A stretch of DNA of 32,000 bases from Candidatus Electronema aureum (GTDB lineage: Bacteria; Desulfobacterota; Desulfobulbia; Desulfobulbales; Desulfobulbaceae), in the NCBI GenBank assembly GCA_004284765.1, contig NQJD01000004.1, forward strand, positions 30,001 to 62,000, in the 5' to 3' direction. Positions within the stretch are counted from its first letter, which is position 1. Every line of letters begins with the position of its first letter. The translations under genes and the position numbers were made by a program. The notes under the pieces are model-generated. The model searched no databases, was not told where the DNA came from, and saw only the letters and a list, made by a program, of their open reading frames with translations. Below are positions 1 to 32,000 of the stretch, one piece after another.

Positions 1-1
1 G

Positions 2-601
2 GTTGAAAAATCTTGGAATGAGATCAAACCAGAATTCCAGAATGCCCCTGACAAGGCAAAAATGAGCGAGTTGCGCAAGAAGGTTGAGGCATATACCGTT
101 CGCTGCGAGCAGGTTGCTGAAGATTTGGCTAAAGACACTGGCATCAAGGGCGAGCATGATGTAGTGCTGGTTGCAGAACTTGGTTTGGAATCACAACGTT
201 TAGCTGCTCTGTATCTGATGAAAGCGTGGGGTGTTGCTGATGCCAACTACGAGCAGGAAGTAACGCAGACTGTCGATGAGACCGAAAGAATCTACAAAGA
301 GTTGCTGGCAGCTGATGACAAGCTCGTTTCTAAAGAAATCAAAGAAAAGCTGAAAACGACTGAAAATGATTTTATTGCCTTCGGGGTGATGGCAAAAAGC
401 AAATCAGGTCGTTTCATGCCTTCGGCAGCTGAGGAAAACGCCAGCAAGATTTTTGAAGCACTGCGGGAAATCTTGGCTATGGAGAAAAAATTAGTTGAAG
501 GCAATGTTTCAGGATATTTCATTCCTGTAGCGGGCGAAAAGGCCATTCTTTTCGATAAATTCACCGTAATCTTGCAGGCAAAGGAGGAGGAGACAGTATG
601 A
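2..601 (+). CDS. Helical periplasmic-sensor-like protein, 5' end truncated by the window (PilJ-N/NarX four-helix-bundle-like)
   Basis: The frame is open from nt 2 to the TGA at 599-601, with no stop before the first ATG (62), so the true start probably lies upstream of the window. The protein is helix-rich and Lys/Glu-rich. The segment ELGLESQRLAALYLMKAWGV resembles the GRQRMLSQR-x-AK-x-YL helix of PilJ-N/NarX-type sensor domains (weak call from memory). The stop overlaps the next start (ATGA at 598-601). Confidence 0.5.
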   Translation, partial: VEKSWNEIKPEFQNAPDKAKMSELRKKVEAYTVRCEQVAEDLAKDTGIKGEHDVVLVAELGLESQRLAALYLMKAWGVADANYEQEVTQTVDETERIYKELLAADDKLVSKEIKEKLKTTENDFIAFGVMAKSKSGRFMPSAAEENASKIFEALREILAMEKKLVEGNVSGYFIPVAGEKAILFDKFTVILQAKEEETV

Positions 602-1389
602 AAAAAATTTCTCTCAAGGCATGGGCAGCAGTTGCCCTGTGTTGCGCAATGAGCGCAGGCAATGCAGCAGCAGATGTAAATCAGCAAGAGCTGGATATGC
701 TGCAAACTGCTAAAAATGTAGAGATCGCCAGCCAGAAGATCACCAAAGCGTATTTCTACAAGCAGTTGGATATTCGCGCCGATCATGCAGGTAAGGATTT
801 ACAGGACAGCATTGCTCAGATCAAACGCGACATTCTCACACTCCATGAAGGCATTAAGGGCAACGACAAGGAAGCAAAAAACATCGCAGTATTTCTTTCC
901 TATACCCGTGATGAATTAGACAAAACAATAACTAAGCCCTACAGTAAGGAAGTTGGTGCGCTGATGATTGACTTCAGCGAATCCTTGCTTGAAGGTGCTG
1001 ATTTCCTGTCCACTCGGCACAGTAAAGATAAAGGACCAGAAGCAAAGATGCTGGCGGAAGTTGAGCGGCTGCTGTTTCTGTTAGAGCGGGTGAATAAATA
1101 CTACATCATCCACAAAGCTGGTTTCAAAGACTACAACAACGTGGTTCAGTTAGAGAAAGCAGTACAGGATTTTGAGGTCAGCTTGGCTAAGGTCAACGCT
1201 TACGGCGGTTATCCTGACGAAACCAAGGAAAGCGTTACCAAAATCAATCAGTTTTGGCCAGTGGCTAAAGAGTTTTACCTTGGTGTGCAACAGAATGCTT
1301 TACCGGTGATTGTGCTTGCATCCACTGATAAGCTGGAGAAGGAAGTGAGAACTTTGGAGAGCTTTCATCAGAGTCAAGTCGTGAAGTAA
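598..1389 (+). CDS. Secreted helical protein with two PilJ-N/NarX-like four-helix-bundle halves (NIT-like layout)
   Basis: ATG 598 is preceded by AGGAGGAGG (582-590). Signal peptide is MKKISLKAWAAVALCCAMSAGNAAA/DV. Two helical halves each carry a sensor-bundle-like helix (NVEIASQKITKAYFYKQL and LLFLLERVNKYYIIHKAG). There is no transmembrane or output domain. A strong terminator follows. Confidence 0.6.
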   Translation: MKKISLKAWAAVALCCAMSAGNAAADVNQQELDMLQTAKNVEIASQKITKAYFYKQLDIRADHAGKDLQDSIAQIKRDILTLHEGIKGNDKEAKNIAVFLSYTRDELDKTITKPYSKEVGALMIDFSESLLEGADFLSTRHSKDKGPEAKMLAEVERLLFLLERVNKYYIIHKAGFKDYNNVVQLEKAVQDFEVSLAKVNAYGGYPDETKESVTKINQFWPVAKEFYLGVQQNALPVIVLASTDKLEKEVRTLESFHQSQVVK

Positions 1390-1395
1390 ATTTCC

Positions 1396-1450
1396 AAAAA
1401 AAAGGAAAAGAAAAGGCCGGGAACTTGCGCAGTTCCCGGCCTTTTCTTTG
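1396..1450. terminator. Bidirectional rho-independent terminator between convergent genes
   Basis: Perfect 11-bp stem GGCCGGGAACT (1415-1425), loop TGCGC, then AGTTCCCGGCC (1431-1441). It is flanked by an A-rich run upstream (1396-1414) and TTTTCTTTG downstream, so it gives a U-tract on both strands. Confidence 0.75.
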
Positions 1451-1464
1451 TCTATTTTCCCGCT

Positions 1465-1779
1465 TCAGCCTTTGCTTTTCATCTCTTTCATGATGATGAG
1501 TCCCACTTTGAATTTAGGTTCCTCTTCTTTTTTGACGATGCTGTAAAACTCGCAGGTATGGCAGTCGCTACAAAATTTCTCAATGTAAGAACCTTGTGCA
1601 TTCGCACCCTTGCAGAGGGTTCCTGCAATAACCCAGCAGCAGCGACCTCCATTCTTTCCCTCATGAATGCCATCTGCCCGCTGCTCACCTGCCGCTGGGC
1701 AAACTCCGAACTCGGCGGCCTTTGGTCCACCTATCTCCCGCCCGCATTGTTTGACTTCCCAGCAATTCTTCTTGTCCAT
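1465..1779 (-). CDS. two-CW domain small cysteine-rich protein (putative metal/redox-binding)
   Basis: The 104-aa protein has nine Cys and two Cys-Trp signatures: NCWEVKQCG near the N-terminus and GGRCCWVIAGTLC centrally, followed by CSDCHTCEFY. This matches my memory of the NCBI 'two-CW domain' family. It is a stand-alone gene with an AT-rich promoter region at 1780-1900. Confidence 0.7.
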   Translation of the reverse strand: MDKKNCWEVKQCGREIGGPKAAEFGVCPAAGEQRADGIHEGKNGGRCCWVIAGTLCKGANAQGSYIEKFCSDCHTCEFYSIVKKEEEPKFKVGLIIMKEMKSKG

Positions 1780-1899
1780 TGATGCTCCTTCTCTATAAAT
1801 TCAAAAGGGATTGTTTCTTGGTTTCATAATGTGATTAAAACTGCGCTTTCTCTTCTTATCTATTTGATAAATTTTCAATTTTTGAATTTTATCAACTGC

Positions 1900-1928
1900 T
1901 AAAAAATAAGGGCGAAAAATCGCCCTTA
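1900..1928 (-). terminator. Rho-independent terminator closing the chemosensory operon
   Basis: On the minus strand: stem AAGGGCG, loop ATTTTT, stem CGCCCTT (plus coordinates 1908-1927), followed by ATTTTTT. It lies 15 nt after the stop of the binding-protein gene. Confidence 0.7.
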
Positions 1929-1942
1929 CCCGTACACCATCA

Positions 1943-3130
1943 TTATTTTACTGGCTTAACTAACTTATCGACATAGACAAACGTAGCTTCGTCGCCTGTT
2001 TTCTCTATCTTGGTCAAATAAACCGCATCCATACCCCGGCGGTCGTCTGGGCCGAAAGAAACTGGAACACCGCCCGCATCGTAATGCGACAAAGATTCGA
2101 GCGAAGTTTTGATCGCCTCAGAAGTGACCTCGCCTTTAACATTCTTGACCGCCTGATGAAGAACGTTTGCTGCGATGTACGCCTCTAAGCTGATAAACTC
2201 ATATTTTTCCGCGCCCATATCCTCTTGATACTGCTTGACGATAGGCAGTGAAGCATCCCAAGGATCAGGAACAACTTGGCTGATATAGACGTTATCGCTT
2301 TCATTCAGCCGTTCTGCCAAGCCTCTTGAGCCAACAAAGGAAATGTTGAGCATCGGCACCTTGAAGCCCATCTTGTGCCACTGGTTGATGGCCAAAGCAC
2401 AAGACCTTGCCGTGCCAACTAAAATAACCGCCTCAGCCGCGTTACCCCTGATCTGTCGCACGCCGCCGCCCACAGAAACAGTGTTGCGTTTGTAGTGCGG
2501 CACGCTGTTCCAAAAAGTAGTCCAGTCCTCTGTCGCGGCATTGTCAGCAGGAATGGCTGGCACCTCTGGTACAATTTTGATGCCCCCCAATTTTTTTTCT
2601 GCTGCCACCGCGCCTTTGATACCGGTTAAACCGAAATCGTCGCGCTGGACAAAAATACTGACCCGCTTGATGCCCAAATCCTCTTTCAGGTGCCGCATCA
2701 TGTTTTCAATCTCGGCTCCGTAGCTGGCTCGTAGGGCAAAAGAGGAGGGATTTGCCACCGGATCGCTGAGAAACTCAGCACCAGTACTTGCACCAAAGAA
2801 AAGGGTCTTGCTCTCGTTCGCCAAAGGAACGGCAACTTTGGAAGTTGGGGTACCAAGATAACCGAACAACACCTGCGCACCGTCTTTGATGAACTCTTCA
2901 GTATTAGCCAGACAACGATCAGGCTCGTAGCCGTCGTCCTTGCTGGTCAGCACGATATCTTCAGCGGCCCGTTTATCAAAATAGGCTTTAGCACCTTTCT
3001 GGATTTCAGCACCGAGAAAAGCGGTCGGGCCGGTCAAAGCGGAAGACTGCCCCACTTTGACCGCCGCAACACCATGATCCGGCAAAAGCAGGCAGCAGGT
3101 TGAGAAAAGAATCCACAGCTTGAGTCTCAT
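1943..3130 (-). CDS. Orphan periplasmic substrate-binding protein, LivK / type-1 PBP (Peripla_BP_6-like)
   Basis: The family-typical N-terminus VKVGQSSALTGPTAFLGAEIQKGAKAYFDK and the overall length fit branched-chain amino acid/amide-type binding proteins. The ORF-track start at 3160 is a GTG. The ATG at 3130 has AAGGGA 6 nt upstream and gives the signal peptide MRLKLWILFSTCCLLLPDHGVAA. No ABC permease or ATPase gene is adjacent. Confidence 0.8.
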   Translation of the reverse strand: MRLKLWILFSTCCLLLPDHGVAAVKVGQSSALTGPTAFLGAEIQKGAKAYFDKRAAEDIVLTSKDDGYEPDRCLANTEEFIKDGAQVLFGYLGTPTSKVAVPLANESKTLFFGASTGAEFLSDPVANPSSFALRASYGAEIENMMRHLKEDLGIKRVSIFVQRDDFGLTGIKGAVAAEKKLGGIKIVPEVPAIPADNAATEDWTTFWNSVPHYKRNTVSVGGGVRQIRGNAAEAVILVGTARSCALAINQWHKMGFKVPMLNISFVGSRGLAERLNESDNVYISQVVPDPWDASLPIVKQYQEDMGAEKYEFISLEAYIAANVLHQAVKNVKGEVTSEAIKTSLESLSHYDAGGVPVSFGPDDRRGMDAVYLTKIEKTGDEATFVYVDKLVKPVK

Positions 3131-3166
3131 GTTTGTTCCCTTGTCAGTTGATCTTGTCACGGCTGA

Positions 3167-6100
3167 TTAGCGGCTTTCTTTTTCGAGCTTGAAGACGGCA
3201 ACGGCTTGGAGCATGTCGTCGCCCATTGCGGCCATCTCGCGCATGGAGATGGAAGCACCCATCGTCTCCTGAGCAGTTTCCAAGCTGACGCGCCCAATGT
3301 CAGTCATCTTGCTCGCCAGCGCGGCGGTGGTGTCAGCCTGCTCCTTAGAGGCTGAGGCCACGCCCTCAATCAGCTCCGCCACTTCGTTCGAGCGGGTGGT
3401 GATTTCCTCCAGCTTGGCCAGCGCGTTCTGCGACAGCTTAGTACCCTGAACAACTTCTTGGATACTCGCATCCATACTCACGCCGGCCTCGGTGATCTCG
3501 CCGAGAATGTTACGGATCAGAGTTTCGATCTGGCGCGTGGAAACGGCGGCCCGTTCAGCCAGACGCTGGATTTCCTCGGCAACAACTGCAAAGCCGCGTC
3601 CTTCCTCGCCTGCTGCTGCCGCTTGAATCGAGGCGTTCAAGGCCAAAATCGAGGTACGGTCAGAAATTTCGTTAATGGTACGGGCGAAATCGCTGATTTC
3701 CTGCGAGCTTTCACCCAGCCGCTTAATCGCGCGGGCGGTATTCTGGACGTTGCTACGGATAGCTTCCATAGAATGGCTGGTTTCACGTACCGCTGTCGCA
3801 CCGTCTTCAGCAACCTGGCTGGAAATCTTAGAAGTACCTGCTGATTGCCCGGCTTTTTCCGCAGCACCCCGGATTTCTGCGGTCAGCAAGCTAATCTTCT
3901 GTACTGCCTCGTTGAGCAGTTGCGATTGCGTGTTGTTCTGATCGGCCAGCTCTCCGGTCGAGGAGCTGAGGACGTTAGCGGTAGAGCCAACCTGTTCAGC
4001 AGAGTCCTTGATTCGGCGGAAAGCGCGGCCCAGCTCGTCGAGCATCATGTTGAGCGAGTCGGCCAAGGTACCGATAACGTCATCAGTAACGGTGGCTCGG
4101 ATGGTCAAGTCACCATCGGCTAACTGGGTGATTTCCTCCAGCAGTTGAATGATCGAGTTGTTCAGCTTGTCATGCTCTTCCTGCCGGGTCTGGATCAGGT
4201 TCTGGATCGTACCAGTCATGGTGTTGAAGTCACCAGCCAGACGACCCAGCTCATCCTTACTGGTTACTTTCGCCTGCATGCTGTAATCACCTTTTTCAAC
4301 CTTGCTCATGACCTGCACAATTTCCTTAACCTGCCGAGTCACGCCACCAGCAACCAGCAAACTGACCACCGCAATCAACGCTGCGGCTGAGAGAACAGTC
4401 ACGCCGATGATCTTCAGCAAGTTAGTTACTGGCTGATGCACGGCATCTTCACTCACCTCACTGATAATCGCCCATGTTAGGTCTTTATATTTAAACTGCG
4501 CCCAAGAGGACAACACGCTTTCGCCCGCACCGTTGACGATAATCTTGGTATTGTCTTTGCCAGACAACGCTTCTGTCACTGCCTCAGTTGCCACTTTGGC
4601 CTTCGGATTCAGCAGCGTTTTTTCTACACCGTATTTTTTGGCATTTGAGGATTCAGAACGCCAAAGATGATCTGAGCCGATCAGATAGGTGTCGGCAATT
4701 GCCGTCTCCGCACCGGTCTGATGCTTGGATCCCTCTTCAAAGCGGCTGCGAATGTCCATAACCGCGTTGATTTGGTCAATCGGTATCTGCAAGGCAGCGA
4801 ACATGATGATTTCTTGCTTGTTGCTCAGAATCGGCGCAACTAAGAAAGCAGCGGGTTTGTCGCCTGCGGGTGCATAAAAGTCATAGTCGCTGATGGCAAT
4901 TTCTTTACTCGTGACCGCTTTGGCGACTGTTCCACCGAAGTTGGTGTCCTTATACGGGCCACTCAGCATGTTGGTCAAAAAATCTGCCTGTTTTTTGGCA
5001 GAGTAAAAAATGTAGCCGTCCGGGTTAATCAGGTAGAGGTCAGGAAAGCCGTAATGGGCGGCCAGCTCGCTTAAATGGTCGGTTTCTTTATCCGCAACCT
5101 TCCGCTTGGGGGCTACGGCATCAGCCTGATCCAGATCAACGATCAGTACCCACGTGGTACCGTAGATTTCCACCGAGGTGTAGGAAGAAAGCACGTAGTC
5201 ACCGCGATAGTTGTTGGTTGTCTCCTCGCCGCTCTCGCCGGACAGGGCATAAACCACGCTCTCAGTATCGACGACGAAGGCTGGGTTGGCCAAGGTCGGC
5301 TCGGCAAAATAAGCAGAGTTGGAACGGAACATGCCGTCCACACCAACGAGGTACGATTCGCCTTTGTCGCCAAGTCCTGGAGGATTCTTGGTGATATCAT
5401 CCAAGGCATTGCCTTTTAGCCCGAACAAGAGTACGCCTTCCAACTTGCCCTCAATAGTAAAGGGGGTAGAAAAATAGGCCACCATCTTATCGGTATGTTC
5501 TGCATGAAAAGAAGAAGGAGAGTAATCAATAAAGGCAGTTTCTTGTATTCCTTTCTGCAAGGCATTCCATTCTGCGGTTTTCTCTTTAACCACCTCGCCT
5601 CGCGTCATATCCTTATCAGTGGAATACAGCACTTTACCATCAGGACTGAGTAGAACGAGGGCGGAAAAGTCTCGTTGTTCGAGCCAATTCGTCAGATACT
5701 CAGCAAAAGCACTATCCATCTCTGTCGAGGCATCTTTAATGAAGCCCGTGAACATCTTCTTCTGCTCAGGGTTATTCGCAAAAGCCTGTGTGTTCTGATA
5801 GCGCATCTGAAAGTAGTCGATGATTTGCTTTTTCTGCAAATCCCTGACTGCTGCTAATTTGATGTGCGCCTCATTCTGGAGAAGCTGCATAGTCTCTGAA
5901 ATATTTTTCAGAGTCTTTTCCTGCTCCGTGAAATACTGATGCAGGGCCTGATGCTGGAACGCCAAGGTGGTTTCCAAGTTTTCAAAGGACTGCTGCTGCA
6001 AGGCCGAGGCCGAATAGCGCCAGCTGAACAGCGCGATCACCGCCATCGGCACCAAAGAAATCAGGAGGAGCCAAAATAGCAGCTTGCCCTTGATACTCCG

Positions 6101-6187
6101 CCCTAACGTGAACAGGCCCTTCAGGTTAGCGGCCTTCAGGCGGCTAAGTATCTGCTCCGCCGCTTTTCTTTTCAACACGTTCGCCAT
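3167..6187 (-). CDS. Methyl-accepting chemotaxis protein with large tandem Cache-like periplasmic region, HAMP and MCP signalling domains
   Basis: GAGGAG lies 4-5 nt before ATG 6187. TM1 is [21 protein letters not shown] and TM2 is [28 protein letters not shown] segment: [21 protein letters not shown]. Signalling hairpin: [41 protein letters not shown]. Confidence 0.9.
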
Positions 6188-6226
6188 TTTTTCTCCTCTA
6201 TAACAAGAAAATTACCTGAAACACCC

Positions 6227-6751
6227 TTAAACCGCAGGCTCCGGCCATGCCGCAGGCGGGCAGAGCGTAGGCAGCAGATTTGGCACCATCATCATCCCGT
6301 CTTCGTGGGCAAATAATCCTTTGAATAGGGCAGGATCAAGCCCGCTTGCCTCTATCGCTGCGGCAGCACACTGTTTAGGCAACTCGCGGGCAGCAATCCG
6401 ATCGGAAACCTTGAGAATACAGCGTAACATCCGCCGAGAGCTGTTTTCCTTTTCGTCCTCAGCTGGAACAACAAGCCGTATCACCATATATAAACTGCGA
6501 TCAGCGGAGAAACTCATGCCATGTAGTTTGGCAATATCCACCACCGGCAGCACCTGCCGCCGCCAAGCGCACAGCCCCAGCAGCCAATCGGGTGCAAAAG
6601 GCAGGGGGCGTACCTCTACATCTTGGAGTATTTCCTCCACCTGCCGTGTGGCGAAGAGCAGCACTGGCTCTTGATCCAACACCTTTGCTCCGGTCAATCG
6701 CACAGCGACCGTTTTTAGGGCCGCTCGTTTTATTCCTTGTTCATCCGGCAT
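6227..6751 (-). CDS. Divergent CheW-like coupling protein
   Basis: CheW-like core: LLFATRQVEEILQDVEVRPLPFAPDWLLGLCAWRRQVLPVVDIAKLHG. The ORF track starts at 6802. The internal ATG at 6751 (MPDEQG...) overlaps the upstream stop by only 11 nt (ATGCCGGATGA) and is the more economical start. Confidence 0.7.
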   Translation of the reverse strand: MPDEQGIKRAALKTVAVRLTGAKVLDQEPVLLFATRQVEEILQDVEVRPLPFAPDWLLGLCAWRRQVLPVVDIAKLHGMSFSADRSLYMVIRLVVPAEDEKENSSRRMLRCILKVSDRIAARELPKQCAAAAIEASGLDPALFKGLFAHEDGMMMVPNLLPTLCPPAAWPEPAV

Positions 6752-7847
6752 GTTGTTCACCCGGCATTCTGCGGCCTGCGCTTTCTTGGCAACGCAAGAC
6801 AATCTGATCGATGAGATACTGAATGATGTTTTCGCTCAGACCCTTTTGCCGCACCATCTTGGCCAAATCGGGGGGCAGCTGCTCCATACTGAGATGCGGC
6901 TCCTCGCCTCCGGTCTTGCTTTGCTTGAAGCAAGCGATGGTCCACGTCATCACTTTTTTAAAAGTTTCTTCGTCAATAGAAGCGGCGGTTTCTTTTTTCT
7001 CTTGTTCCGAGATAGATTCTGATGATTCTTCTGTAGAGGTATCTTGTATATCATCGGCAACCGGCTCATCAAGCTCTTCTGATTCGAGTTCTGTTTCAGT
7101 AAATATTGATTCTTCGCTTTCAGGTAAATCAGAAGAATCATCAGAAGGGCAGACACAGAAATTTTCATCTACATTTTGATCAAGCAGGGCGGCGGATTCT
7201 TCAGCGTTTCCAGGTGAATTGCCGAAAGACTCCTCGTCCATCTCTTCTTTGGAAGATGCTTCTGTAGGCGCAACACCCTGTGGCTGTTCTATATCAATTA
7301 CAGATTCAACCAATTCTTCTTCAACCAGTTCCGTTTCAGCAAATATTGATACTTCGCTTTCAGGCAAATCAGAAGGGCAGTCAAAGAGGTCCGCCTCGCT
7401 ATTCTGTTCCGCGATGAGCGTTTCCTCCGCAGCAGCCAGCCTTCCGATACCATTGCCCAGCTCATCGGCAACCGGGATGATTTGAGCCGGATTGAGCAGC
7501 AGTACCGCCGAATCACCCCAAATTGTCACTTGTGGGCAAAGCCGAGCCGCCAAGCGCGGGCAAACAGGCGGCAGCGGGCCGGGCGGATTAATGACTTCCA
7601 CCTCGTCAGCGATAAGCTGGTCGGCTACGAGAAAAAAGGATTCGTCCTTTCCCCGCATCTCCAAACAGATCGCATCCGACTGCGGCTCTCCACCCGGTTG
7701 CTGGGCGAACAGCGCACTGAGCTGCACGATTTTGCTGTCTTGTTTGAGCAGCGAGGCTGCCTCGGCCCACGACATCCGGCCAATGATGTCGTGTTCAGCG
7801 ATACCCAGTAGAAAGCGGCCCGCTTGTGCTATACAGATTTTCTTCAT
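6741..7847 (-). CDS. CheW-like domain protein with acidic internal repeats and an unknown C-terminal helical domain
   Basis: The N-terminal ~130 aa have a CheW-like pattern (FLLGIAEHDIIGRM..., FFLVADQLIADEVEV). The central ~170 aa are extremely acidic, with the duplicated block DLPESE(V/E)SIF(A/T)ETEL. The C-terminal ~80 aa (KKVMTWTIACFKQ...LSENIIQYLIDQIVLRCQES) are not recognised. Confidence 0.65.
   Translation of the reverse strand: MKKICIAQAGRFLLGIAEHDIIGRMSWAEAASLLKQDSKIVQLSALFAQQPGGEPQSDAICLEMRGKDESFFLVADQLIADEVEVINPPGPLPPVCPRLAARLCPQVTIWGDSAVLLLNPAQIIPVADELGNGIGRLAAAEETLIAEQNSEADLFDCPSDLPESEVSIFAETELVEEELVESVIDIEQPQGVAPTEASSKEEMDEESFGNSPGNAEESAALLDQNVDENFCVCPSDDSSDLPESEESIFTETELESEELDEPVADDIQDTSTEESSESISEQEKKETAASIDEETFKKVMTWTIACFKQSKTGGEEPHLSMEQLPPDLAKMVRQKGLSENIIQYLIDQIVLRCQESAGRRMPGEQHAG
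7087..7389 (-). repeat. In-frame direct repeat inside the acidic CheW-like gene (two ~60-70-nt copies offset by 240 nt)
   Basis: AGTTCTGTTTCAGTAAATATTGATTCTTCGCTTTCAGGTAAATCAGAAG (from 7087) matches AGTTCCGTTTCAGCAAATATTGATACTTCGCTTTCAGGCAAATCAGAAG (from 7327). The first copy carries a 12-nt insertion. Confidence 0.8.
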
Positions 7848-7869
7848 AATTTCGAGCTACGCCGTCGCT

Positions 7870-10800
7870 TCATTCGTTCATCTCCACCGCAATACGCCCG
7901 GAGATCATACTGCGAATGAGTTCAACAGCCTCATCTTCTTTGAAGGGTTTCGTCATGAAACCGCGTGCACCGAGCTGGGATGCTTTTTCACGGTATTTGT
8001 CCGCGCTGCGAGAAGTAAGCATGACCACTGGAATATCTTGGAATTCTGGCTGACTTTGCAAGGCTTGTAGCACTTCAAAACCATTCATACGTGGCATTTC
8101 CACATCCAGCAGCACGAGGTCAGGTTTTTCTTCGCGGATACGCTCCAAGGCTTCAATACCGTTGCGAGCAATAGTCGGCTGCCAGCCATGCTGAAGGAGG
8201 AAGTTAGACACGACCTTACGCACGCTGATTGAGTCATCGACCACCAGCACTTGGATTGGCCTTTCCTCGGTTTGCGGTTGTACTTCTGTAACAAACTCTG
8301 TTTCAGCCGACGGCGCAGTCAATTGTGCCCATTTTTTCAATAAATCATCGATCTGAAGAATGGGAATCAAACTACCGTCACCCATAATGGTCACGCCCGC
8401 GATGCAGGCTACGTTGCTCAGATGACTGCCCAAATCTTTGAAAACGATATCGCGCTGGCCGATGATTTGTTCGCAGAGCAAAGCAGCCCGCCTGCTGCCA
8501 ACGTGGACGGCAAGTACAGCCAGCTCGCTTTCCGGCAGGGCCTCGCCTGAAACACCAACCTGAAAGCCGGGGATAGCCGCTGGATTGAGCAACGGCAACT
8601 TTTTGCCGTCAACCTCGCATTCGTTAGCAACTATGTCTTCGGGTCGCACTCTGGCTGCGCTACTGATGTCGTGCATCGGCACGGCGTAGGTTTGGCCAGC
8701 CAAGCGCACAAGTACCGCATGAAGCTGGGCCACAGCTACGGGTAGCCGGATGAGCAGCTCCAGCCCCTTACCTCTGGGCGAGAAAATTTCAATTGAACCG
8801 TTGAGCAGCTCGACCGAATCGCGCACTACGTCCATGCCCACGCCGCGACCCGCAATGCTGCTGATCGACCCGGCGCTGGAGAAGCCATGCCGAAAAATCA
8901 GCGTGGCTAACTTCTCATCGCTCATACTATCGATGCGCTCGTGAGGATAAAGCGTCATACCTTTAATGCGGATAGCTTCGTAATTCAAGCCCTTACCGTC
9001 GTCCTTGATCCGCAGAGAAAACTGACCGCCCCGTCGTTCGGCTTTAATCCGCACGGTCAGCTGTCGCTCCGAGCTACCACCGTGAGCTACTGAGTTGCGG
9101 AGGATGTGCATGAGCGCGTCGGCCATCGTGTCCCAGACGCGAGTGTCCATCATGATCGACTCGCCGTCAATAATCAGCTGGGCTGGATGGCCGGTGCTGC
9201 GTTCGGCCTCGCGCAGAGTGCGTTGCATCCGGGCGGAGAGCACAGAAAGCGGTGTCATCCGCAAGCCGATCATTTTATTCTGAATGTCCTTCAGAACCCG
9301 CGCCTGCCGCTCGACCGTTCTTTCCCAAGCGATGTTTTCCAACGCGCTCTGGGCCATGATTGAATCAAGGTCGCTGACCGCCTCGCTCAGAGAGCGAATA
9401 AGGATGTTCAGCTCAGAATAGCGATCCATCTCCAGCGGATCGAAGTCCTCAGTGAGGCTACCACTGTCGGTATCACTCATGCCGCGCAGATAGGGGATAG
9501 TTGCCAGCTCGTAGCCTGTTTCTAAGCTATGGTTGATGCTTTTCAGCCGTTGGAGAATCATACCCAGCTCATTGAGGGTACCAGACATGGCTGACATGGA
9601 TGCCTCAAAGCTGCTCAGGTTGATGACCATGTCGCCACTCAGACCAACCACTTGGTCAATCCGGCTGATATCGACGCGCAGCGTGTTGATTCTGCGCACT
9701 CCGGTATGTTGTTCTTGAACTGGAGGCGGTGGCGGTGGTGGCGCGGCAGGAGTAGGCTCTGTTACTGAAGCAATAGGTTCTGCTGAAACAGCAGGCAACG
9801 GCGCAGGTGCGGGTTCTTCGGCATCGATAACGGTAACAGGCTCGGCAGCAGCAACCTGCGGCTGTGTTTTTTCGCTTGCGATGATTTTACGAAATCGCTC
9901 TACTACCGCTTCCTTTTTTTCAGTCACCGGCACCGCAGGATTTTCAGTGATACGCACCAGCAGATCGGCACCTTCCTGCATGGCCGCTACATCTTCTGAG
10001 TGCAAAACCGGCGATTCATCATGGAGCCAGTCAAGGAAGTCCTCAAACTCATGTCCCCACGCCGCCACCGGTTCAATGCCGATTACCGCTGCCGCGCCTT
10101 TCAGCGTATGCACCGAACGGCGGAGTGAATGCAAATTCTCCCGCAGCGGCTCTGAGAGCGCGGTCTCATCGTCCACGCCAGCGGCCAGCTCTTTCAGCTG
10201 TTGGTCGATGTTTTCTAAATGCTCCGCTGCTTCCTCGTTGAAGCATTGCATCAACTCAGGATCAATGGCCTGAATTGTATCCTCAGCTACAGGTTCCGTC
10301 ACCGAAGCTGAGGCAAACAGGCTATCATTATTGTCTTCAGCAGCGGGAAAAAACTCCTCATCACCTGCGGATACGTCATCGAGCTGCGGCTCAACGGCAA
10401 AAAGTTGCTCCTCAGCCGAATCAGCGGTGGGGAACAGTTCAAATTGCTCCGTTGCCCCAGTTTCGCACGGTTCTTCTTCCGCAAAAAAAACATCCACCGT
10501 TGCTGCGGAAGGCAGGTCAGCCGTTTCCGGCTGCGCAGCAAAGGCGGACGCAACTACAGGCGTGGCCATGATTTCCCGGAACCGAGTCACAGCGACTTGC
10601 TTATCTTGCTCCAGCGAAATGGTTGGTTGGTCGGCTATCCTCGCCAAAATATCCGCGCCTTCCTGCATGGCGGCCACGTCTGATGGGTGCAGCACCGGCG
10701 ATTCATCATGGAGCCAGTCAAGGAAGTCCTCGAATTCATGCCCCCAAGCGGCTACAGGCTTGATGCCAATCACCGCCGCCGCGCCTTTCAAAGTATGCAC

Positions 10801-12567
10801 GGAGCGGCGGAGTGAATGGAGATTTTCCCGCAGCGGTTCAGACAGCCGAGTTTCGCCGTCCACCCCAGCGGCCAGTTCCTTTAGCTGCTGGTCGATGTTC
10901 TCTAAATGCTCTGCCGTCTCTTCGCTGAAGCATTCCAGTAGCTCAGGATCAATGGCCTCATCTTCCTCTTCAGCCGACTCAGGAGCGGCGGCAAACAAGT
11001 CTTTGGCATCAGGCAGCTCATCAAAGAGCGAAGCCTCAGTCTCGTCGTTTGGCTCTTCAGCAAAAAAGTCGGCTTCACGTTCTTCAGCAGCACATACGTC
11101 CGCGACCGGCAGTTGCTCAGTCTGCGCCGCCATAATTTCCCGAAAGCGGAGGGCAGGAGACTGAACTTCCTGCTTTTCTGTTGTGGCTGGTGAAAAAACA
11201 ACGGAAATTGCATCTCCGTCGAAATTGGGAAAAAGACCTGTGCGGTTGCTTTCTTCAGAAGTGGAATCCGGCGGCGAGAACAACTCGTCAAACAGGTTTG
11301 TAGCTGAACTGTTGGCTTGTTCTTCAGCAAAAAGCTCGTCAGCAGGAAGGGAAATTTTCGGTTCTGCGCTGTCAGCGGGCGGAGCTGCCGCCTCTTCTTC
11401 AACAGTTTGAAACAAACCGCTGTCTTCCGCAGAAGCATCATCGGAGAACAACTCGTCAAAGAGGACTGCTGACGAGCTGACGTCCGTTTTTTCGGCAAAA
11501 AAATCTTCAACCTCAGAGGCAAAAGCCTGATCAACGGTTTCAGGCGGCGCAGCCTCCGGCTCAACTTCCGCCGCTGGCTCAAGTTCAGTCCCGCTTTCCT
11601 CCCTGATGACGCGGAATTGCTCTGCTGCTGCCCGCTGTTCCTCTGCAAAAACGCAGGTTGCGTCTTCAGCTAAAACTGCCAGCACGTCACGCCCGTCATG
11701 AACAGCGGCCAAGGCCTGCGGGTGCAAGACAGGAGCTTCATCATGCAGCCAATCGAGGAAATCCTCAAACTCGCGGCCCCACGCTGCCACTGGCTCAATG
11801 CCAATCACTGCCGCCGCGCCTTTCAAGGTATGCACAGAGCGACGTAACGAATGAAGACTCGCGCGCAGATCGTCGGAGAGCGGGGTTTTGTCGATAACAG
11901 AGGCAGTCAGCTGCTTGAGTTGCTGATCAATGTTATCCAGATGCTCGGTTGCCTCCTCGTTGAAGCAGGCCATCAGCTCAGGATCAATGGCGTATGCTAC
12001 TGGAACAGACGTTGTTCCCTCATGCTCTTCGAGATTTTCGTTAAGCAGGAAAACCTCTTCCACTTCCCCCTCGTTGACAGAGAGTAGTTGCTCAAGAATC
12101 CCGGCGATGGAATCTTCATCAGCACCGACTGGCGGCTCTTTTTCAGCAGGCGCATCGTCGCGTTCCGGCGGAAGATCACGGTGTTTTGCCTGAAAAGCGG
12201 CCAACGTTTCCTGATGCAACAGGGTACTACCGCCCTGTTTTTCCACGCTCCGTAAGGTGCAGAAAGCATCAATCCGCTGTATCGTATCGCTGAAAAGTGA
12301 AATCAGCTCATCGTCCATAATCAGCGCAGATTCAAGCACCTTGTCCATGACCTGTTCCAGCAGTCCACCGGTCTGGCTCAAATCATCAAAACCCACCATC
12401 GCGGCGGCACCCTTGATGGTATGAACCATACGATGTAGCTCGGCAGCGGCCTCGCTGTTGTCCCGGTCTTTTCTCAGTGTTTGCAGACAGCCGCGCATTA
12501 GGGGCAAATACCCTTCCACCTCGCTCAGGAATTCAGCTGCGATTTCATTGGCCGACGTATCGTCCAT
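7870..12567 (-). CDS. ChpA-like hybrid CheA histidine kinase: 4 x Hpt, dimerisation, HATPase, CheW-like and C-terminal receiver domains
   Basis: AAGGA lies 8 nt before ATG 12567. Hpt1 is LHRMVHTIKGAAAMVG. Three further Hpt domains carry LHSLRRSVHTLKGAAAVIGI. N-box HILRNSVAHGG, G1 IKDDGKGL, G2 GRGVGMDVV. The CheW-like P5 region is followed by a receiver (VLVVDDSISVRK...LLDVEMPRMNGF...TKPF). Confidence 0.95.
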   Translation of the reverse strand: MDDTSANEIAAEFLSEVEGYLPLMRGCLQTLRKDRDNSEAAAELHRMVHTIKGAAAMVGFDDLSQTGGLLEQVMDKVLESALIMDDELISLFSDTIQRIDAFCTLRSVEKQGGSTLLHQETLAAFQAKHRDLPPERDDAPAEKEPPVGADEDSIAGILEQLLSVNEGEVEEVFLLNENLEEHEGTTSVPVAYAIDPELMACFNEEATEHLDNIDQQLKQLTASVIDKTPLSDDLRASLHSLRRSVHTLKGAAAVIGIEPVAAWGREFEDFLDWLHDEAPVLHPQALAAVHDGRDVLAVLAEDATCVFAEEQRAAAEQFRVIREESGTELEPAAEVEPEAAPPETVDQAFASEVEDFFAEKTDVSSSAVLFDELFSDDASAEDSGLFQTVEEEAAAPPADSAEPKISLPADELFAEEQANSSATNLFDELFSPPDSTSEESNRTGLFPNFDGDAISVVFSPATTEKQEVQSPALRFREIMAAQTEQLPVADVCAAEEREADFFAEEPNDETEASLFDELPDAKDLFAAAPESAEEEDEAIDPELLECFSEETAEHLENIDQQLKELAAGVDGETRLSEPLRENLHSLRRSVHTLKGAAAVIGIKPVAAWGHEFEDFLDWLHDESPVLHPSDVAAMQEGADILARIADQPTISLEQDKQVAVTRFREIMATPVVASAFAAQPETADLPSAATVDVFFAEEEPCETGATEQFELFPTADSAEEQLFAVEPQLDDVSAGDEEFFPAAEDNNDSLFASASVTEPVAEDTIQAIDPELMQCFNEEAAEHLENIDQQLKELAAGVDDETALSEPLRENLHSLRRSVHTLKGAAAVIGIEPVAAWGHEFEDFLDWLHDESPVLHSEDVAAMQEGADLLVRITENPAVPVTEKKEAVVERFRKIIASEKTQPQVAAAEPVTVIDAEEPAPAPLPAVSAEPIASVTEPTPAAPPPPPPPVQEQHTGVRRINTLRVDISRIDQVVGLSGDMVINLSSFEASMSAMSGTLNELGMILQRLKSINHSLETGYELATIPYLRGMSDTDSGSLTEDFDPLEMDRYSELNILIRSLSEAVSDLDSIMAQSALENIAWERTVERQARVLKDIQNKMIGLRMTPLSVLSARMQRTLREAERSTGHPAQLIIDGESIMMDTRVWDTMADALMHILRNSVAHGGSSERQLTVRIKAERRGGQFSLRIKDDGKGLNYEAIRIKGMTLYPHERIDSMSDEKLATLIFRHGFSSAGSISSIAGRGVGMDVVRDSVELLNGSIEIFSPRGKGLELLIRLPVAVAQLHAVLVRLAGQTYAVPMHDISSAARVRPEDIVANECEVDGKKLPLLNPAAIPGFQVGVSGEALPESELAVLAVHVGSRRAALLCEQIIGQRDIVFKDLGSHLSNVACIAGVTIMGDGSLIPILQIDDLLKKWAQLTAPSAETEFVTEVQPQTEERPIQVLVVDDSISVRKVVSNFLLQHGWQPTIARNGIEALERIREEKPDLVLLDVEMPRMNGFEVLQALQSQPEFQDIPVVMLTSRSADKYREKASQLGARGFMTKPFKEDEAVELIRSMISGRIAVEMNE
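9966..10270 (-). repeat. Hpt module copy C (4th Hpt) of a three-copy in-frame tandem paralogue set
   Basis: It aligns by eye with 10653-10957 at a constant offset of 687 nt (229 codons). It encodes AIDPELMQCFNEEAAEHLENIDQQLKELAAGV...HTLKGAAAVIGIEPVAAWGHEFEDFLDWLHDESPVLH. Confidence 0.85.
10653..10957 (-). repeat. Hpt module copy B (3rd Hpt)
   Basis: Same unit as copy C. The protein sequence is almost identical to copy C across the Hpt core, while many third codon positions differ. Confidence 0.85.
11688..11992 (-). repeat. Hpt module copy A (2nd Hpt)
   Basis: Offset 1035 nt (345 codons) from copy B. It encodes AIDPELMACFNEEATEHLDNIDQQLKQL...HTLKGAAAVIGIEPVAAWGREFEDFLDWLHDEAPVLH. It is more diverged at nucleotide level than B is from C. 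Confidence 0.8.
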
Positions 12568-12599
12568 CTGCTTGTTCCTTCATGGGTTGAGGGCTGGCT

Positions 12600-13184
12600 T
12601 CATTGCAGCCTGATCGAAGAGAGCAGCTTGCTGCCGTCAAAAAGCTCCAGCTCGTGTTCGCCGTTTTCTGCTAAAAACAAAGCCGAGCCGCTGATAAAAT
12701 CAACTGGAACCGCTGCCGCGTCGAGGTGTTTCATCCCCTCTTTACGGTAAAGCAGACGAGTGCCGGTAATTTTATCGACTATGGCTGCTGTCTTCATGCC
12801 TTTTTCATGCAGAATGATGACCGTCCTGCCTTTTTTGGGAATTTTCTCGGTAATTTTGAACAAAACCGCAAGATTGGTGACAGAGACAATCTCACCCCGG
12901 AGATTCGTCACGCCTTCAGACCAACTTGGTAAAAAAGGCAAAGGCCGCACTGTTTCTAATTCACCGACCTCAATTACTAAAGACAGAGGCACAGCGAGAT
13001 GCTGCCCGGCCAGCGTGAAGCAAATGTGCCGACCGATTTCAGTCAGCGTTTGCGCTGAACCGGAATCATCTGTTAGCTGCTGCTCGCGGCGCAGTTCCTC
13101 AGCGATCTCCTGATCAATGCCAGACAGTAGCGCGGTTAAGACCACATCCGCGCTGCTGGTCTCTTGTTGGGCGGTCATGCCCAC
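12600..13184 (-). CDS. cheW: CheW coupling protein (PilI-like position)
   Basis: CheW pattern: HICFTLAGQHLAVPLSLVIEVGELETVRPLPFLPSWSEGVTNLRGEIVSVTNLAVLF. The start is either GTG 13184 or ATG 13178, 8-14 nt after the upstream stop. Confidence 0.85.
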   Translation of the reverse strand: MGMTAQQETSSADVVLTALLSGIDQEIAEELRREQQLTDDSGSAQTLTEIGRHICFTLAGQHLAVPLSLVIEVGELETVRPLPFLPSWSEGVTNLRGEIVSVTNLAVLFKITEKIPKKGRTVIILHEKGMKTAAIVDKITGTRLLYRKEGMKHLDAAAVPVDFISGSALFLAENGEHELELFDGSKLLSSIRLQ

Positions 13185-13192
13185 GGTCCGGC

Positions 13193-13558
13193 TCAGGCGA
13201 GTAGGCCGGTGACTGCTTTCAGCAGTTCAGCCGGGTCAAAAGGCTTGGTCAAATAAACCTCTGCACCCTGCTTCTTGCCCCAGAACTCATCGGATTTCTG
13301 ATTTTTACTGGTGAGCAGGATGATCGGGATGTTCTGAAGATCGGGCGTAGATTTGATCGTCCGGCACGCCTGAAAGCCGTTCATTTTTGGCATGACCACG
13401 TCTAAAATGATCAAATCAGGCTTTTCAGCAGCCGCCTTAGCCACGCCTTCTTCACCATCTATTGCGGTCACAACCGCATATTCTGGGCCGCTGAACACAT
13501 CAATGATCAGCTTCAATTCAGTGGGGCTGTCATCAACTATCAGCAATTTTTTAGCCAT
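13193..13558 (-). CDS. Single-domain response regulator, PilH/PixH-type CheY
   Basis: AGGA lies 6 nt before ATG 13558. Receiver motifs are LLIVDDSPTE and LIILDVVMPKMNGF. The tail LLTSKNQKSDEFWGKKQGAEVYLTKPF matches the SK-Q-x-D-x-FWG-x-KQGA-x-Y-x-TKPF signature I associate with PilH/PixH. Confidence 0.9.
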   Translation of the reverse strand: MAKKLLIVDDSPTELKLIIDVFSGPEYAVVTAIDGEEGVAKAAAEKPDLIILDVVMPKMNGFQACRTIKSTPDLQNIPIILLTSKNQKSDEFWGKKQGAEVYLTKPFDPAELLKAVTGLLA

Positions 13559-13621
13559 GTTCGTTCCTTTCTTTTCAACGTTAGAGGTTCAAAGTTTCAC
13601 GCACGAGATTTTTTCAACTTC

Positions 13622-15466
13622 TCAACTGACCGACGTTTCCGTTGATTTTGCCCCTTCAGGCGCATTTTTATCAAGGATACTGTTGACCACATTGATCAGC
13701 TCCGCTGGTTTGAAGGGTTTGGTCAGATAAGCACTGGCAGCGGAAAGATGGCCCTTCACCTTGTCGAGTATCCGATTTTTACTGGTCAGCATGACCACAG
13801 GAATATCCTTGGTCTCACCATTTTTCTTGAGAATCGACAGGAGTTTGTAGCCATCAATCTTGGGCAGCATGATGTCCAACAGTACCATGTCAGGCCGATC
13901 ATCGTTGAGCTTGCTCAGAGCCTCTACCCCGTCTACCGCCTCAATCACCCGGAAACCGCCGCTCTGAAGGGTCATCTTGATTACCTTGCGAGTGGTAGGG
14001 CTGTCTTCCACGACTAATACCGTTTTTTTATCGGTCTGATTGTCAATTACCTGTCTTTCTTTCTTGAACTGCTGCGCCGACGAAGTCGGCGTACTCCGTT
14101 CCTCTATTTTCTGGTTAGAGGCGATATAATCGACAATCTGTCCTACCTGCTCTGATACCTTTTGATAGCGGCTATCTACCTGAATGATCGGCATCAGCAG
14201 ATCAAAATAGGTCAGAGCCTTATCAAAATCGTTCAAATTGAGATACGCCGCGCCGGCATAGAAAAGAATCTTTGGATTCACTTCAGCAGCTAACACTTTT
14301 TCAAAACGTCCGGCAGCTTGGAGAATTAACCTCCGATCAACTGCATAAGGATCAATCTTGGCTAATGCCGAGGACTCAGTCAGCAAACTGGCCTTACAGC
14401 AAATGCAGGCCGGAGCTTGGTGTTCCAGCGGTGCGTAGCAAAAGGGACAGCGGATGATCTTGGCTTCGGCAGCTGCGCTGTTGAGTAGGCGAGCTTTCTC
14501 GACATCCTCTAAAATATCGGCATGTTCTGGTTCAAGCCGGTAGGCTTCTGCCAGCGCAGTCTTAATTTTTTTTGGCTCAGTCACCGCCCGCGACAGCCAA
14601 AGCCAGCCCAAAGCATTCTTGCGGTTTTCTTTAACAAAAGCCATCAGTGGCTTCTGCGCTTGGACGAATTCTAACCGCTCGCAGAGTCGGATACCCTCGT
14701 CGAGCAGTTTTTGCTGCTGTGGTTCCTCGCCGCCATCCTCTTCCTCACCGCACTGATGATCCTTCTGAATCATGGCATTGATGAGCAGGTTTTGATTGCT
14801 TTTATGCACCCGCCGGATGATATTTTTATCTAAAAGGCAACTGCTAACCTGCACGCCCTCCATACTTAAAAGTTTGAGCGCAGCTTCCTCGCCAACCAGC
14901 TTGCCGCAGATTGCATCGTAGATCGTACCTTGGACAAGGAACAGACTGCCCCGGAACTCCTTGCAGTTCTGCTCGATGCACTGATTCATGTCGTGGTGAT
15001 CGCTGCTTTTATGGACATCAAGGCGGCAGGTGGTGCCTTCTGTTTCCATCAGCTGGACAATACCCACCACCGAAAATTCGCCCAAATCGCTCTTTTTTTG
15101 CTGTGTTTTGAGGCCACGAAGAATCGCATCCGCCAGCTCCTGCGACATCACCGGCTTTTTGAACATCTGAAAAACCTTGCCAGACAGTCGTTCTTGGAGT
15201 TCAGGTAGCTCGTAGGAGGTGATAACGATGCAGGGAATCTCAGGATGTTTTTCGTAAATATGCGCGAGCAGCTGAAAGCCATCGCCACCAGGCATGACAA
15301 TGTCAGTAACGATTAAGGCAATGTCGTCATCACGTTCCAAGGCAGCCGCTGCATTTTTGATGTCAAAGGCATGAACGAGTTCAAAAATGCTGCTGTACTT
15401 ACTTAACGTGGAATTGATCAGCTCGTGAATGACATGATCATCATCGACCAACAGTACTTTCTTCAT
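13622..15466 (-). CDS. Dual-receiver regulator: REC - PATAN/DUF4388 - TPR-like/zinc-ribbon - PilG-like REC
   Basis: AAGGA abuts ATG 15472 and lies 6 nt before ATG 15466, so MKKVLLVDDD is the likely start. REC1: VLLVDDDHV...IVTDIVMPGGDGF. DUF4388-like: GEFSVVGIVQLMETEGTTCRLDV...GSLFLVQGTIYDAICGKLVGEEAALKLL. Zinc ribbon: CPFCYAPLEHQAPACICC. TPR-like: FYAGAAYLNLNDFDKALTYF. REC2: VLVVEDSPTT...LLDIMLPKIDGY...MLTSKNRILDKVKGHLSAASAYLTKPF. Confidence 0.85.
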   Translation of the reverse strand: MKKVLLVDDDHVIHELINSTLSKYSSIFELVHAFDIKNAAAALERDDDIALIVTDIVMPGGDGFQLLAHIYEKHPEIPCIVITSYELPELQERLSGKVFQMFKKPVMSQELADAILRGLKTQQKKSDLGEFSVVGIVQLMETEGTTCRLDVHKSSDHHDMNQCIEQNCKEFRGSLFLVQGTIYDAICGKLVGEEAALKLLSMEGVQVSSCLLDKNIIRRVHKSNQNLLINAMIQKDHQCGEEEDGGEEPQQQKLLDEGIRLCERLEFVQAQKPLMAFVKENRKNALGWLWLSRAVTEPKKIKTALAEAYRLEPEHADILEDVEKARLLNSAAAEAKIIRCPFCYAPLEHQAPACICCKASLLTESSALAKIDPYAVDRRLILQAAGRFEKVLAAEVNPKILFYAGAAYLNLNDFDKALTYFDLLMPIIQVDSRYQKVSEQVGQIVDYIASNQKIEERSTPTSSAQQFKKERQVIDNQTDKKTVLVVEDSPTTRKVIKMTLQSGGFRVIEAVDGVEALSKLNDDRPDMVLLDIMLPKIDGYKLLSILKKNGETKDIPVVMLTSKNRILDKVKGHLSAASAYLTKPFKPAELINVVNSILDKNAPEGAKSTETSVS

Positions 15467-15760
15467 GTGCATTCCTTACGCGTTGCCGCATCAGTCCGCA
15501 GATGCCGCTGTTCAAATCGGTTCAAAAAGTAAGCAAGAGAAAGTCCGCTCCGGAGGATTTTTTCAGTATATGCACAGGACAAAGGCAGGCGCATTTCCAA
15601 GCACAACAAGGAAATAGTTTGCGGGTAAAAAATTGCAGGGCAGACGCACATTTTTTCCTTCTGCTGCATAAAAGCGGAACCGGAATACAGGCCAGCGCAT
15701 TGTTTATGCAGAATAGCCCCGCTCTCCCCGTAGGAAGACCTCCGATCAGGAAATTTTTCC

Positions 15761-15790
15761 ATCTTAAATAGGTTGGGGTAGTTTTGTCAA
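15761..15790 (-). promoter_or_regulatory. Candidate sigma70-type promoter for the chemosensory operon
   Basis: On the minus strand: perfect -35 TTGACA (15790-15785), an 18-nt spacer, then TAAGAT (15766-15761). This would give a ~280-nt leader. Only sequence resemblance supports it. Confidence 0.2.
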
Positions 15791-15914
15791 AACAAATTCA
15801 TTCGGCGAACGATGGAATCTGCCGTTCTTCCCAAGAAATAGCAGGCAATCTACTCGAAAATACTGCTTTACTGCGAAATGATCGGCCCAATGCTTCTTTT
15901 ACCGGGTGACAGCA

Positions 15915-15951
15915 GGAAAAAACAATTCTTTGAGAATCATTCTCAAAGAAT
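15915..15951 (-). terminator. Rho-independent terminator after trpS, insulating it from the chemosensory operon
   Basis: Perfect 13-bp inverted repeat ATTCTTTGAGAAT (15925-15937) / ATTCTCAAAGAAT (15939-15951). On the minus strand it is followed by TTGTTTTTTCC. Confidence 0.75.
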
Positions 15952-15961
15952 GAGACGAATT

Positions 15962-16930
15962 TCAATACTTCAATCCTGCCCGATCACGAACCAAGTCCAA
16001 AGTGACAGTAGCCTTAGCCCGCGCCTTGTTCGTCCCCTGCCGCAGCACCTGCCGCAGATAATCCTGATTGACCATCAGCTCTTTCTTCCGCTCTCTGGCT
16101 TCAGCATAATAATCACGGATCAGCTCGAATAAATCCTGCTTCAAATAACCGTAAGCCGCTCCGCCGTTGAGATACAGACTCCGCACCTCTGCCATCTTTT
16201 CTGGGGAAGCAAAGAGTTTAAGCAAGGCGTAGAGATTACATTTGTCAGGATCTTTCGGCTCTTCCACCGGTGTGCAGTCGGTCTGCACTGCCATAACTCG
16301 CTTGCGCAGCTCTTTATCCTCTAAGAAAAGAGGGATGGTGTTACCGTAGGATTTGGACATCTTTTGGCCATCGAGACCAGGGATAATGGCCATGCTTTCG
16401 CTGATCGCCGCCTCCGGCAGGACAAAGGTCTCGCCAAAGGTGCTGTTAAAACTGATCGCAATGTCGCGGGCTACTTCTATATGCTGCTTCTGATCCTTGC
16501 CCACCGGCACAATTTCAGCCTGATACAGCAAAATATCCGCTGCCATCAACACTGGATAGGCGAACAGACCGTGGCTGGCGGCGATGCCCTTGGCGGTCTT
16601 GTCCTTGTACGAATGGCAGCGCTCCAGCAGGCCCATCGACGTGACAGTAGACAGCACCCAAGCCAGCTCGCAGACCTCTGGCACCTCTGACTGTACCCAG
16701 AATATACACTTAGTTGGATCAAGACCGATGGCGAGGAAATCCGCTGCCGCCTCTAAGGTGCCTGCGGCGAGCTTCTGTCGGTCATGAACGCTGGTGAGGG
16801 CATGAAGATCGACGATGAAGGCGTAGAGTTCCGCGTTCTCCATGCTGGAGATCATCGGTTTCATCATGCCGAAATAGTTGCCAATATGAAGTTTACCGGA
16901 GGGCTGAATGCCGGAAAGTATGCGTTTCAT
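15962..16930 (-). CDS. trpS: Tryptophan--tRNA ligase
   Basis: The 322-aa protein has the class I signatures GIQPSGKLHIGNY (HIGH region) and KMSKS, and an overall TrpRS-like length and layout. Confidence 0.95.
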   Translation of the reverse strand: MKRILSGIQPSGKLHIGNYFGMMKPMISSMENAELYAFIVDLHALTSVHDRQKLAAGTLEAAADFLAIGLDPTKCIFWVQSEVPEVCELAWVLSTVTSMGLLERCHSYKDKTAKGIAASHGLFAYPVLMAADILLYQAEIVPVGKDQKQHIEVARDIAISFNSTFGETFVLPEAAISESMAIIPGLDGQKMSKSYGNTIPLFLEDKELRKRVMAVQTDCTPVEEPKDPDKCNLYALLKLFASPEKMAEVRSLYLNGGAAYGYLKQDLFELIRDYYAEARERKKELMVNQDYLRQVLRQGTNKARAKATVTLDLVRDRAGLKY

Positions 16931-16970
16931 GATTTCTGCTGGTTGGATTGACGGTTAAGCAATAGGCAGG

Positions 16971-16999
16971 AATATACCAGCAGATGCGCCCCGCCGCAA
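16971..16999 (-). promoter_or_regulatory. Candidate extended -10 promoter for trpS
   Basis: On the minus strand: TTGCGG (16999-16994), a 17-nt spacer ending TGG, then TATATT (16976-16971), i.e. TGnTATATT. It sits ~40 nt upstream of ATG 16930. Confidence 0.3.
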
Positions 17000-17054
17000 G
17001 CAGCTGGGCATTATCTCTTCGACGTTTCAGTCAAAAATAATGCGTGTGAACAAG

Positions 17055-18407
17055 TCAATCACCGATCAACACCATTCGTGCAGCAAAAAAGCCTTCTATC
17101 TCCTCCGTTGGCAGCGGGGAAAAATAACCTTGCGCATCCACTGTAGAAGCAGCAGCGTTTGGCAGAAAATCCCGACAATTCGAGAGGCGTAATGCGCTGT
17201 GCGTGGTCAAAAATTGTTCGACCACTTGCTGATTTTCTTCCGGCTCAAGGGAGCAGGTAGCATAAACCAATACCCCGCCCGGTGCAAGCAGGGCTGCTGC
17301 GGTGTCAAGCAAGGCTAATTGGGTGGACTGTAGGGCAGTAAAATCGTCTGGCTGGCGATTCCAGCGGATATCCGGGTGCCTGCGGATGACTCCAGTACCG
17401 GAGCAGGGCGCGTCAATCAGGATGCCGTCAAAAAGCGACGGCTGAGTGGCAGCAAAGGCTTCCAGCGTGCCATGAAAAATGTCCGCCCGGTCAGCCGCAC
17501 CTTCCCGCTCCAAGTTTTCCCGCAGCAGTCGAACGCGGCGATTGTCCGGCTCCACTGCTTGAAGTGACGCGCCTGCGGGCGTGAGCGTGGCCAAAGCGCA
17601 GGTTTTGCCACCCAGTCCAGCGCAACCGTCCACATAACGGCCTTGCTCGTGAAACGGGCCAAGGAGATGGCAGGCTAACTGCGCCGCTTGATCCTGTACC
17701 CGAAACAGGCCCTCAGTGAAACCGGGCAAGGTTGTGACTGCCCCTCGCCAGTCCGGGACAATCAGGCTGTCTGGCGCGTATCTGCCCGACCTGACATGAA
17801 TACCCTGCTCGACAAAAAGCTGTGTTAGCTGTTCGTGGCTTGTTCGGCTGGTGTTGACATGTAGACAGAGTTCCGGTTCTATTTTGTTGATGCGACAAAT
17901 TTCTCGCATTTGCTCTTCACCGAAATTTTTGCGCCAACGTTCAGTCAGCCAAACAGGATGCTCAACAGTTTCGGCTAATTCAGCGGAGGATAAGCTGGCT
18001 TTCTCTCTGGCAAGCGTTCGCAAGGTAGCGTTGACAAAACCCAGCAACCAGCTCGGCTGTCGCATCTTTTTTAAAGCTGCCACCGTTTCATTGACCGCTG
18101 CGGAGTCTGGTACTCGCTCCAAAAAATAAATCTGCAATACCCCGATTCGTAACGCGGCCAAGGTCAGCGGTTTCATCTTGGGCAAAGCGGTTGTGGCACA
18201 GCGACTGATCAGCAAATCAAGGTATTCCTGCCGCCGGAGCACCCCCATAACCAACATTACCGCCAACTGCCGGTCTTCATTGCTCAAGATGGAATCATGG
18301 ATCATTACATCAAGATAGCTCTGCACGGGCTTACCTGAGCCTGACCAAGTAGCAAGGCAGGCTATGGCAAGACTGCGGGCAGTGGCATTGTCATTTTTCT
18401 TCATCAA
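17055..18407 (-). CDS. rsmB: 16S rRNA (cytosine-C5)-methyltransferase RsmB/Sun
   Basis: An N-terminal NusB-like helical region is followed by an m5C methyltransferase core with DAPCSGTGVIRRHPDIRW and YATCSLEPEENQQVV. Confidence 0.9.
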   Translation of the reverse strand: MMKKNDNATARSLAIACLATWSGSGKPVQSYLDVMIHDSILSNEDRQLAVMLVMGVLRRQEYLDLLISRCATTALPKMKPLTLAALRIGVLQIYFLERVPDSAAVNETVAALKKMRQPSWLLGFVNATLRTLAREKASLSSAELAETVEHPVWLTERWRKNFGEEQMREICRINKIEPELCLHVNTSRTSHEQLTQLFVEQGIHVRSGRYAPDSLIVPDWRGAVTTLPGFTEGLFRVQDQAAQLACHLLGPFHEQGRYVDGCAGLGGKTCALATLTPAGASLQAVEPDNRRVRLLRENLEREGAADRADIFHGTLEAFAATQPSLFDGILIDAPCSGTGVIRRHPDIRWNRQPDDFTALQSTQLALLDTAAALLAPGGVLVYATCSLEPEENQQVVEQFLTTHSALRLSNCRDFLPNAAASTVDAQGYFSPLPTEEIEGFFAARMVLIGD

Positions 18408-18548
18408 TCAATGTGTTCGGAGAAGGTTGCATTAACAAAAGCATCTGAAATAAATTATTTTACACTTCCCATCCGTCTTGTGATACACTTAAAGAAGCGG
18501 CGGGGGTGAAAATACGCCGCAACCGTTCAGGCTTACTAAGAAAAATAG

Positions 18549-18575
18549 TTGACTTTTTCGCAGCTTTTGTATAAC
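18549..18575 (+). promoter_or_regulatory. Candidate sigma70 promoter for the CydA-like gene
   Basis: TTGACT (18549-18554), a 15-nt spacer (short), then TATAAC (18570-18575). A TCATTC-T-GAATGA palindrome follows immediately at 18579-18591. Confidence 0.3.
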
Positions 18576-18690
18576 CATTCATTCTGAATGAGCAGCATTT
18601 TTTGCTTCATATAACAACCCATCTGCTGAACAAGCAGGAACCTGTACGCCGAGGATGCGGCGGCGGGTTTGACAAAAAAGGAGAAACAAA

Positions 18691-19965
18691 GTGGACGGCG
18701 TGCAATTTCCCCTGATCGGGAACAGCATTATCATGGCAACGGTCATCCTCATTCATGTCTTTTTCGCGTTTTTCGCGGTAGGAGGCTCAGTCCTGTCAGT
18801 GGTGGCAGAATGGTGGGGAACGAAAAAAAAGGATGAGGACTACATCAAGTTAGCAAAAAGCGTGTCTGGCTTCCTCTCCGACATGATGAAAATCAACGGC
18901 GTGCTGGGTGTGGCCATCGTAGTGCTGACCATCGGCCTCTGGAGCCAGTTTGGTGCGTTTCTTTACTCAATGCAGTTTTGGCCTTTCCTTGCTGAGGGCG
19001 CGGTTTTTCTACTGCTGATGATCTTTTCAGTCATTTATCATCATACGTGGAATTCCCTTTCGCGCGGAGGACACATTTTTATTGGTATCCTCACTGGCTT
19101 TTTCGCCCTGATGGCTGGTTTTCTGATCAACGGTATTTGGGCTTTCATGCTGGTGCCCGGTAAATGGATGGAAACCGGTGCCCGCTGGGATGCCTTCTTT
19201 AACCCCATTCTGGTGGAGTCAACCCTCCATATCTTGTTGCCCTGTTTGATCAATGCCACCCTGCTGGTTTTCCTCTGGACTTATTTAAAATCCACCAAAA
19301 CCCAAGGCGCAGAGCAGGCATATTTCAACAAGATGAACAAGTTTACAGCTAAAATCGGAGCTGCCCTGCTGTTCCTCCAGCCGCTTTCCGGTCTCAGCTT
19401 CCTTTTCAAGGTCAAGTCCGCCACCGAAACACTTCCTGCGCCCAATCCGTGGCAGCAGATAACTGACGGCATGGCCACGCCTTTCCTCTACACCATGATT
19501 ACGCTGGCCACGCTGGCAATGATCGGCGGCGTTCTGTACTGGGTGCAAGGACATGAAAAAGGCCGTAAAGCTCTGGCGGCTGCTTCGCTGGCCATGTTCC
19601 TCGCCTTCTTCATGGGTGGTTTTACTCGTGAGAGGGCAAGAAAACCGTACTTGGTCTGGGGAACGATGTACATGAACCAGAAGTTTGTTCCCGGCAACAT
19701 CGCCGCACCTCCCGTACCGGCTACCGTGGCAAACACTGCTGCGCCGGTGAGCGGCGAGCAGGTGATTAAAGACGTTGGCTGCATGAACTGCCATGCGGGC
19801 GGTGCGGGAGCACCCTCGCTGACTGGTTTGGCGCAAAGATACGACAAGGCCAAACTGATGGACTTCGTTCGTCAGCCAAAAGGTGCGGCAGCCAACATGA
19901 TGCCGCCCTTCCCCGGCTCAGAGCAGGAACTGGAAGCCCTTGCTGATCATCTGCTAACGAAGTAA
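18691..19965 (+). CDS. CydA-like (cytochrome bd subunit I family) membrane protein fused to a C-terminal monohaem cytochrome c domain
   Basis: GTG start with AGGAG 7 nt upstream. The protein aligns by eye to E. coli CydA landmarks. ILIHVFFAFFAVGG corresponds to the H19 region, KINGVLGVAIV...SQFG to FGINFALGV...FQFG, and FLAEGAVFLL to the E99/E107 region. ESTLHILLP corresponds to the H186 region and GGFTRERARKPYLVWG to GW..AE.GRQPW. The C-terminus has CMNCH (CxxCH) followed by MMPPF. Confidence 0.8.
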   Translation: MDGVQFPLIGNSIIMATVILIHVFFAFFAVGGSVLSVVAEWWGTKKKDEDYIKLAKSVSGFLSDMMKINGVLGVAIVVLTIGLWSQFGAFLYSMQFWPFLAEGAVFLLLMIFSVIYHHTWNSLSRGGHIFIGILTGFFALMAGFLINGIWAFMLVPGKWMETGARWDAFFNPILVESTLHILLPCLINATLLVFLWTYLKSTKTQGAEQAYFNKMNKFTAKIGAALLFLQPLSGLSFLFKVKSATETLPAPNPWQQITDGMATPFLYTMITLATLAMIGGVLYWVQGHEKGRKALAAASLAMFLAFFMGGFTRERARKPYLVWGTMYMNQKFVPGNIAAPPVPATVANTAAPVSGEQVIKDVGCMNCHAGGAGAPSLTGLAQRYDKAKLMDFVRQPKGAAANMMPPFPGSEQELEALADHLLTK

Positions 19966-19984
19966 CAACTCCACAAGCATCATT

Positions 19985-20014
19985 CCCCTGCCCGGCACAA
20001 CCCTTGGGCAGGGG
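19985..20014 (+). terminator. GC-rich hairpin after the CydA-like gene (possible terminator, no U-tract)
   Basis: CCCCTGCCC (19985-19993), a 12-nt loop, then GGGCAGGGG (20006-20014). It is followed by AATCCCTCC rather than a T-run. Confidence 0.3.
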
Positions 20015-20408
20015 AATCCCTCCCCACCACCCTTATATCCACCCTCTCCAAGTTTCAATCTTTCTCTCACAAAGCCCGCCCAATCGTAGCGTTGTGATTT
20101 AAGAGGTTCAAACTCGATCTTTAAGCAAAGTTTTGCCTTGAACCGTACTTTTTCCACTCTGTGCGTGTGCGTCATCTCGAACCAAAGGAAAAAATCTAAT
20201 TGGCGAAAAGGTTGAGATCACCTCAGTCGAGATGACAAATCACACCTCAATGGATATTTTCTCAGTAGTATTGACTATACTGCTGTCATTGCATTCTGTT
20301 TCTGGAGTTTGTTGGTCAATAACGAATATGCAGAAAGAAACTTTTGCTGTCACGTTGCTCTATATTAAACGACCCTATTTTTTAGGGTAAAAACAGTCCA
20401 GCGGGAAA

Positions 20409-20440
20409 TAAAAAAAGCAGGGATACAAAGTATCCCTGCT
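20409..20440 (-). terminator. Rho-independent terminator of the peptidoglycan-binding repeat protein gene
   Basis: Stem GCAGGGATAC (20417-20426), loop AAA, stem GTATCCCTGC (20430-20439). On the minus strand it is followed by an 8-nt T-run (plus-strand A-run 20409-20416). Confidence 0.8.
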
Positions 20441-20471
20441 TGTCACGACTCAGTTTATGTGAGGCGTATTT

Positions 20472-21773
20472 TTACTCGTAAACACCCAGAGCCTCAAGGG
20501 TCTCAATGGTGAGACCGCCGCCTTCTGGCAGACCTTTTGCTCTCTGGAAACCACGCAGAGCCTGCTGAGTTTGCTCATTGTAGGTACCATCAATCTGACC
20601 AGGATCGAAACCTTCACTGGCCAATGCTTTCTGAACGCTCAGAACTTTTGTGTCTTTAACCTGATCCTCGCACAGTACTGATCGCCATACGATCTTGCTG
20701 TCGCTGATCTTAACGCGCTTGGTAATGGTCTGGTACTCAGGTGCTACAGGAATACGACGCTCGCTGGCTTCCTGTACAACTTCCTTGACACGAATGGTTT
20801 TGTATTCCGCCGGAACAGGAATTCTGGTGGTTCTAGCCGGCTCAACCATAATCTTTTTCTTGACAGTCTGGTATTCAGCCGGAATGACTTCCCGCTCAAC
20901 CCGTGCCGGAGCAACCAGAACATCTTTGGTGATGGTCTCGAACTCAGCCGGAATGGTAACGGTCCTTTCTTGGGCAGGCTGTACCAAAATCTTTTTGATT
21001 ACAGTCTTGTACATTGCCGGAACGTGTATCAAACACAGGGTCTCGCAGTCGGTCAAGCCCAGCTTCACATCTTCGATAGAACAAGGAACTGCTGTTCTGA
21101 TCCATTTGGTGGAAGCTGCCTGCACCAAAACACGCTGTTTCACAGTTCTGAAAATCGGCGGAGTGGTGACAATCCGAGTGGATGCAGGTTTAATTACAAC
21201 TTGATCCTGACGGGTCTCATACTGTGCCGGAATCGCCCGCAGCCGCTCAGAAGCAGGGCGGAGAACGATTCTTTCCGTGCGCCATGCGAACTTCGGCGGG
21301 GTGGTTTCGATTCGCTCAGATGCGTCTTTGGCTACAACCTGCTTGTCTACTTCTCTGTACTTGGCCGGAATGGTCTCGATCCGCTCGGTGGCAGGTCTAA
21401 CCAAAATTCTCTCGGTCACATTTTTGTACCGTGCCGGAGCGATACAACGAGAATAGCACTCGCCAGGTTTGGCATTGACAGGCACACCAGGTGCACCGCC
21501 AGACAACATCTGATCCGGGCCTACGTCCTTTGTTGCGTCTTCATAGACTACAACCTGCTCCTGATCAACAACCTGCTGCTCCTGCTGCTGAACCACTGGC
21601 TCAACAACCTGCTCTTGCTCCTGCTGAATTGGCTCTTCCTGAACACCAGGATTTTGCTGAGCCGGATCATAACCACCGCCAAAATCTTGCTGCGGTGCTA
21701 CTGTTCCTGCATGAGCAAATCCAGCTAAAGCCAACAGAGCAGCTGCTCCAAGAGCCACGCGATCCTTCTTCAT
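20472..21773 (-). CDS. Secreted repeat protein with C-terminal peptidoglycan-binding (PG_binding_1-like) domain
   Basis: AAGGAGG lies 7 nt before ATG 21773. Signal peptide is MKKDRVALGAAALLALAGFAHA. A Q/E/V low-complexity stretch is followed by ten 23-aa repeats. The C-terminus VQKALASEGFDPGQIDGTYNEQTQQALRGFQRAKGLPEGGGLTIETLEALG is a typical PG-binding helix bundle. Confidence 0.85.
   Translation of the reverse strand: MKKDRVALGAAALLALAGFAHAGTVAPQQDFGGGYDPAQQNPGVQEEPIQQEQEQVVEPVVQQQEQQVVDQEQVVVYEDATKDVGPDQMLSGGAPGVPVNAKPGECYSRCIAPARYKNVTERILVRPATERIETIPAKYREVDKQVVAKDASERIETTPPKFAWRTERIVLRPASERLRAIPAQYETRQDQVVIKPASTRIVTTPPIFRTVKQRVLVQAASTKWIRTAVPCSIEDVKLGLTDCETLCLIHVPAMYKTVIKKILVQPAQERTVTIPAEFETITKDVLVAPARVEREVIPAEYQTVKKKIMVEPARTTRIPVPAEYKTIRVKEVVQEASERRIPVAPEYQTITKRVKISDSKIVWRSVLCEDQVKDTKVLSVQKALASEGFDPGQIDGTYNEQTQQALRGFQRAKGLPEGGGLTIETLEALGVYE
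20673..21437 (-). repeat. Ten tandem 23-residue (69-nt) coding repeats, consensus P-A-x-Y-x-T-V-x3-V-L-V-x-P-A-x-E-R-x-E-T-I
   Basis: The anchors PARY, PAKY, PPKF, PAQY, PPIF, PAMY, PAEF, PAEY, PAEY and (A)PEY recur at exactly 23-aa spacing. One ~24-aa Cys-containing insertion (AVPCSIEDVKLGLTDCETLCLIH) breaks the spacing. At DNA level GCCGGAA recurs about every 69 nt. Confidence 0.85.
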
Positions 21774-21949
21774 TCCCTGCCTCCTTTCATTTGTTTTTTT
21801 GTTGCAACGAATTTATTAAAACGTACATAAATAACAGCTCTATCCTGAAGCACACAATGCTTCATGTAACACATTGTTCCACATCAGCCCAATGCCTACG
21901 GCAGCTACATCTTGCTTTTCAGCGAAGAAAATTTCTGCCTTCTGTTCTT

Positions 21950-21978
21950 TCTATACAGCAGATATTGCCTACTGTCAA
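21950..21978 (-). promoter_or_regulatory. Candidate sigma70 promoter for the repeat/PG-binding protein gene
   Basis: On the minus strand: perfect TTGACA (21978-21973), a 17-nt spacer, then TATAGA (21955-21950). It lies ~170 nt upstream of ATG 21773 in an AT-rich intergenic region. Confidence 0.35.
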
Positions 21979-22122
21979 CCGCCCAACAGAAAGAATTTAC
22001 TTTCTCCTCTCTGAAATCATGTCCTACTATAGCACCTATTTTCTTCGGTGGCAATACAAAAATCTGTACTTATACAAAAATAAAAATATTTTTTCACCTC
22101 CATGATAAGGTGGGATAAAAAC

Positions 22123-24093
22123 TCAAACTACCCTCTCGTTACCGCCATCGATTGGCAGCTGGGCCGCAGTAGTACAGGCAAAAAACGGTCCGCACATCTC
22201 GGCAGCTAATTCAGCCACGTCACGGCTCTGTACCTCTACGCCCAACAGGTTATTGGTTTTGTACTTTTGCACAGTTAGACCGTAATGCTTGGCCCGTGCT
22301 TGCAAAATTTCATCCGTCCAGATGCCGGTGTCAAAAATTGCATTTGGGTGAAGGGCGTTGATACGGATGCCGTCTTTGCCCCACTCAAGGGCCGTAACCC
22401 GCATCAGCTGAGTCAGCGCAGCCTTAGAGGCGGAATAAGCCGCAGCACCAGGGCCGGGCGCAGGTACATTCTTGGAGCCGATCACCACCACTCGGCCTTT
22501 GCCGGGCGCAGTTTTGAGCAGCGGGTGCGTCTCGCGCAGCAAAATAAGGTTGGCATCAAGATTCACCGCCATTACGCGCCGCCATTCCTCACAGGACAGC
22601 TCTGCCACAGTTTTGCTGGCCGGAAACATGCCTGCGTTCAGCACCAGTATGTCTATGCCGCCGAAACGCAGCACCGCCTGATCTAAGGCCGCTGCAATCT
22701 GCACTTCATCTGTGATATCGCATTGCAAACCCAGAAAGGCCGATGAAGACGACACCGAGCTAATTTTCGACGAAATATCCAGCCCTACAACCGAAGCACC
22801 GCGTCGCAGAAAGGACTCAACACAGGCTTTGCCAATGCCCGATGCCGCGCCAGTGATCAGAACAATTTCACCGCTAAAAACCGGCAGTTTGCCGCTCTTT
22901 TTTAGCTTTGCCTGCTCCAAATCCCAGTATTCCACCGCAAAAAGATCGCCCAGCGGTAGAGGTTGCCAGCCGCCGAGTCGTTCAGCGCGCAAAATGCAAT
23001 CCATCGTATGTTCATAAATATCCGCGACAATGCTTGCCTCTGCCGTCGAGCCACCGACGCAGCAAAGACCCAGCTCCGAGTCAAGAATTACCCTTGGAGC
23101 TGGATCGAGCATAGTTTTGCGTTCCTTGGCCAACGGCTCGTGCGCTTGAAAATAACAGCGGTAGATTTCCGCATAACCTTCAACATCCCGCCCGATTAGC
23201 GGCAGAGCCTTGGTGCGAAGGACATGATCTGGCGTAACCGGGCCGCGTCCAGCGATTTCAGCTCCATCAGTGCGGCGAGCAAATTTAAAACCTCGCTGAC
23301 TGCCAGTCACGTTGAGAATCATCGGTCTGCCCGCCTTAACCGAAATTACATGGCGCAGTTCGCCAATCTCGCGACGATTACAACACGACTTCTGCGCGGC
23401 TGGCTCGTTTAACTCCCAAGCCCCCTGTTCCCGCAGATACGTTTCCGCCATATCAACCAGACGGATCATCCGCTCGTAGGATTCTCGCGCCGTGTCGCCA
23501 AAAGAAAAAATGCCGTGGTTCATCAGCACCATGCCGATGGTCTGCGACTTGGCCTGCGTAACGAAACTGCGGCAAGCTACACGTGCCAGATCAAAACCAG
23601 GCATAACGTAGGGTACGATCACCGCCAGTTCGCCGTATAATTCGGTGATGCGCCGCAGGCCATCCGGCGTATTACAGATCGTCACCACCGCATCGGCGTG
23701 GGTGTGATCCACATAACGAAAAGGCAGTGCGGCGTGAAGAATAGTCTCCACCGAAGGCGTGGGCGCATCAGCACGAACAAGGTTTATCTTCAGCTCGTTA
23801 ACCATCTGCGGATCAGTGAGCGTGTCAAGCTGTGCCAGCCGGAGCATAGGTCGCAGTCGCACTGGGGCAAAACCTGCCGCCTCGATGCTGGCTAAATTCC
23901 AACCGCTGCCTTTGACGTAAAGAATCTCCTCATCCTCGCCGAACAGATTTTTTTCAATAATTTTCAACGAGGTATTGCCGCCACCGTGCAACACCAGCGA
24001 GGGGTCGCGCCCCAGCAGACGGGAGGAATAAACCCGCAGCGCAAGATCATCAGTGCAGGCAGCGGCCTCAGTTGCATTCCATAAACTGTGCAT
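22123..24093 (-). CDS. Bifunctional class II aldolase / short-chain dehydrogenase (rhamnulose-1-phosphate aldolase/SDR-type fusion)
   Basis: The N-terminus LWNATEAAACTDDLALRVYSSRLLGRDPSLVLHGGGNTSLK is typical of this fusion family. The C-terminal SDR has a TGAASGIGKA Rossmann motif and YSASKAAL (YxxxK). Confidence 0.9.
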   Translation of the reverse strand: MHSLWNATEAAACTDDLALRVYSSRLLGRDPSLVLHGGGNTSLKIIEKNLFGEDEEILYVKGSGWNLASIEAAGFAPVRLRPMLRLAQLDTLTDPQMVNELKINLVRADAPTPSVETILHAALPFRYVDHTHADAVVTICNTPDGLRRITELYGELAVIVPYVMPGFDLARVACRSFVTQAKSQTIGMVLMNHGIFSFGDTARESYERMIRLVDMAETYLREQGAWELNEPAAQKSCCNRREIGELRHVISVKAGRPMILNVTGSQRGFKFARRTDGAEIAGRGPVTPDHVLRTKALPLIGRDVEGYAEIYRCYFQAHEPLAKERKTMLDPAPRVILDSELGLCCVGGSTAEASIVADIYEHTMDCILRAERLGGWQPLPLGDLFAVEYWDLEQAKLKKSGKLPVFSGEIVLITGAASGIGKACVESFLRRGASVVGLDISSKISSVSSSSAFLGLQCDITDEVQIAAALDQAVLRFGGIDILVLNAGMFPASKTVAELSCEEWRRVMAVNLDANLILLRETHPLLKTAPGKGRVVVIGSKNVPAPGPGAAAYSASKAALTQLMRVTALEWGKDGIRINALHPNAIFDTGIWTDEILQARAKHYGLTVQKYKTNNLLGVEVQSRDVAELAAEMCGPFFACTTAAQLPIDGGNERVV

Positions 24094-24105
24094 AACGAAA
24101 ATCTC

Positions 24106-24465
24106 TTATTGTTTGCGAATGCGCCGCAGTTCTGCTATCAGCCAGTCCGCAGAACGCATCACTCTGCTGCCTTGGCATTGCACTTTATAGGGCATTCCGC
24201 TAAGACTGCTTTTGTCCGCCGCCGCATTAATGAAATCTTCAGCAGAATGAATCAGTCCTCTATCCAGCGCGTAGTGATATTTGTCACTGATATGCTCTGC
24301 TGCTTCGTTGGTGCTGTACCAACTGCCGTTTCGGTTGAAGCGACAAGGAGAAGTTTGCACAAATTTAATCAGCATATCGATTTCTTTGCTGCTCTGAGGA
24401 GAAAGCTGCTGGGCAGAAACAGTAATAGGTAAAATAAGCAGGGCAATGAACAAAAATTTTTTCAT
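24106..24465 (-). CDS. DUF5329-like secreted protein
   Basis: Signal peptide is MKKFLFIALLILPITVSA. The core CRFNRNGSWYSTNEAAEHISDKYHYALDRGLIHSAEDFINAAADKSSLSGMPYKVQC matches my memory of DUF5329 (C-x-F-x-RNG-x-W...SAE-x-FI...S-x-SG-x-PY-x-V-x-C). Confidence 0.75.
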   Translation of the reverse strand: MKKFLFIALLILPITVSAQQLSPQSSKEIDMLIKFVQTSPCRFNRNGSWYSTNEAAEHISDKYHYALDRGLIHSAEDFINAAADKSSLSGMPYKVQCQGSRVMRSADWLIAELRRIRKQ

Positions 24466-24471
24466 GATTTG

Positions 24472-25311
24472 TCAGCTCAAGGCTACGTCTAAAATCATCA
24501 TTAAGGTAAATCCCATCATAGTTGCCATAGTTGCTAAATCGATATTTTCATATTGCCGCTGCGACTCTGGGATTAGCTCTTCTACCACCACAAAAATCAT
24601 CGCTCCAGCGGCAAAACAGAGGGCAAAGGGCAGAATGCTCTGGAGTTGCAGAACAAATAAAGCACCAGCAACGGCGGCAATTGGCTCAACCATGCCGGAA
24701 AGCTGACCGAGAAAAAAACTTTTCCCTCGCGACATTCCCTCTCTTCTTAAAGGCAGGGCCACTGCTGCGCCTTCAGGAAAATTTTGCAAGCCTATACCAA
24801 TGGCCAAAGCGATTGCACCGCCGATGGTCGCGGCAGGCAGTCCAGCAGCGACTGCACCAAAAGCCACCCCGACCGCAAGTCCTTCTGGAATATTGTGTAG
24901 GGTGATGGCCAGCACCAAGAGTGTGCTGCGCTGGAGAGAGGTTTTGATACCCTCCTTTTTCTCCATTTCTAATCCCGGATGCAGGTGGGGCAAAAATTTA
25001 TCAATCAAACGCATGAAAATGCCGCCACCCATGAAGCCGACCGCTGCTGTCAGCCAAGGAATCTGACCCATCTGCTCTGCCATCGCGATTCCTGGGGCAA
25101 GCAAAGACCAGAAGCTCGCAGCAGTCATCACTCCAGCGGCAAAACCGAGCATAGAATCCATCAATCGGTTATCGACGTTTTTGGTCAAAAAAACTATTGC
25201 TGCTCCGGCGGCAGTAACGGCCCAAGTGAAAAGCGTGGCGGCAAGGGCTTGGCTGACGGGATGATGCTCAAGGAACGTGGTCATTGCTGGCGCAGAATTC
25301 GTTTCCGCCAA
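24472..25311 (-). CDS. ZIP family divalent metal transporter (ZupT/GufA-like)
   Basis: Multi-pass membrane protein with [15 protein letters not shown] and [17 protein letters not shown]. An alternative start, ATG 25284 (MTTFLEHH...), forms an ATGA overlap with the upstream glycosyltransferase stop. Confidence 0.9.
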
Positions 25312-27446
25312 GAACTTAAAGCCGATTCACACGGTTTGATGCCGTTTGCAAAGCTGACAGGATGCTCATCAAAAAATTGCTGCACTCCGCTTTCTTTCAG
25401 CTTGATAGAAATTTCGAGCAGATCGCCAAAAGCTACTTCGCTCGATTCTATTTTTGGAAGAACAAGAATCGGATATTTACCTTTTGAAAACGCAACGTCT
25501 TTTCGATCAGAAAAAATCCACTTCAAGTCCCCAGATAAAAAAAGGATTTGAAATTCTTCTTGCTTCCGAAAAGTCATTATGTCTCTATTCTGTGTTTTAT
25601 TACGCACAGTGATGAAAGCTATCTCAATAATGCCGACCCGACGGCTGGGATCAAGCCGAAGCCAGAGCGGAGATTCTTCAACTGGCAACTCAAAGGAAAT
25701 CGTCGCCCATTCTTCAGCAGGGTAATGCTGCTGCAATTCGTTGTCACTGAACTTTCCGTCTTTGTCCCAGTACAAGTGTACGACATTACGTCTGTCGCTT
25801 TCATCTTGCCTTACCTTTTTTGTTGTGTCAACGATACTGATCTGCTTCCCAGTGAAAAACTGCTGAATGCCAGTTTCTTTTATCTTGATGGAACATTCAA
25901 GCAGGTCGCCGATACAGACCTTGTCCGCTTCTATTGATGGCAAAATGAAGCCAGAATGTGGACCATAAGACAACATAACATTTTTCCGTTCAGGAAAAAT
26001 CCACTTAATATCGCCAGTTAAAAGAAGAAGGCTGAATTCATCTGGTTCTTGAAATATCAGGATTTCCGTATCCTGTGTTTTGTTCTGCAATGTGATAGAA
26101 GAAATCTCGGTAATGCCGACATGGAGGCTTGGATCAATTTTGAGCCAAAGTGGCAGCTCGTCGACCCGCAGCTCAAAGGTGAATTTTACCCATTTTCCGC
26201 TTCGATAATGTCGCTGCTGCGACTTTTTGTCGGTAAATTTTCCTTGGCTATCCCAAAAAAAATGGACAAAATTGTGTAAGTCAGCTGTATTGCCCAACCA
26301 CTCGGCCTTTTCGCGGGTGGCAAAAATTTCTTGAGCTTTGGCCCTGACAGAAGATTTCAGGGTGTCATACAGTGCTTTTGTGTATTTGCTGAGATATTTA
26401 CGGCTTGCAGGTCTTTCTACCGCAATTTTCAGTAGGGCCTGCTCAAACTGGACGGCGCAGGCTTCCCAGTCTGGCCATGCCGCCGCCGTTGCCGCTCCCC
26501 CCTGCTTGAGCCGCTCCAGTTCTGCCGGATTTTCCTTCAAATGCCGCAGCAGGCGCACCACCTGCTCTTCGTCGTCCGTGGCTGCCACATAGGCGTTTTG
26601 GTCATGAACGATATACTCATCATGGCCGGTGACATCATAGACCAAGGCGGTGCCGCCGCAGTGAAACATCTCGAGCGGCGGGCCAAACATGCCTTCTACG
26701 TGACTTAATTTCAGCACCAGATCGCAGGAGCGATATACCGCTGGGGTTTCGTGAATTGGCACTCGCGAAAATACCCGATCAGCATCGGGATGCGCCTTGA
26801 TGTCGGAGGAAGTGAGTAGCCAGACCTCGTCGGCACCAGCCCGCCGTGCCAGTCGGAGCGAAATAGGTACATTTTTAAAGGAAACCTCTACCGGTCCTTC
26901 CACCAACACCCGGAAGCGGCCCGGTTTACGAGGATCGACCGCCTCGCCAACAGCGGTGTAAATGTCCTTGCGAATGCCGTTGCGCACCAGAAACGGCCAT
27001 TTATTGTAATTACGGTATAGATATTTTTGAATCCACGCCGCTTCGGTGATCACCGGAATGGTGCATGCGTAGGTTTTTTCACACAACTTCTGCCAGATAA
27101 GATTTTCGGTATTACGGAAATTGAGCGGATTCGGCAGATCAAAAAAACGGCTTTCGATAGACTGGACAAAGTAGACGTAATGGACGGCTTTGAGCTGACG
27201 AAGGAGGAAAAAGGTCTCCCACCACGTGGCAAGAACGATATCAAAATGTTCAGCTCTCGCCTGCTTGACAGTCAGCCAGTCCAGCTCGCTGGCAGAGCTG
27301 TGCCAAGCGTGTTCTTCTGGCTTAACATTCTGTCGGGTAATAATGGCGACCCGGTGGCCCTTTCGCTTCAGGCGGGAGGCGTGTTCATAGATGACGTAGC
27401 TACCACCGCTGATGCCGGGCGAACCGAGGAGAAAACCGATGTTCAT
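25281..27446 (-). CDS. GT4-like (GT-B) glycosyltransferase with duplicated C-terminal domain of unknown function
   Basis: The likely start is ATG 27446 ([23 protein letters not shown], the usual GT-B beta1). The ORF-track start at 27518 would overlap wzt by 59 nt. The C-terminal Rossmann half has [30 protein letters not shown]. Two ~160-aa paralogous domains follow. Confidence 0.8.
25345..26280 (-). repeat. Tandem duplication of a ~160-aa coding domain (offset 483 nt)
   Basis: [16 protein letters not shown]...[28 protein letters not shown]...[11 protein letters not shown]...[19 protein letters not shown] matches [16 protein letters not shown]...[28 protein letters not shown]...[11 protein letters not shown]...[19 protein letters not shown]. 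About half of the residues are identical by eye. Confidence 0.8.
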
Positions 27447-27459
27447 GAGAATGTACTTT

Positions 27460-28752
27460 TCAACTGAACGCCGCAGGAAAAACTGACAACGAAGTGAGAT
27501 TATTGTTGAACATTCCATGAATAGAGCGACCTGGAGTCACAGCAGTCATGGAGACGATATTGTGTGCCCAGCACTGGATGACATGGCCAAGAGCAATTGT
27601 TCCTTGTCCAATGCCGACGGTAATGGTGTATTTATCGGGATAAACTTCAGGCCAAGAAAAGGAATATTCCACAAGGCTGTCGCCTGCCTCAAGGTACGAG
27701 GCAGGACGCTCCAAACACAGGCTGTTTTCACCAAAAACGGCGTTCCCCACCCGATCTCTGATGTTGTAACCAAAGATCATTTCCTCCAAAGCTGATTTAG
27801 CATGAACCAACAGCCGAATGGTGATTAAATCGCCTTTCTGTACCAGATTTACCGGTTTGCCTTCGCTGGTGACGCTTAGATATTCAATCGCCACTTGTTC
27901 AGCCCCGGAGCGTTTTTCTTGCGGTACCTTGATCCAATCGGCAAAATCCTCTGGCAGGCCTGAAGCGGTCGGCAGCGTGTTTTCTATACGCTCAACCCGT
28001 TTTTTTCCACCACTGAAATGTTCCTCATGTAAGATTTTGGTGTATTCGCTCACCGCCTCTACCGGATCGCCGTCAAAGGAAATCCGTCCATTTTCCAGTA
28101 GTAATGCCCGATTACAAAGATTAACCACAGAGTGCATGTCATGACTGACTAAAACGATAGTGCAGCCTGCCATCATTTTTTTCATGTGGGCCATACACTT
28201 CTGCTGAAAAAAAATGTCACCAACCGCGAGTGCTTCATCGACAATCAAAATTTCTGGCTGCACACTGACTGCGGCGGCAAAAGCCAGCCGGATATACATA
28301 CCACTGGAGTAGGTTTTTACCGGGCGGTCAATGAATTCGCCAATATCGGCAAAATCAGCAATCCGCTGAAAACGAGAATCAGTATCTTCTTCGGAAATCC
28401 CCTGAATAGCGGTGTTCAGATAAACGTTTTCGCGCCCGGTGAATTCCGGGTTGAAACCTGCTCCCAATTCCAGCAAAGCAGAAATGCGGCCATTAACCTG
28501 CACTGCCCCTGTGGTCGGCTGCTGAATGCCAGTGATGAGCTGAAGCAGCGAAGATTTACCGCTGCCGTTGCGTCCGATAAGACCGAGAGCCTCGCCTTGA
28601 CGCAGCTCAAAGTTGATGTTGTCGAGGGCGCGAAAAGGTGTATGGTATTTTTTGCCCGCAGGATGAAAAATTTCCAGCAGCCGGTGAACGGGCTTGTTAT
28701 AGAGCGCATAAACCTTGCTTGCATTGCGGACGGAGATAGCCAAATCAGACAT
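27460..28752 (-). CDS. wzt: Wzt/TagH-type polysaccharide ABC exporter ATPase with C-terminal glycan-binding (Wzt_C-like) domain
   Basis: Walker A is GLIGRNGSGKSSLL, the signature is YSSGMYIRLAFA, and Walker B is ILIVDEALAVGD. An extra ~180-aa C-terminal beta-rich domain follows (IEYLSVTSEGKPVNLVQKGDLITIRL...YTITVGIG). Confidence 0.9.
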   Translation of the reverse strand: MSDLAISVRNASKVYALYNKPVHRLLEIFHPAGKKYHTPFRALDNINFELRQGEALGLIGRNGSGKSSLLQLITGIQQPTTGAVQVNGRISALLELGAGFNPEFTGRENVYLNTAIQGISEEDTDSRFQRIADFADIGEFIDRPVKTYSSGMYIRLAFAAAVSVQPEILIVDEALAVGDIFFQQKCMAHMKKMMAGCTIVLVSHDMHSVVNLCNRALLLENGRISFDGDPVEAVSEYTKILHEEHFSGGKKRVERIENTLPTASGLPEDFADWIKVPQEKRSGAEQVAIEYLSVTSEGKPVNLVQKGDLITIRLLVHAKSALEEMIFGYNIRDRVGNAVFGENSLCLERPASYLEAGDSLVEYSFSWPEVYPDKYTITVGIGQGTIALGHVIQCWAHNIVSMTAVTPGRSIHGMFNNNLTSLSVFPAAFS

Positions 28753-28761
28753 ATTTTTACT

Positions 28762-29562
28762 CTACAGCACGTCGGGAAACTGAGGCTTCAGCTTTCTGAA
28801 AATATATGCGCCACAGGCTAATGCTGCTGCGGTGATTGACCAAAAATAGGCGGTGTGCAAGGGATGTGACCAAAACGGCTGGAAGGTAATGAACGATTCT
28901 CGGTAGCCCTGCACGATATAATAGACCGGATTGAGCTTGAGTAATCGCTGAATTTTTGAACTCATCATGCTGATGTCCCAAAAGATCGGCGTGACCCAGA
29001 AACCGATCTGGAGTGTAACTGCAACTAACTGGGCTACATCACGGACAAAAACATTAAGGGCAGCCAAGGCCCAAGCGATGCCGAGCGACAACATTAACAG
29101 GCAAAGGAGGTAATACAGGGCCTGCAAATAGTAGAGGCTAAAGGGCATTTGTTGAAAAAGCAGCAACACCAGCAGCACAGAGAGAAAAATTCCATGCGTC
29201 ACTAAGCTGGACAGAATTTTCACCACCGGCAGTATCTGAGAGGCGAAAATGGTTTTTTTCACCAAATGAGCATGAGCCAAAATGATATTAGTAGAGCCAC
29301 TGACAATGTCAGAAAAAATATACCAAGGGGCCAGCCCAGCAGTGAGCCAGACTACAAAAGGCACGTCATGGAGCGGCTGAGTTTTGAAGCCGACGCTGAA
29401 AACAAACCAAAAAACCGTAATCATCACGATTGGATGAATCAGCGTCCACAGTAGCCCAAGCGAAGAGGCTACATATTGAGCGCGCAGCTCCCGCGCTGCC
29501 ATCGCAATAATCAGCTGGCGGCGGGCGTAAAGCAGGCGAAAAAAGGCAAGCAGGCTGTTCAT
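28762..29562 (-). CDS. wzm: Wzm ABC-2 type polysaccharide exporter permease
   Basis: The 266-aa protein has six predicted TM helices. The N-terminus LLYARRQLIIAMAARELRAQYVASSLGLLWTLIHP is typical of ABC-2 permeases. It lies 9 nt upstream of wzt. Confidence 0.9.
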   Translation of the reverse strand: MNSLLAFFRLLYARRQLIIAMAARELRAQYVASSLGLLWTLIHPIVMITVFWFVFSVGFKTQPLHDVPFVVWLTAGLAPWYIFSDIVSGSTNIILAHAHLVKKTIFASQILPVVKILSSLVTHGIFLSVLLVLLLFQQMPFSLYYLQALYYLLCLLMLSLGIAWALAALNVFVRDVAQLVAVTLQIGFWVTPIFWDISMMSSKIQRLLKLNPVYYIVQGYRESFITFQPFWSHPLHTAYFWSITAAALACGAYIFRKLKPQFPDVL

Positions 29563-29601
29563 TGCATCGTGACTTGCGGCAATTTCATTTCATTTTTTTG
29601 T

Positions 29602-29754
29602 TTAAAACAACGTGTAAATGAAAGGAGCGATCGCAGAGCCTTCAGAAAGAACGATCAGCGCACCCAGCATCACGATAACCAAGATGATCGGAGCCAGCCA
29701 GAATTTTTTTCGCTCTCGCAGGAATCCCCAAAGGTCTTTCAAAAGTTCAAGCAT
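29602..29754 (-). CDS. DUF5989 / SxtK-like 50-aa membrane mini-protein (absent from the supplied ORF track)
   Basis: Hand translation of the minus strand gives MLELLKDLWGFLRERKKFWLAPIILVIVMLGALIVLSEGSAIAPFIYTLF, then TAA. GGAGA lies 7 nt before ATG 29754, 14 nt after the SxtJ-like stop. The sequence closely matches my memory of the DUF5989 family consensus. Confidence 0.75.
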   Translation of the reverse strand: MLELLKDLWGFLRERKKFWLAPIILVIVMLGALIVLSEGSAIAPFIYTLF

Positions 29755-29768
29755 AGTGTTGTCTCCTT

Positions 29769-30197
29769 TCAATAAGGACGGTGCAAATTTTGTGATTTTG
29801 GTTGGTTAGAATCAAGACGGTAACTCTTCAGCAGCACATCAAAGCTGCGCTGCATAGGGTCTTTGCCCATCAGTCTGATGATAAAGGCGACCGGCGTGAA
29901 AATCACCAGAAAAACTATTCCCAAGATAATTCTGGTATTGATCCAACCGAGAATATGACCCAAAAACATCCACCCCCTATGCAGAGGGCCAAGCAGTTGA
30001 GGCGCGGCCAAACTGAGTATTGCCAACGCAGCAGCCAGTAGCCAAGGCCAGCTCATCAGATGAATTCCTTTCCCTTTCAGCAGGGGGAAGAGAAGACCAA
30101 AAAAAAGAATAAATCCTCCTGCAAGAATGAAGCCAAATTTCCTAAGGTCATCATTAAAACCTACTTTTTCCGCATGATATTTCATTTGATTGTTCAC
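29769..30197 (-). CDS. SxtJ-like small membrane protein
   Basis: The 142-aa protein has 3-4 TM helices. FGFILAGGFILFFGLLFPLLKG...LHRGWMFLGHILGWINTRIILGIVFLVIFTPVAFIIRLMGKDPMQRSF matches the SxtJ family pattern from memory. The GTG start has AAGGA 7 nt upstream and overlaps the upstream stop (GTGA). Confidence 0.8.
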   Translation of the reverse strand: MNNQMKYHAEKVGFNDDLRKFGFILAGGFILFFGLLFPLLKGKGIHLMSWPWLLAAALAILSLAAPQLLGPLHRGWMFLGHILGWINTRIILGIVFLVIFTPVAFIIRLMGKDPMQRSFDVLLKSYRLDSNQPKSQNLHRPY

Positions 30198-31219
30198 TTT
30201 TCATCCTTCATTATTTTTCTCAGCTCATCAGCCAATACCTTTCCGGCGATATGATGTCCTTTTGACCCCCAATGCGCTTTATCAGCGGCTCTGACAACAA
30301 CCCCCTCTTTTTCGCTCCGTTCAACCGCTTCAGAAACCATAGGCAAAGAAATAAATCCAGCTTTTTGGGTGACACGAATCCACGCCTCTTTTTCTTGAGA
30401 GGTACTTGTGCTGCACGTAAATGTGAAGAGCTTTGTCTCTTTTGGCACAGAATCAGCCATCATTTTTAAAAGATTTTGCGTTATCCGTTCAGCTTCCGCA
30501 GTATCTTTTATCGTTTTTTCTTTGTCGTTAAGCGATTGAGGGGGATAATATCCCTTATATATTTTAAACTGCATTTTTTGAACAGACAAATCAATGCCTC
30601 TGAATAAATATGAATTTGCATATAAAAATCTATACACATCTGCATCTCGATACACGATCTTGTCGCCACCATAATATGGTCGAAGATTTTTTTGATTTCT
30701 TACGATCATTTTTTCTTCAAGAATGAAGCTATTATTCGAAAAATCATTTGAACAAAACTGCAAGACGAAATAATCAGGACGTATTATATTGATGTATTTT
30801 TTCGTGATGATCAACTCTTGGAGGGTTCCATATCCTCCCCCTCCAAAAGCAAAAATTTCTACGTCGAGATTTTTTTTAACCTGATCGTAATACGCATCTT
30901 CGTCAGACATATTTGGATCACCTGTAAAAGAGTCTCCAATGAAAAATATTTTCTTCTTGTCAGTATCAATATTCCCCCATGATCTGAATCCATGCTGATC
31001 CGTTGAAAGGACTATATTATAATTAACCCCAGCTGCATCTGGTCTAACAACGCTGTAATGGGTGCTTTTCTTAGGAACCCAACCAACTTCTTGATCATAC
31101 TGATAGATACAACCTCTTGAAGCGTATCGGTAATACAGCTCTCCAAATGCAATTATTGTTAAAAAAGTCATAACTGGAATAGCTGCTAATACGATCCAGT
31201 ATATCTTTTTTCTTATCAT
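30194..31219 (-). CDS. Membrane-anchored SGNH/GDSL-like hydrolase
   Basis: N-terminal TM helix: IYWIVLAAIPVMTFLTIIAFG. Block I is FFIGDSFTGD, block III-like is LQFCSNDFSNN, and block V-like is DKAHWGSKGH. GC content is markedly lower than in both neighbours. Confidence 0.7.
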   Translation of the reverse strand: MIRKKIYWIVLAAIPVMTFLTIIAFGELYYRYASRGCIYQYDQEVGWVPKKSTHYSVVRPDAAGVNYNIVLSTDQHGFRSWGNIDTDKKKIFFIGDSFTGDPNMSDEDAYYDQVKKNLDVEIFAFGGGGYGTLQELIITKKYINIIRPDYFVLQFCSNDFSNNSFILEEKMIVRNQKNLRPYYGGDKIVYRDADVYRFLYANSYLFRGIDLSVQKMQFKIYKGYYPPQSLNDKEKTIKDTAEAERITQNLLKMMADSVPKETKLFTFTCSTSTSQEKEAWIRVTQKAGFISLPMVSEAVERSEKEGVVVRAADKAHWGSKGHHIAGKVLADELRKIMKDEK

Positions 31220-31240
31220 AAAACAAACTATTGAACTACT

Positions 31241-32000
31241 TCAATCCAGCTCAAATTCCTGCATCCACTTCTTGTCATCGTCCCATTTAGGCTGTTCCGG
31301 CTTGAGAAGCAGATAATTTTCAATCACCAAGCAGTCCATGTTGGTGCGCATGAAGCAGCGGTAGGCATCTTCTGGGGTGCAGACAATCGGCTCGCCGCGC
31401 ACGTTGAACGAGGTGTTGACCAGCACCGGACAGCCGGTTTTCTCCTTGAACGCGCTGGCCAAGGCATGGTAGCGGGGATTGGTTTCGGTATGGATGGTCT
31501 GGATGCGAGCCGAGTTGTCCACATGAGTGATCGAAGGCAAGGTGGAGCGAAGCACGTTCAGCTTTTCAATGCCAAAAAGCTGCTGTTGCGCTTCGGTCAT
31601 GGGAATGCGGTGCTCCTCTTTGACATCGGCCACGATCAGCATGTACGGGCTAGGCCGGTCCAGCTTAAAATATGCGGACACGTCCTCGGCAAGCACTGAC
31701 GGGGCAAAAGGACGGAACGACTCGCGGAATTTGATCTTCAGATTCATCACTGACTGCATTTTGCTGCTGCGCGGATCGCCGATGATTGAGCGACCGCCGA
31801 GCGCACGCGGCCCGAACTCCATCCGTCCTTGGAACCAGCCGAGCACCTGCTCGTCAGCCAGTAGCTGGGCTAATTGGGGCATGAGCTGCTCGTCGGCAAT
31901 TTTTGCATAACGTGCGCCCAAGGCATTCAGGCATGATTCTATGTCTGTCGCCGCAAATCGCGGCCCCAGATATGATCCAGACATGGCATCATGCACATTG
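31241..32000 (-). CDS. Carbamoyltransferase (NodU/CmcH/SxtI family), C-terminal part only; continues beyond the window
   Basis: The frame is open to nt 32000; the track start at 31996 is an internal GTG. C-terminal domain motifs are MEFGPRALGGRSIIGDPR, KIKFRESFRPFAPSVL, ITHVDNSARIQT and VLVNTSFNVRGEPIV. Confidence 0.9.
   Translation of the reverse strand, partial: NVHDAMSGSYLGPRFAATDIESCLNALGARYAKIADEQLMPQLAQLLADEQVLGWFQGRMEFGPRALGGRSIIGDPRSSKMQSVMNLKIKFRESFRPFAPSVLAEDVSAYFKLDRPSPYMLIVADVKEEHRIPMTEAQQQLFGIEKLNVLRSTLPSITHVDNSARIQTIHTETNPRYHALASAFKEKTGCPVLVNTSFNVRGEPIVCTPEDAYRCFMRTNMDCLVIENYLLLKPEQPKWDDDKKWMQEFELD

Follow-up and report, generated by a model that had tools for sequence, protein, structure and literature searches.

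Chemosensory systems of the type-IV-pilus (Tfp) class are described in cyanobacteria and in Pseudomonas aeruginosa. In the cyanobacterial systems (Synechocystis Tax1, PixGHIJL, and Tax3, PilGHIJL; Nostoc Hmp), a PATAN-REC regulator is typically encoded by the first gene of the locus, followed by CheY and CheW; the kinase is a hybrid CheA-REC, and the absence of CheR and CheB is the stated norm. In Synechocystis, the PATAN domain binds PilB1 and PilC, an output at the pilus motor that has experimental support. The P. aeruginosa Pil-Chp system (PilGHIJK-ChpABC) contains two antagonistic receivers (single-domain or PilG/H-type), a PilI-like CheW, a multi-Hpt ChpA with a C-terminal REC domain, a CheW (ChpC) encoded after the kinase, and a 40-heptad (40H) receptor; a dedicated CheR (PilK) and CheB (ChpB) mark this proteobacterial subtype. 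About 93% of multi-Hpt CheAs belong to the Tfp or the ACF class.

Single features of other systems are also relevant here. FrzB of Myxococcus xanthus is reportedly a divergent CheW-fold protein with a partial canonical interaction surface, encoded in a gliding- or pilus-related cluster. In Escherichia coli, binding-protein-dependent chemoreceptors pair a secreted binding protein with a transmembrane receptor bearing a periplasmic sensor (MBP with Tar, RBP or GBP with Trg, DppA with Tap).

We analysed a 32-kb stretch of DNA, hereafter the window, from the cable bacterium Candidatus Electronema aureum. Like the cyanobacterial loci, its chemosensory cluster begins with a PATAN-REC regulator followed by CheY and CheW, uses a hybrid CheA-REC kinase and has no CheR or CheB. 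Its regulator differs from theirs by an additional N-terminal REC domain, zinc-ribbon motif and TPR-like region. Its receptor gene comes after that of the kinase, and the receptor senses through a periplasmic dCache region where theirs use photoreceptor modules. The locus further contains a binding-protein gene and two more genes for CheW-fold proteins, and its kinase has four Hpt domains. Each Pil-Chp component listed above has a counterpart here, except that PilK and ChpB are absent from the window. In further contrast to Pil-Chp, the receptor lacks the methylation consensus, the PilG equivalent bears PATAN, PilJ-N is found on separate secreted proteins rather than on the receptor, and CheA identity is only ~33%.

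A conserved eight-gene operon

Eight open reading frames lie on the minus strand, from gene 1 (13622–15472) down to gene 8 (1943–3160), and both their positions and their domain content (Pfam) agree with a previous sequence-only reading of the window. The dense packing described there also holds: gaps range between 6 and 63 nt, and genes 5 and 6 overlap by 11 nt, the single overlap, if gene 6 is taken to begin at ATG 6751, the start used in public gene calls. Three genes probably start slightly 3' of their longest-ORF starts, at 13178, 6751 and 3130.

The upstream boundary is an intrinsic terminator after trpS (15915–15951, minus strand; a 12-bp hairpin with a T-run found by scanning), which folds at −12.4 kcal/mol (15951–15925, z −2.0). 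A sigma-70-like TTGACA-18-TAAGAT (15761–15790, minus strand), the best promoter-like site in the scan with 10/12 matches, is a candidate promoter ~290 nt upstream of gene 1. The surrounding block, GTTTTGACAAAAC...CTATTTAAGATGG, is kept in aligned Electronema-type loci (the window, L004–L008 and L015) and partly kept in three of five aligned Electrothrix-type loci (L009, L014 and L017). The operon leader gave no Rfam match and displayed no excess structure. On the 3' side of the binding-protein gene, a hairpin with a T-run (1900–1928, minus strand) is a probable, possibly leaky terminator, folding at −18.9 kcal/mol (1928–1900, z −3.0). Both terminators that had been proposed to bracket the cluster are thus borne out by folding.

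Fifteen cable-bacterium genomes, from Electronema and Electrothrix, share this gene order and differ in the genes that flank it upstream. With all eight genes recurring in identical order at 15 genome loci (35–100% protein identity), the cluster is not a chance assembly. The short gaps, the overlap, the conserved promoter block, the flanking terminators and the retention of order next to variable flanks together argue for one transcription unit. The eight genes are therefore a real, tightly conserved chemosensory operon of Ca. Electronema aureum.

Five non-cable Desulfobacterota assemblies have the same order with small changes, namely zero or one extra CheW-like gene, and a binding protein either present or missing. 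Judged by gene order, the architecture is not unique to cable bacteria and is shared with related sulfate-reducer lineages. The sequence-only reading had presented the locus as an unrecognised combination, a view that these five assemblies contradict; the lack of CheR and CheB is, moreover, already the cyanobacterial Tfp norm. Two features it had singled out also lose their weight, as placing the kinase before the receptor does no more than permute the genes, and a CheW encoded after the kinase finds a parallel in ChpC of Pil-Chp.

Signalling proteins and pathway class

Gene 1 (13622–15472, minus strand) encodes a 616-aa regulator with the layout REC-PATAN-CxxC...CxxC zinc-ribbon motif-TPR-like-REC. 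Two Response_reg stretches were matched (REC E 2.5e-43), both REC domains retain their phospho-acceptor residues in every cable orthologue, and the C-terminal REC carries a TSKN...YLTKPF tail. The DUF4388/PATAN match (PF14332) is modest, at 32 bits against a cut-off of 25; PatA_N matches were also found in the gene 1 homologues of L018–L024. The zinc-ribbon motif (CPFC-x10/11-CxxC) is present in 20 of 20 aligned sequences, and sub-threshold matches make the TPR assignment weak. Gene 2 (13193–13558, minus strand) encodes a 121-aa single-domain CheY-like receiver (Pfam REC, E 4e-27), named 'twitching motility two-component system response regulator PilH' in public records (NCBI, JGI). The system thus encodes two CheY-like response regulators, a Tfp-class trait. 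Gene 3 (12600–13184, minus strand) encodes a canonical CheW of 192–194 aa (Pfam CheW, E 3e-19), which retains the GvxNLRGE receptor-loop signature in the alignment; its annotated start is 13178, and public records carry the 192-aa form.

The kinase, encoded by gene 4 (7870–12567, minus strand), is a 1565-aa ChpA-like hybrid CheA with Pfam matches to four Hpt domains, H-kinase_dim, HATPase_c, CheW and REC. The four Hpt domains each bear a histidine, in HT[IL]KGAA motifs at residues 49, 246, 591 and 820, and are accompanied by acidic Phe-rich linkers, followed by P3-P4-P5 and a C-terminal REC (residues 1440–1551); Pfam found no P2 domain in the product. Multiple Hpt domains with a C-terminal REC and no P2 are typical of Tfp-class kinases, but the same architecture occurs in ACF. 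The JGI name 'chemosensory pili system protein ChpA' is carried by fragments within 90% identity of gene 4 and by most other named homologues. The best proteobacterial-type matches are ~33–36% identical and occur in PilG/H/I/J-ChpA-like gene orders. Cable orthologues have three to five Hpt domains, compared with two in five of six non-cable relatives. Sequence comparison thus indicates the changes of the cable lineage: the number of Hpt domains rose from two to about four, and linkers that are long, acidic and rich in Phe appeared.

Gene 7 (3167–6187, minus strand) encodes a 1006-aa transmembrane chemoreceptor, matched by Pfam to two HAMP stretches and MCPsignal. It comprises TM1, a ~530-aa periplasmic dCache_1 region (62.6 bits, two stretches), TM2, two HAMP domains and a 40-heptad signalling domain; the hydrophobic segments span residues 32–58 and 586–620. 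None of these features links the receptor to oxygen, sulfide or redox. Heptad counting, a check proposed in the sequence-only reading, placed the receptor in the 40H class: compared with 36H Tsr it carries two symmetrically placed insertions of 14 residues, and it aligns almost without gaps (314 versus 315 residues) to Pseudomonas putida PcaY, which we take to be a 40H receptor. A 40H receptor is a Tfp-class trait, though not an exclusive one, as such receptors also occur in ACF.

Signs of methylation were sought in both the receptor and the neighbouring genes. The consensus [ASTG]2-x2-[EQ]2-x2-[ASTG]2 is absent from gene 7 orthologues at the Tsr methylation positions, and none of them carries a C-terminal pentapeptide. 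Consistent with the earlier claim that the unit contains neither enzyme, no ORF of the 32-kb window has a CheR or CheB domain, and no CheB methylesterase was matched in any cable-bacterium locus. A CheB is present in L022, a distant relative of the cluster whose locus ends within the receptor gene. Judged from the window and the cable loci, the operon is probably a version of the type-IV-pilus-steering systems that does without methylation.

We therefore favour, with a probability of about 0.6, the reading that the operon encodes a type-IV-pilus-class (Pil-Chp or cyanobacterial Pix-Tax-like) chemosensory pathway of the cable bacterium. A Tfp rather than flagellar class, as previously suggested, is supported by proxies (PATAN in the first gene, the PilH and ChpA names, the multi-Hpt kinase with REC, and 40H), of which the kinase architecture and 40H are shared with ACF. 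A PATAN-REC regulator in first position and the lack of methylation enzymes in the window specifically match the cyanobacterial PatA-type Tfp loci.

An ACF-like pathway is the strongest competitor, albeit an unlikely one. Its output could be exopolysaccharide or slime secretion, second-messenger turnover or filament development, with the PATAN-TPR regulator acting on another partner. Multi-Hpt CheA-REC kinases are common to both classes, cable bacteria release EPS while gliding, and HD-GYP and GGDEF genes adjoin relatives of the cluster in some loci. The window also contains a polysaccharide export/modification cluster at ~22–32 kb; these genes, however, are at least 5 kb away, beyond housekeeping genes, and are not syntenic with the chemosensory cluster in other genomes. 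The experimentally supported binding of PATAN to the pilus motor, the PilH and ChpA names given by annotation pipelines, and a conserved PilJ-N-domain neighbour likewise argue for the Tfp class. No pilus genes were found in the 32-kb window.

Binding protein and downstream genes

Gene 8 (1943–3160, minus strand) encodes a secreted Peripla_BP_6 (LivK/HAAT-type) solute-binding protein (Pfam E 5e-42). The product has 395 aa from ATG 3130, its N-terminus, MRLKLWILFSTCCLLLPDHGVAA, reads as a signal peptide, and the closest solved structure is 4kv7, a probable Leu/Ile/Val-binding protein. The gene starts 6–36 nt past the end of gene 7 and is kept in every cable locus reaching far enough, as well as in L018 (61% identity); no transporter genes were found near it. 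A putative pairing with the receptor would resemble the E. coli examples, in which a secreted binding protein serves a transmembrane receptor whose sensor is periplasmic. Unlike those pairs, the binding protein here is of the LivK/HAAT type and lies in the chemosensory operon without an adjacent transporter, and the sensor is dCache rather than a four-helix bundle.

The binding protein had been regarded as the last gene, but the conserved block runs on. Immediately 3' of gene 8 in 13 of 15 related genome loci (67–100% identity; no match in L004 and L008) is a gene for a cysteine-rich two-CW domain protein of 104 aa (1465–1779, minus strand; NCBIfam NF045718, 96 bits, cut-off 35). It has its own ribosome-binding site, and its product has seven invariant cysteines in the alignment; the AF2 model (pLDDT 91) found no match in a PDB fold search. 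Its link to the chemosensory cluster is confined to cable bacteria, and homologues elsewhere are not beside che genes.

Convergent with the operon, two genes on the plus strand encode proteins with signal peptides. One is a secreted helical protein of 263 aa (598–1389), found in 11 of 15 related genome loci and 47–53% identical to the gene directly after the receptor in non-cable L020, L023 and L024. The other is the 3' part (1–601) of a gene for a 295-aa secreted PilJ-N-like protein, which starts ~286 nt before the window, is conserved in 11 of the 15 loci and is 31–34% identical to proteins of the same three non-cable loci. The PilJ domain (PF13675) scored 74.8 bits in the L020 homologue and 22.8 bits in the cable protein, under the cut-off of 26.6. 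A strong bidirectional terminator (1407–1449, both strands; 19-bp stem, −38.8 kcal/mol, z −6.75) is common to the two-CW gene and the plus-strand pair. The conserved block, as judged from synteny, is thus larger than eight genes and takes in the two-CW gene and the two secreted PilJ-N-like proteins (1–1389, plus strand); membership of these downstream genes is by synteny only, because the hairpin parts them from the binding-protein gene.

It seems to us quite improbable that genes 1–7 are a chemosensory core followed by passengers, with the binding protein serving an ABC transporter elsewhere and the two-CW and secreted proteins having no signalling role. Such an arrangement would fit the terminator-like hairpin after gene 8, the separate ribosome-binding site and che-independent homologues of the two-CW gene, and the absence of a binding protein after the receptor gene in L020, L023 and L024. 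Yet gene 8 follows the receptor closely and is retained in L018 and in the cable genomes that extend that far, this position is taken in L021 by another protein, of the Peripla_BP_5/6 type, and adjacent transporter genes are absent. In L020, L023 and L024, furthermore, the genes of the secreted pair come after that of the receptor, in the same orientation.

CheW-fold proteins and a proposed signalling route

Gene 5 (6741–7847, minus strand) encodes a CheW/P5-fold region (residues 1–135), an acidic disordered linker (~136–285) and a helical C-terminal domain (~290–360). Pfam and NCBIfam searches gave no match, with no Pfam CheW even at E ≤ 10. In the AF2 model, pLDDT exceeds 90 in the 135-aa N-domain and is ~85–90 in the C-domain. 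The top 18 Foldseek matches of the N-domain in the PDB are all CheW or CheA-P5, with no other significant matches; the C-domain matched no known fold. The 'acidic CheW-like' label given to this gene is apt with respect to both the modelled fold and the linker, which is 33% Asp+Glu. In the alignment the product lacks the GvxNLRGE receptor-binding loop, and as modelled it is a CheW-fold derivative, not a canonical CheW. Among 1.84 billion proteins, its family accounts for only 62 representatives. As an extra CheW-fold protein without this loop it resembles FrzB as described above, and differs in its 150-aa acidic disordered linker and conserved helical C-terminal domain. Gene 6 (6227–6802, minus strand) encodes a second CheW (Pfam CheW E 2e-9, partial match), 174 aa from ATG 6751 and publicly called 'CheW-like domain-containing protein'; its orthologues occupy the same position in all loci.

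Least probable of all is a cable-lineage sensor of redox or electrical state, in which cysteine-bearing parts couple the kinase to filament redox instead of a ligand: C95 and C103 of gene 5 (CPxLAxxLCP) are invariant in 17 cable sequences, the seven-cysteine two-CW protein is cluster-linked only there, one relative's receptor bears a hemerythrin domain, and cable bacteria react when they lose contact with oxygen. Against this, C95 is Tyr in non-cable gene 5 homologues, no cofactor-binding fold was recognised in the gene 5 or two-CW protein, and the periplasmic sensor of the receptor is an ordinary dCache, accompanied by a binding protein.

For the favoured type-IV-pilus-class pathway, we infer the following route. 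The 40H receptor with its large periplasmic dCache would detect a periplasmic small molecule directly, via the LivK-type binding protein, or both. The signal would pass through the two HAMP domains to arrays of the two CheWs, the CheW-fold accessory protein and the P5 domain of the ChpA-like kinase. The kinase may then phosphorylate its own Hpt domains, from which phosphate could move to the PATAN regulator, the PilH-like CheY and the kinase receiver. Once phosphorylated, the PATAN regulator would act on the pilus motor (PilB/PilC), and hence on pilus activity and the direction or stops of filament gliding. The PilH-like CheY and the kinase receiver may serve as antagonist or phosphate sink, replacing methylation-based adaptation.

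Cable bacteria encode type IVa pili, glide and behave in an oxygen-directed manner, and cryo-ET of the same strain revealed polar, membrane-bound chemosensory arrays at the junctions between cells, next to pilus-like filaments. Cable and non-cable lineages alike have a PilJ-N-domain protein linked to the cluster. For the control of gliding in cable bacteria, this operon is the most plausible candidate.

A more speculative scenario, which we regard as a long shot, is that cable bacteria remodelled an ancestral pilus chemosensory pathway of the Desulfobacterota so that it signals the filament's electrical or redox state, or coordinates reversals along the filament. The doubling of Hpt repeats to about four, the long, disordered, acidic Phe-rich linkers of the kinase and gene 5, the invariant gene 5 cysteine pair and the recruited cysteine-rich two-CW protein would be the changes serving it. 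If true, the remodelled pathway would be the missing sensor behind the oxygen and 'electro'-taxis of cable bacteria.

Layout, boundaries and conservation of the operon

An ORF scan of the window identified eight minus-strand ORFs encoding proteins of 616, 121, 194, 1565, 368, 191, 1006 and 405 amino acids, located in transcription order at 13622–15472, 13193–13558, 12600–13184, 7870–12567, 6741–7847, 6227–6802, 3167–6187 and 1943–3160 (hereafter genes 1–8), with 6–63 nt between neighbours or an overlap. Public gene calls suggest shorter forms of three of them, with starts at 13178, 6751 and 3130. Together with the Pfam domains described below, these coordinates bear out the eight packed chemosensory genes proposed by the sequence-only reading. 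The terminators that it placed on either side also fold: the upstream hairpin and T-run (15951–15925, minus strand) at −12.4 kcal/mol and the downstream one (1928–1900, minus strand) at −18.9 kcal/mol. Internal terminators found no support, as 17 terminator-like sites were counted against 19.4 expected in shuffled sequence. Consistent with the claim that methyltransferase and methylesterase are missing from the unit, domain searches detected no CheR or CheB domain in any ORF of the 32-kb window. NCBIfam added no specific family for the eight products beyond Pfam.

A sequence scan located a promoter-like TTGACA-18-TAAGAT element on the minus strand ~290 nt upstream of gene 1. In an alignment of operon leaders, this block is conserved across Electronema-type loci, and three of the five aligned Electrothrix-type loci share it in part. 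The leader of ~290 nt that lies 3' of it (15473–15830, minus strand) contains several short conserved blocks, including GCATC-N8-GATGC immediately 5' of the ribosome-binding site. A riboswitch or other leader RNA upstream of gene 1 is unsupported: searching Rfam with the entire window (gathering thresholds) and with the 5' leader (E-value of 1 or less) found nothing, and folding showed no excess structure (z = +0.95). A sigma-54-like GG-N10-GC element was spotted by eye in the leader, in a stretch that is poorly conserved in the alignment.

The gene 5 product is 100% identical to a hypothetical protein recorded for Candidatus Electronema aureum, a freshwater cable bacterium. Searching the gene 5 family against one genome per species yielded 15 loci, all of which belong to Electronema, Electrothrix or unnamed Desulfobulbaceae MAGs. 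By tblastn, each of the 15 loci carries the eight genes in unchanged order, with 35–100% identity of the products, and every cable-bacterium genome that this search recovered has kept the operon. The upstream trpS and rsmB genes are retained in the closest relatives only. Because the order is kept while the upstream neighbours change, the block is a conserved unit rather than a chance run of ORFs. In Ca. Electronema halotolerans, the kinase gene is separated from gene 5 by a 4.3-kb insert (positions 5666–9732 of locus L011), comprising an AccI-type restriction endonuclease, an N6 DNA methylase, a small ORF and a DDE transposase. This restriction-modification pair and its accompanying transposase are not a component of the system, and the operon tolerates interruption at this junction.

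Two other features of the window were recorded. The plus-strand ORF at 18691–19965 pairs an N-terminal region resembling cytochrome bd subunit I with a c-type cytochrome domain at the C-terminus (Cytochrome_CBB3, E = 1.4e-8); such a fusion is unusual for an organism that is known to reduce oxygen without classical oxidases. A polysaccharide-related run on the minus strand (22123–32000) encodes an aldolase-SDR fusion, a glycosyltransferase, a Wzt/Wzm-type ABC exporter, an SxtJ-like protein, a GDSL lipase and a carbamoyltransferase. This run may have a bearing on how sheath or slime is made; in other genomes it shows no synteny with the chemosensory cluster.

Regulators, kinase and receptor

The gene 1 product contains two receivers around a DUF4388/PATAN domain (32 bits, cut-off 25), with sub-threshold TPR matches. 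In all cable orthologues, both receivers retain the acidic pocket together with the phospho-acceptor Asp, Thr/Ser and Lys residues, and a CPFC-x10/11-CxxC zinc-ribbon motif lies between PATAN and the TPR-like region in all 20 aligned sequences. Gene 2 encodes a single receiver, already named PilH in the public record of the genome, and gene 3 a CheW protein. A PDB sequence search with the two receivers returned generic receivers only (PleD, PhoB and CheY) and does not separate the PilG/PilH type from others.

The kinase encoded by gene 4 (7870–12567, minus strand) comprises four Hpt stretches (His49, His246, His591 and His820), H-kinase_dim, HATPase_c, CheW and a C-terminal receiver. Cable orthologues have three to five Hpt domains, and five of six non-cable relatives have two. 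Relatives of the kinase core at 37–52% identity occur in Desulfobacterales, Desulfocapsa and other Thermodesulfobacteriota assemblies; identity is ~33% to the JGI-named ChpA of proteobacteria and 28% to one cyanobacterium. JGI assigns the name ChpA to fragments within 90% identity of the kinase, and this name and PilH in the existing annotation hint at the pilus-type reading developed below. Acidic, Phe-rich linkers in which DELF/DFFA-like motifs recur connect the Hpt domains. These linkers and that of gene 5 (residues 136–285) have acidic Phe-rich motifs in common (DELF, DFFA, EEFFP and SIFxETEL), which may be docking motifs; more speculatively, the TPR-like region of gene 1 would dock on these motifs of the kinase and gene 5.

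The receptor encoded by gene 7 has hydrophobic segments at residues ~32–58 and 586–620, enclosing a periplasmic region of ~530 amino acids with a dCache_1 match in two stretches (62.6 bits), and two HAMP stretches and MCPsignal by Pfam. Relative to Tsr, a reference receptor of the 36H heptad class, its signalling domain has two symmetric 14-residue insertions, and it aligns nearly gaplessly with PcaY of P. putida. The alignments indicate a 40H receptor, a class that does not discriminate between the Tfp (type IV pilus) and ACF (alternative cellular function) systems. The receptor does not retain the Glu/Gln pairs found at the methylation sites of Tsr, and 14 of the 19 receptor orthologues scanned have no methylation consensus; the window and four Electrothrix-type orthologues have a single match, aligned to a non-methylated stretch of Tsr. 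None of the receptor orthologues carries a C-terminal pentapeptide. Gene 8 encodes a Peripla_BP_6 protein with a signal peptide, whose nearest relative of solved structure is 4kv7, a probable Leu/Ile/Val-binding protein, and no transporter genes lie nearby.

Non-cable relatives, gene 5 and the extended block

The sequence-only reading did not recognise the combination of genes as a described system. The same cluster turned out to be widespread in Desulfobacterota assemblies, and its architecture is not confined to cable bacteria. All six non-cable contexts compared (loci L018, L020, L021, L022, L023 and L024) begin with REC-PATAN-REC or PATAN-TPR-REC, followed by CheY, CheW and CheA-REC, and the later genes vary. 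After the kinase gene, L018 has CheW, a dCache receptor and an orthologous binding protein, and L020 and L023 have a gene 5 homologue with a short linker, CheW, a dCache receptor and two secreted proteins. L021 has two CheW genes, an M16 peptidase, CheY, a dCache receptor and a different binding protein. In the more distant L022 (Desulfococcaceae bacterium HSG8), mobile genes are followed by a CheB methylesterase gene inside the cluster (17101–18195), two CheW genes, an M16 peptidase, an extra CheY and a receptor; not every member of this lineage has therefore lost the methylation enzymes. L024 (Desulfobacterales) has CheW and a receptor with a C-terminal hemerythrin domain (15324–17003), and a standalone hemerythrin is encoded at 18889–19302. 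These hemerythrins hint that this cluster family could be wired to oxygen or iron sensing.

Gene 5 (6741–7847) has no Pfam domain, and gene 6 (6227–6802) matches Pfam CheW in part. An AlphaFold model of gene 5, built from 17 homologues, displays a confident N-terminal domain (residues 1–135), a disordered linker and a confident helical C-terminal domain. In a Foldseek search of the PDB, the top 18 matches were all CheW or CheA-P5 (E = 6e-6 to 3e-2), with TM-scores of 0.46–0.67 against isolated CheW chains, and the C-terminal domain had no significant fold match. The earlier description of an acidic CheW-like protein is thus upheld by a predicted CheW/P5 fold and a linker of 33% Asp+Glu. When gene 5 was aligned with both CheW proteins and the P5 domain of the kinase, it proved to lack the GvxNLRGE loop that is present in genes 3 and 6. 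An exhaustive profile search of 1.84 billion proteins found only 62 representatives of the family; most full-length matches span the N- and C-terminal domains, and the C-terminal domain did not occur outside the family.

The cable gene 5 profile matches the L020 and L023 proteins (E ~1e-26 to 1e-29), covering both terminal domains in L020 and the N-terminal region in L023. In L021 and L022, the position is taken by a Pfam-positive CheW with the same C[CF]P motif. These homologues identify gene 5 as a paralogue of CheW whose divergence took place in this lineage of Desulfobacterota and which gained its long acidic linker in cable bacteria. A redox role for the gene 5 cysteines was downgraded because C95 is not retained in the non-cable homologues; redox sensing by the cysteine-rich parts is speculative.

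The binding protein had been taken as the last gene, but the conserved block is larger, extending to a two-CW gene and two plus-strand genes. The cysteine-rich two-CW gene (1465–1779, minus strand; 104 amino acids; NCBIfam NF045718, 96 bits) directly follows the binding-protein gene in 13 of 15 related cable loci; it has a ribosome-binding site of its own and is followed by a very strong bidirectional terminator. Its product was modelled at pLDDT 91 with no PDB fold match at an E-value of 10 or less, and seven cysteines are invariant in 27 homologues. Homologues elsewhere are mostly standalone 100-aa proteins; a role as general chemotaxis partner was rejected, as none of the three homologue contexts examined adjoins che genes. 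Converging on the same terminator from the plus strand (within 1–1389) are a gene for a 263-aa secreted helical protein and the 3' part of one for a 295-aa PilJ-N-like secreted helical protein. Both proteins have signal peptides, and their genes are kept in 11 of 15 related cable loci. In L020, L023 and L024, the two homologous genes come directly after the receptor gene, on its strand. For the 295-aa protein, the L020 homologue clearly matches the PilJ N-terminal sensor domain (74.8 bits), and its cable counterpart scores 22.8 bits, below the cut-off of 26.6.

Chemosensory class and a candidate role in motility

Several proxies point to probable membership of the operon in the class that controls pili (Tfp), with ACF as a less likely alternative. 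Two CheY-like regulators are typical of Tfp systems, and loci of this class usually start with a PATAN regulator, whose PATAN domain binds PilB1 and PilC and suffices for output. Approximately 93% of multi-Hpt kinases with a C-terminal receiver belong to the Tfp or ACF classes. Cyanobacterial Tfp systems lack methylation enzymes, and the methylation-free, PATAN-led design seen here is already known from them. A search of supplements found nothing on the MiST classes of Electronema or Electrothrix CheAs. The 5' order of PilG-like, PilH-like and PilI-like genes, with a CheW gene after the kinase, mirrors pilGHI and chpC of Pseudomonas.

All component types of the operon are known, and it is not a categorically new system. 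In the searchable literature, five aspects appear undescribed: its arrangement in Desulfobacterota, the gene 5 family, the encoding of a binding protein within the operon, the linked PilJ-N-like secreted proteins, and the cable-lineage expansions. The cable-bacterium literature searched, a set that does not include the key genome paper (Kjeldsen et al. 2019), contained no description of the operon.

The biological context supports a role in motility. Cable bacteria glide, have T4aP genes and respond to oxygen, and cryo-ET of strain GS of Ca. Electronema aureum revealed polar arrays that project into the cytoplasm by 35.8 nm and lie next to pilus-like filaments at the junctions, a setting that the operon fits. 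The searchable literature links no sensor or control pathway to gliding or reversal in these organisms.

One end of a cable bacterium must stay in oxygen and the other in sulfide, and the filaments glide, stop and reverse for this. A HAMP-HAMP-40H receptor would be expected, from array heights, to make unusually tall arrays. The operon is the leading candidate for steering cable-bacterium motility, and it provides concrete experimental candidates in the receptor, its binding protein, the PATAN regulator and the CheW-fold accessory protein. More broadly, the cluster defines a Desulfobacterota branch of pilus-type chemosensory systems, which, without methylation enzymes and with an unusual CheW derivative, widens the known design space of these pathways.

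Follow-up and report, generated by a model that had tools for sequence, protein, structure and literature searches.

The chemosensory locus

The window, a stretch of 32,000 nucleotides from the cable bacterium Candidatus Electronema aureum, contains an operon of chemosensory genes whose largest member encodes a histidine kinase of the CheA family (Table 1). Its context of PATAN/CheY-type regulators, CheW and a methyl-accepting chemotaxis protein (MCP) is that of the Tfp-class systems, and at loci L001, L002 and L003 the orthologue of the gene for the 616-aa PatA-type regulator is the first of the operon. Pfam recognizes three free REC domains in the operon in addition to the REC domain of the kinase, and a Pfam search of positions 1943-15472 found neither CheR nor CheB in it. 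A survey of net charge likewise revealed no notably basic protein or domain in the operon, and no obvious electrostatic partner.

[quoted passage not shown] The motif HT[IL]KGAAA is present in each of the four Hpt stretches, Hpt3 belongs to a 300-nt repeat family and is 74% identical to Hpt4, and the core yields Pfam matches to H-kinase_dim, HATPase_c and CheW and is modeled confidently by AF2. A P2 (CheY-binding) domain has no Pfam match in ChpA, and AF2 shows no folded domain between the Hpt modules. Orthologues in Ca. Electronema and Electrothrix carry names such as ChpA or Hpt-domain protein, with a JGI label of “chemosensory pili system protein ChpA.” By its domains, the kinase belongs to the ChpA-type (Tfp-class) CheAs. 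The segment considered here, positions 10270-11690, corresponds to residues ~293-766 of ChpA and runs from the last part of Hpt2 through linker 2 and Hpt3 to linker 3.

Table 1. Genes of the operon and features of ChpA and ChpX, with positions in the window
Feature	Length or residues	Position	Strand	Description or basis
MCP with HAMP domains	1006 aa	3167..6187	-	Pfam
Second CheW-like protein	at most 191 aa	6227..6802	-	ORF start overlaps 3' end of ChpX
ChpX	368 aa	6741..7847	-	AF2 and Foldseek; Pfam matches of orthologues
ChpX N domain	aa 1-135			divergent CheW fold (predicted)
ChpX middle	aa 136-290	6978-7442	-	disordered, acidic; ADLFD and two SIF[AT]ETEL copies
ChpX C domain	aa 291-368			three helices
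ChpA-type CheA	1565 aa	7870..12567	-	Pfam; Hpt boundaries from hmmsearch; AF2 domains
Linker 1	aa 120-192	11992..12210	-	acidic; one hydrophobic-Phe (EEVFLL)
Linker 2	aa 320-537	10957..11610	-	polyacidic, net charge -51; AF2 pLDDT 27-50
Motif units of linker 2				DFFAEK, LFDELF (twice), LFQTV, ELFAEE, LFPNF, VVFSP, DFFAEE, LFDELP, DLFAAA
Relic helix SPALRFREIMAAQ in linker 2		11122..11163	-	sequence comparison and AF2
Hpt3 module	aa 538-664	10576..10956	-	phospho-His motif HTLKGAAAVIG
Linker 3	aa 665-766	10270..10575	-	polyacidic, net charge -25, no K/R; AF2 pLDDT 33-44
Motif units of linker 3 (five)				VFFAEEE, FELFPT, QLFAVE, EFFPAAE, SLFASA
Motif-bearing stretch AVLFDELFSDDASAE	aa 364-378			
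Motif-bearing stretch EREADFFAEEPNDE	aa 495-508			
Motif-bearing stretch AATVDVFFAEEEPCE	aa 688-702			
Linker 4	aa 894-955	9703..9888	-	Pro/Ala-rich; no Phe, no motif
CheW	194 aa	12600..13184	-	Pfam
CheY-like single-domain response regulator	121 aa	13193..13558	-	Pfam; candidate partner
REC-PATAN(DUF4388/PatA_N)-TPR-REC response regulator	616 aa	13622..15472	-	Pfam; candidate partner

Composition and predicted disorder of the linkers

A first-pass annotation of this DNA had drawn attention to acidic linkers without an obvious fold between the Hpt modules, and to a recurrent short motif within them. All ten peptides that it quoted from ChpA, and both that it quoted from the 368-aa neighbor, are found in the translations, and its description of the linkers agrees with their composition: the 311 residues of linkers 2 and 3 (aa 325-537 and 668-765) include 82 D/E against 8 K/R, together with 26 F and just one W/Y/M residue, which is not a Trp. 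AF2 predicts both linkers to be disordered, with a pLDDT of 27-41 and no helix at the motifs. On this evidence, the inter-Hpt tethers of a P2-less ChpA-type kinase are predicted to be intrinsically disordered polyanions. In the AF2 model of ChpA 366-1565, the pLDDT rises at none of the motifs and no helix forms there, so that the model gives no sign of conditional folding, and none of a motif docked in cis on any Hpt, P4, P5 or REC domain of ChpA.

Linker 2 holds 12 hydrophobic-Phe dipeptides in about 10 motif units. Its sole AF2-predicted helix, SPALRFREIMAAQ (fragment residues 106-117), is the element that ends each Hpt module, and linker 2 is accordingly two linkers fused after the loss of an Hpt core. 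Linker 1 contains a separate conserved island, DSIAGILEQLL. Linker 4 provides an internal negative control for the motif. When linker 2 was used by itself to search for homologues, no match came back, and even an 88%-identical orthologue was missed, presumably through low-complexity correction.

Statistics of the motif

Enrichment was judged against composition-matched shuffles of the 311 residues of linkers 2 and 3 (20,000 runs). The dipeptide LF occurs 12 times where 1.57 are expected and [LIVF]F 18 times where 5.5 are expected, counts that 0/20000 shuffles reached in either case, and the extended form [DE]x0-2[LIVF]Fx0-2[DE] occurs 12 times against an expectation of 2.5, a count as high being seen in 1/20000. 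The signal stays when shuffling is confined to 25-aa blocks (18 vs. 5.7 and 12 vs. 1.9; 0/20000 each), and the proposed enrichment therefore withstands both forms of the shuffle check. The motif had been described as Phe in acidic surroundings, which needs correcting: such surroundings alone show no enrichment (12 vs. 11.4 expected), the acidic flank being explained by composition, and the real signal is a hydrophobic residue directly before Phe, plus Asp at -1 and -2. Hydrophobic pairs do not cluster in general, a possibility that was considered and ruled out, as pairs without Phe occur at 1.06x expectation in cable and non-cable linkers alike. Four other acidic segments of neighboring cable-bacterial ORFs contain no hydrophobic-Phe.

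Conservation among cable bacteria and their relatives

Across 19 cable-bacterial orthologues (234 instances), the motif has the consensus [DE]-[DS]-[LFIV]-F-[AD]-[ED]-[LI], with preferences beyond composition for Asp at -2/-1 (3.2-3.4x) and for Leu/Ile at +3 (2.2-2.6x). The pair is strongly directional, with an LF:FL ratio of 103:15 in 13 cable-bacterial species against 44:30 in non-cable relatives; the asymmetry has a binomial p ~ 2.5e-17, in which the instances are not phylogenetically independent. Every full-length ChpA of Electronema and Electrothrix is enriched in hydrophobic-Phe at 40-60% identity, with 0 to 5 of 500 shuffles as high, and the enrichment recurs in over 25 orthologues, which share descent, so that the per-species tests are not independent. 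It is gone in Desulfocapsa, Desulfogranum, Desulfonema and Desulfopila, even where 4-5 Hpt domains are present, and non-cable relatives lack it in general, bar two partial exceptions. Beyond cable bacteria, the array extends only to a few of their nearest uncultured relatives, a restriction that applies even within the Desulfobulbales.

Within Electronema, 69-77% of linker Phe are conserved vs. 32-38% of other linker residues, a contrast inflated by BLOSUM-based alignment, which favors Phe-Phe matches. Motif units at the loci of 13 species lie a median of 16 aa apart (typically 10-19 aa; coefficient of variation 0.03-0.32), with spacing that is significantly regular in six species and not in the other seven, and their density recurs at about 3 units per 65-110-aa linker. 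Location shifts by genus: the motifs of Electronema are mostly in linker 2, and those of Electrothrix are in linker 1 too. The Electrothrix linkers are unlike the Electronema ones along their whole length, yet the enrichment persists, and the expectation that motifs would be retained in orthologous linkers while the remaining sequence diverges is borne out. About 17 short linear motifs (SLiMs), spaced ~16 residues apart, make up a selected array in the tethers.

The CheW-like neighbor ChpX

The 368-aa product of the adjacent gene, here ChpX, has an N domain that AF2 models at pLDDT 83-94. When the model was compared with the PDB by Foldseek, the top 18 matches were all CheW or CheA-P5, with probabilities of 0.97-1.00 and TM scores of 0.5-0.67, normalized to free-standing CheW chains. 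On the sequence side, Pfam has no match for ChpX of the window, its CheW family (PF01584) matches 5/28 ChpX orthologues weakly (best E 1.9e-4), hhalign of the ChpX family against one CheW is not significant, and no match emerged when PDB sequences were searched with a profile. A genuine CheW/P5 double beta-barrel fold is thus predicted for ChpX, the basis being solely AF2 and Foldseek.

The annotation had further proposed that the motif is common to two proteins of the operon. ChpX does carry copies, but the idea needs to be narrowed. With 3 hydrophobic-Phe against 1.0 expected (p~0.05), the signal in ChpX of the window is weak, and both SIF[AT]ETEL copies, two of the three, fall in one 70-nt internal duplication (81% identity). 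When the middles of nine Electronema species are pooled, hydrophobic-Phe reaches 26 against 9.5 expected (0/2000 shuffles). The acidic, motif-bearing middle is confined to Electronema, where that of PJ extends to 378 aa of repeated blocks; the middle of Electrothrix ChpX is short and neutral to basic (YB6: 6 D/E, 19 K/R), while the ChpA linkers of that genus are still motif-bearing. In the AF2 model of ChpX, the middle shows neither a rise in pLDDT nor a helix at the motifs, and no docking onto the ChpX domains. ChpX also occurs alongside motif-free ChpA linkers, in Desulfocapsa and several Desulfobacterales; its presence accordingly does not track the motif, and we rejected ChpX as a specific marker of the motif partner.

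Comparison with known systems

Pil-Chp of Pseudomonas aeruginosa (ChpA) and the cyanobacterial Tax1/Hmp systems (PixL, PixG/PixH) resemble the present one in combining several N-terminal Hpt domains with a C-terminal REC domain and no P2, and in operons that encode a PATAN-type regulator, a CheY-like regulator, CheW proteins and an MCP. Gene order and the lack of CheR/CheB in the operon place it nearer Tax/Hmp than Pil-Chp. The published descriptions consulted for Pil-Chp ChpA and Tax1 PixL mention no inter-Hpt linker motif, and it is by these descriptions that the two are set apart from the kinase described here. The earlier impression that such a motif was new for ChpA-type kinases is sustained by a survey of CheA architecture, a Pil-Chp review, the Tax1 paper and full-text literature searches, which gave no account of one.

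The CheY-binding peptides of the FliM N-terminus and CheZ C-terminus are short, acidic and amphipathic; their hydrophobic pair is followed at a distance of about 3-4 positions by a further hydrophobic residue. They are single terminal copies, however, as opposed to about 17 internal copies here, and they bind the receiver as a helix, whereas AF2 predicts no helix at the motifs. To our knowledge, cable bacteria have been described as being without flagella. The NWETF-type pentapeptide (xWxxF) is an aromatic/acidic motif on the flexible tether of chemoreceptors that concentrates CheR/CheB at the array. It is C-terminal, Trp-containing and single-copy, and belongs to the MCP, whereas the motifs here are internal, Trp-free and on the kinase. 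CheR/CheB are absent at 1943-15472 as well, and the array is not of the NWETF type.

Resemblances to eukaryotic motifs are also apparent. DFFAEE, VFFAEEE and EEFFPAAE look like FFAT (EFFDAxE in an acidic tract), although most instances are of the LF type, and [DE][DS][LV]F resembles the RSK-binding DDVF motif (D/E-D/E-V-F; PMC11984722). Acidic activation domains, FFAT and DDVF share with the linkers a logic in which an acidic spacer exposes aromatic residues. Their partners (the VAP MSP domain, RSK and Mediator/CBP) are eukaryotic, and the likeness is one of resemblance only, implying neither homology nor a common partner.

A multivalent docking array as a working explanation

Our best guess, offered tentatively, is that the linkers form a putative multivalent docking array that has REC domains as its partner and stands in for P2. 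Each hydrophobic-Phe motif would be a weak docking site, its hydrophobic pair held exposed to solvent by the acidic spacer, as has been proposed for acidic activation domains, and the whole array would act as “fly-paper” that concentrates its partner beside the phospho-histidines of the Hpt domains on the chemosensory array. The likeliest such partners would be the receivers that these Hpt domains phosphorylate, namely the 121-aa CheY-like protein and the 616-aa REC-PATAN-TPR-REC protein, and the array would take over from the missing P2 domain. In Electronema, ChpX may have acquired a similar tether that would add valency.

This docking reading draws on the directional, non-random motif and its flank preferences, on the predicted disorder, on the absence of P2 and on the four REC domains of the operon. 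The motif class, which we take to be that of the CheY-binding peptides of FliM and CheZ, is a lead only; the motif has the acidic hydrophobic pair of those peptides and, in the Leu/Ile enrichment at +3, the further hydrophobic residue. CheA P2 shares the job proposed here, that of raising the local concentration of response regulators beside the Hpt phosphodonor, but P2 is a folded domain, as against short motifs in disorder for which REC binding is a proposal. P2 sits after P1, between flexible linkers; most CheAs have none, and it can be dispensed with, although phosphotransfer is slower once it is lost (PMC10542144). PixL of the homologous Tax1 system phosphorylates the PATAN-REC protein as well as the CheY-like protein (PMC11181946).

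Alternative explanations

Rather unlikely, in our estimate, is docking to a partner that is not a receiver: a hydrophobic groove of an array component (CheW, the N or C domain of ChpX, P5 or the MCP tip), either module, TPR or PATAN, of the 616-aa regulator, one of the motor proteins of type IV pili (PilB/PilT/PilM/PilZ-type) or a cable-specific protein encoded elsewhere. TPR modules commonly bind short acidic peptides. This explanation rests on the same motif statistics as receiver docking, and it gains from the range of the motif, which is restricted to cable bacteria whereas REC proteins, CheW and ChpX all occur more widely, pointing to a clade-specific partner or need. The operon CheY adds to this. 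No cable-specific substitution was found on its alpha4-beta5-alpha5 face, where FliM and CheZ bind and which is equally conserved in motif-free relatives; the substitutions that are cable-specific fall in helix alpha-1 and the core (positions 2-51). Among the individual candidates, ChpX is weakened by its co-occurrence with motif-free ChpA in Desulfocapsa and several Desulfobacterales, and AF2 places no motif in cis on P5 or the ChpX domains.

The motifs might instead serve no specific partner, the Phe pairs tuning the compaction or reach of the linkers or being slowly decaying relics of an ancestral ~16-aa unit that was micro-duplicated in the ancestor of cable bacteria. We regard this as improbable, though several observations are in keeping with it: the linkers are partly homologous through duplication of an Hpt-plus-linker module (over a 66-nt stretch, the openings of linkers 2 and 3 match at 71%), internal duplication is obvious in the ChpX copies and the PJ middle is built of repeated blocks, AF2 shows no conditional structure, and motif positions vary between genera. 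The linker DNA itself, however, contains no tandem repeat detectable by TRF, which rules out recent slippage as the origin of the motifs, and its self-matches are just 18-20 nt at 70-89% identity. Moreover, Phe is retained within Electronema about twice as often as the other residues of the linkers, Electrothrix keeps the enrichment despite its dissimilar linkers, the orientation and flank preferences are maintained over all 234 instances, and hydrophobic pairs without Phe do not cluster.

Still less credible to us is a sticker-and-spacer arrangement in which the Phe pairs drive condensate-like clustering of ChpA (with ChpX in Electronema) at the array or cell pole, as the first-pass annotation had also entertained. 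Valency is high, each chain having about 17 units and each dimer two chains, and condensates that organize kinase signaling have bacterial precedents in PopZ and in kinase condensates that have been reported (PMC8849385; PMC9512792). The regular median spacing of 16 aa that would suit stickers is significant in 6/13 species, but 7/13 show no such regularity, and the LF:FL bias with Asp at -1/-2 is more typical of stereospecific docking than of aromatic stickers. Linkers 2 and 3 also depart from the near-neutral, balanced charge of a phase-separating disordered region: the net charges of the two linkers, and the total of about -154 for residues 1-955 of ChpA, would work against homotypic association if no polycation or basic partner were present. 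In Electrothrix, the neutral-to-basic ChpX middle could in principle pair with the acidic ChpA linkers.

Chance, or a compositional artefact of a low-complexity acidic region, accounts for the acidic flank alone and is effectively refuted as an explanation of the motif by the global and block shuffles (0/20000 each for the LF or hydrophobic-Phe counts), the LF:FL asymmetry and the replication in more than 25 orthologues.

Implications for cable bacteria and pilus-type chemosensory systems

Multi-Hpt ChpA kinases are poorly understood, and reviews still ask what so many Hpt domains are for and how, with no P2, response regulators locate them. It is conceivable, if somewhat doubtful, that the ~17-SLiM array, which in Electronema would include the copies in ChpX, is an as-yet undescribed recruitment device that functionally replaces P2 and gathers response regulators or a cable-specific motility partner. 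If true, CheA-family kinases would thereby gain their first described SLiM array. The tethers also provide a bacterial example of a disordered region that conserves the type, density and spacing of its motifs, but not their alignment. We know of no cable bacterium that has been grown in pure culture or is genetically tractable, and hypotheses that derive from sequence and can be tested in vitro are for this reason particularly useful in these organisms. A conserved, clade-specific tether array offers a concrete, mutable handle on partner recruitment in a pilus-type chemosensory array, and, if the docking explanation is true, the array could set the phosphorelay kinetics that coordinate gliding reversals along the multicellular filament.

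Operon and Kinase Architecture

The source organism is a cable bacterium, the proteins and loci closest to those of the window being from Ca. Electronema. ChpA, a CheA-family kinase, is 92-93% identical to its closest relatives (a protein of 'Desulfobulbus sp. F5' and a JGI ChpA), with an Hpt module 97% identical to that of Ca. Electronema nielsenii F5. ORF and Pfam analysis places the kinase in a chemosensory operon on the minus strand. Its four Hpt domains, each with a phospho-His motif, precede the P3, P4 and P5 domains and a REC domain at the C-terminus, and no P2 was found by Pfam and domain analysis; this domain order is the Tfp-class/ChpA architecture (PMC10542144). Because a PATAN regulator is present and CheR and CheB are absent from the operon, the nearest operon layout is that of the cyanobacterial Tax1/Hmp systems (PMC11181946).

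The second CheW-like ORF, read from a TTG at 6802, overlaps the 3' end of its neighbor ChpX; since the CheW model matches only aa 48-108, the true start probably lies further downstream. Three long ORFs crossing the linker region, either antisense to ChpA or in a different frame, were rejected as genes, being shadow ORFs of low-complexity coding sequence, and homologues support the ChpA frame. In a 424-aa ORF elsewhere in the window, aa 14-234 match roughly the first half, and no more, of Pfam Cyt_bd_oxida_I, and aa 353-421, at the C-terminal end, form a cbb3-type cytochrome c domain; the ORF appears to be an unusual truncated bd-I/cytochrome c fusion.

Coordinates of the operon genes and of the features discussed (positions in the window)
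Feature	Position	Strand	Details
REC-PATAN-TPR-REC regulator	15472-13622	-	616 aa
CheY-like protein	13558-13193	-	121 aa
CheW	13184-12600	-	194 aa
ChpA	12567-7870	-	1565 aa; Hpt domains aa 1-119, 193-319, 538-664, 767-893
Linker 1 island	~12025-12112	-	ChpA aa 152-181
Linker 2, Hpt3 and linker 3	10270-11690	-	ChpA residues ~293-766
Linker 2 helix	11122-11163	-	ChpA aa 469-482
Shadow ORF	9881-10273	+
Shadow ORF	10331-11164	+
Shadow ORF	10902-11648	-
ChpX	7847-6741	-	368 aa; no Pfam match in the window protein
ChpX middle	6978-7442	-	aa 136-290; disordered in AF2 at aa ~152-290
ChpX C-terminal domain	6744-6977	-	aa 291-368
Second CheW-like protein	6802-6227	-
ChpX/CheW-like overlap	6741-6802	-	62 nt
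MCP	6187-3167	-	1006 aa
Periplasmic binding protein	3160-1943	-
Partial bd-I/cytochrome c ORF	18691-19965	+	424 aa

A Directional Motif in Disordered Linkers

The first-pass annotation described the inter-Hpt linkers as disordered, which is borne out by an AF2 model of ChpA residues 366-1565 built from a 71-sequence alignment: the Hpt, P3-P5 and REC domains are confident, and the linkers have pLDDT of 27-41. The model shows no helix or rise in confidence at any motif, and nothing in it points to conditional folding or to docking in cis. The only helix that it predicts in linker 2 (aa 320-537), SPALRFREIMAAQ, is left over from the helix found at the end of each Hpt module (EQFRVIRE, TRFREIMA, ERFRKIIA), so linker 2 probably arose by fusion of two linkers after an Hpt core was lost. 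Five Hpt domains are present in Ca. Electronema halotolerans.

Every peptide quoted in that annotation as an instance of a Phe motif is present in the translations. The 311 aa analysed of linkers 2 and 3 (the latter aa 665-766) comprise 82 D/E, 8 K/R, 26 Phe and one W/Y/M. In 20000 composition-preserving shuffles of these linkers, none reached the observed number of LF (12 vs 1.57 expected) or of the hydrophobic-Phe dipeptide [LIVF]F (18 vs 5.5 expected), and the enrichment thus survives comparison with composition-matched sequence; it also persists under shuffling within 25-aa blocks. The acidic context that had been thought to define the motif did not hold up as a signal, as Phe flanked on each side by acidic residues no more than three positions away occurs 12 times against 11.4 expected. 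Acidity is therefore background, and the motif is a hydrophobic residue directly before Phe.

The dipeptide is directional, with an LF:FL ratio of 103:15 in 13 cable-bacterial species vs 44:30 in non-cable relatives. The 234 instances from 19 orthologues give the consensus [DE]-[DS]-[L>F>I>V]-F-[A/D]-[E/D]-[L/I], with Asp enriched 3.2-3.4-fold at -2 and -1, Glu depleted at -1 and Leu/Ile enriched 2.2-2.6-fold at +3. Units are typically spaced 10-19 aa apart (median 16), significantly regularly in 6 of the 13 species. Linker 4 is Pro/Ala-rich with zero Phe, and linker 1 has only one motif unit in this species. Linker 1 also contains an island, DSIAGILEQLLS...EEVFLLNENLEE, nearly invariant among Electronema orthologues (DSIAGILDQLL), that looks like a second, distinct short motif. 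A DNA repeat artefact was rejected as the cause of the recurrence, TRF having returned no matches in linker DNA; matches within the linkers are confined to 18-20 nt at 70-89% identity and one 66-nt pair at 71%, a trace of the old Hpt-plus-linker module duplication.

Conservation Across Cable Bacteria and Relatives

Among 120 ChpA homologues, hydrophobic-Phe enrichment in inter-Hpt linkers marks almost every full-length protein of Electronema and Electrothrix (40-60% overall identity) and fades outside these genera. Across 75 loci taken from GTDB species representatives, all full-length ChpA of the two genera carry 29-50 hydrophobic-Phe per 1000 linker residues (matched by 0 to 5 of 500 shuffles), and the enrichment is absent from Desulfocapsa, Desulfogranum, Desulfonema, Desulfopila, Desulfosediminicola and many Desulfobacterales, even with 4-5 Hpt domains. 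Exceptions outside the cable genera are a Ca. Desulfobulbus rimicarensis fragment and, in a small uncultured group (homologues P0029-31, locus L021), linker 1. Phe-less hydrophobic pairs do not cluster in either the cable or the non-cable group (1.06 times expectation in both), and hydrophobic-Phe is absent from four other acidic segments of neighboring cable-bacterial ORFs.

The motif is kept in orthologous linkers while the remainder diverges: within Electronema, at 58-60% overall identity, linker Phe are 69-77% identical vs 32-38% for other linker residues, in a BLOSUM alignment biased toward Phe-Phe matches. Motif density is conserved, a linker of 65-110 aa carrying ~3 units, and placement differs by genus, with Electrothrix loading linker 1 too.

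The Neighboring Protein ChpX

ChpX is hardly recognisable as CheW by sequence (weak Pfam match in 5 of 28 orthologues), and its N-terminal domain has a confident AF2 fold, with CheW or CheA-P5 structures making up all of the 18 best PDB fold matches. AF2 predicts a disordered, acidic middle and then a C-terminal domain of three helices, conserved (IDEETFKKVM.WT...FKQ...QLPP.L...IQYLIDQIVLRCQE), without any Pfam, NCBIfam, PDB or fold match, and invariably joined to the divergent CheW-like domain. Among 1.84 billion representatives, this small family accounts for 63 clusters.

The middle is hypervariable among relatives and switches character between sister genera (loci L008, L016, L018 and L022-L024): it reaches 378 aa with 122 D/E in Electronema species PJ, and has 6 D/E and 19 K/R in Electrothrix YB6. 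The proposal that ChpA and its neighbor have the motif in common stands for Electronema, whose acidic middles contain EDDPFFPE, EEFFAE and SIF[ST]ETE and 26 hydrophobic-Phe vs 9.5 expected (nine species pooled; 0/2000 shuffles), but not for Electrothrix, where a short middle ranges from neutral to basic; certain relatives further away have an acidic, motif-free middle. ChpX of the window gives a weak signal: 3 instances, two of them within one 70-nt internal duplication, against 1.0 expected. As the motif in the ChpX middle is limited to Electronema, its sharing is no argument for a single partner conserved in all cable bacteria; nor is ChpX a marker of the partner, because it also occurs in lineages whose ChpA is without the motif.

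Candidate Partners and Alternative Explanations

These comparisons show, at the level of sequence, a directional, multivalent and apparently selected motif array, specific to cable bacteria, in the disordered polyanionic tether of a P2-less multi-Hpt kinase. Each motif may be a weak docking site; the acidic spacer would keep the motifs exposed, and their joint effect would be to raise the local concentration of a partner around the phosphodonor sites of the Hpt domains. The operon receiver proteins rank first as candidate partners because they are obligate substrates of Hpt domains, because P2, the normal CheY docking domain, is missing, and because the motif class presumably resembles known CheY-binding peptides. 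Direct support for these receivers was not seen: CheY orthologues from 47 loci have no cable-specific change on the face that binds such peptides, and a net-charge survey found no basic domain in the operon proteins. Nearly as likely is a partner other than REC, which could be a component of the array, TPR/PATAN, the pilus motor or some protein specific to cable bacteria. In the operon CheY, cable-specific substitutions concentrate in helix alpha-1 (E14, D20, V21, P25 and E26; 47 loci), the usual Hpt/kinase-specificity surface, which suggests co-evolution with the expanded Hpt set.

Homotypic condensation of the motif-bearing linkers is disfavoured by their net charge (-51 in linker 2, -25 in linker 3 and about -154 over ChpA residues 1-955) and by a motif that looks stereospecific. 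A role that involves no partner, or the neutral decay of micro-duplications of long standing, is a less probable alternative that fits poorly with Phe retained differentially from other linker residues and with the maintained orientation and flanks of the motif.

Relation to Known Tethered Motifs

Recruitment by a motif on a tether is known in chemotaxis from the NWETF tether for CheR/CheB and, for CheY, the FliM/CheZ peptides and P2. The ChpA linker array is without the defining features of the NWETF class and, unlike the FliM/CheZ peptides, is not a single terminal copy. In sequence, the motif resembles eukaryotic acidic hydrophobic SLiMs, namely FFAT, DDVF (PMC11984722) and activation domains. 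No published description of motifs in inter-Hpt linkers of ChpA-type kinases was found in the literature searched. The array is well supported as a sequence feature.

Follow-up and report, generated by a model that had tools for sequence, protein, structure and literature searches.

The regulator gene and its operon

The window, i.e. the whole stretch of 32,000 nucleotides of Candidatus Electronema aureum DNA analyzed here, contains a tightly spaced cluster of eight genes on the minus strand, which is headed by a gene for a multidomain response regulator (13622..15472). One uninterrupted minus-strand frame spans the whole regulator ORF, with 616 codons counted from the ATG at 15472 in the ORF list and translation. 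The likely start is the second ATG, at 15466, which gives a predicted protein of 614 amino acids. The sequence AAGGA is located six bases upstream of this ATG, and the database copy of the regulator (P0001) also starts there and has 614 amino acids. A previous inspection of the same DNA from its letters alone, hereafter the sequence-only reading, had given the same length, which fits this start, and the peptides quoted in it (GIVQLMETEGTTCRLDV..., LFLVQGTIYDAICGKLVGEEAALKLL and CPFCYAPLEHQAPACICC) were all found in the regulator translation. The sequence-only reading named no strand; the plus strand of 13622-15472 gave a stop-rich translation only, so the gene was assigned to the minus strand.

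The other genes of the cluster are all encoded on the same strand. The regulator gene is followed by a single-domain CheY at the position of PilH/PixH (13193..13558; Pfam Response_reg, 95 bits), a CheW (12600..13184; Pfam CheW) and a CheA-type kinase of 1565 amino acids (7870..12567), for which Pfam identified four Hpt domains, a dimerisation domain, HATPase, CheW and REC. Next is a conserved operon protein of 368 amino acids (6741..7847), which showed no match in Pfam or NCBIfam and has homologues at the same operon position in two related loci (L085 and L081). The cluster is completed by a second CheW-like protein (6227..6802; partial match to Pfam CheW), a chemoreceptor of 1006 amino acids with two HAMP domains and an MCP signalling domain (3167..6187; Pfam) and, as the last gene, a periplasmic binding protein (1943..3160; Pfam Peripla_BP_6). 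With a multi-Hpt hybrid CheA carrying a REC domain, two regulators, two CheW proteins and one MCP, the cluster fits the Pil-Chp/Tfp gene set based on the Pfam assignments.

The regulator gene is preceded by a gap of 489 bp, and its previous description as the first gene of the operon was confirmed. Consensus scans of the minus strand within this gap identified a promoter-like site (15761..15790; TTGACA, an 18-nt spacer and TAAGAT) and, just after the upstream tRNA-synthetase gene, a terminator-like hairpin followed by a T run (15925..15951), both of which are weak evidence because such counts do not exceed those of shuffled controls. An ORF of 99 codons in the leader (15463-15762) does not resemble the small ORF that precedes a relative and was treated as spurious. 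The Rfam search of the window, including the 489-bp leader, gave no match.

We inspected the operon at seven loci (the window, L081, L082, L084, L085, L086 and L087). In all seven, the regulator leads a cheY-cheW-cheA(Hpt...REC)-containing cluster with at least one MCP, although one distant member differs in gene order. The single-domain CheY directly follows the regulator in the window, L081, L084, L085 and L086, and is located further downstream in L082 and L087. CheB is found near the relatives in L084 and L087. Neither the 32-kb window nor the flanks of 10 kb around the six related loci contained a pilus gene.

Domain architecture of the regulator

The regulator consists of an N-terminal receiver (REC1), a PATAN domain, TPR-like helices, a CxxC-x10-CxxC zinc ribbon, a second set of TPR-like helices and a C-terminal receiver (REC2). 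The domain calls of the sequence-only reading were all upheld: both receivers are complete, PATAN is present and carries an insertion with Cys and His, and the protein contains TPR-like helices as well as a ribbon with four Cys. Pfam matched Response_reg twice, with 147 bits in total and the best stretch at residues 485-596. The AlphaFold2 model of the full protein, built from an alignment of 23 sequences (mean pLDDT 80), starts with REC1 (residues 1-123), which is followed by an alpha/beta domain (135-244). Six helices (252-336) lead to short strands (339-362) and to a second helical stretch (367-460), which a disordered linker connects to REC2 (484-602); the arrangement of the domains relative to each other is unreliable in this model (pTM 0.41).

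REC1 (residues 3-123; 15104..15466) was identified by Pfam Response_reg and by a (beta-alpha)5 fold in the AlphaFold2 model. Its signature appears intact, with D10-D12, the acceptor D57, S86 and K106-P107 at canonical positions. REC2 (residues 482-604; 13661..14029) covers model positions 1-110 of the 111 in Pfam over residues 485-596, and its active site consists of E489-D490, D533, T563 and K585, which are kept in nearly all of 99 homologues (exceptions P0067 and P0093). Since the acceptor Asp is present in both domains (D57 and D533), neither is predicted to be a pseudo-receiver. REC2 is the most conserved domain of the regulator, with 65–70% identity between distant members, as compared to 34–41% for the other domains between members from cable bacteria and elsewhere. 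That REC2 is by far the best conserved fits a conserved docking partner, such as a kinase.

The PATAN domain (DUF4388, PatA_N; residues ~129-246; 14735..15088) has an alpha/beta fold in the AlphaFold2 model, and its PF14332 score of 32.0 bits exceeds the gathering cutoff (25), so that the previous assignment was borne out by a profile HMM. Owing to a lineage-specific insert, only positions 3-74 of the 122 in the model were matched; insert-free homologues matched positions 2-121 of 122 over the same segment, with 44–61 bits, and precomputed matches to PF14332 were available for nearly all homologues of the regulator. A search of PDB sequences with the middle region of the regulator gave nothing significant and no solved PATAN relative. 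Foldseek with a model of the middle region did not place the PATAN fold, as all matches were TPR proteins.

The insert, shown here as residues 155-172 (14957..15010), is a loop between the first two PATAN strands and adds a net 14 residues with the motif H154-x4-H159-x5-C165-x4-C170. It was present in all 35 Electronema and Electrothrix sequences that cover the region and absent from every other homologue. The only invariant residues within the insert are H159, C165 and C170, and the flanking C149, H154 and C189 are likewise invariant; the confidence of the AlphaFold2 model is low at the insert. It is conceivable, although we regard it as quite improbable, that this insert specific to cable bacteria, which has C149 and C189 close by, provides the output domain with a site that binds metal or senses redox changes. 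The output of the regulator would in that case respond directly to the cellular redox state in addition to receptor-driven phosphorylation, for example upon loss of the electrical connection to oxygen, and the insert would tie gliding behaviour to long-distance electron transport at the molecular level.

The first TPR-like block (residues 250-336; 14465..14725) was recognized from helix pairs in the AlphaFold2 model and TPR matches in Foldseek. It contains the motif WLW-SR, in which W292, S294 and R295 are invariant and W290 and L291 are conserved in at least 90% of the sequences. The second block (residues 366-456; 14105..14377) gave sub-threshold Pfam matches to TPR_19, TPR_2 and TPR_16 at residues 377-439, in addition to the Foldseek matches, and the corresponding segment of the homologue P0136 scores above the cutoffs (TPR_2, 32.8 against 27; TPR_1, 29.3 against 27.8). 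With the model of the middle region alone (pLDDT 85), the best 50 PDB matches were all TPR proteins, including consensus TPR, Pex5, MamA and PilF/PilW, at an E-value of about 1e-3 and with low TM scores (0.17–0.25).

Between the two blocks, the segment RCPFC-x10-CxxC (residues 339-362; 14387..14458) has the two knuckles on short strands expected of a zinc ribbon and was assigned as such from its cysteine conservation and the strands in the AlphaFold2 model. No zinc-ribbon model was matched in the Pfam scan of the regulator. The cysteines C342, C345, C356 and C359 are kept in 98 of 99 homologues, including forms without REC1, the exception being P0087 with Tyr at C359. The second TPR-like block is connected to REC2 by a disordered linker (residues 457-481; 14030..14104) with pLDDT below 50 and an identity of only 10–12% between distant members.

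Distribution of the family and its cassettes

More than 100 homologues share the full architecture, and every named member belongs to Thermodesulfobacteriota. The nearest named relatives are from Candidatus Electronema, with 84–86% identity. At 50% identity, the family was divided into 31 clusters with the full layout and 23 clusters without REC1. The architecture is thus not a one-off oddity, but that of a conserved Thermodesulfobacteriota family. Full-text literature searches retrieved no paper describing the regulator of this operon, although it may be mentioned elsewhere. The variant is real, conserved and undescribed in the literature searched.

The two halves of the protein also occur apart from each other. 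REC1-PATAN proteins without any REC2 were identified (P0247, P0255, P0263 and P0241), and this unit was also seen fused to GAF, Roadblock/LC7 or unknown C-terminal regions. Conversely, the TPR-zinc ribbon-TPR-REC2 unit occurs without PATAN. The short-form relatives consist of PATAN-TPR-zinc ribbon-TPR-REC, and thus come nearer to the bipartite layout of PatA-type regulators, with the spacer still present. Sequence comparison thus indicates that the regulator joins two separable cassettes, REC1-PATAN and TPR-zinc ribbon-TPR-REC2. REC1 is accessory, as it is absent from the short forms, and the recurrence of the REC1-PATAN cassette in other fusions speaks for an action of REC1 on PATAN. Long forms were mixed with short ones in a neighbour-joining tree built from the region common to both; as a tree that carries no support values, it only hints at repeated gain or loss of REC1. 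The relative P0255, with the layout REC1-PATAN-Roadblock/LC7, echoes an association of PATAN with MglB that has been reported (PMC4316618).

A scan of species-representative genomes with the family alignment gave at least 600 matches, of which only seven loci (L001-L007) were informative, and it is not a complete taxonomic census because the patterns fall in the generic receiver. Cyanobacterial PatA-type comparators were sought among the scan loci; those recovered were instead RpaB/OmpR-type regulators or an unrelated lone CheY beside nitroreductase and PBP genes. A PATAN-only profile run against a set of 5.8 billion proteins identified two proteins, one a fragment with REC-PATAN and the other with FHA-PATAN, using a word index that is too strict for a divergent domain.

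Proposed role in a pilus-type chemosensory pathway

How chemotaxis-like signals reach the type IV pilus motor is best understood for PatA-type regulators, which have been treated as a cyanobacterial speciality. Like PixG, PilG/TaxP, PixE and PatA, the regulator combines PATAN with a C-terminal receiver with an intact acceptor Asp, and is encoded by the first CheY-like gene of a chemotaxis-like operon that continues with a single-domain CheY, CheW, hybrid CheA and MCP. The window operon contains no CheR/CheB-type adaptation enzymes (PilK/ChpB), and cyanobacterial PatA-type clusters likewise have no CheR or CheB. The differences are that PatA-type proteins are bipartite, with an N-terminal PATAN directly followed by one REC, whereas PATAN is internal here and placed after REC1; that about 235 residues of TPR-zinc ribbon-TPR, rather than a short linker, separate PATAN from REC2; that PATAN contains the His/Cys insert in the cable-bacterial copies; and that the host belongs to Thermodesulfobacteriota, whereas the literature calls this type of regulator "typical for cyanobacteria".

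The Pil-Chp system of Pseudomonas aeruginosa similarly has two CheY-like regulators heading the operon, a PilI-like CheW, a PilJ-like MCP and a ChpA-like kinase with several Hpt domains and a terminal receiver, whereas its PilK/ChpB-type adaptation genes have no counterpart in the window cluster. The JGI automatic annotation labels homologues of the regulator "PilG", but PilG of P. aeruginosa is a bare receiver without PATAN, TPR or a second receiver, and the NCBIfam search of the regulator gave no equivalog match. Other PATAN architectures (PATAN alone, PATAN-GspE_N, FHA-PATAN and PATAN genes beside MglA/MglB) also use the domain as a portable interaction module linked to pili or polarity, but lack the TPR-zinc ribbon-TPR-REC2 half and do not lead che clusters.

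FrzZ of the Myxococcus xanthus Frz pathway, a chemosensory pathway of a gliding "deltaproteobacterium", also carries two Asp-bearing receivers on one polypeptide. It consists of REC, a short linker and REC, with no further domain. The regulator is set apart from FrzZ by its architecture, in which the receivers flank the output domain and belong to separable cassettes. REC1 and REC2 are only 35% identical over 86 residues, and about 360 residues of PATAN, TPR and zinc ribbon separate the two. None of the operon's other receivers is more similar to REC1. The identity, the spacing and the separate cassettes do not bear out the previous suggestion that a FrzZ-like dual receiver had been fused to a PatA-like output.

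We consider it probable that the protein is the principal output regulator of a pilus-type pathway (Pil-Chp or cyanobacterial Tax-like) in a gliding cable bacterium, and thus a counterpart of PixG and PilG. The domains, the intact phospho-acceptor sites of both receivers, the conservation, the two cassettes and the surrounding operon were observed here, whereas the transfer of phosphoryl groups, the target of PATAN and an effect on motility are inferred by analogy. The chemoreceptor would control the CheA-type kinase, and the Hpt domains would relay phosphoryl groups to D533 of REC2. Phosphorylated REC2 would then release PATAN, and perhaps also the adjoining TPR/zinc-ribbon scaffold, for binding to the type IV pilus motor or to polarity factors, which would decide whether and in which direction the cells of the filament pull. 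The neighbouring single-domain CheY may act as an antagonist or a phosphate sink. REC1, which directly precedes PATAN in an evolutionarily independent REC-PATAN cassette, could serve as a second phosphorylation-dependent gate on PATAN, so that two phospho-signals would be integrated on one polypeptide.

In the Tax operons of Synechocystis, the first CheY-like gene encodes a PATAN-REC protein; PixL phosphorylates both PixG and PixH, only phosphorylated PixG localises to the leading pole, and PixH is antagonistic. The PATAN domain binds PilB1 and PilC and suffices as an output, which is known for Synechocystis only (PMC11181946; bioRxiv 10.1101/2021.06.11.447907). PilG and PilH of P. aeruginosa act antagonistically (PMC10519157). 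Gliding and oxygen taxis are known from cable bacteria, which also encode pili of type IVa (PMC10580974, PMC12163305, PMC12449579), although it is unsettled whether pili drive their gliding (PMC10580974, PMC12163305). The lack of pilus genes in the window and around the related loci counts against the proposed role.

In cable bacteria and related sulfate reducers, a conserved chemosensory operon is thus headed by a more elaborate relative of the PatA-type regulators. The regulator is a testable candidate for how uncultured gliding filaments find oxygen and position themselves between oxygen and sulfide, with D57, D533, the zinc-ribbon cysteines and the His/Cys loop of cable bacteria as experimental handles. 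The two reusable cassettes, REC-PATAN and TPR-zinc ribbon-TPR-REC, suggest a mode of gating PATAN outputs. The advance is incremental, as all domains and the operon logic are already known.

The main alternative concerns REC1, which may belong to the same pathway but provide no signalling input. It would then be a phosphate sink, or else a receiver that is structural or degenerate and only adjusts pathway kinetics, as do the receiver at the C-terminus of CheA-type kinases and extra CheY proteins elsewhere. REC1 is evolutionarily dispensable, as seen from the clusters that lack it and from the interleaving of long and short forms in the neighbour-joining tree, and it is less conserved than REC2. 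The acceptor D57 is kept in nearly all long-form homologues but replaced by Cys in P0057, P0071 and P0073 and by Gly in P0082. The absence of REC1 from many members and the replacement of its Asp in a few suggest that its role may be modulatory rather than that of a true second input. The kinase has four Hpt domains in cable bacteria only and two in relatives outside this group, both with REC1 (L081 and L084) and without it (L082); the number of Hpt domains is thus independent of REC1, in line with a sink, and the link drawn in the sequence-only reading between four Hpt domains and the extra receivers fails. On the other hand, all five signature residues of REC1 are present in every cable-bacteria sequence, among which the identity of REC1 is 73%, and the domain stays joined to PATAN in the four proteins without REC2, which is not expected of a pure sink for the kinase of this operon. 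We therefore regard a REC1 without signalling input as possible but rather doubtful.

It is less likely still that the pathway controls a process other than motility, such as patterning related to cell division or the septum, or polysaccharide secretion, with PATAN and TPR docking non-pilus partners. Outputs of PATAN are not restricted to pili, because PatA itself, the founding PATAN-REC protein, controls heterocyst patterning and not motility, and orphan PatA-type regulators have roles beyond pilus control (bioRxiv 10.1101/2021.06.11.447907). In other bacteria, either development or the formation of biofilms is governed by chemosensory systems with CheA-REC fusions (PMC2577667). Cable bacteria themselves grow as multicellular filaments, and the operon adjoins Wzz/Wzy/Poly_export genes in Electrothrix scaldis. 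However, the genes beyond the operon are not conserved among the inspected loci, the same operon is found in taxa not annotated as cable bacteria (e.g. MAGs labelled Desulfocapsa and Desulfoluna), and the gene order G-H-I-(L)-(J) mirrors that of pilus-taxis operons.

Although both halves exist elsewhere as separate protein types, there is next to no chance that faulty assembly or annotation produced the long ORF by joining neighbouring REC-PATAN and TPR-REC genes, a fusion that the sequence-only reading had itself considered, since the frame is uninterrupted in the window, the same full-length single ORF recurs across many species in long contigs as well as complete genomes, including records of 2.9–5.1 Mb and amounting to 106 long forms, and the helices of the AlphaFold2 model run continuously across the junction.

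Architecture of the regulator and its active sites

The regulator gene at 13622–15472 on the minus strand is a single ORF of 616 codons; the plus-strand reading of this interval is filled with stop codons and was rejected. All peptides quoted in the sequence-only reading were found in the minus-strand translation, and its length of 614 aa agrees with the second ATG at 15466, which follows AAGGA by six bases and is the start of an identical database protein (P0001, 614 aa). Pfam identified two Response_reg domains (147 bits together), a DUF4388/PATAN domain (PF14332; 32.0 bits versus a cutoff of 25) and sub-threshold TPR matches at residues 377–439, while NCBIfam indicated generic receiver similarity and nothing more.

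The AlphaFold2 model of the full protein (23-sequence alignment, mean pLDDT 80, pTM 0.41) displayed an N-terminal receiver, REC1 (residues 1–123), a disordered hinge, an alpha/beta domain (135–244), six helices (252–336), short strands (339–362), further helices (367–460), a disordered linker (457–479) and a C-terminal receiver, REC2 (484–602). A second model of residues 125–480 (pLDDT 85, pTM 0.64) matched TPR proteins only in the PDB, namely consensus TPR, Pex5, MamA and the pilus-biogenesis proteins PilF/PilW, with E values near 1e-3 and TM scores between 0.17 and 0.25. Since all matches were TPR proteins at low TM scores, the helical region is, as modelled, TPR-like but irregular. At the position equivalent to the regulator's TPR match, the homologue P0136, in which a histidine-kinase ATPase domain is added to the same architecture, exceeds the Pfam cutoffs for both TPR_2 and TPR_1. 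A PDB sequence search identified no solved structure related to PATAN or the middle region.

The proposal of two full receivers was upheld by the signature residues, and neither receiver is degenerate by sequence. REC1 has the acidic cluster D10–D12, acceptor D57, S86 and K106-P107, and REC2 has E489-D490, acceptor D533, T563 and K585. The zinc ribbon (ZnR) has the motif C342-x2-C345-x10-C356-x2-C359, of which all four cysteines are kept in 98 of 99 homologues, the exception being P0087 with Tyr at C359.

All 35 Electronema and Electrothrix sequences covering the region carry 14 additional residues in the loop between strands 1 and 2 of PATAN. The insert was found in no other homologue, including the closest relative outside the cable bacteria (P0038, 54% identity), and explains why the PF14332 alignment covers only model positions 3–74 in the window protein, as compared to 2–121 in insert-free relatives. 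Only H159, C165 and C170 are invariant inside the insert, with D161, I162, I166 and E167 nearly so; C149, H154 and C189 are invariant in its flanks, and most Electrothrix copies have an extra Cys at position 156. Because His and Cys are invariant within an otherwise variable loop, the pattern may be the signature of a putative metal-binding or redox-active ligand set, and the PATAN output of cable bacteria is possibly metal- or redox-responsive. AlphaFold2 confidence was low at the insert.

Two cassettes and an accessory receiver

Among named relatives, response regulators of Candidatus Electronema (84–86% identity) and Candidatus Electrothrix (about 67%) are closest, which assigns the window to a cable bacterium. 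Full-length homologues of 560–620 aa, with identities down to 32%, were identified in Desulfobulbus, Desulfocapsa, Desulfococcaceae, Desulfobacteraceae and other Thermodesulfobacteriota, and another group, about 460 aa in length, has no REC1. A search with the middle region only, against all proteins of a 1.84-billion-sequence representative library, yielded 197 clusters with E <= 1e-3, of which 80 reach E <= 1e-10. We typed 150 listed proteins from this search using HMMs trained on the domains of the family itself. Among these, 31 were of the form REC-PATAN-TPR-ZnR-TPR-REC, 23 had the same order without REC1, and at least 12 were TPR-ZnR-TPR-REC without PATAN; the others include less common combinations and fragments. 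Examples without PATAN are complete proteins encoded on long contigs (P0175, P0201) and a protein of one Chloroflexota genome (L007). Seven proteins combine REC1-PATAN with a different C-terminus, which in those checked was GAF (P0247), Roadblock/LC7 (P0255) or unassigned (P0263, P0241). The MglB-like Roadblock/LC7 fusion is reminiscent of the genomic link reported between PATAN and MglA/MglB (PMC4316618). Thus the regulator is best viewed as a REC1-PATAN cassette joined to a TPR-ZnR-TPR-REC2 cassette, both of which also occur separately.

In a neighbour-joining tree computed without support values from the shared region of 111 sequences, long and short forms, with and without REC1, are interleaved, and D57 is replaced by Cys or Gly in four long forms. 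Identity between cable-bacterial and other members is 65% for REC2, 39% for REC1, 34% for PATAN, 35–36% for the TPR blocks and 10% for the linker. REC1 is 35–37% identical to REC2 and to the adjacent CheY over 86–88 residues, and 28% identical to the kinase receiver over 101 residues. Since these three receivers are closer to one another than to REC1, the comparison argues that REC1 is an old, distinct, accessory receiver and not a recent duplicate.

Operon context

The regulator is followed on the same strand, with gaps of 6–63 nt, by genes for a single-domain CheY (121 aa), CheW, a CheA-type kinase (7870–12567, minus strand; 1565 aa, with four Hpt domains plus dimerisation, HATPase, CheW and REC domains), a 368-aa protein (6741–7847, minus strand), a second CheW, a HAMP-MCP (1006 aa) and a periplasmic binding protein. 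The eight-gene cluster (1943–15472, minus strand) contains neither CheR nor CheB, as in cyanobacterial Tax systems; CheB is nearby in some distant relatives (L084, L087). The same operon, likewise headed by the regulator, occurs in L085 (Electrothrix scaldis), L086 (a contig of Desulfocapsa type) and the related loci L081 and L084, and variants of it lie next to a regulator of the short form in L082 and next to a distant one of the long form in L087. No type IV pilus genes are adjacent in the window locus or in L081, L082, L084, L085, L086 and L087.

The sequence-only reading tied the four-Hpt kinase to the extra receiver. This link fails, because CheA of relatives outside the cable bacteria has two Hpt domains (about 960–1090 aa), both alongside regulators that carry REC1 and alongside those that lack it. 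CheA of Electrothrix scaldis has 1694 aa, and the expansion (1565–1694 aa) is a cable-bacteria-specific enlargement of the phosphorelay. The 368-aa protein, without a Pfam or NCBIfam match, is an uncharacterised, operon-specific component. Its position is filled by similar sequences in L085 (18017–18769) and L081 (16083–16832) and, by position alone, by an unannotated 253-aa gene in L086 (16214–16975); about 135 N-terminal and 80 C-terminal residues are conserved around a variable middle.

A 489-bp gap separates the regulator gene from the upstream tRNA-synthetase gene and contains a hairpin resembling a terminator as well as a promoter-like TTGACA-18-TAAGAT, with site counts not above those of shuffled controls; the leader 3' of this site would be about 290 nt. 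Rfam had no match anywhere in the window. A 99-codon ORF in the leader (15463–15762, minus strand), overlapping the regulator start, is unlike the small upstream ORF of a relative and was rejected as probably spurious. The neighbourhood is not conserved, since the operon in L085 adjoins genes for polysaccharide chain length and export that are transcribed divergently (3226–8175; Wzz/GNVR, Wzy_C, Poly_export), whereas the upstream neighbours in the window are the tRNA synthetase and RsmB.

Comparison with pilus-taxis systems

Chemotaxis-like operons of Synechocystis have PATAN-REC as their first CheY-like gene; PixG and PixH, the latter a single-domain protein, are both phosphorylated by the kinase PixL, phospho-PixG alone reaches the leading pole with PixH as antagonist, and PATAN binds PilB1 and PilC and is sufficient as output (PMC11181946; bioRxiv 10.1101/2021.06.11.447907). 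PilG and PilH of P. aeruginosa follow the same antagonistic logic (PMC10519157). Starting from the observed anatomy, intact sites, conservation, cassette structure and operon context, we infer by analogy a mechanism from phosphotransfer onward. The CheA-type kinase would pass phosphate to REC2, which would free PATAN for contact with polarity factors or the motor of the pilus and perhaps release the TPR/zinc-ribbon scaffold for this too, with the adjacent CheY as the predicted antagonist. REC1 may be a second phosphorylation-dependent gate on the PATAN output, because it travels with PATAN in evolution.

The regulator is thus predicted to work like PatA-type regulators but falls outside their strict definition, an N-terminal PATAN followed directly by one receiver. 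The suggested FrzZ-like dual receiver was not borne out, the architecture being unlike that of FrzZ, and the likeness to PilG is confined to operon position and automatic annotation. The authors of the study on PATAN and pili call PatA-type regulators typical of cyanobacteria and note that, of over 8000 DUF4388 proteins, the majority carry either one REC or no further domain (bioRxiv 10.1101/2021.06.11.447907). In the literature searched, we found no description of the dual-receiver TPR/zinc-ribbon form or of the regulator of the cable-bacterial operon. It is assembled from known parts and its role is predicted by analogy, yet it is real and conserved, and a useful handle on cable-bacterial taxis. 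Cable bacteria glide, halt in oxygen and move again when oxygen drops, and in one video-based observation a filament moved more after its contact with oxygen was cut; type IVa pili are encoded by cable bacteria, although the gliding motor is not established (PMC12449579, PMC10036481, PMC10580974, PMC12163305).

Other genes were observed near the operon. Upstream on the same strand (24472–31219, minus) lies a run of ordinary envelope genes; their products are a ZIP zinc transporter, a large glycosyltransferase, an ABC polysaccharide exporter of the Wzt/Wzm type and a protein resembling GDSL lipases. On the opposite strand, some 3 kb away from the operon, an unusual 424-aa ORF (18691–19965, plus) fuses the N-terminal half of cytochrome bd oxidase subunit I (PF01654, model positions 5–230 of 418) to a c-type cytochrome domain at the C-terminus (PF13442), and may bear on oxygen handling in the cable bacterium.
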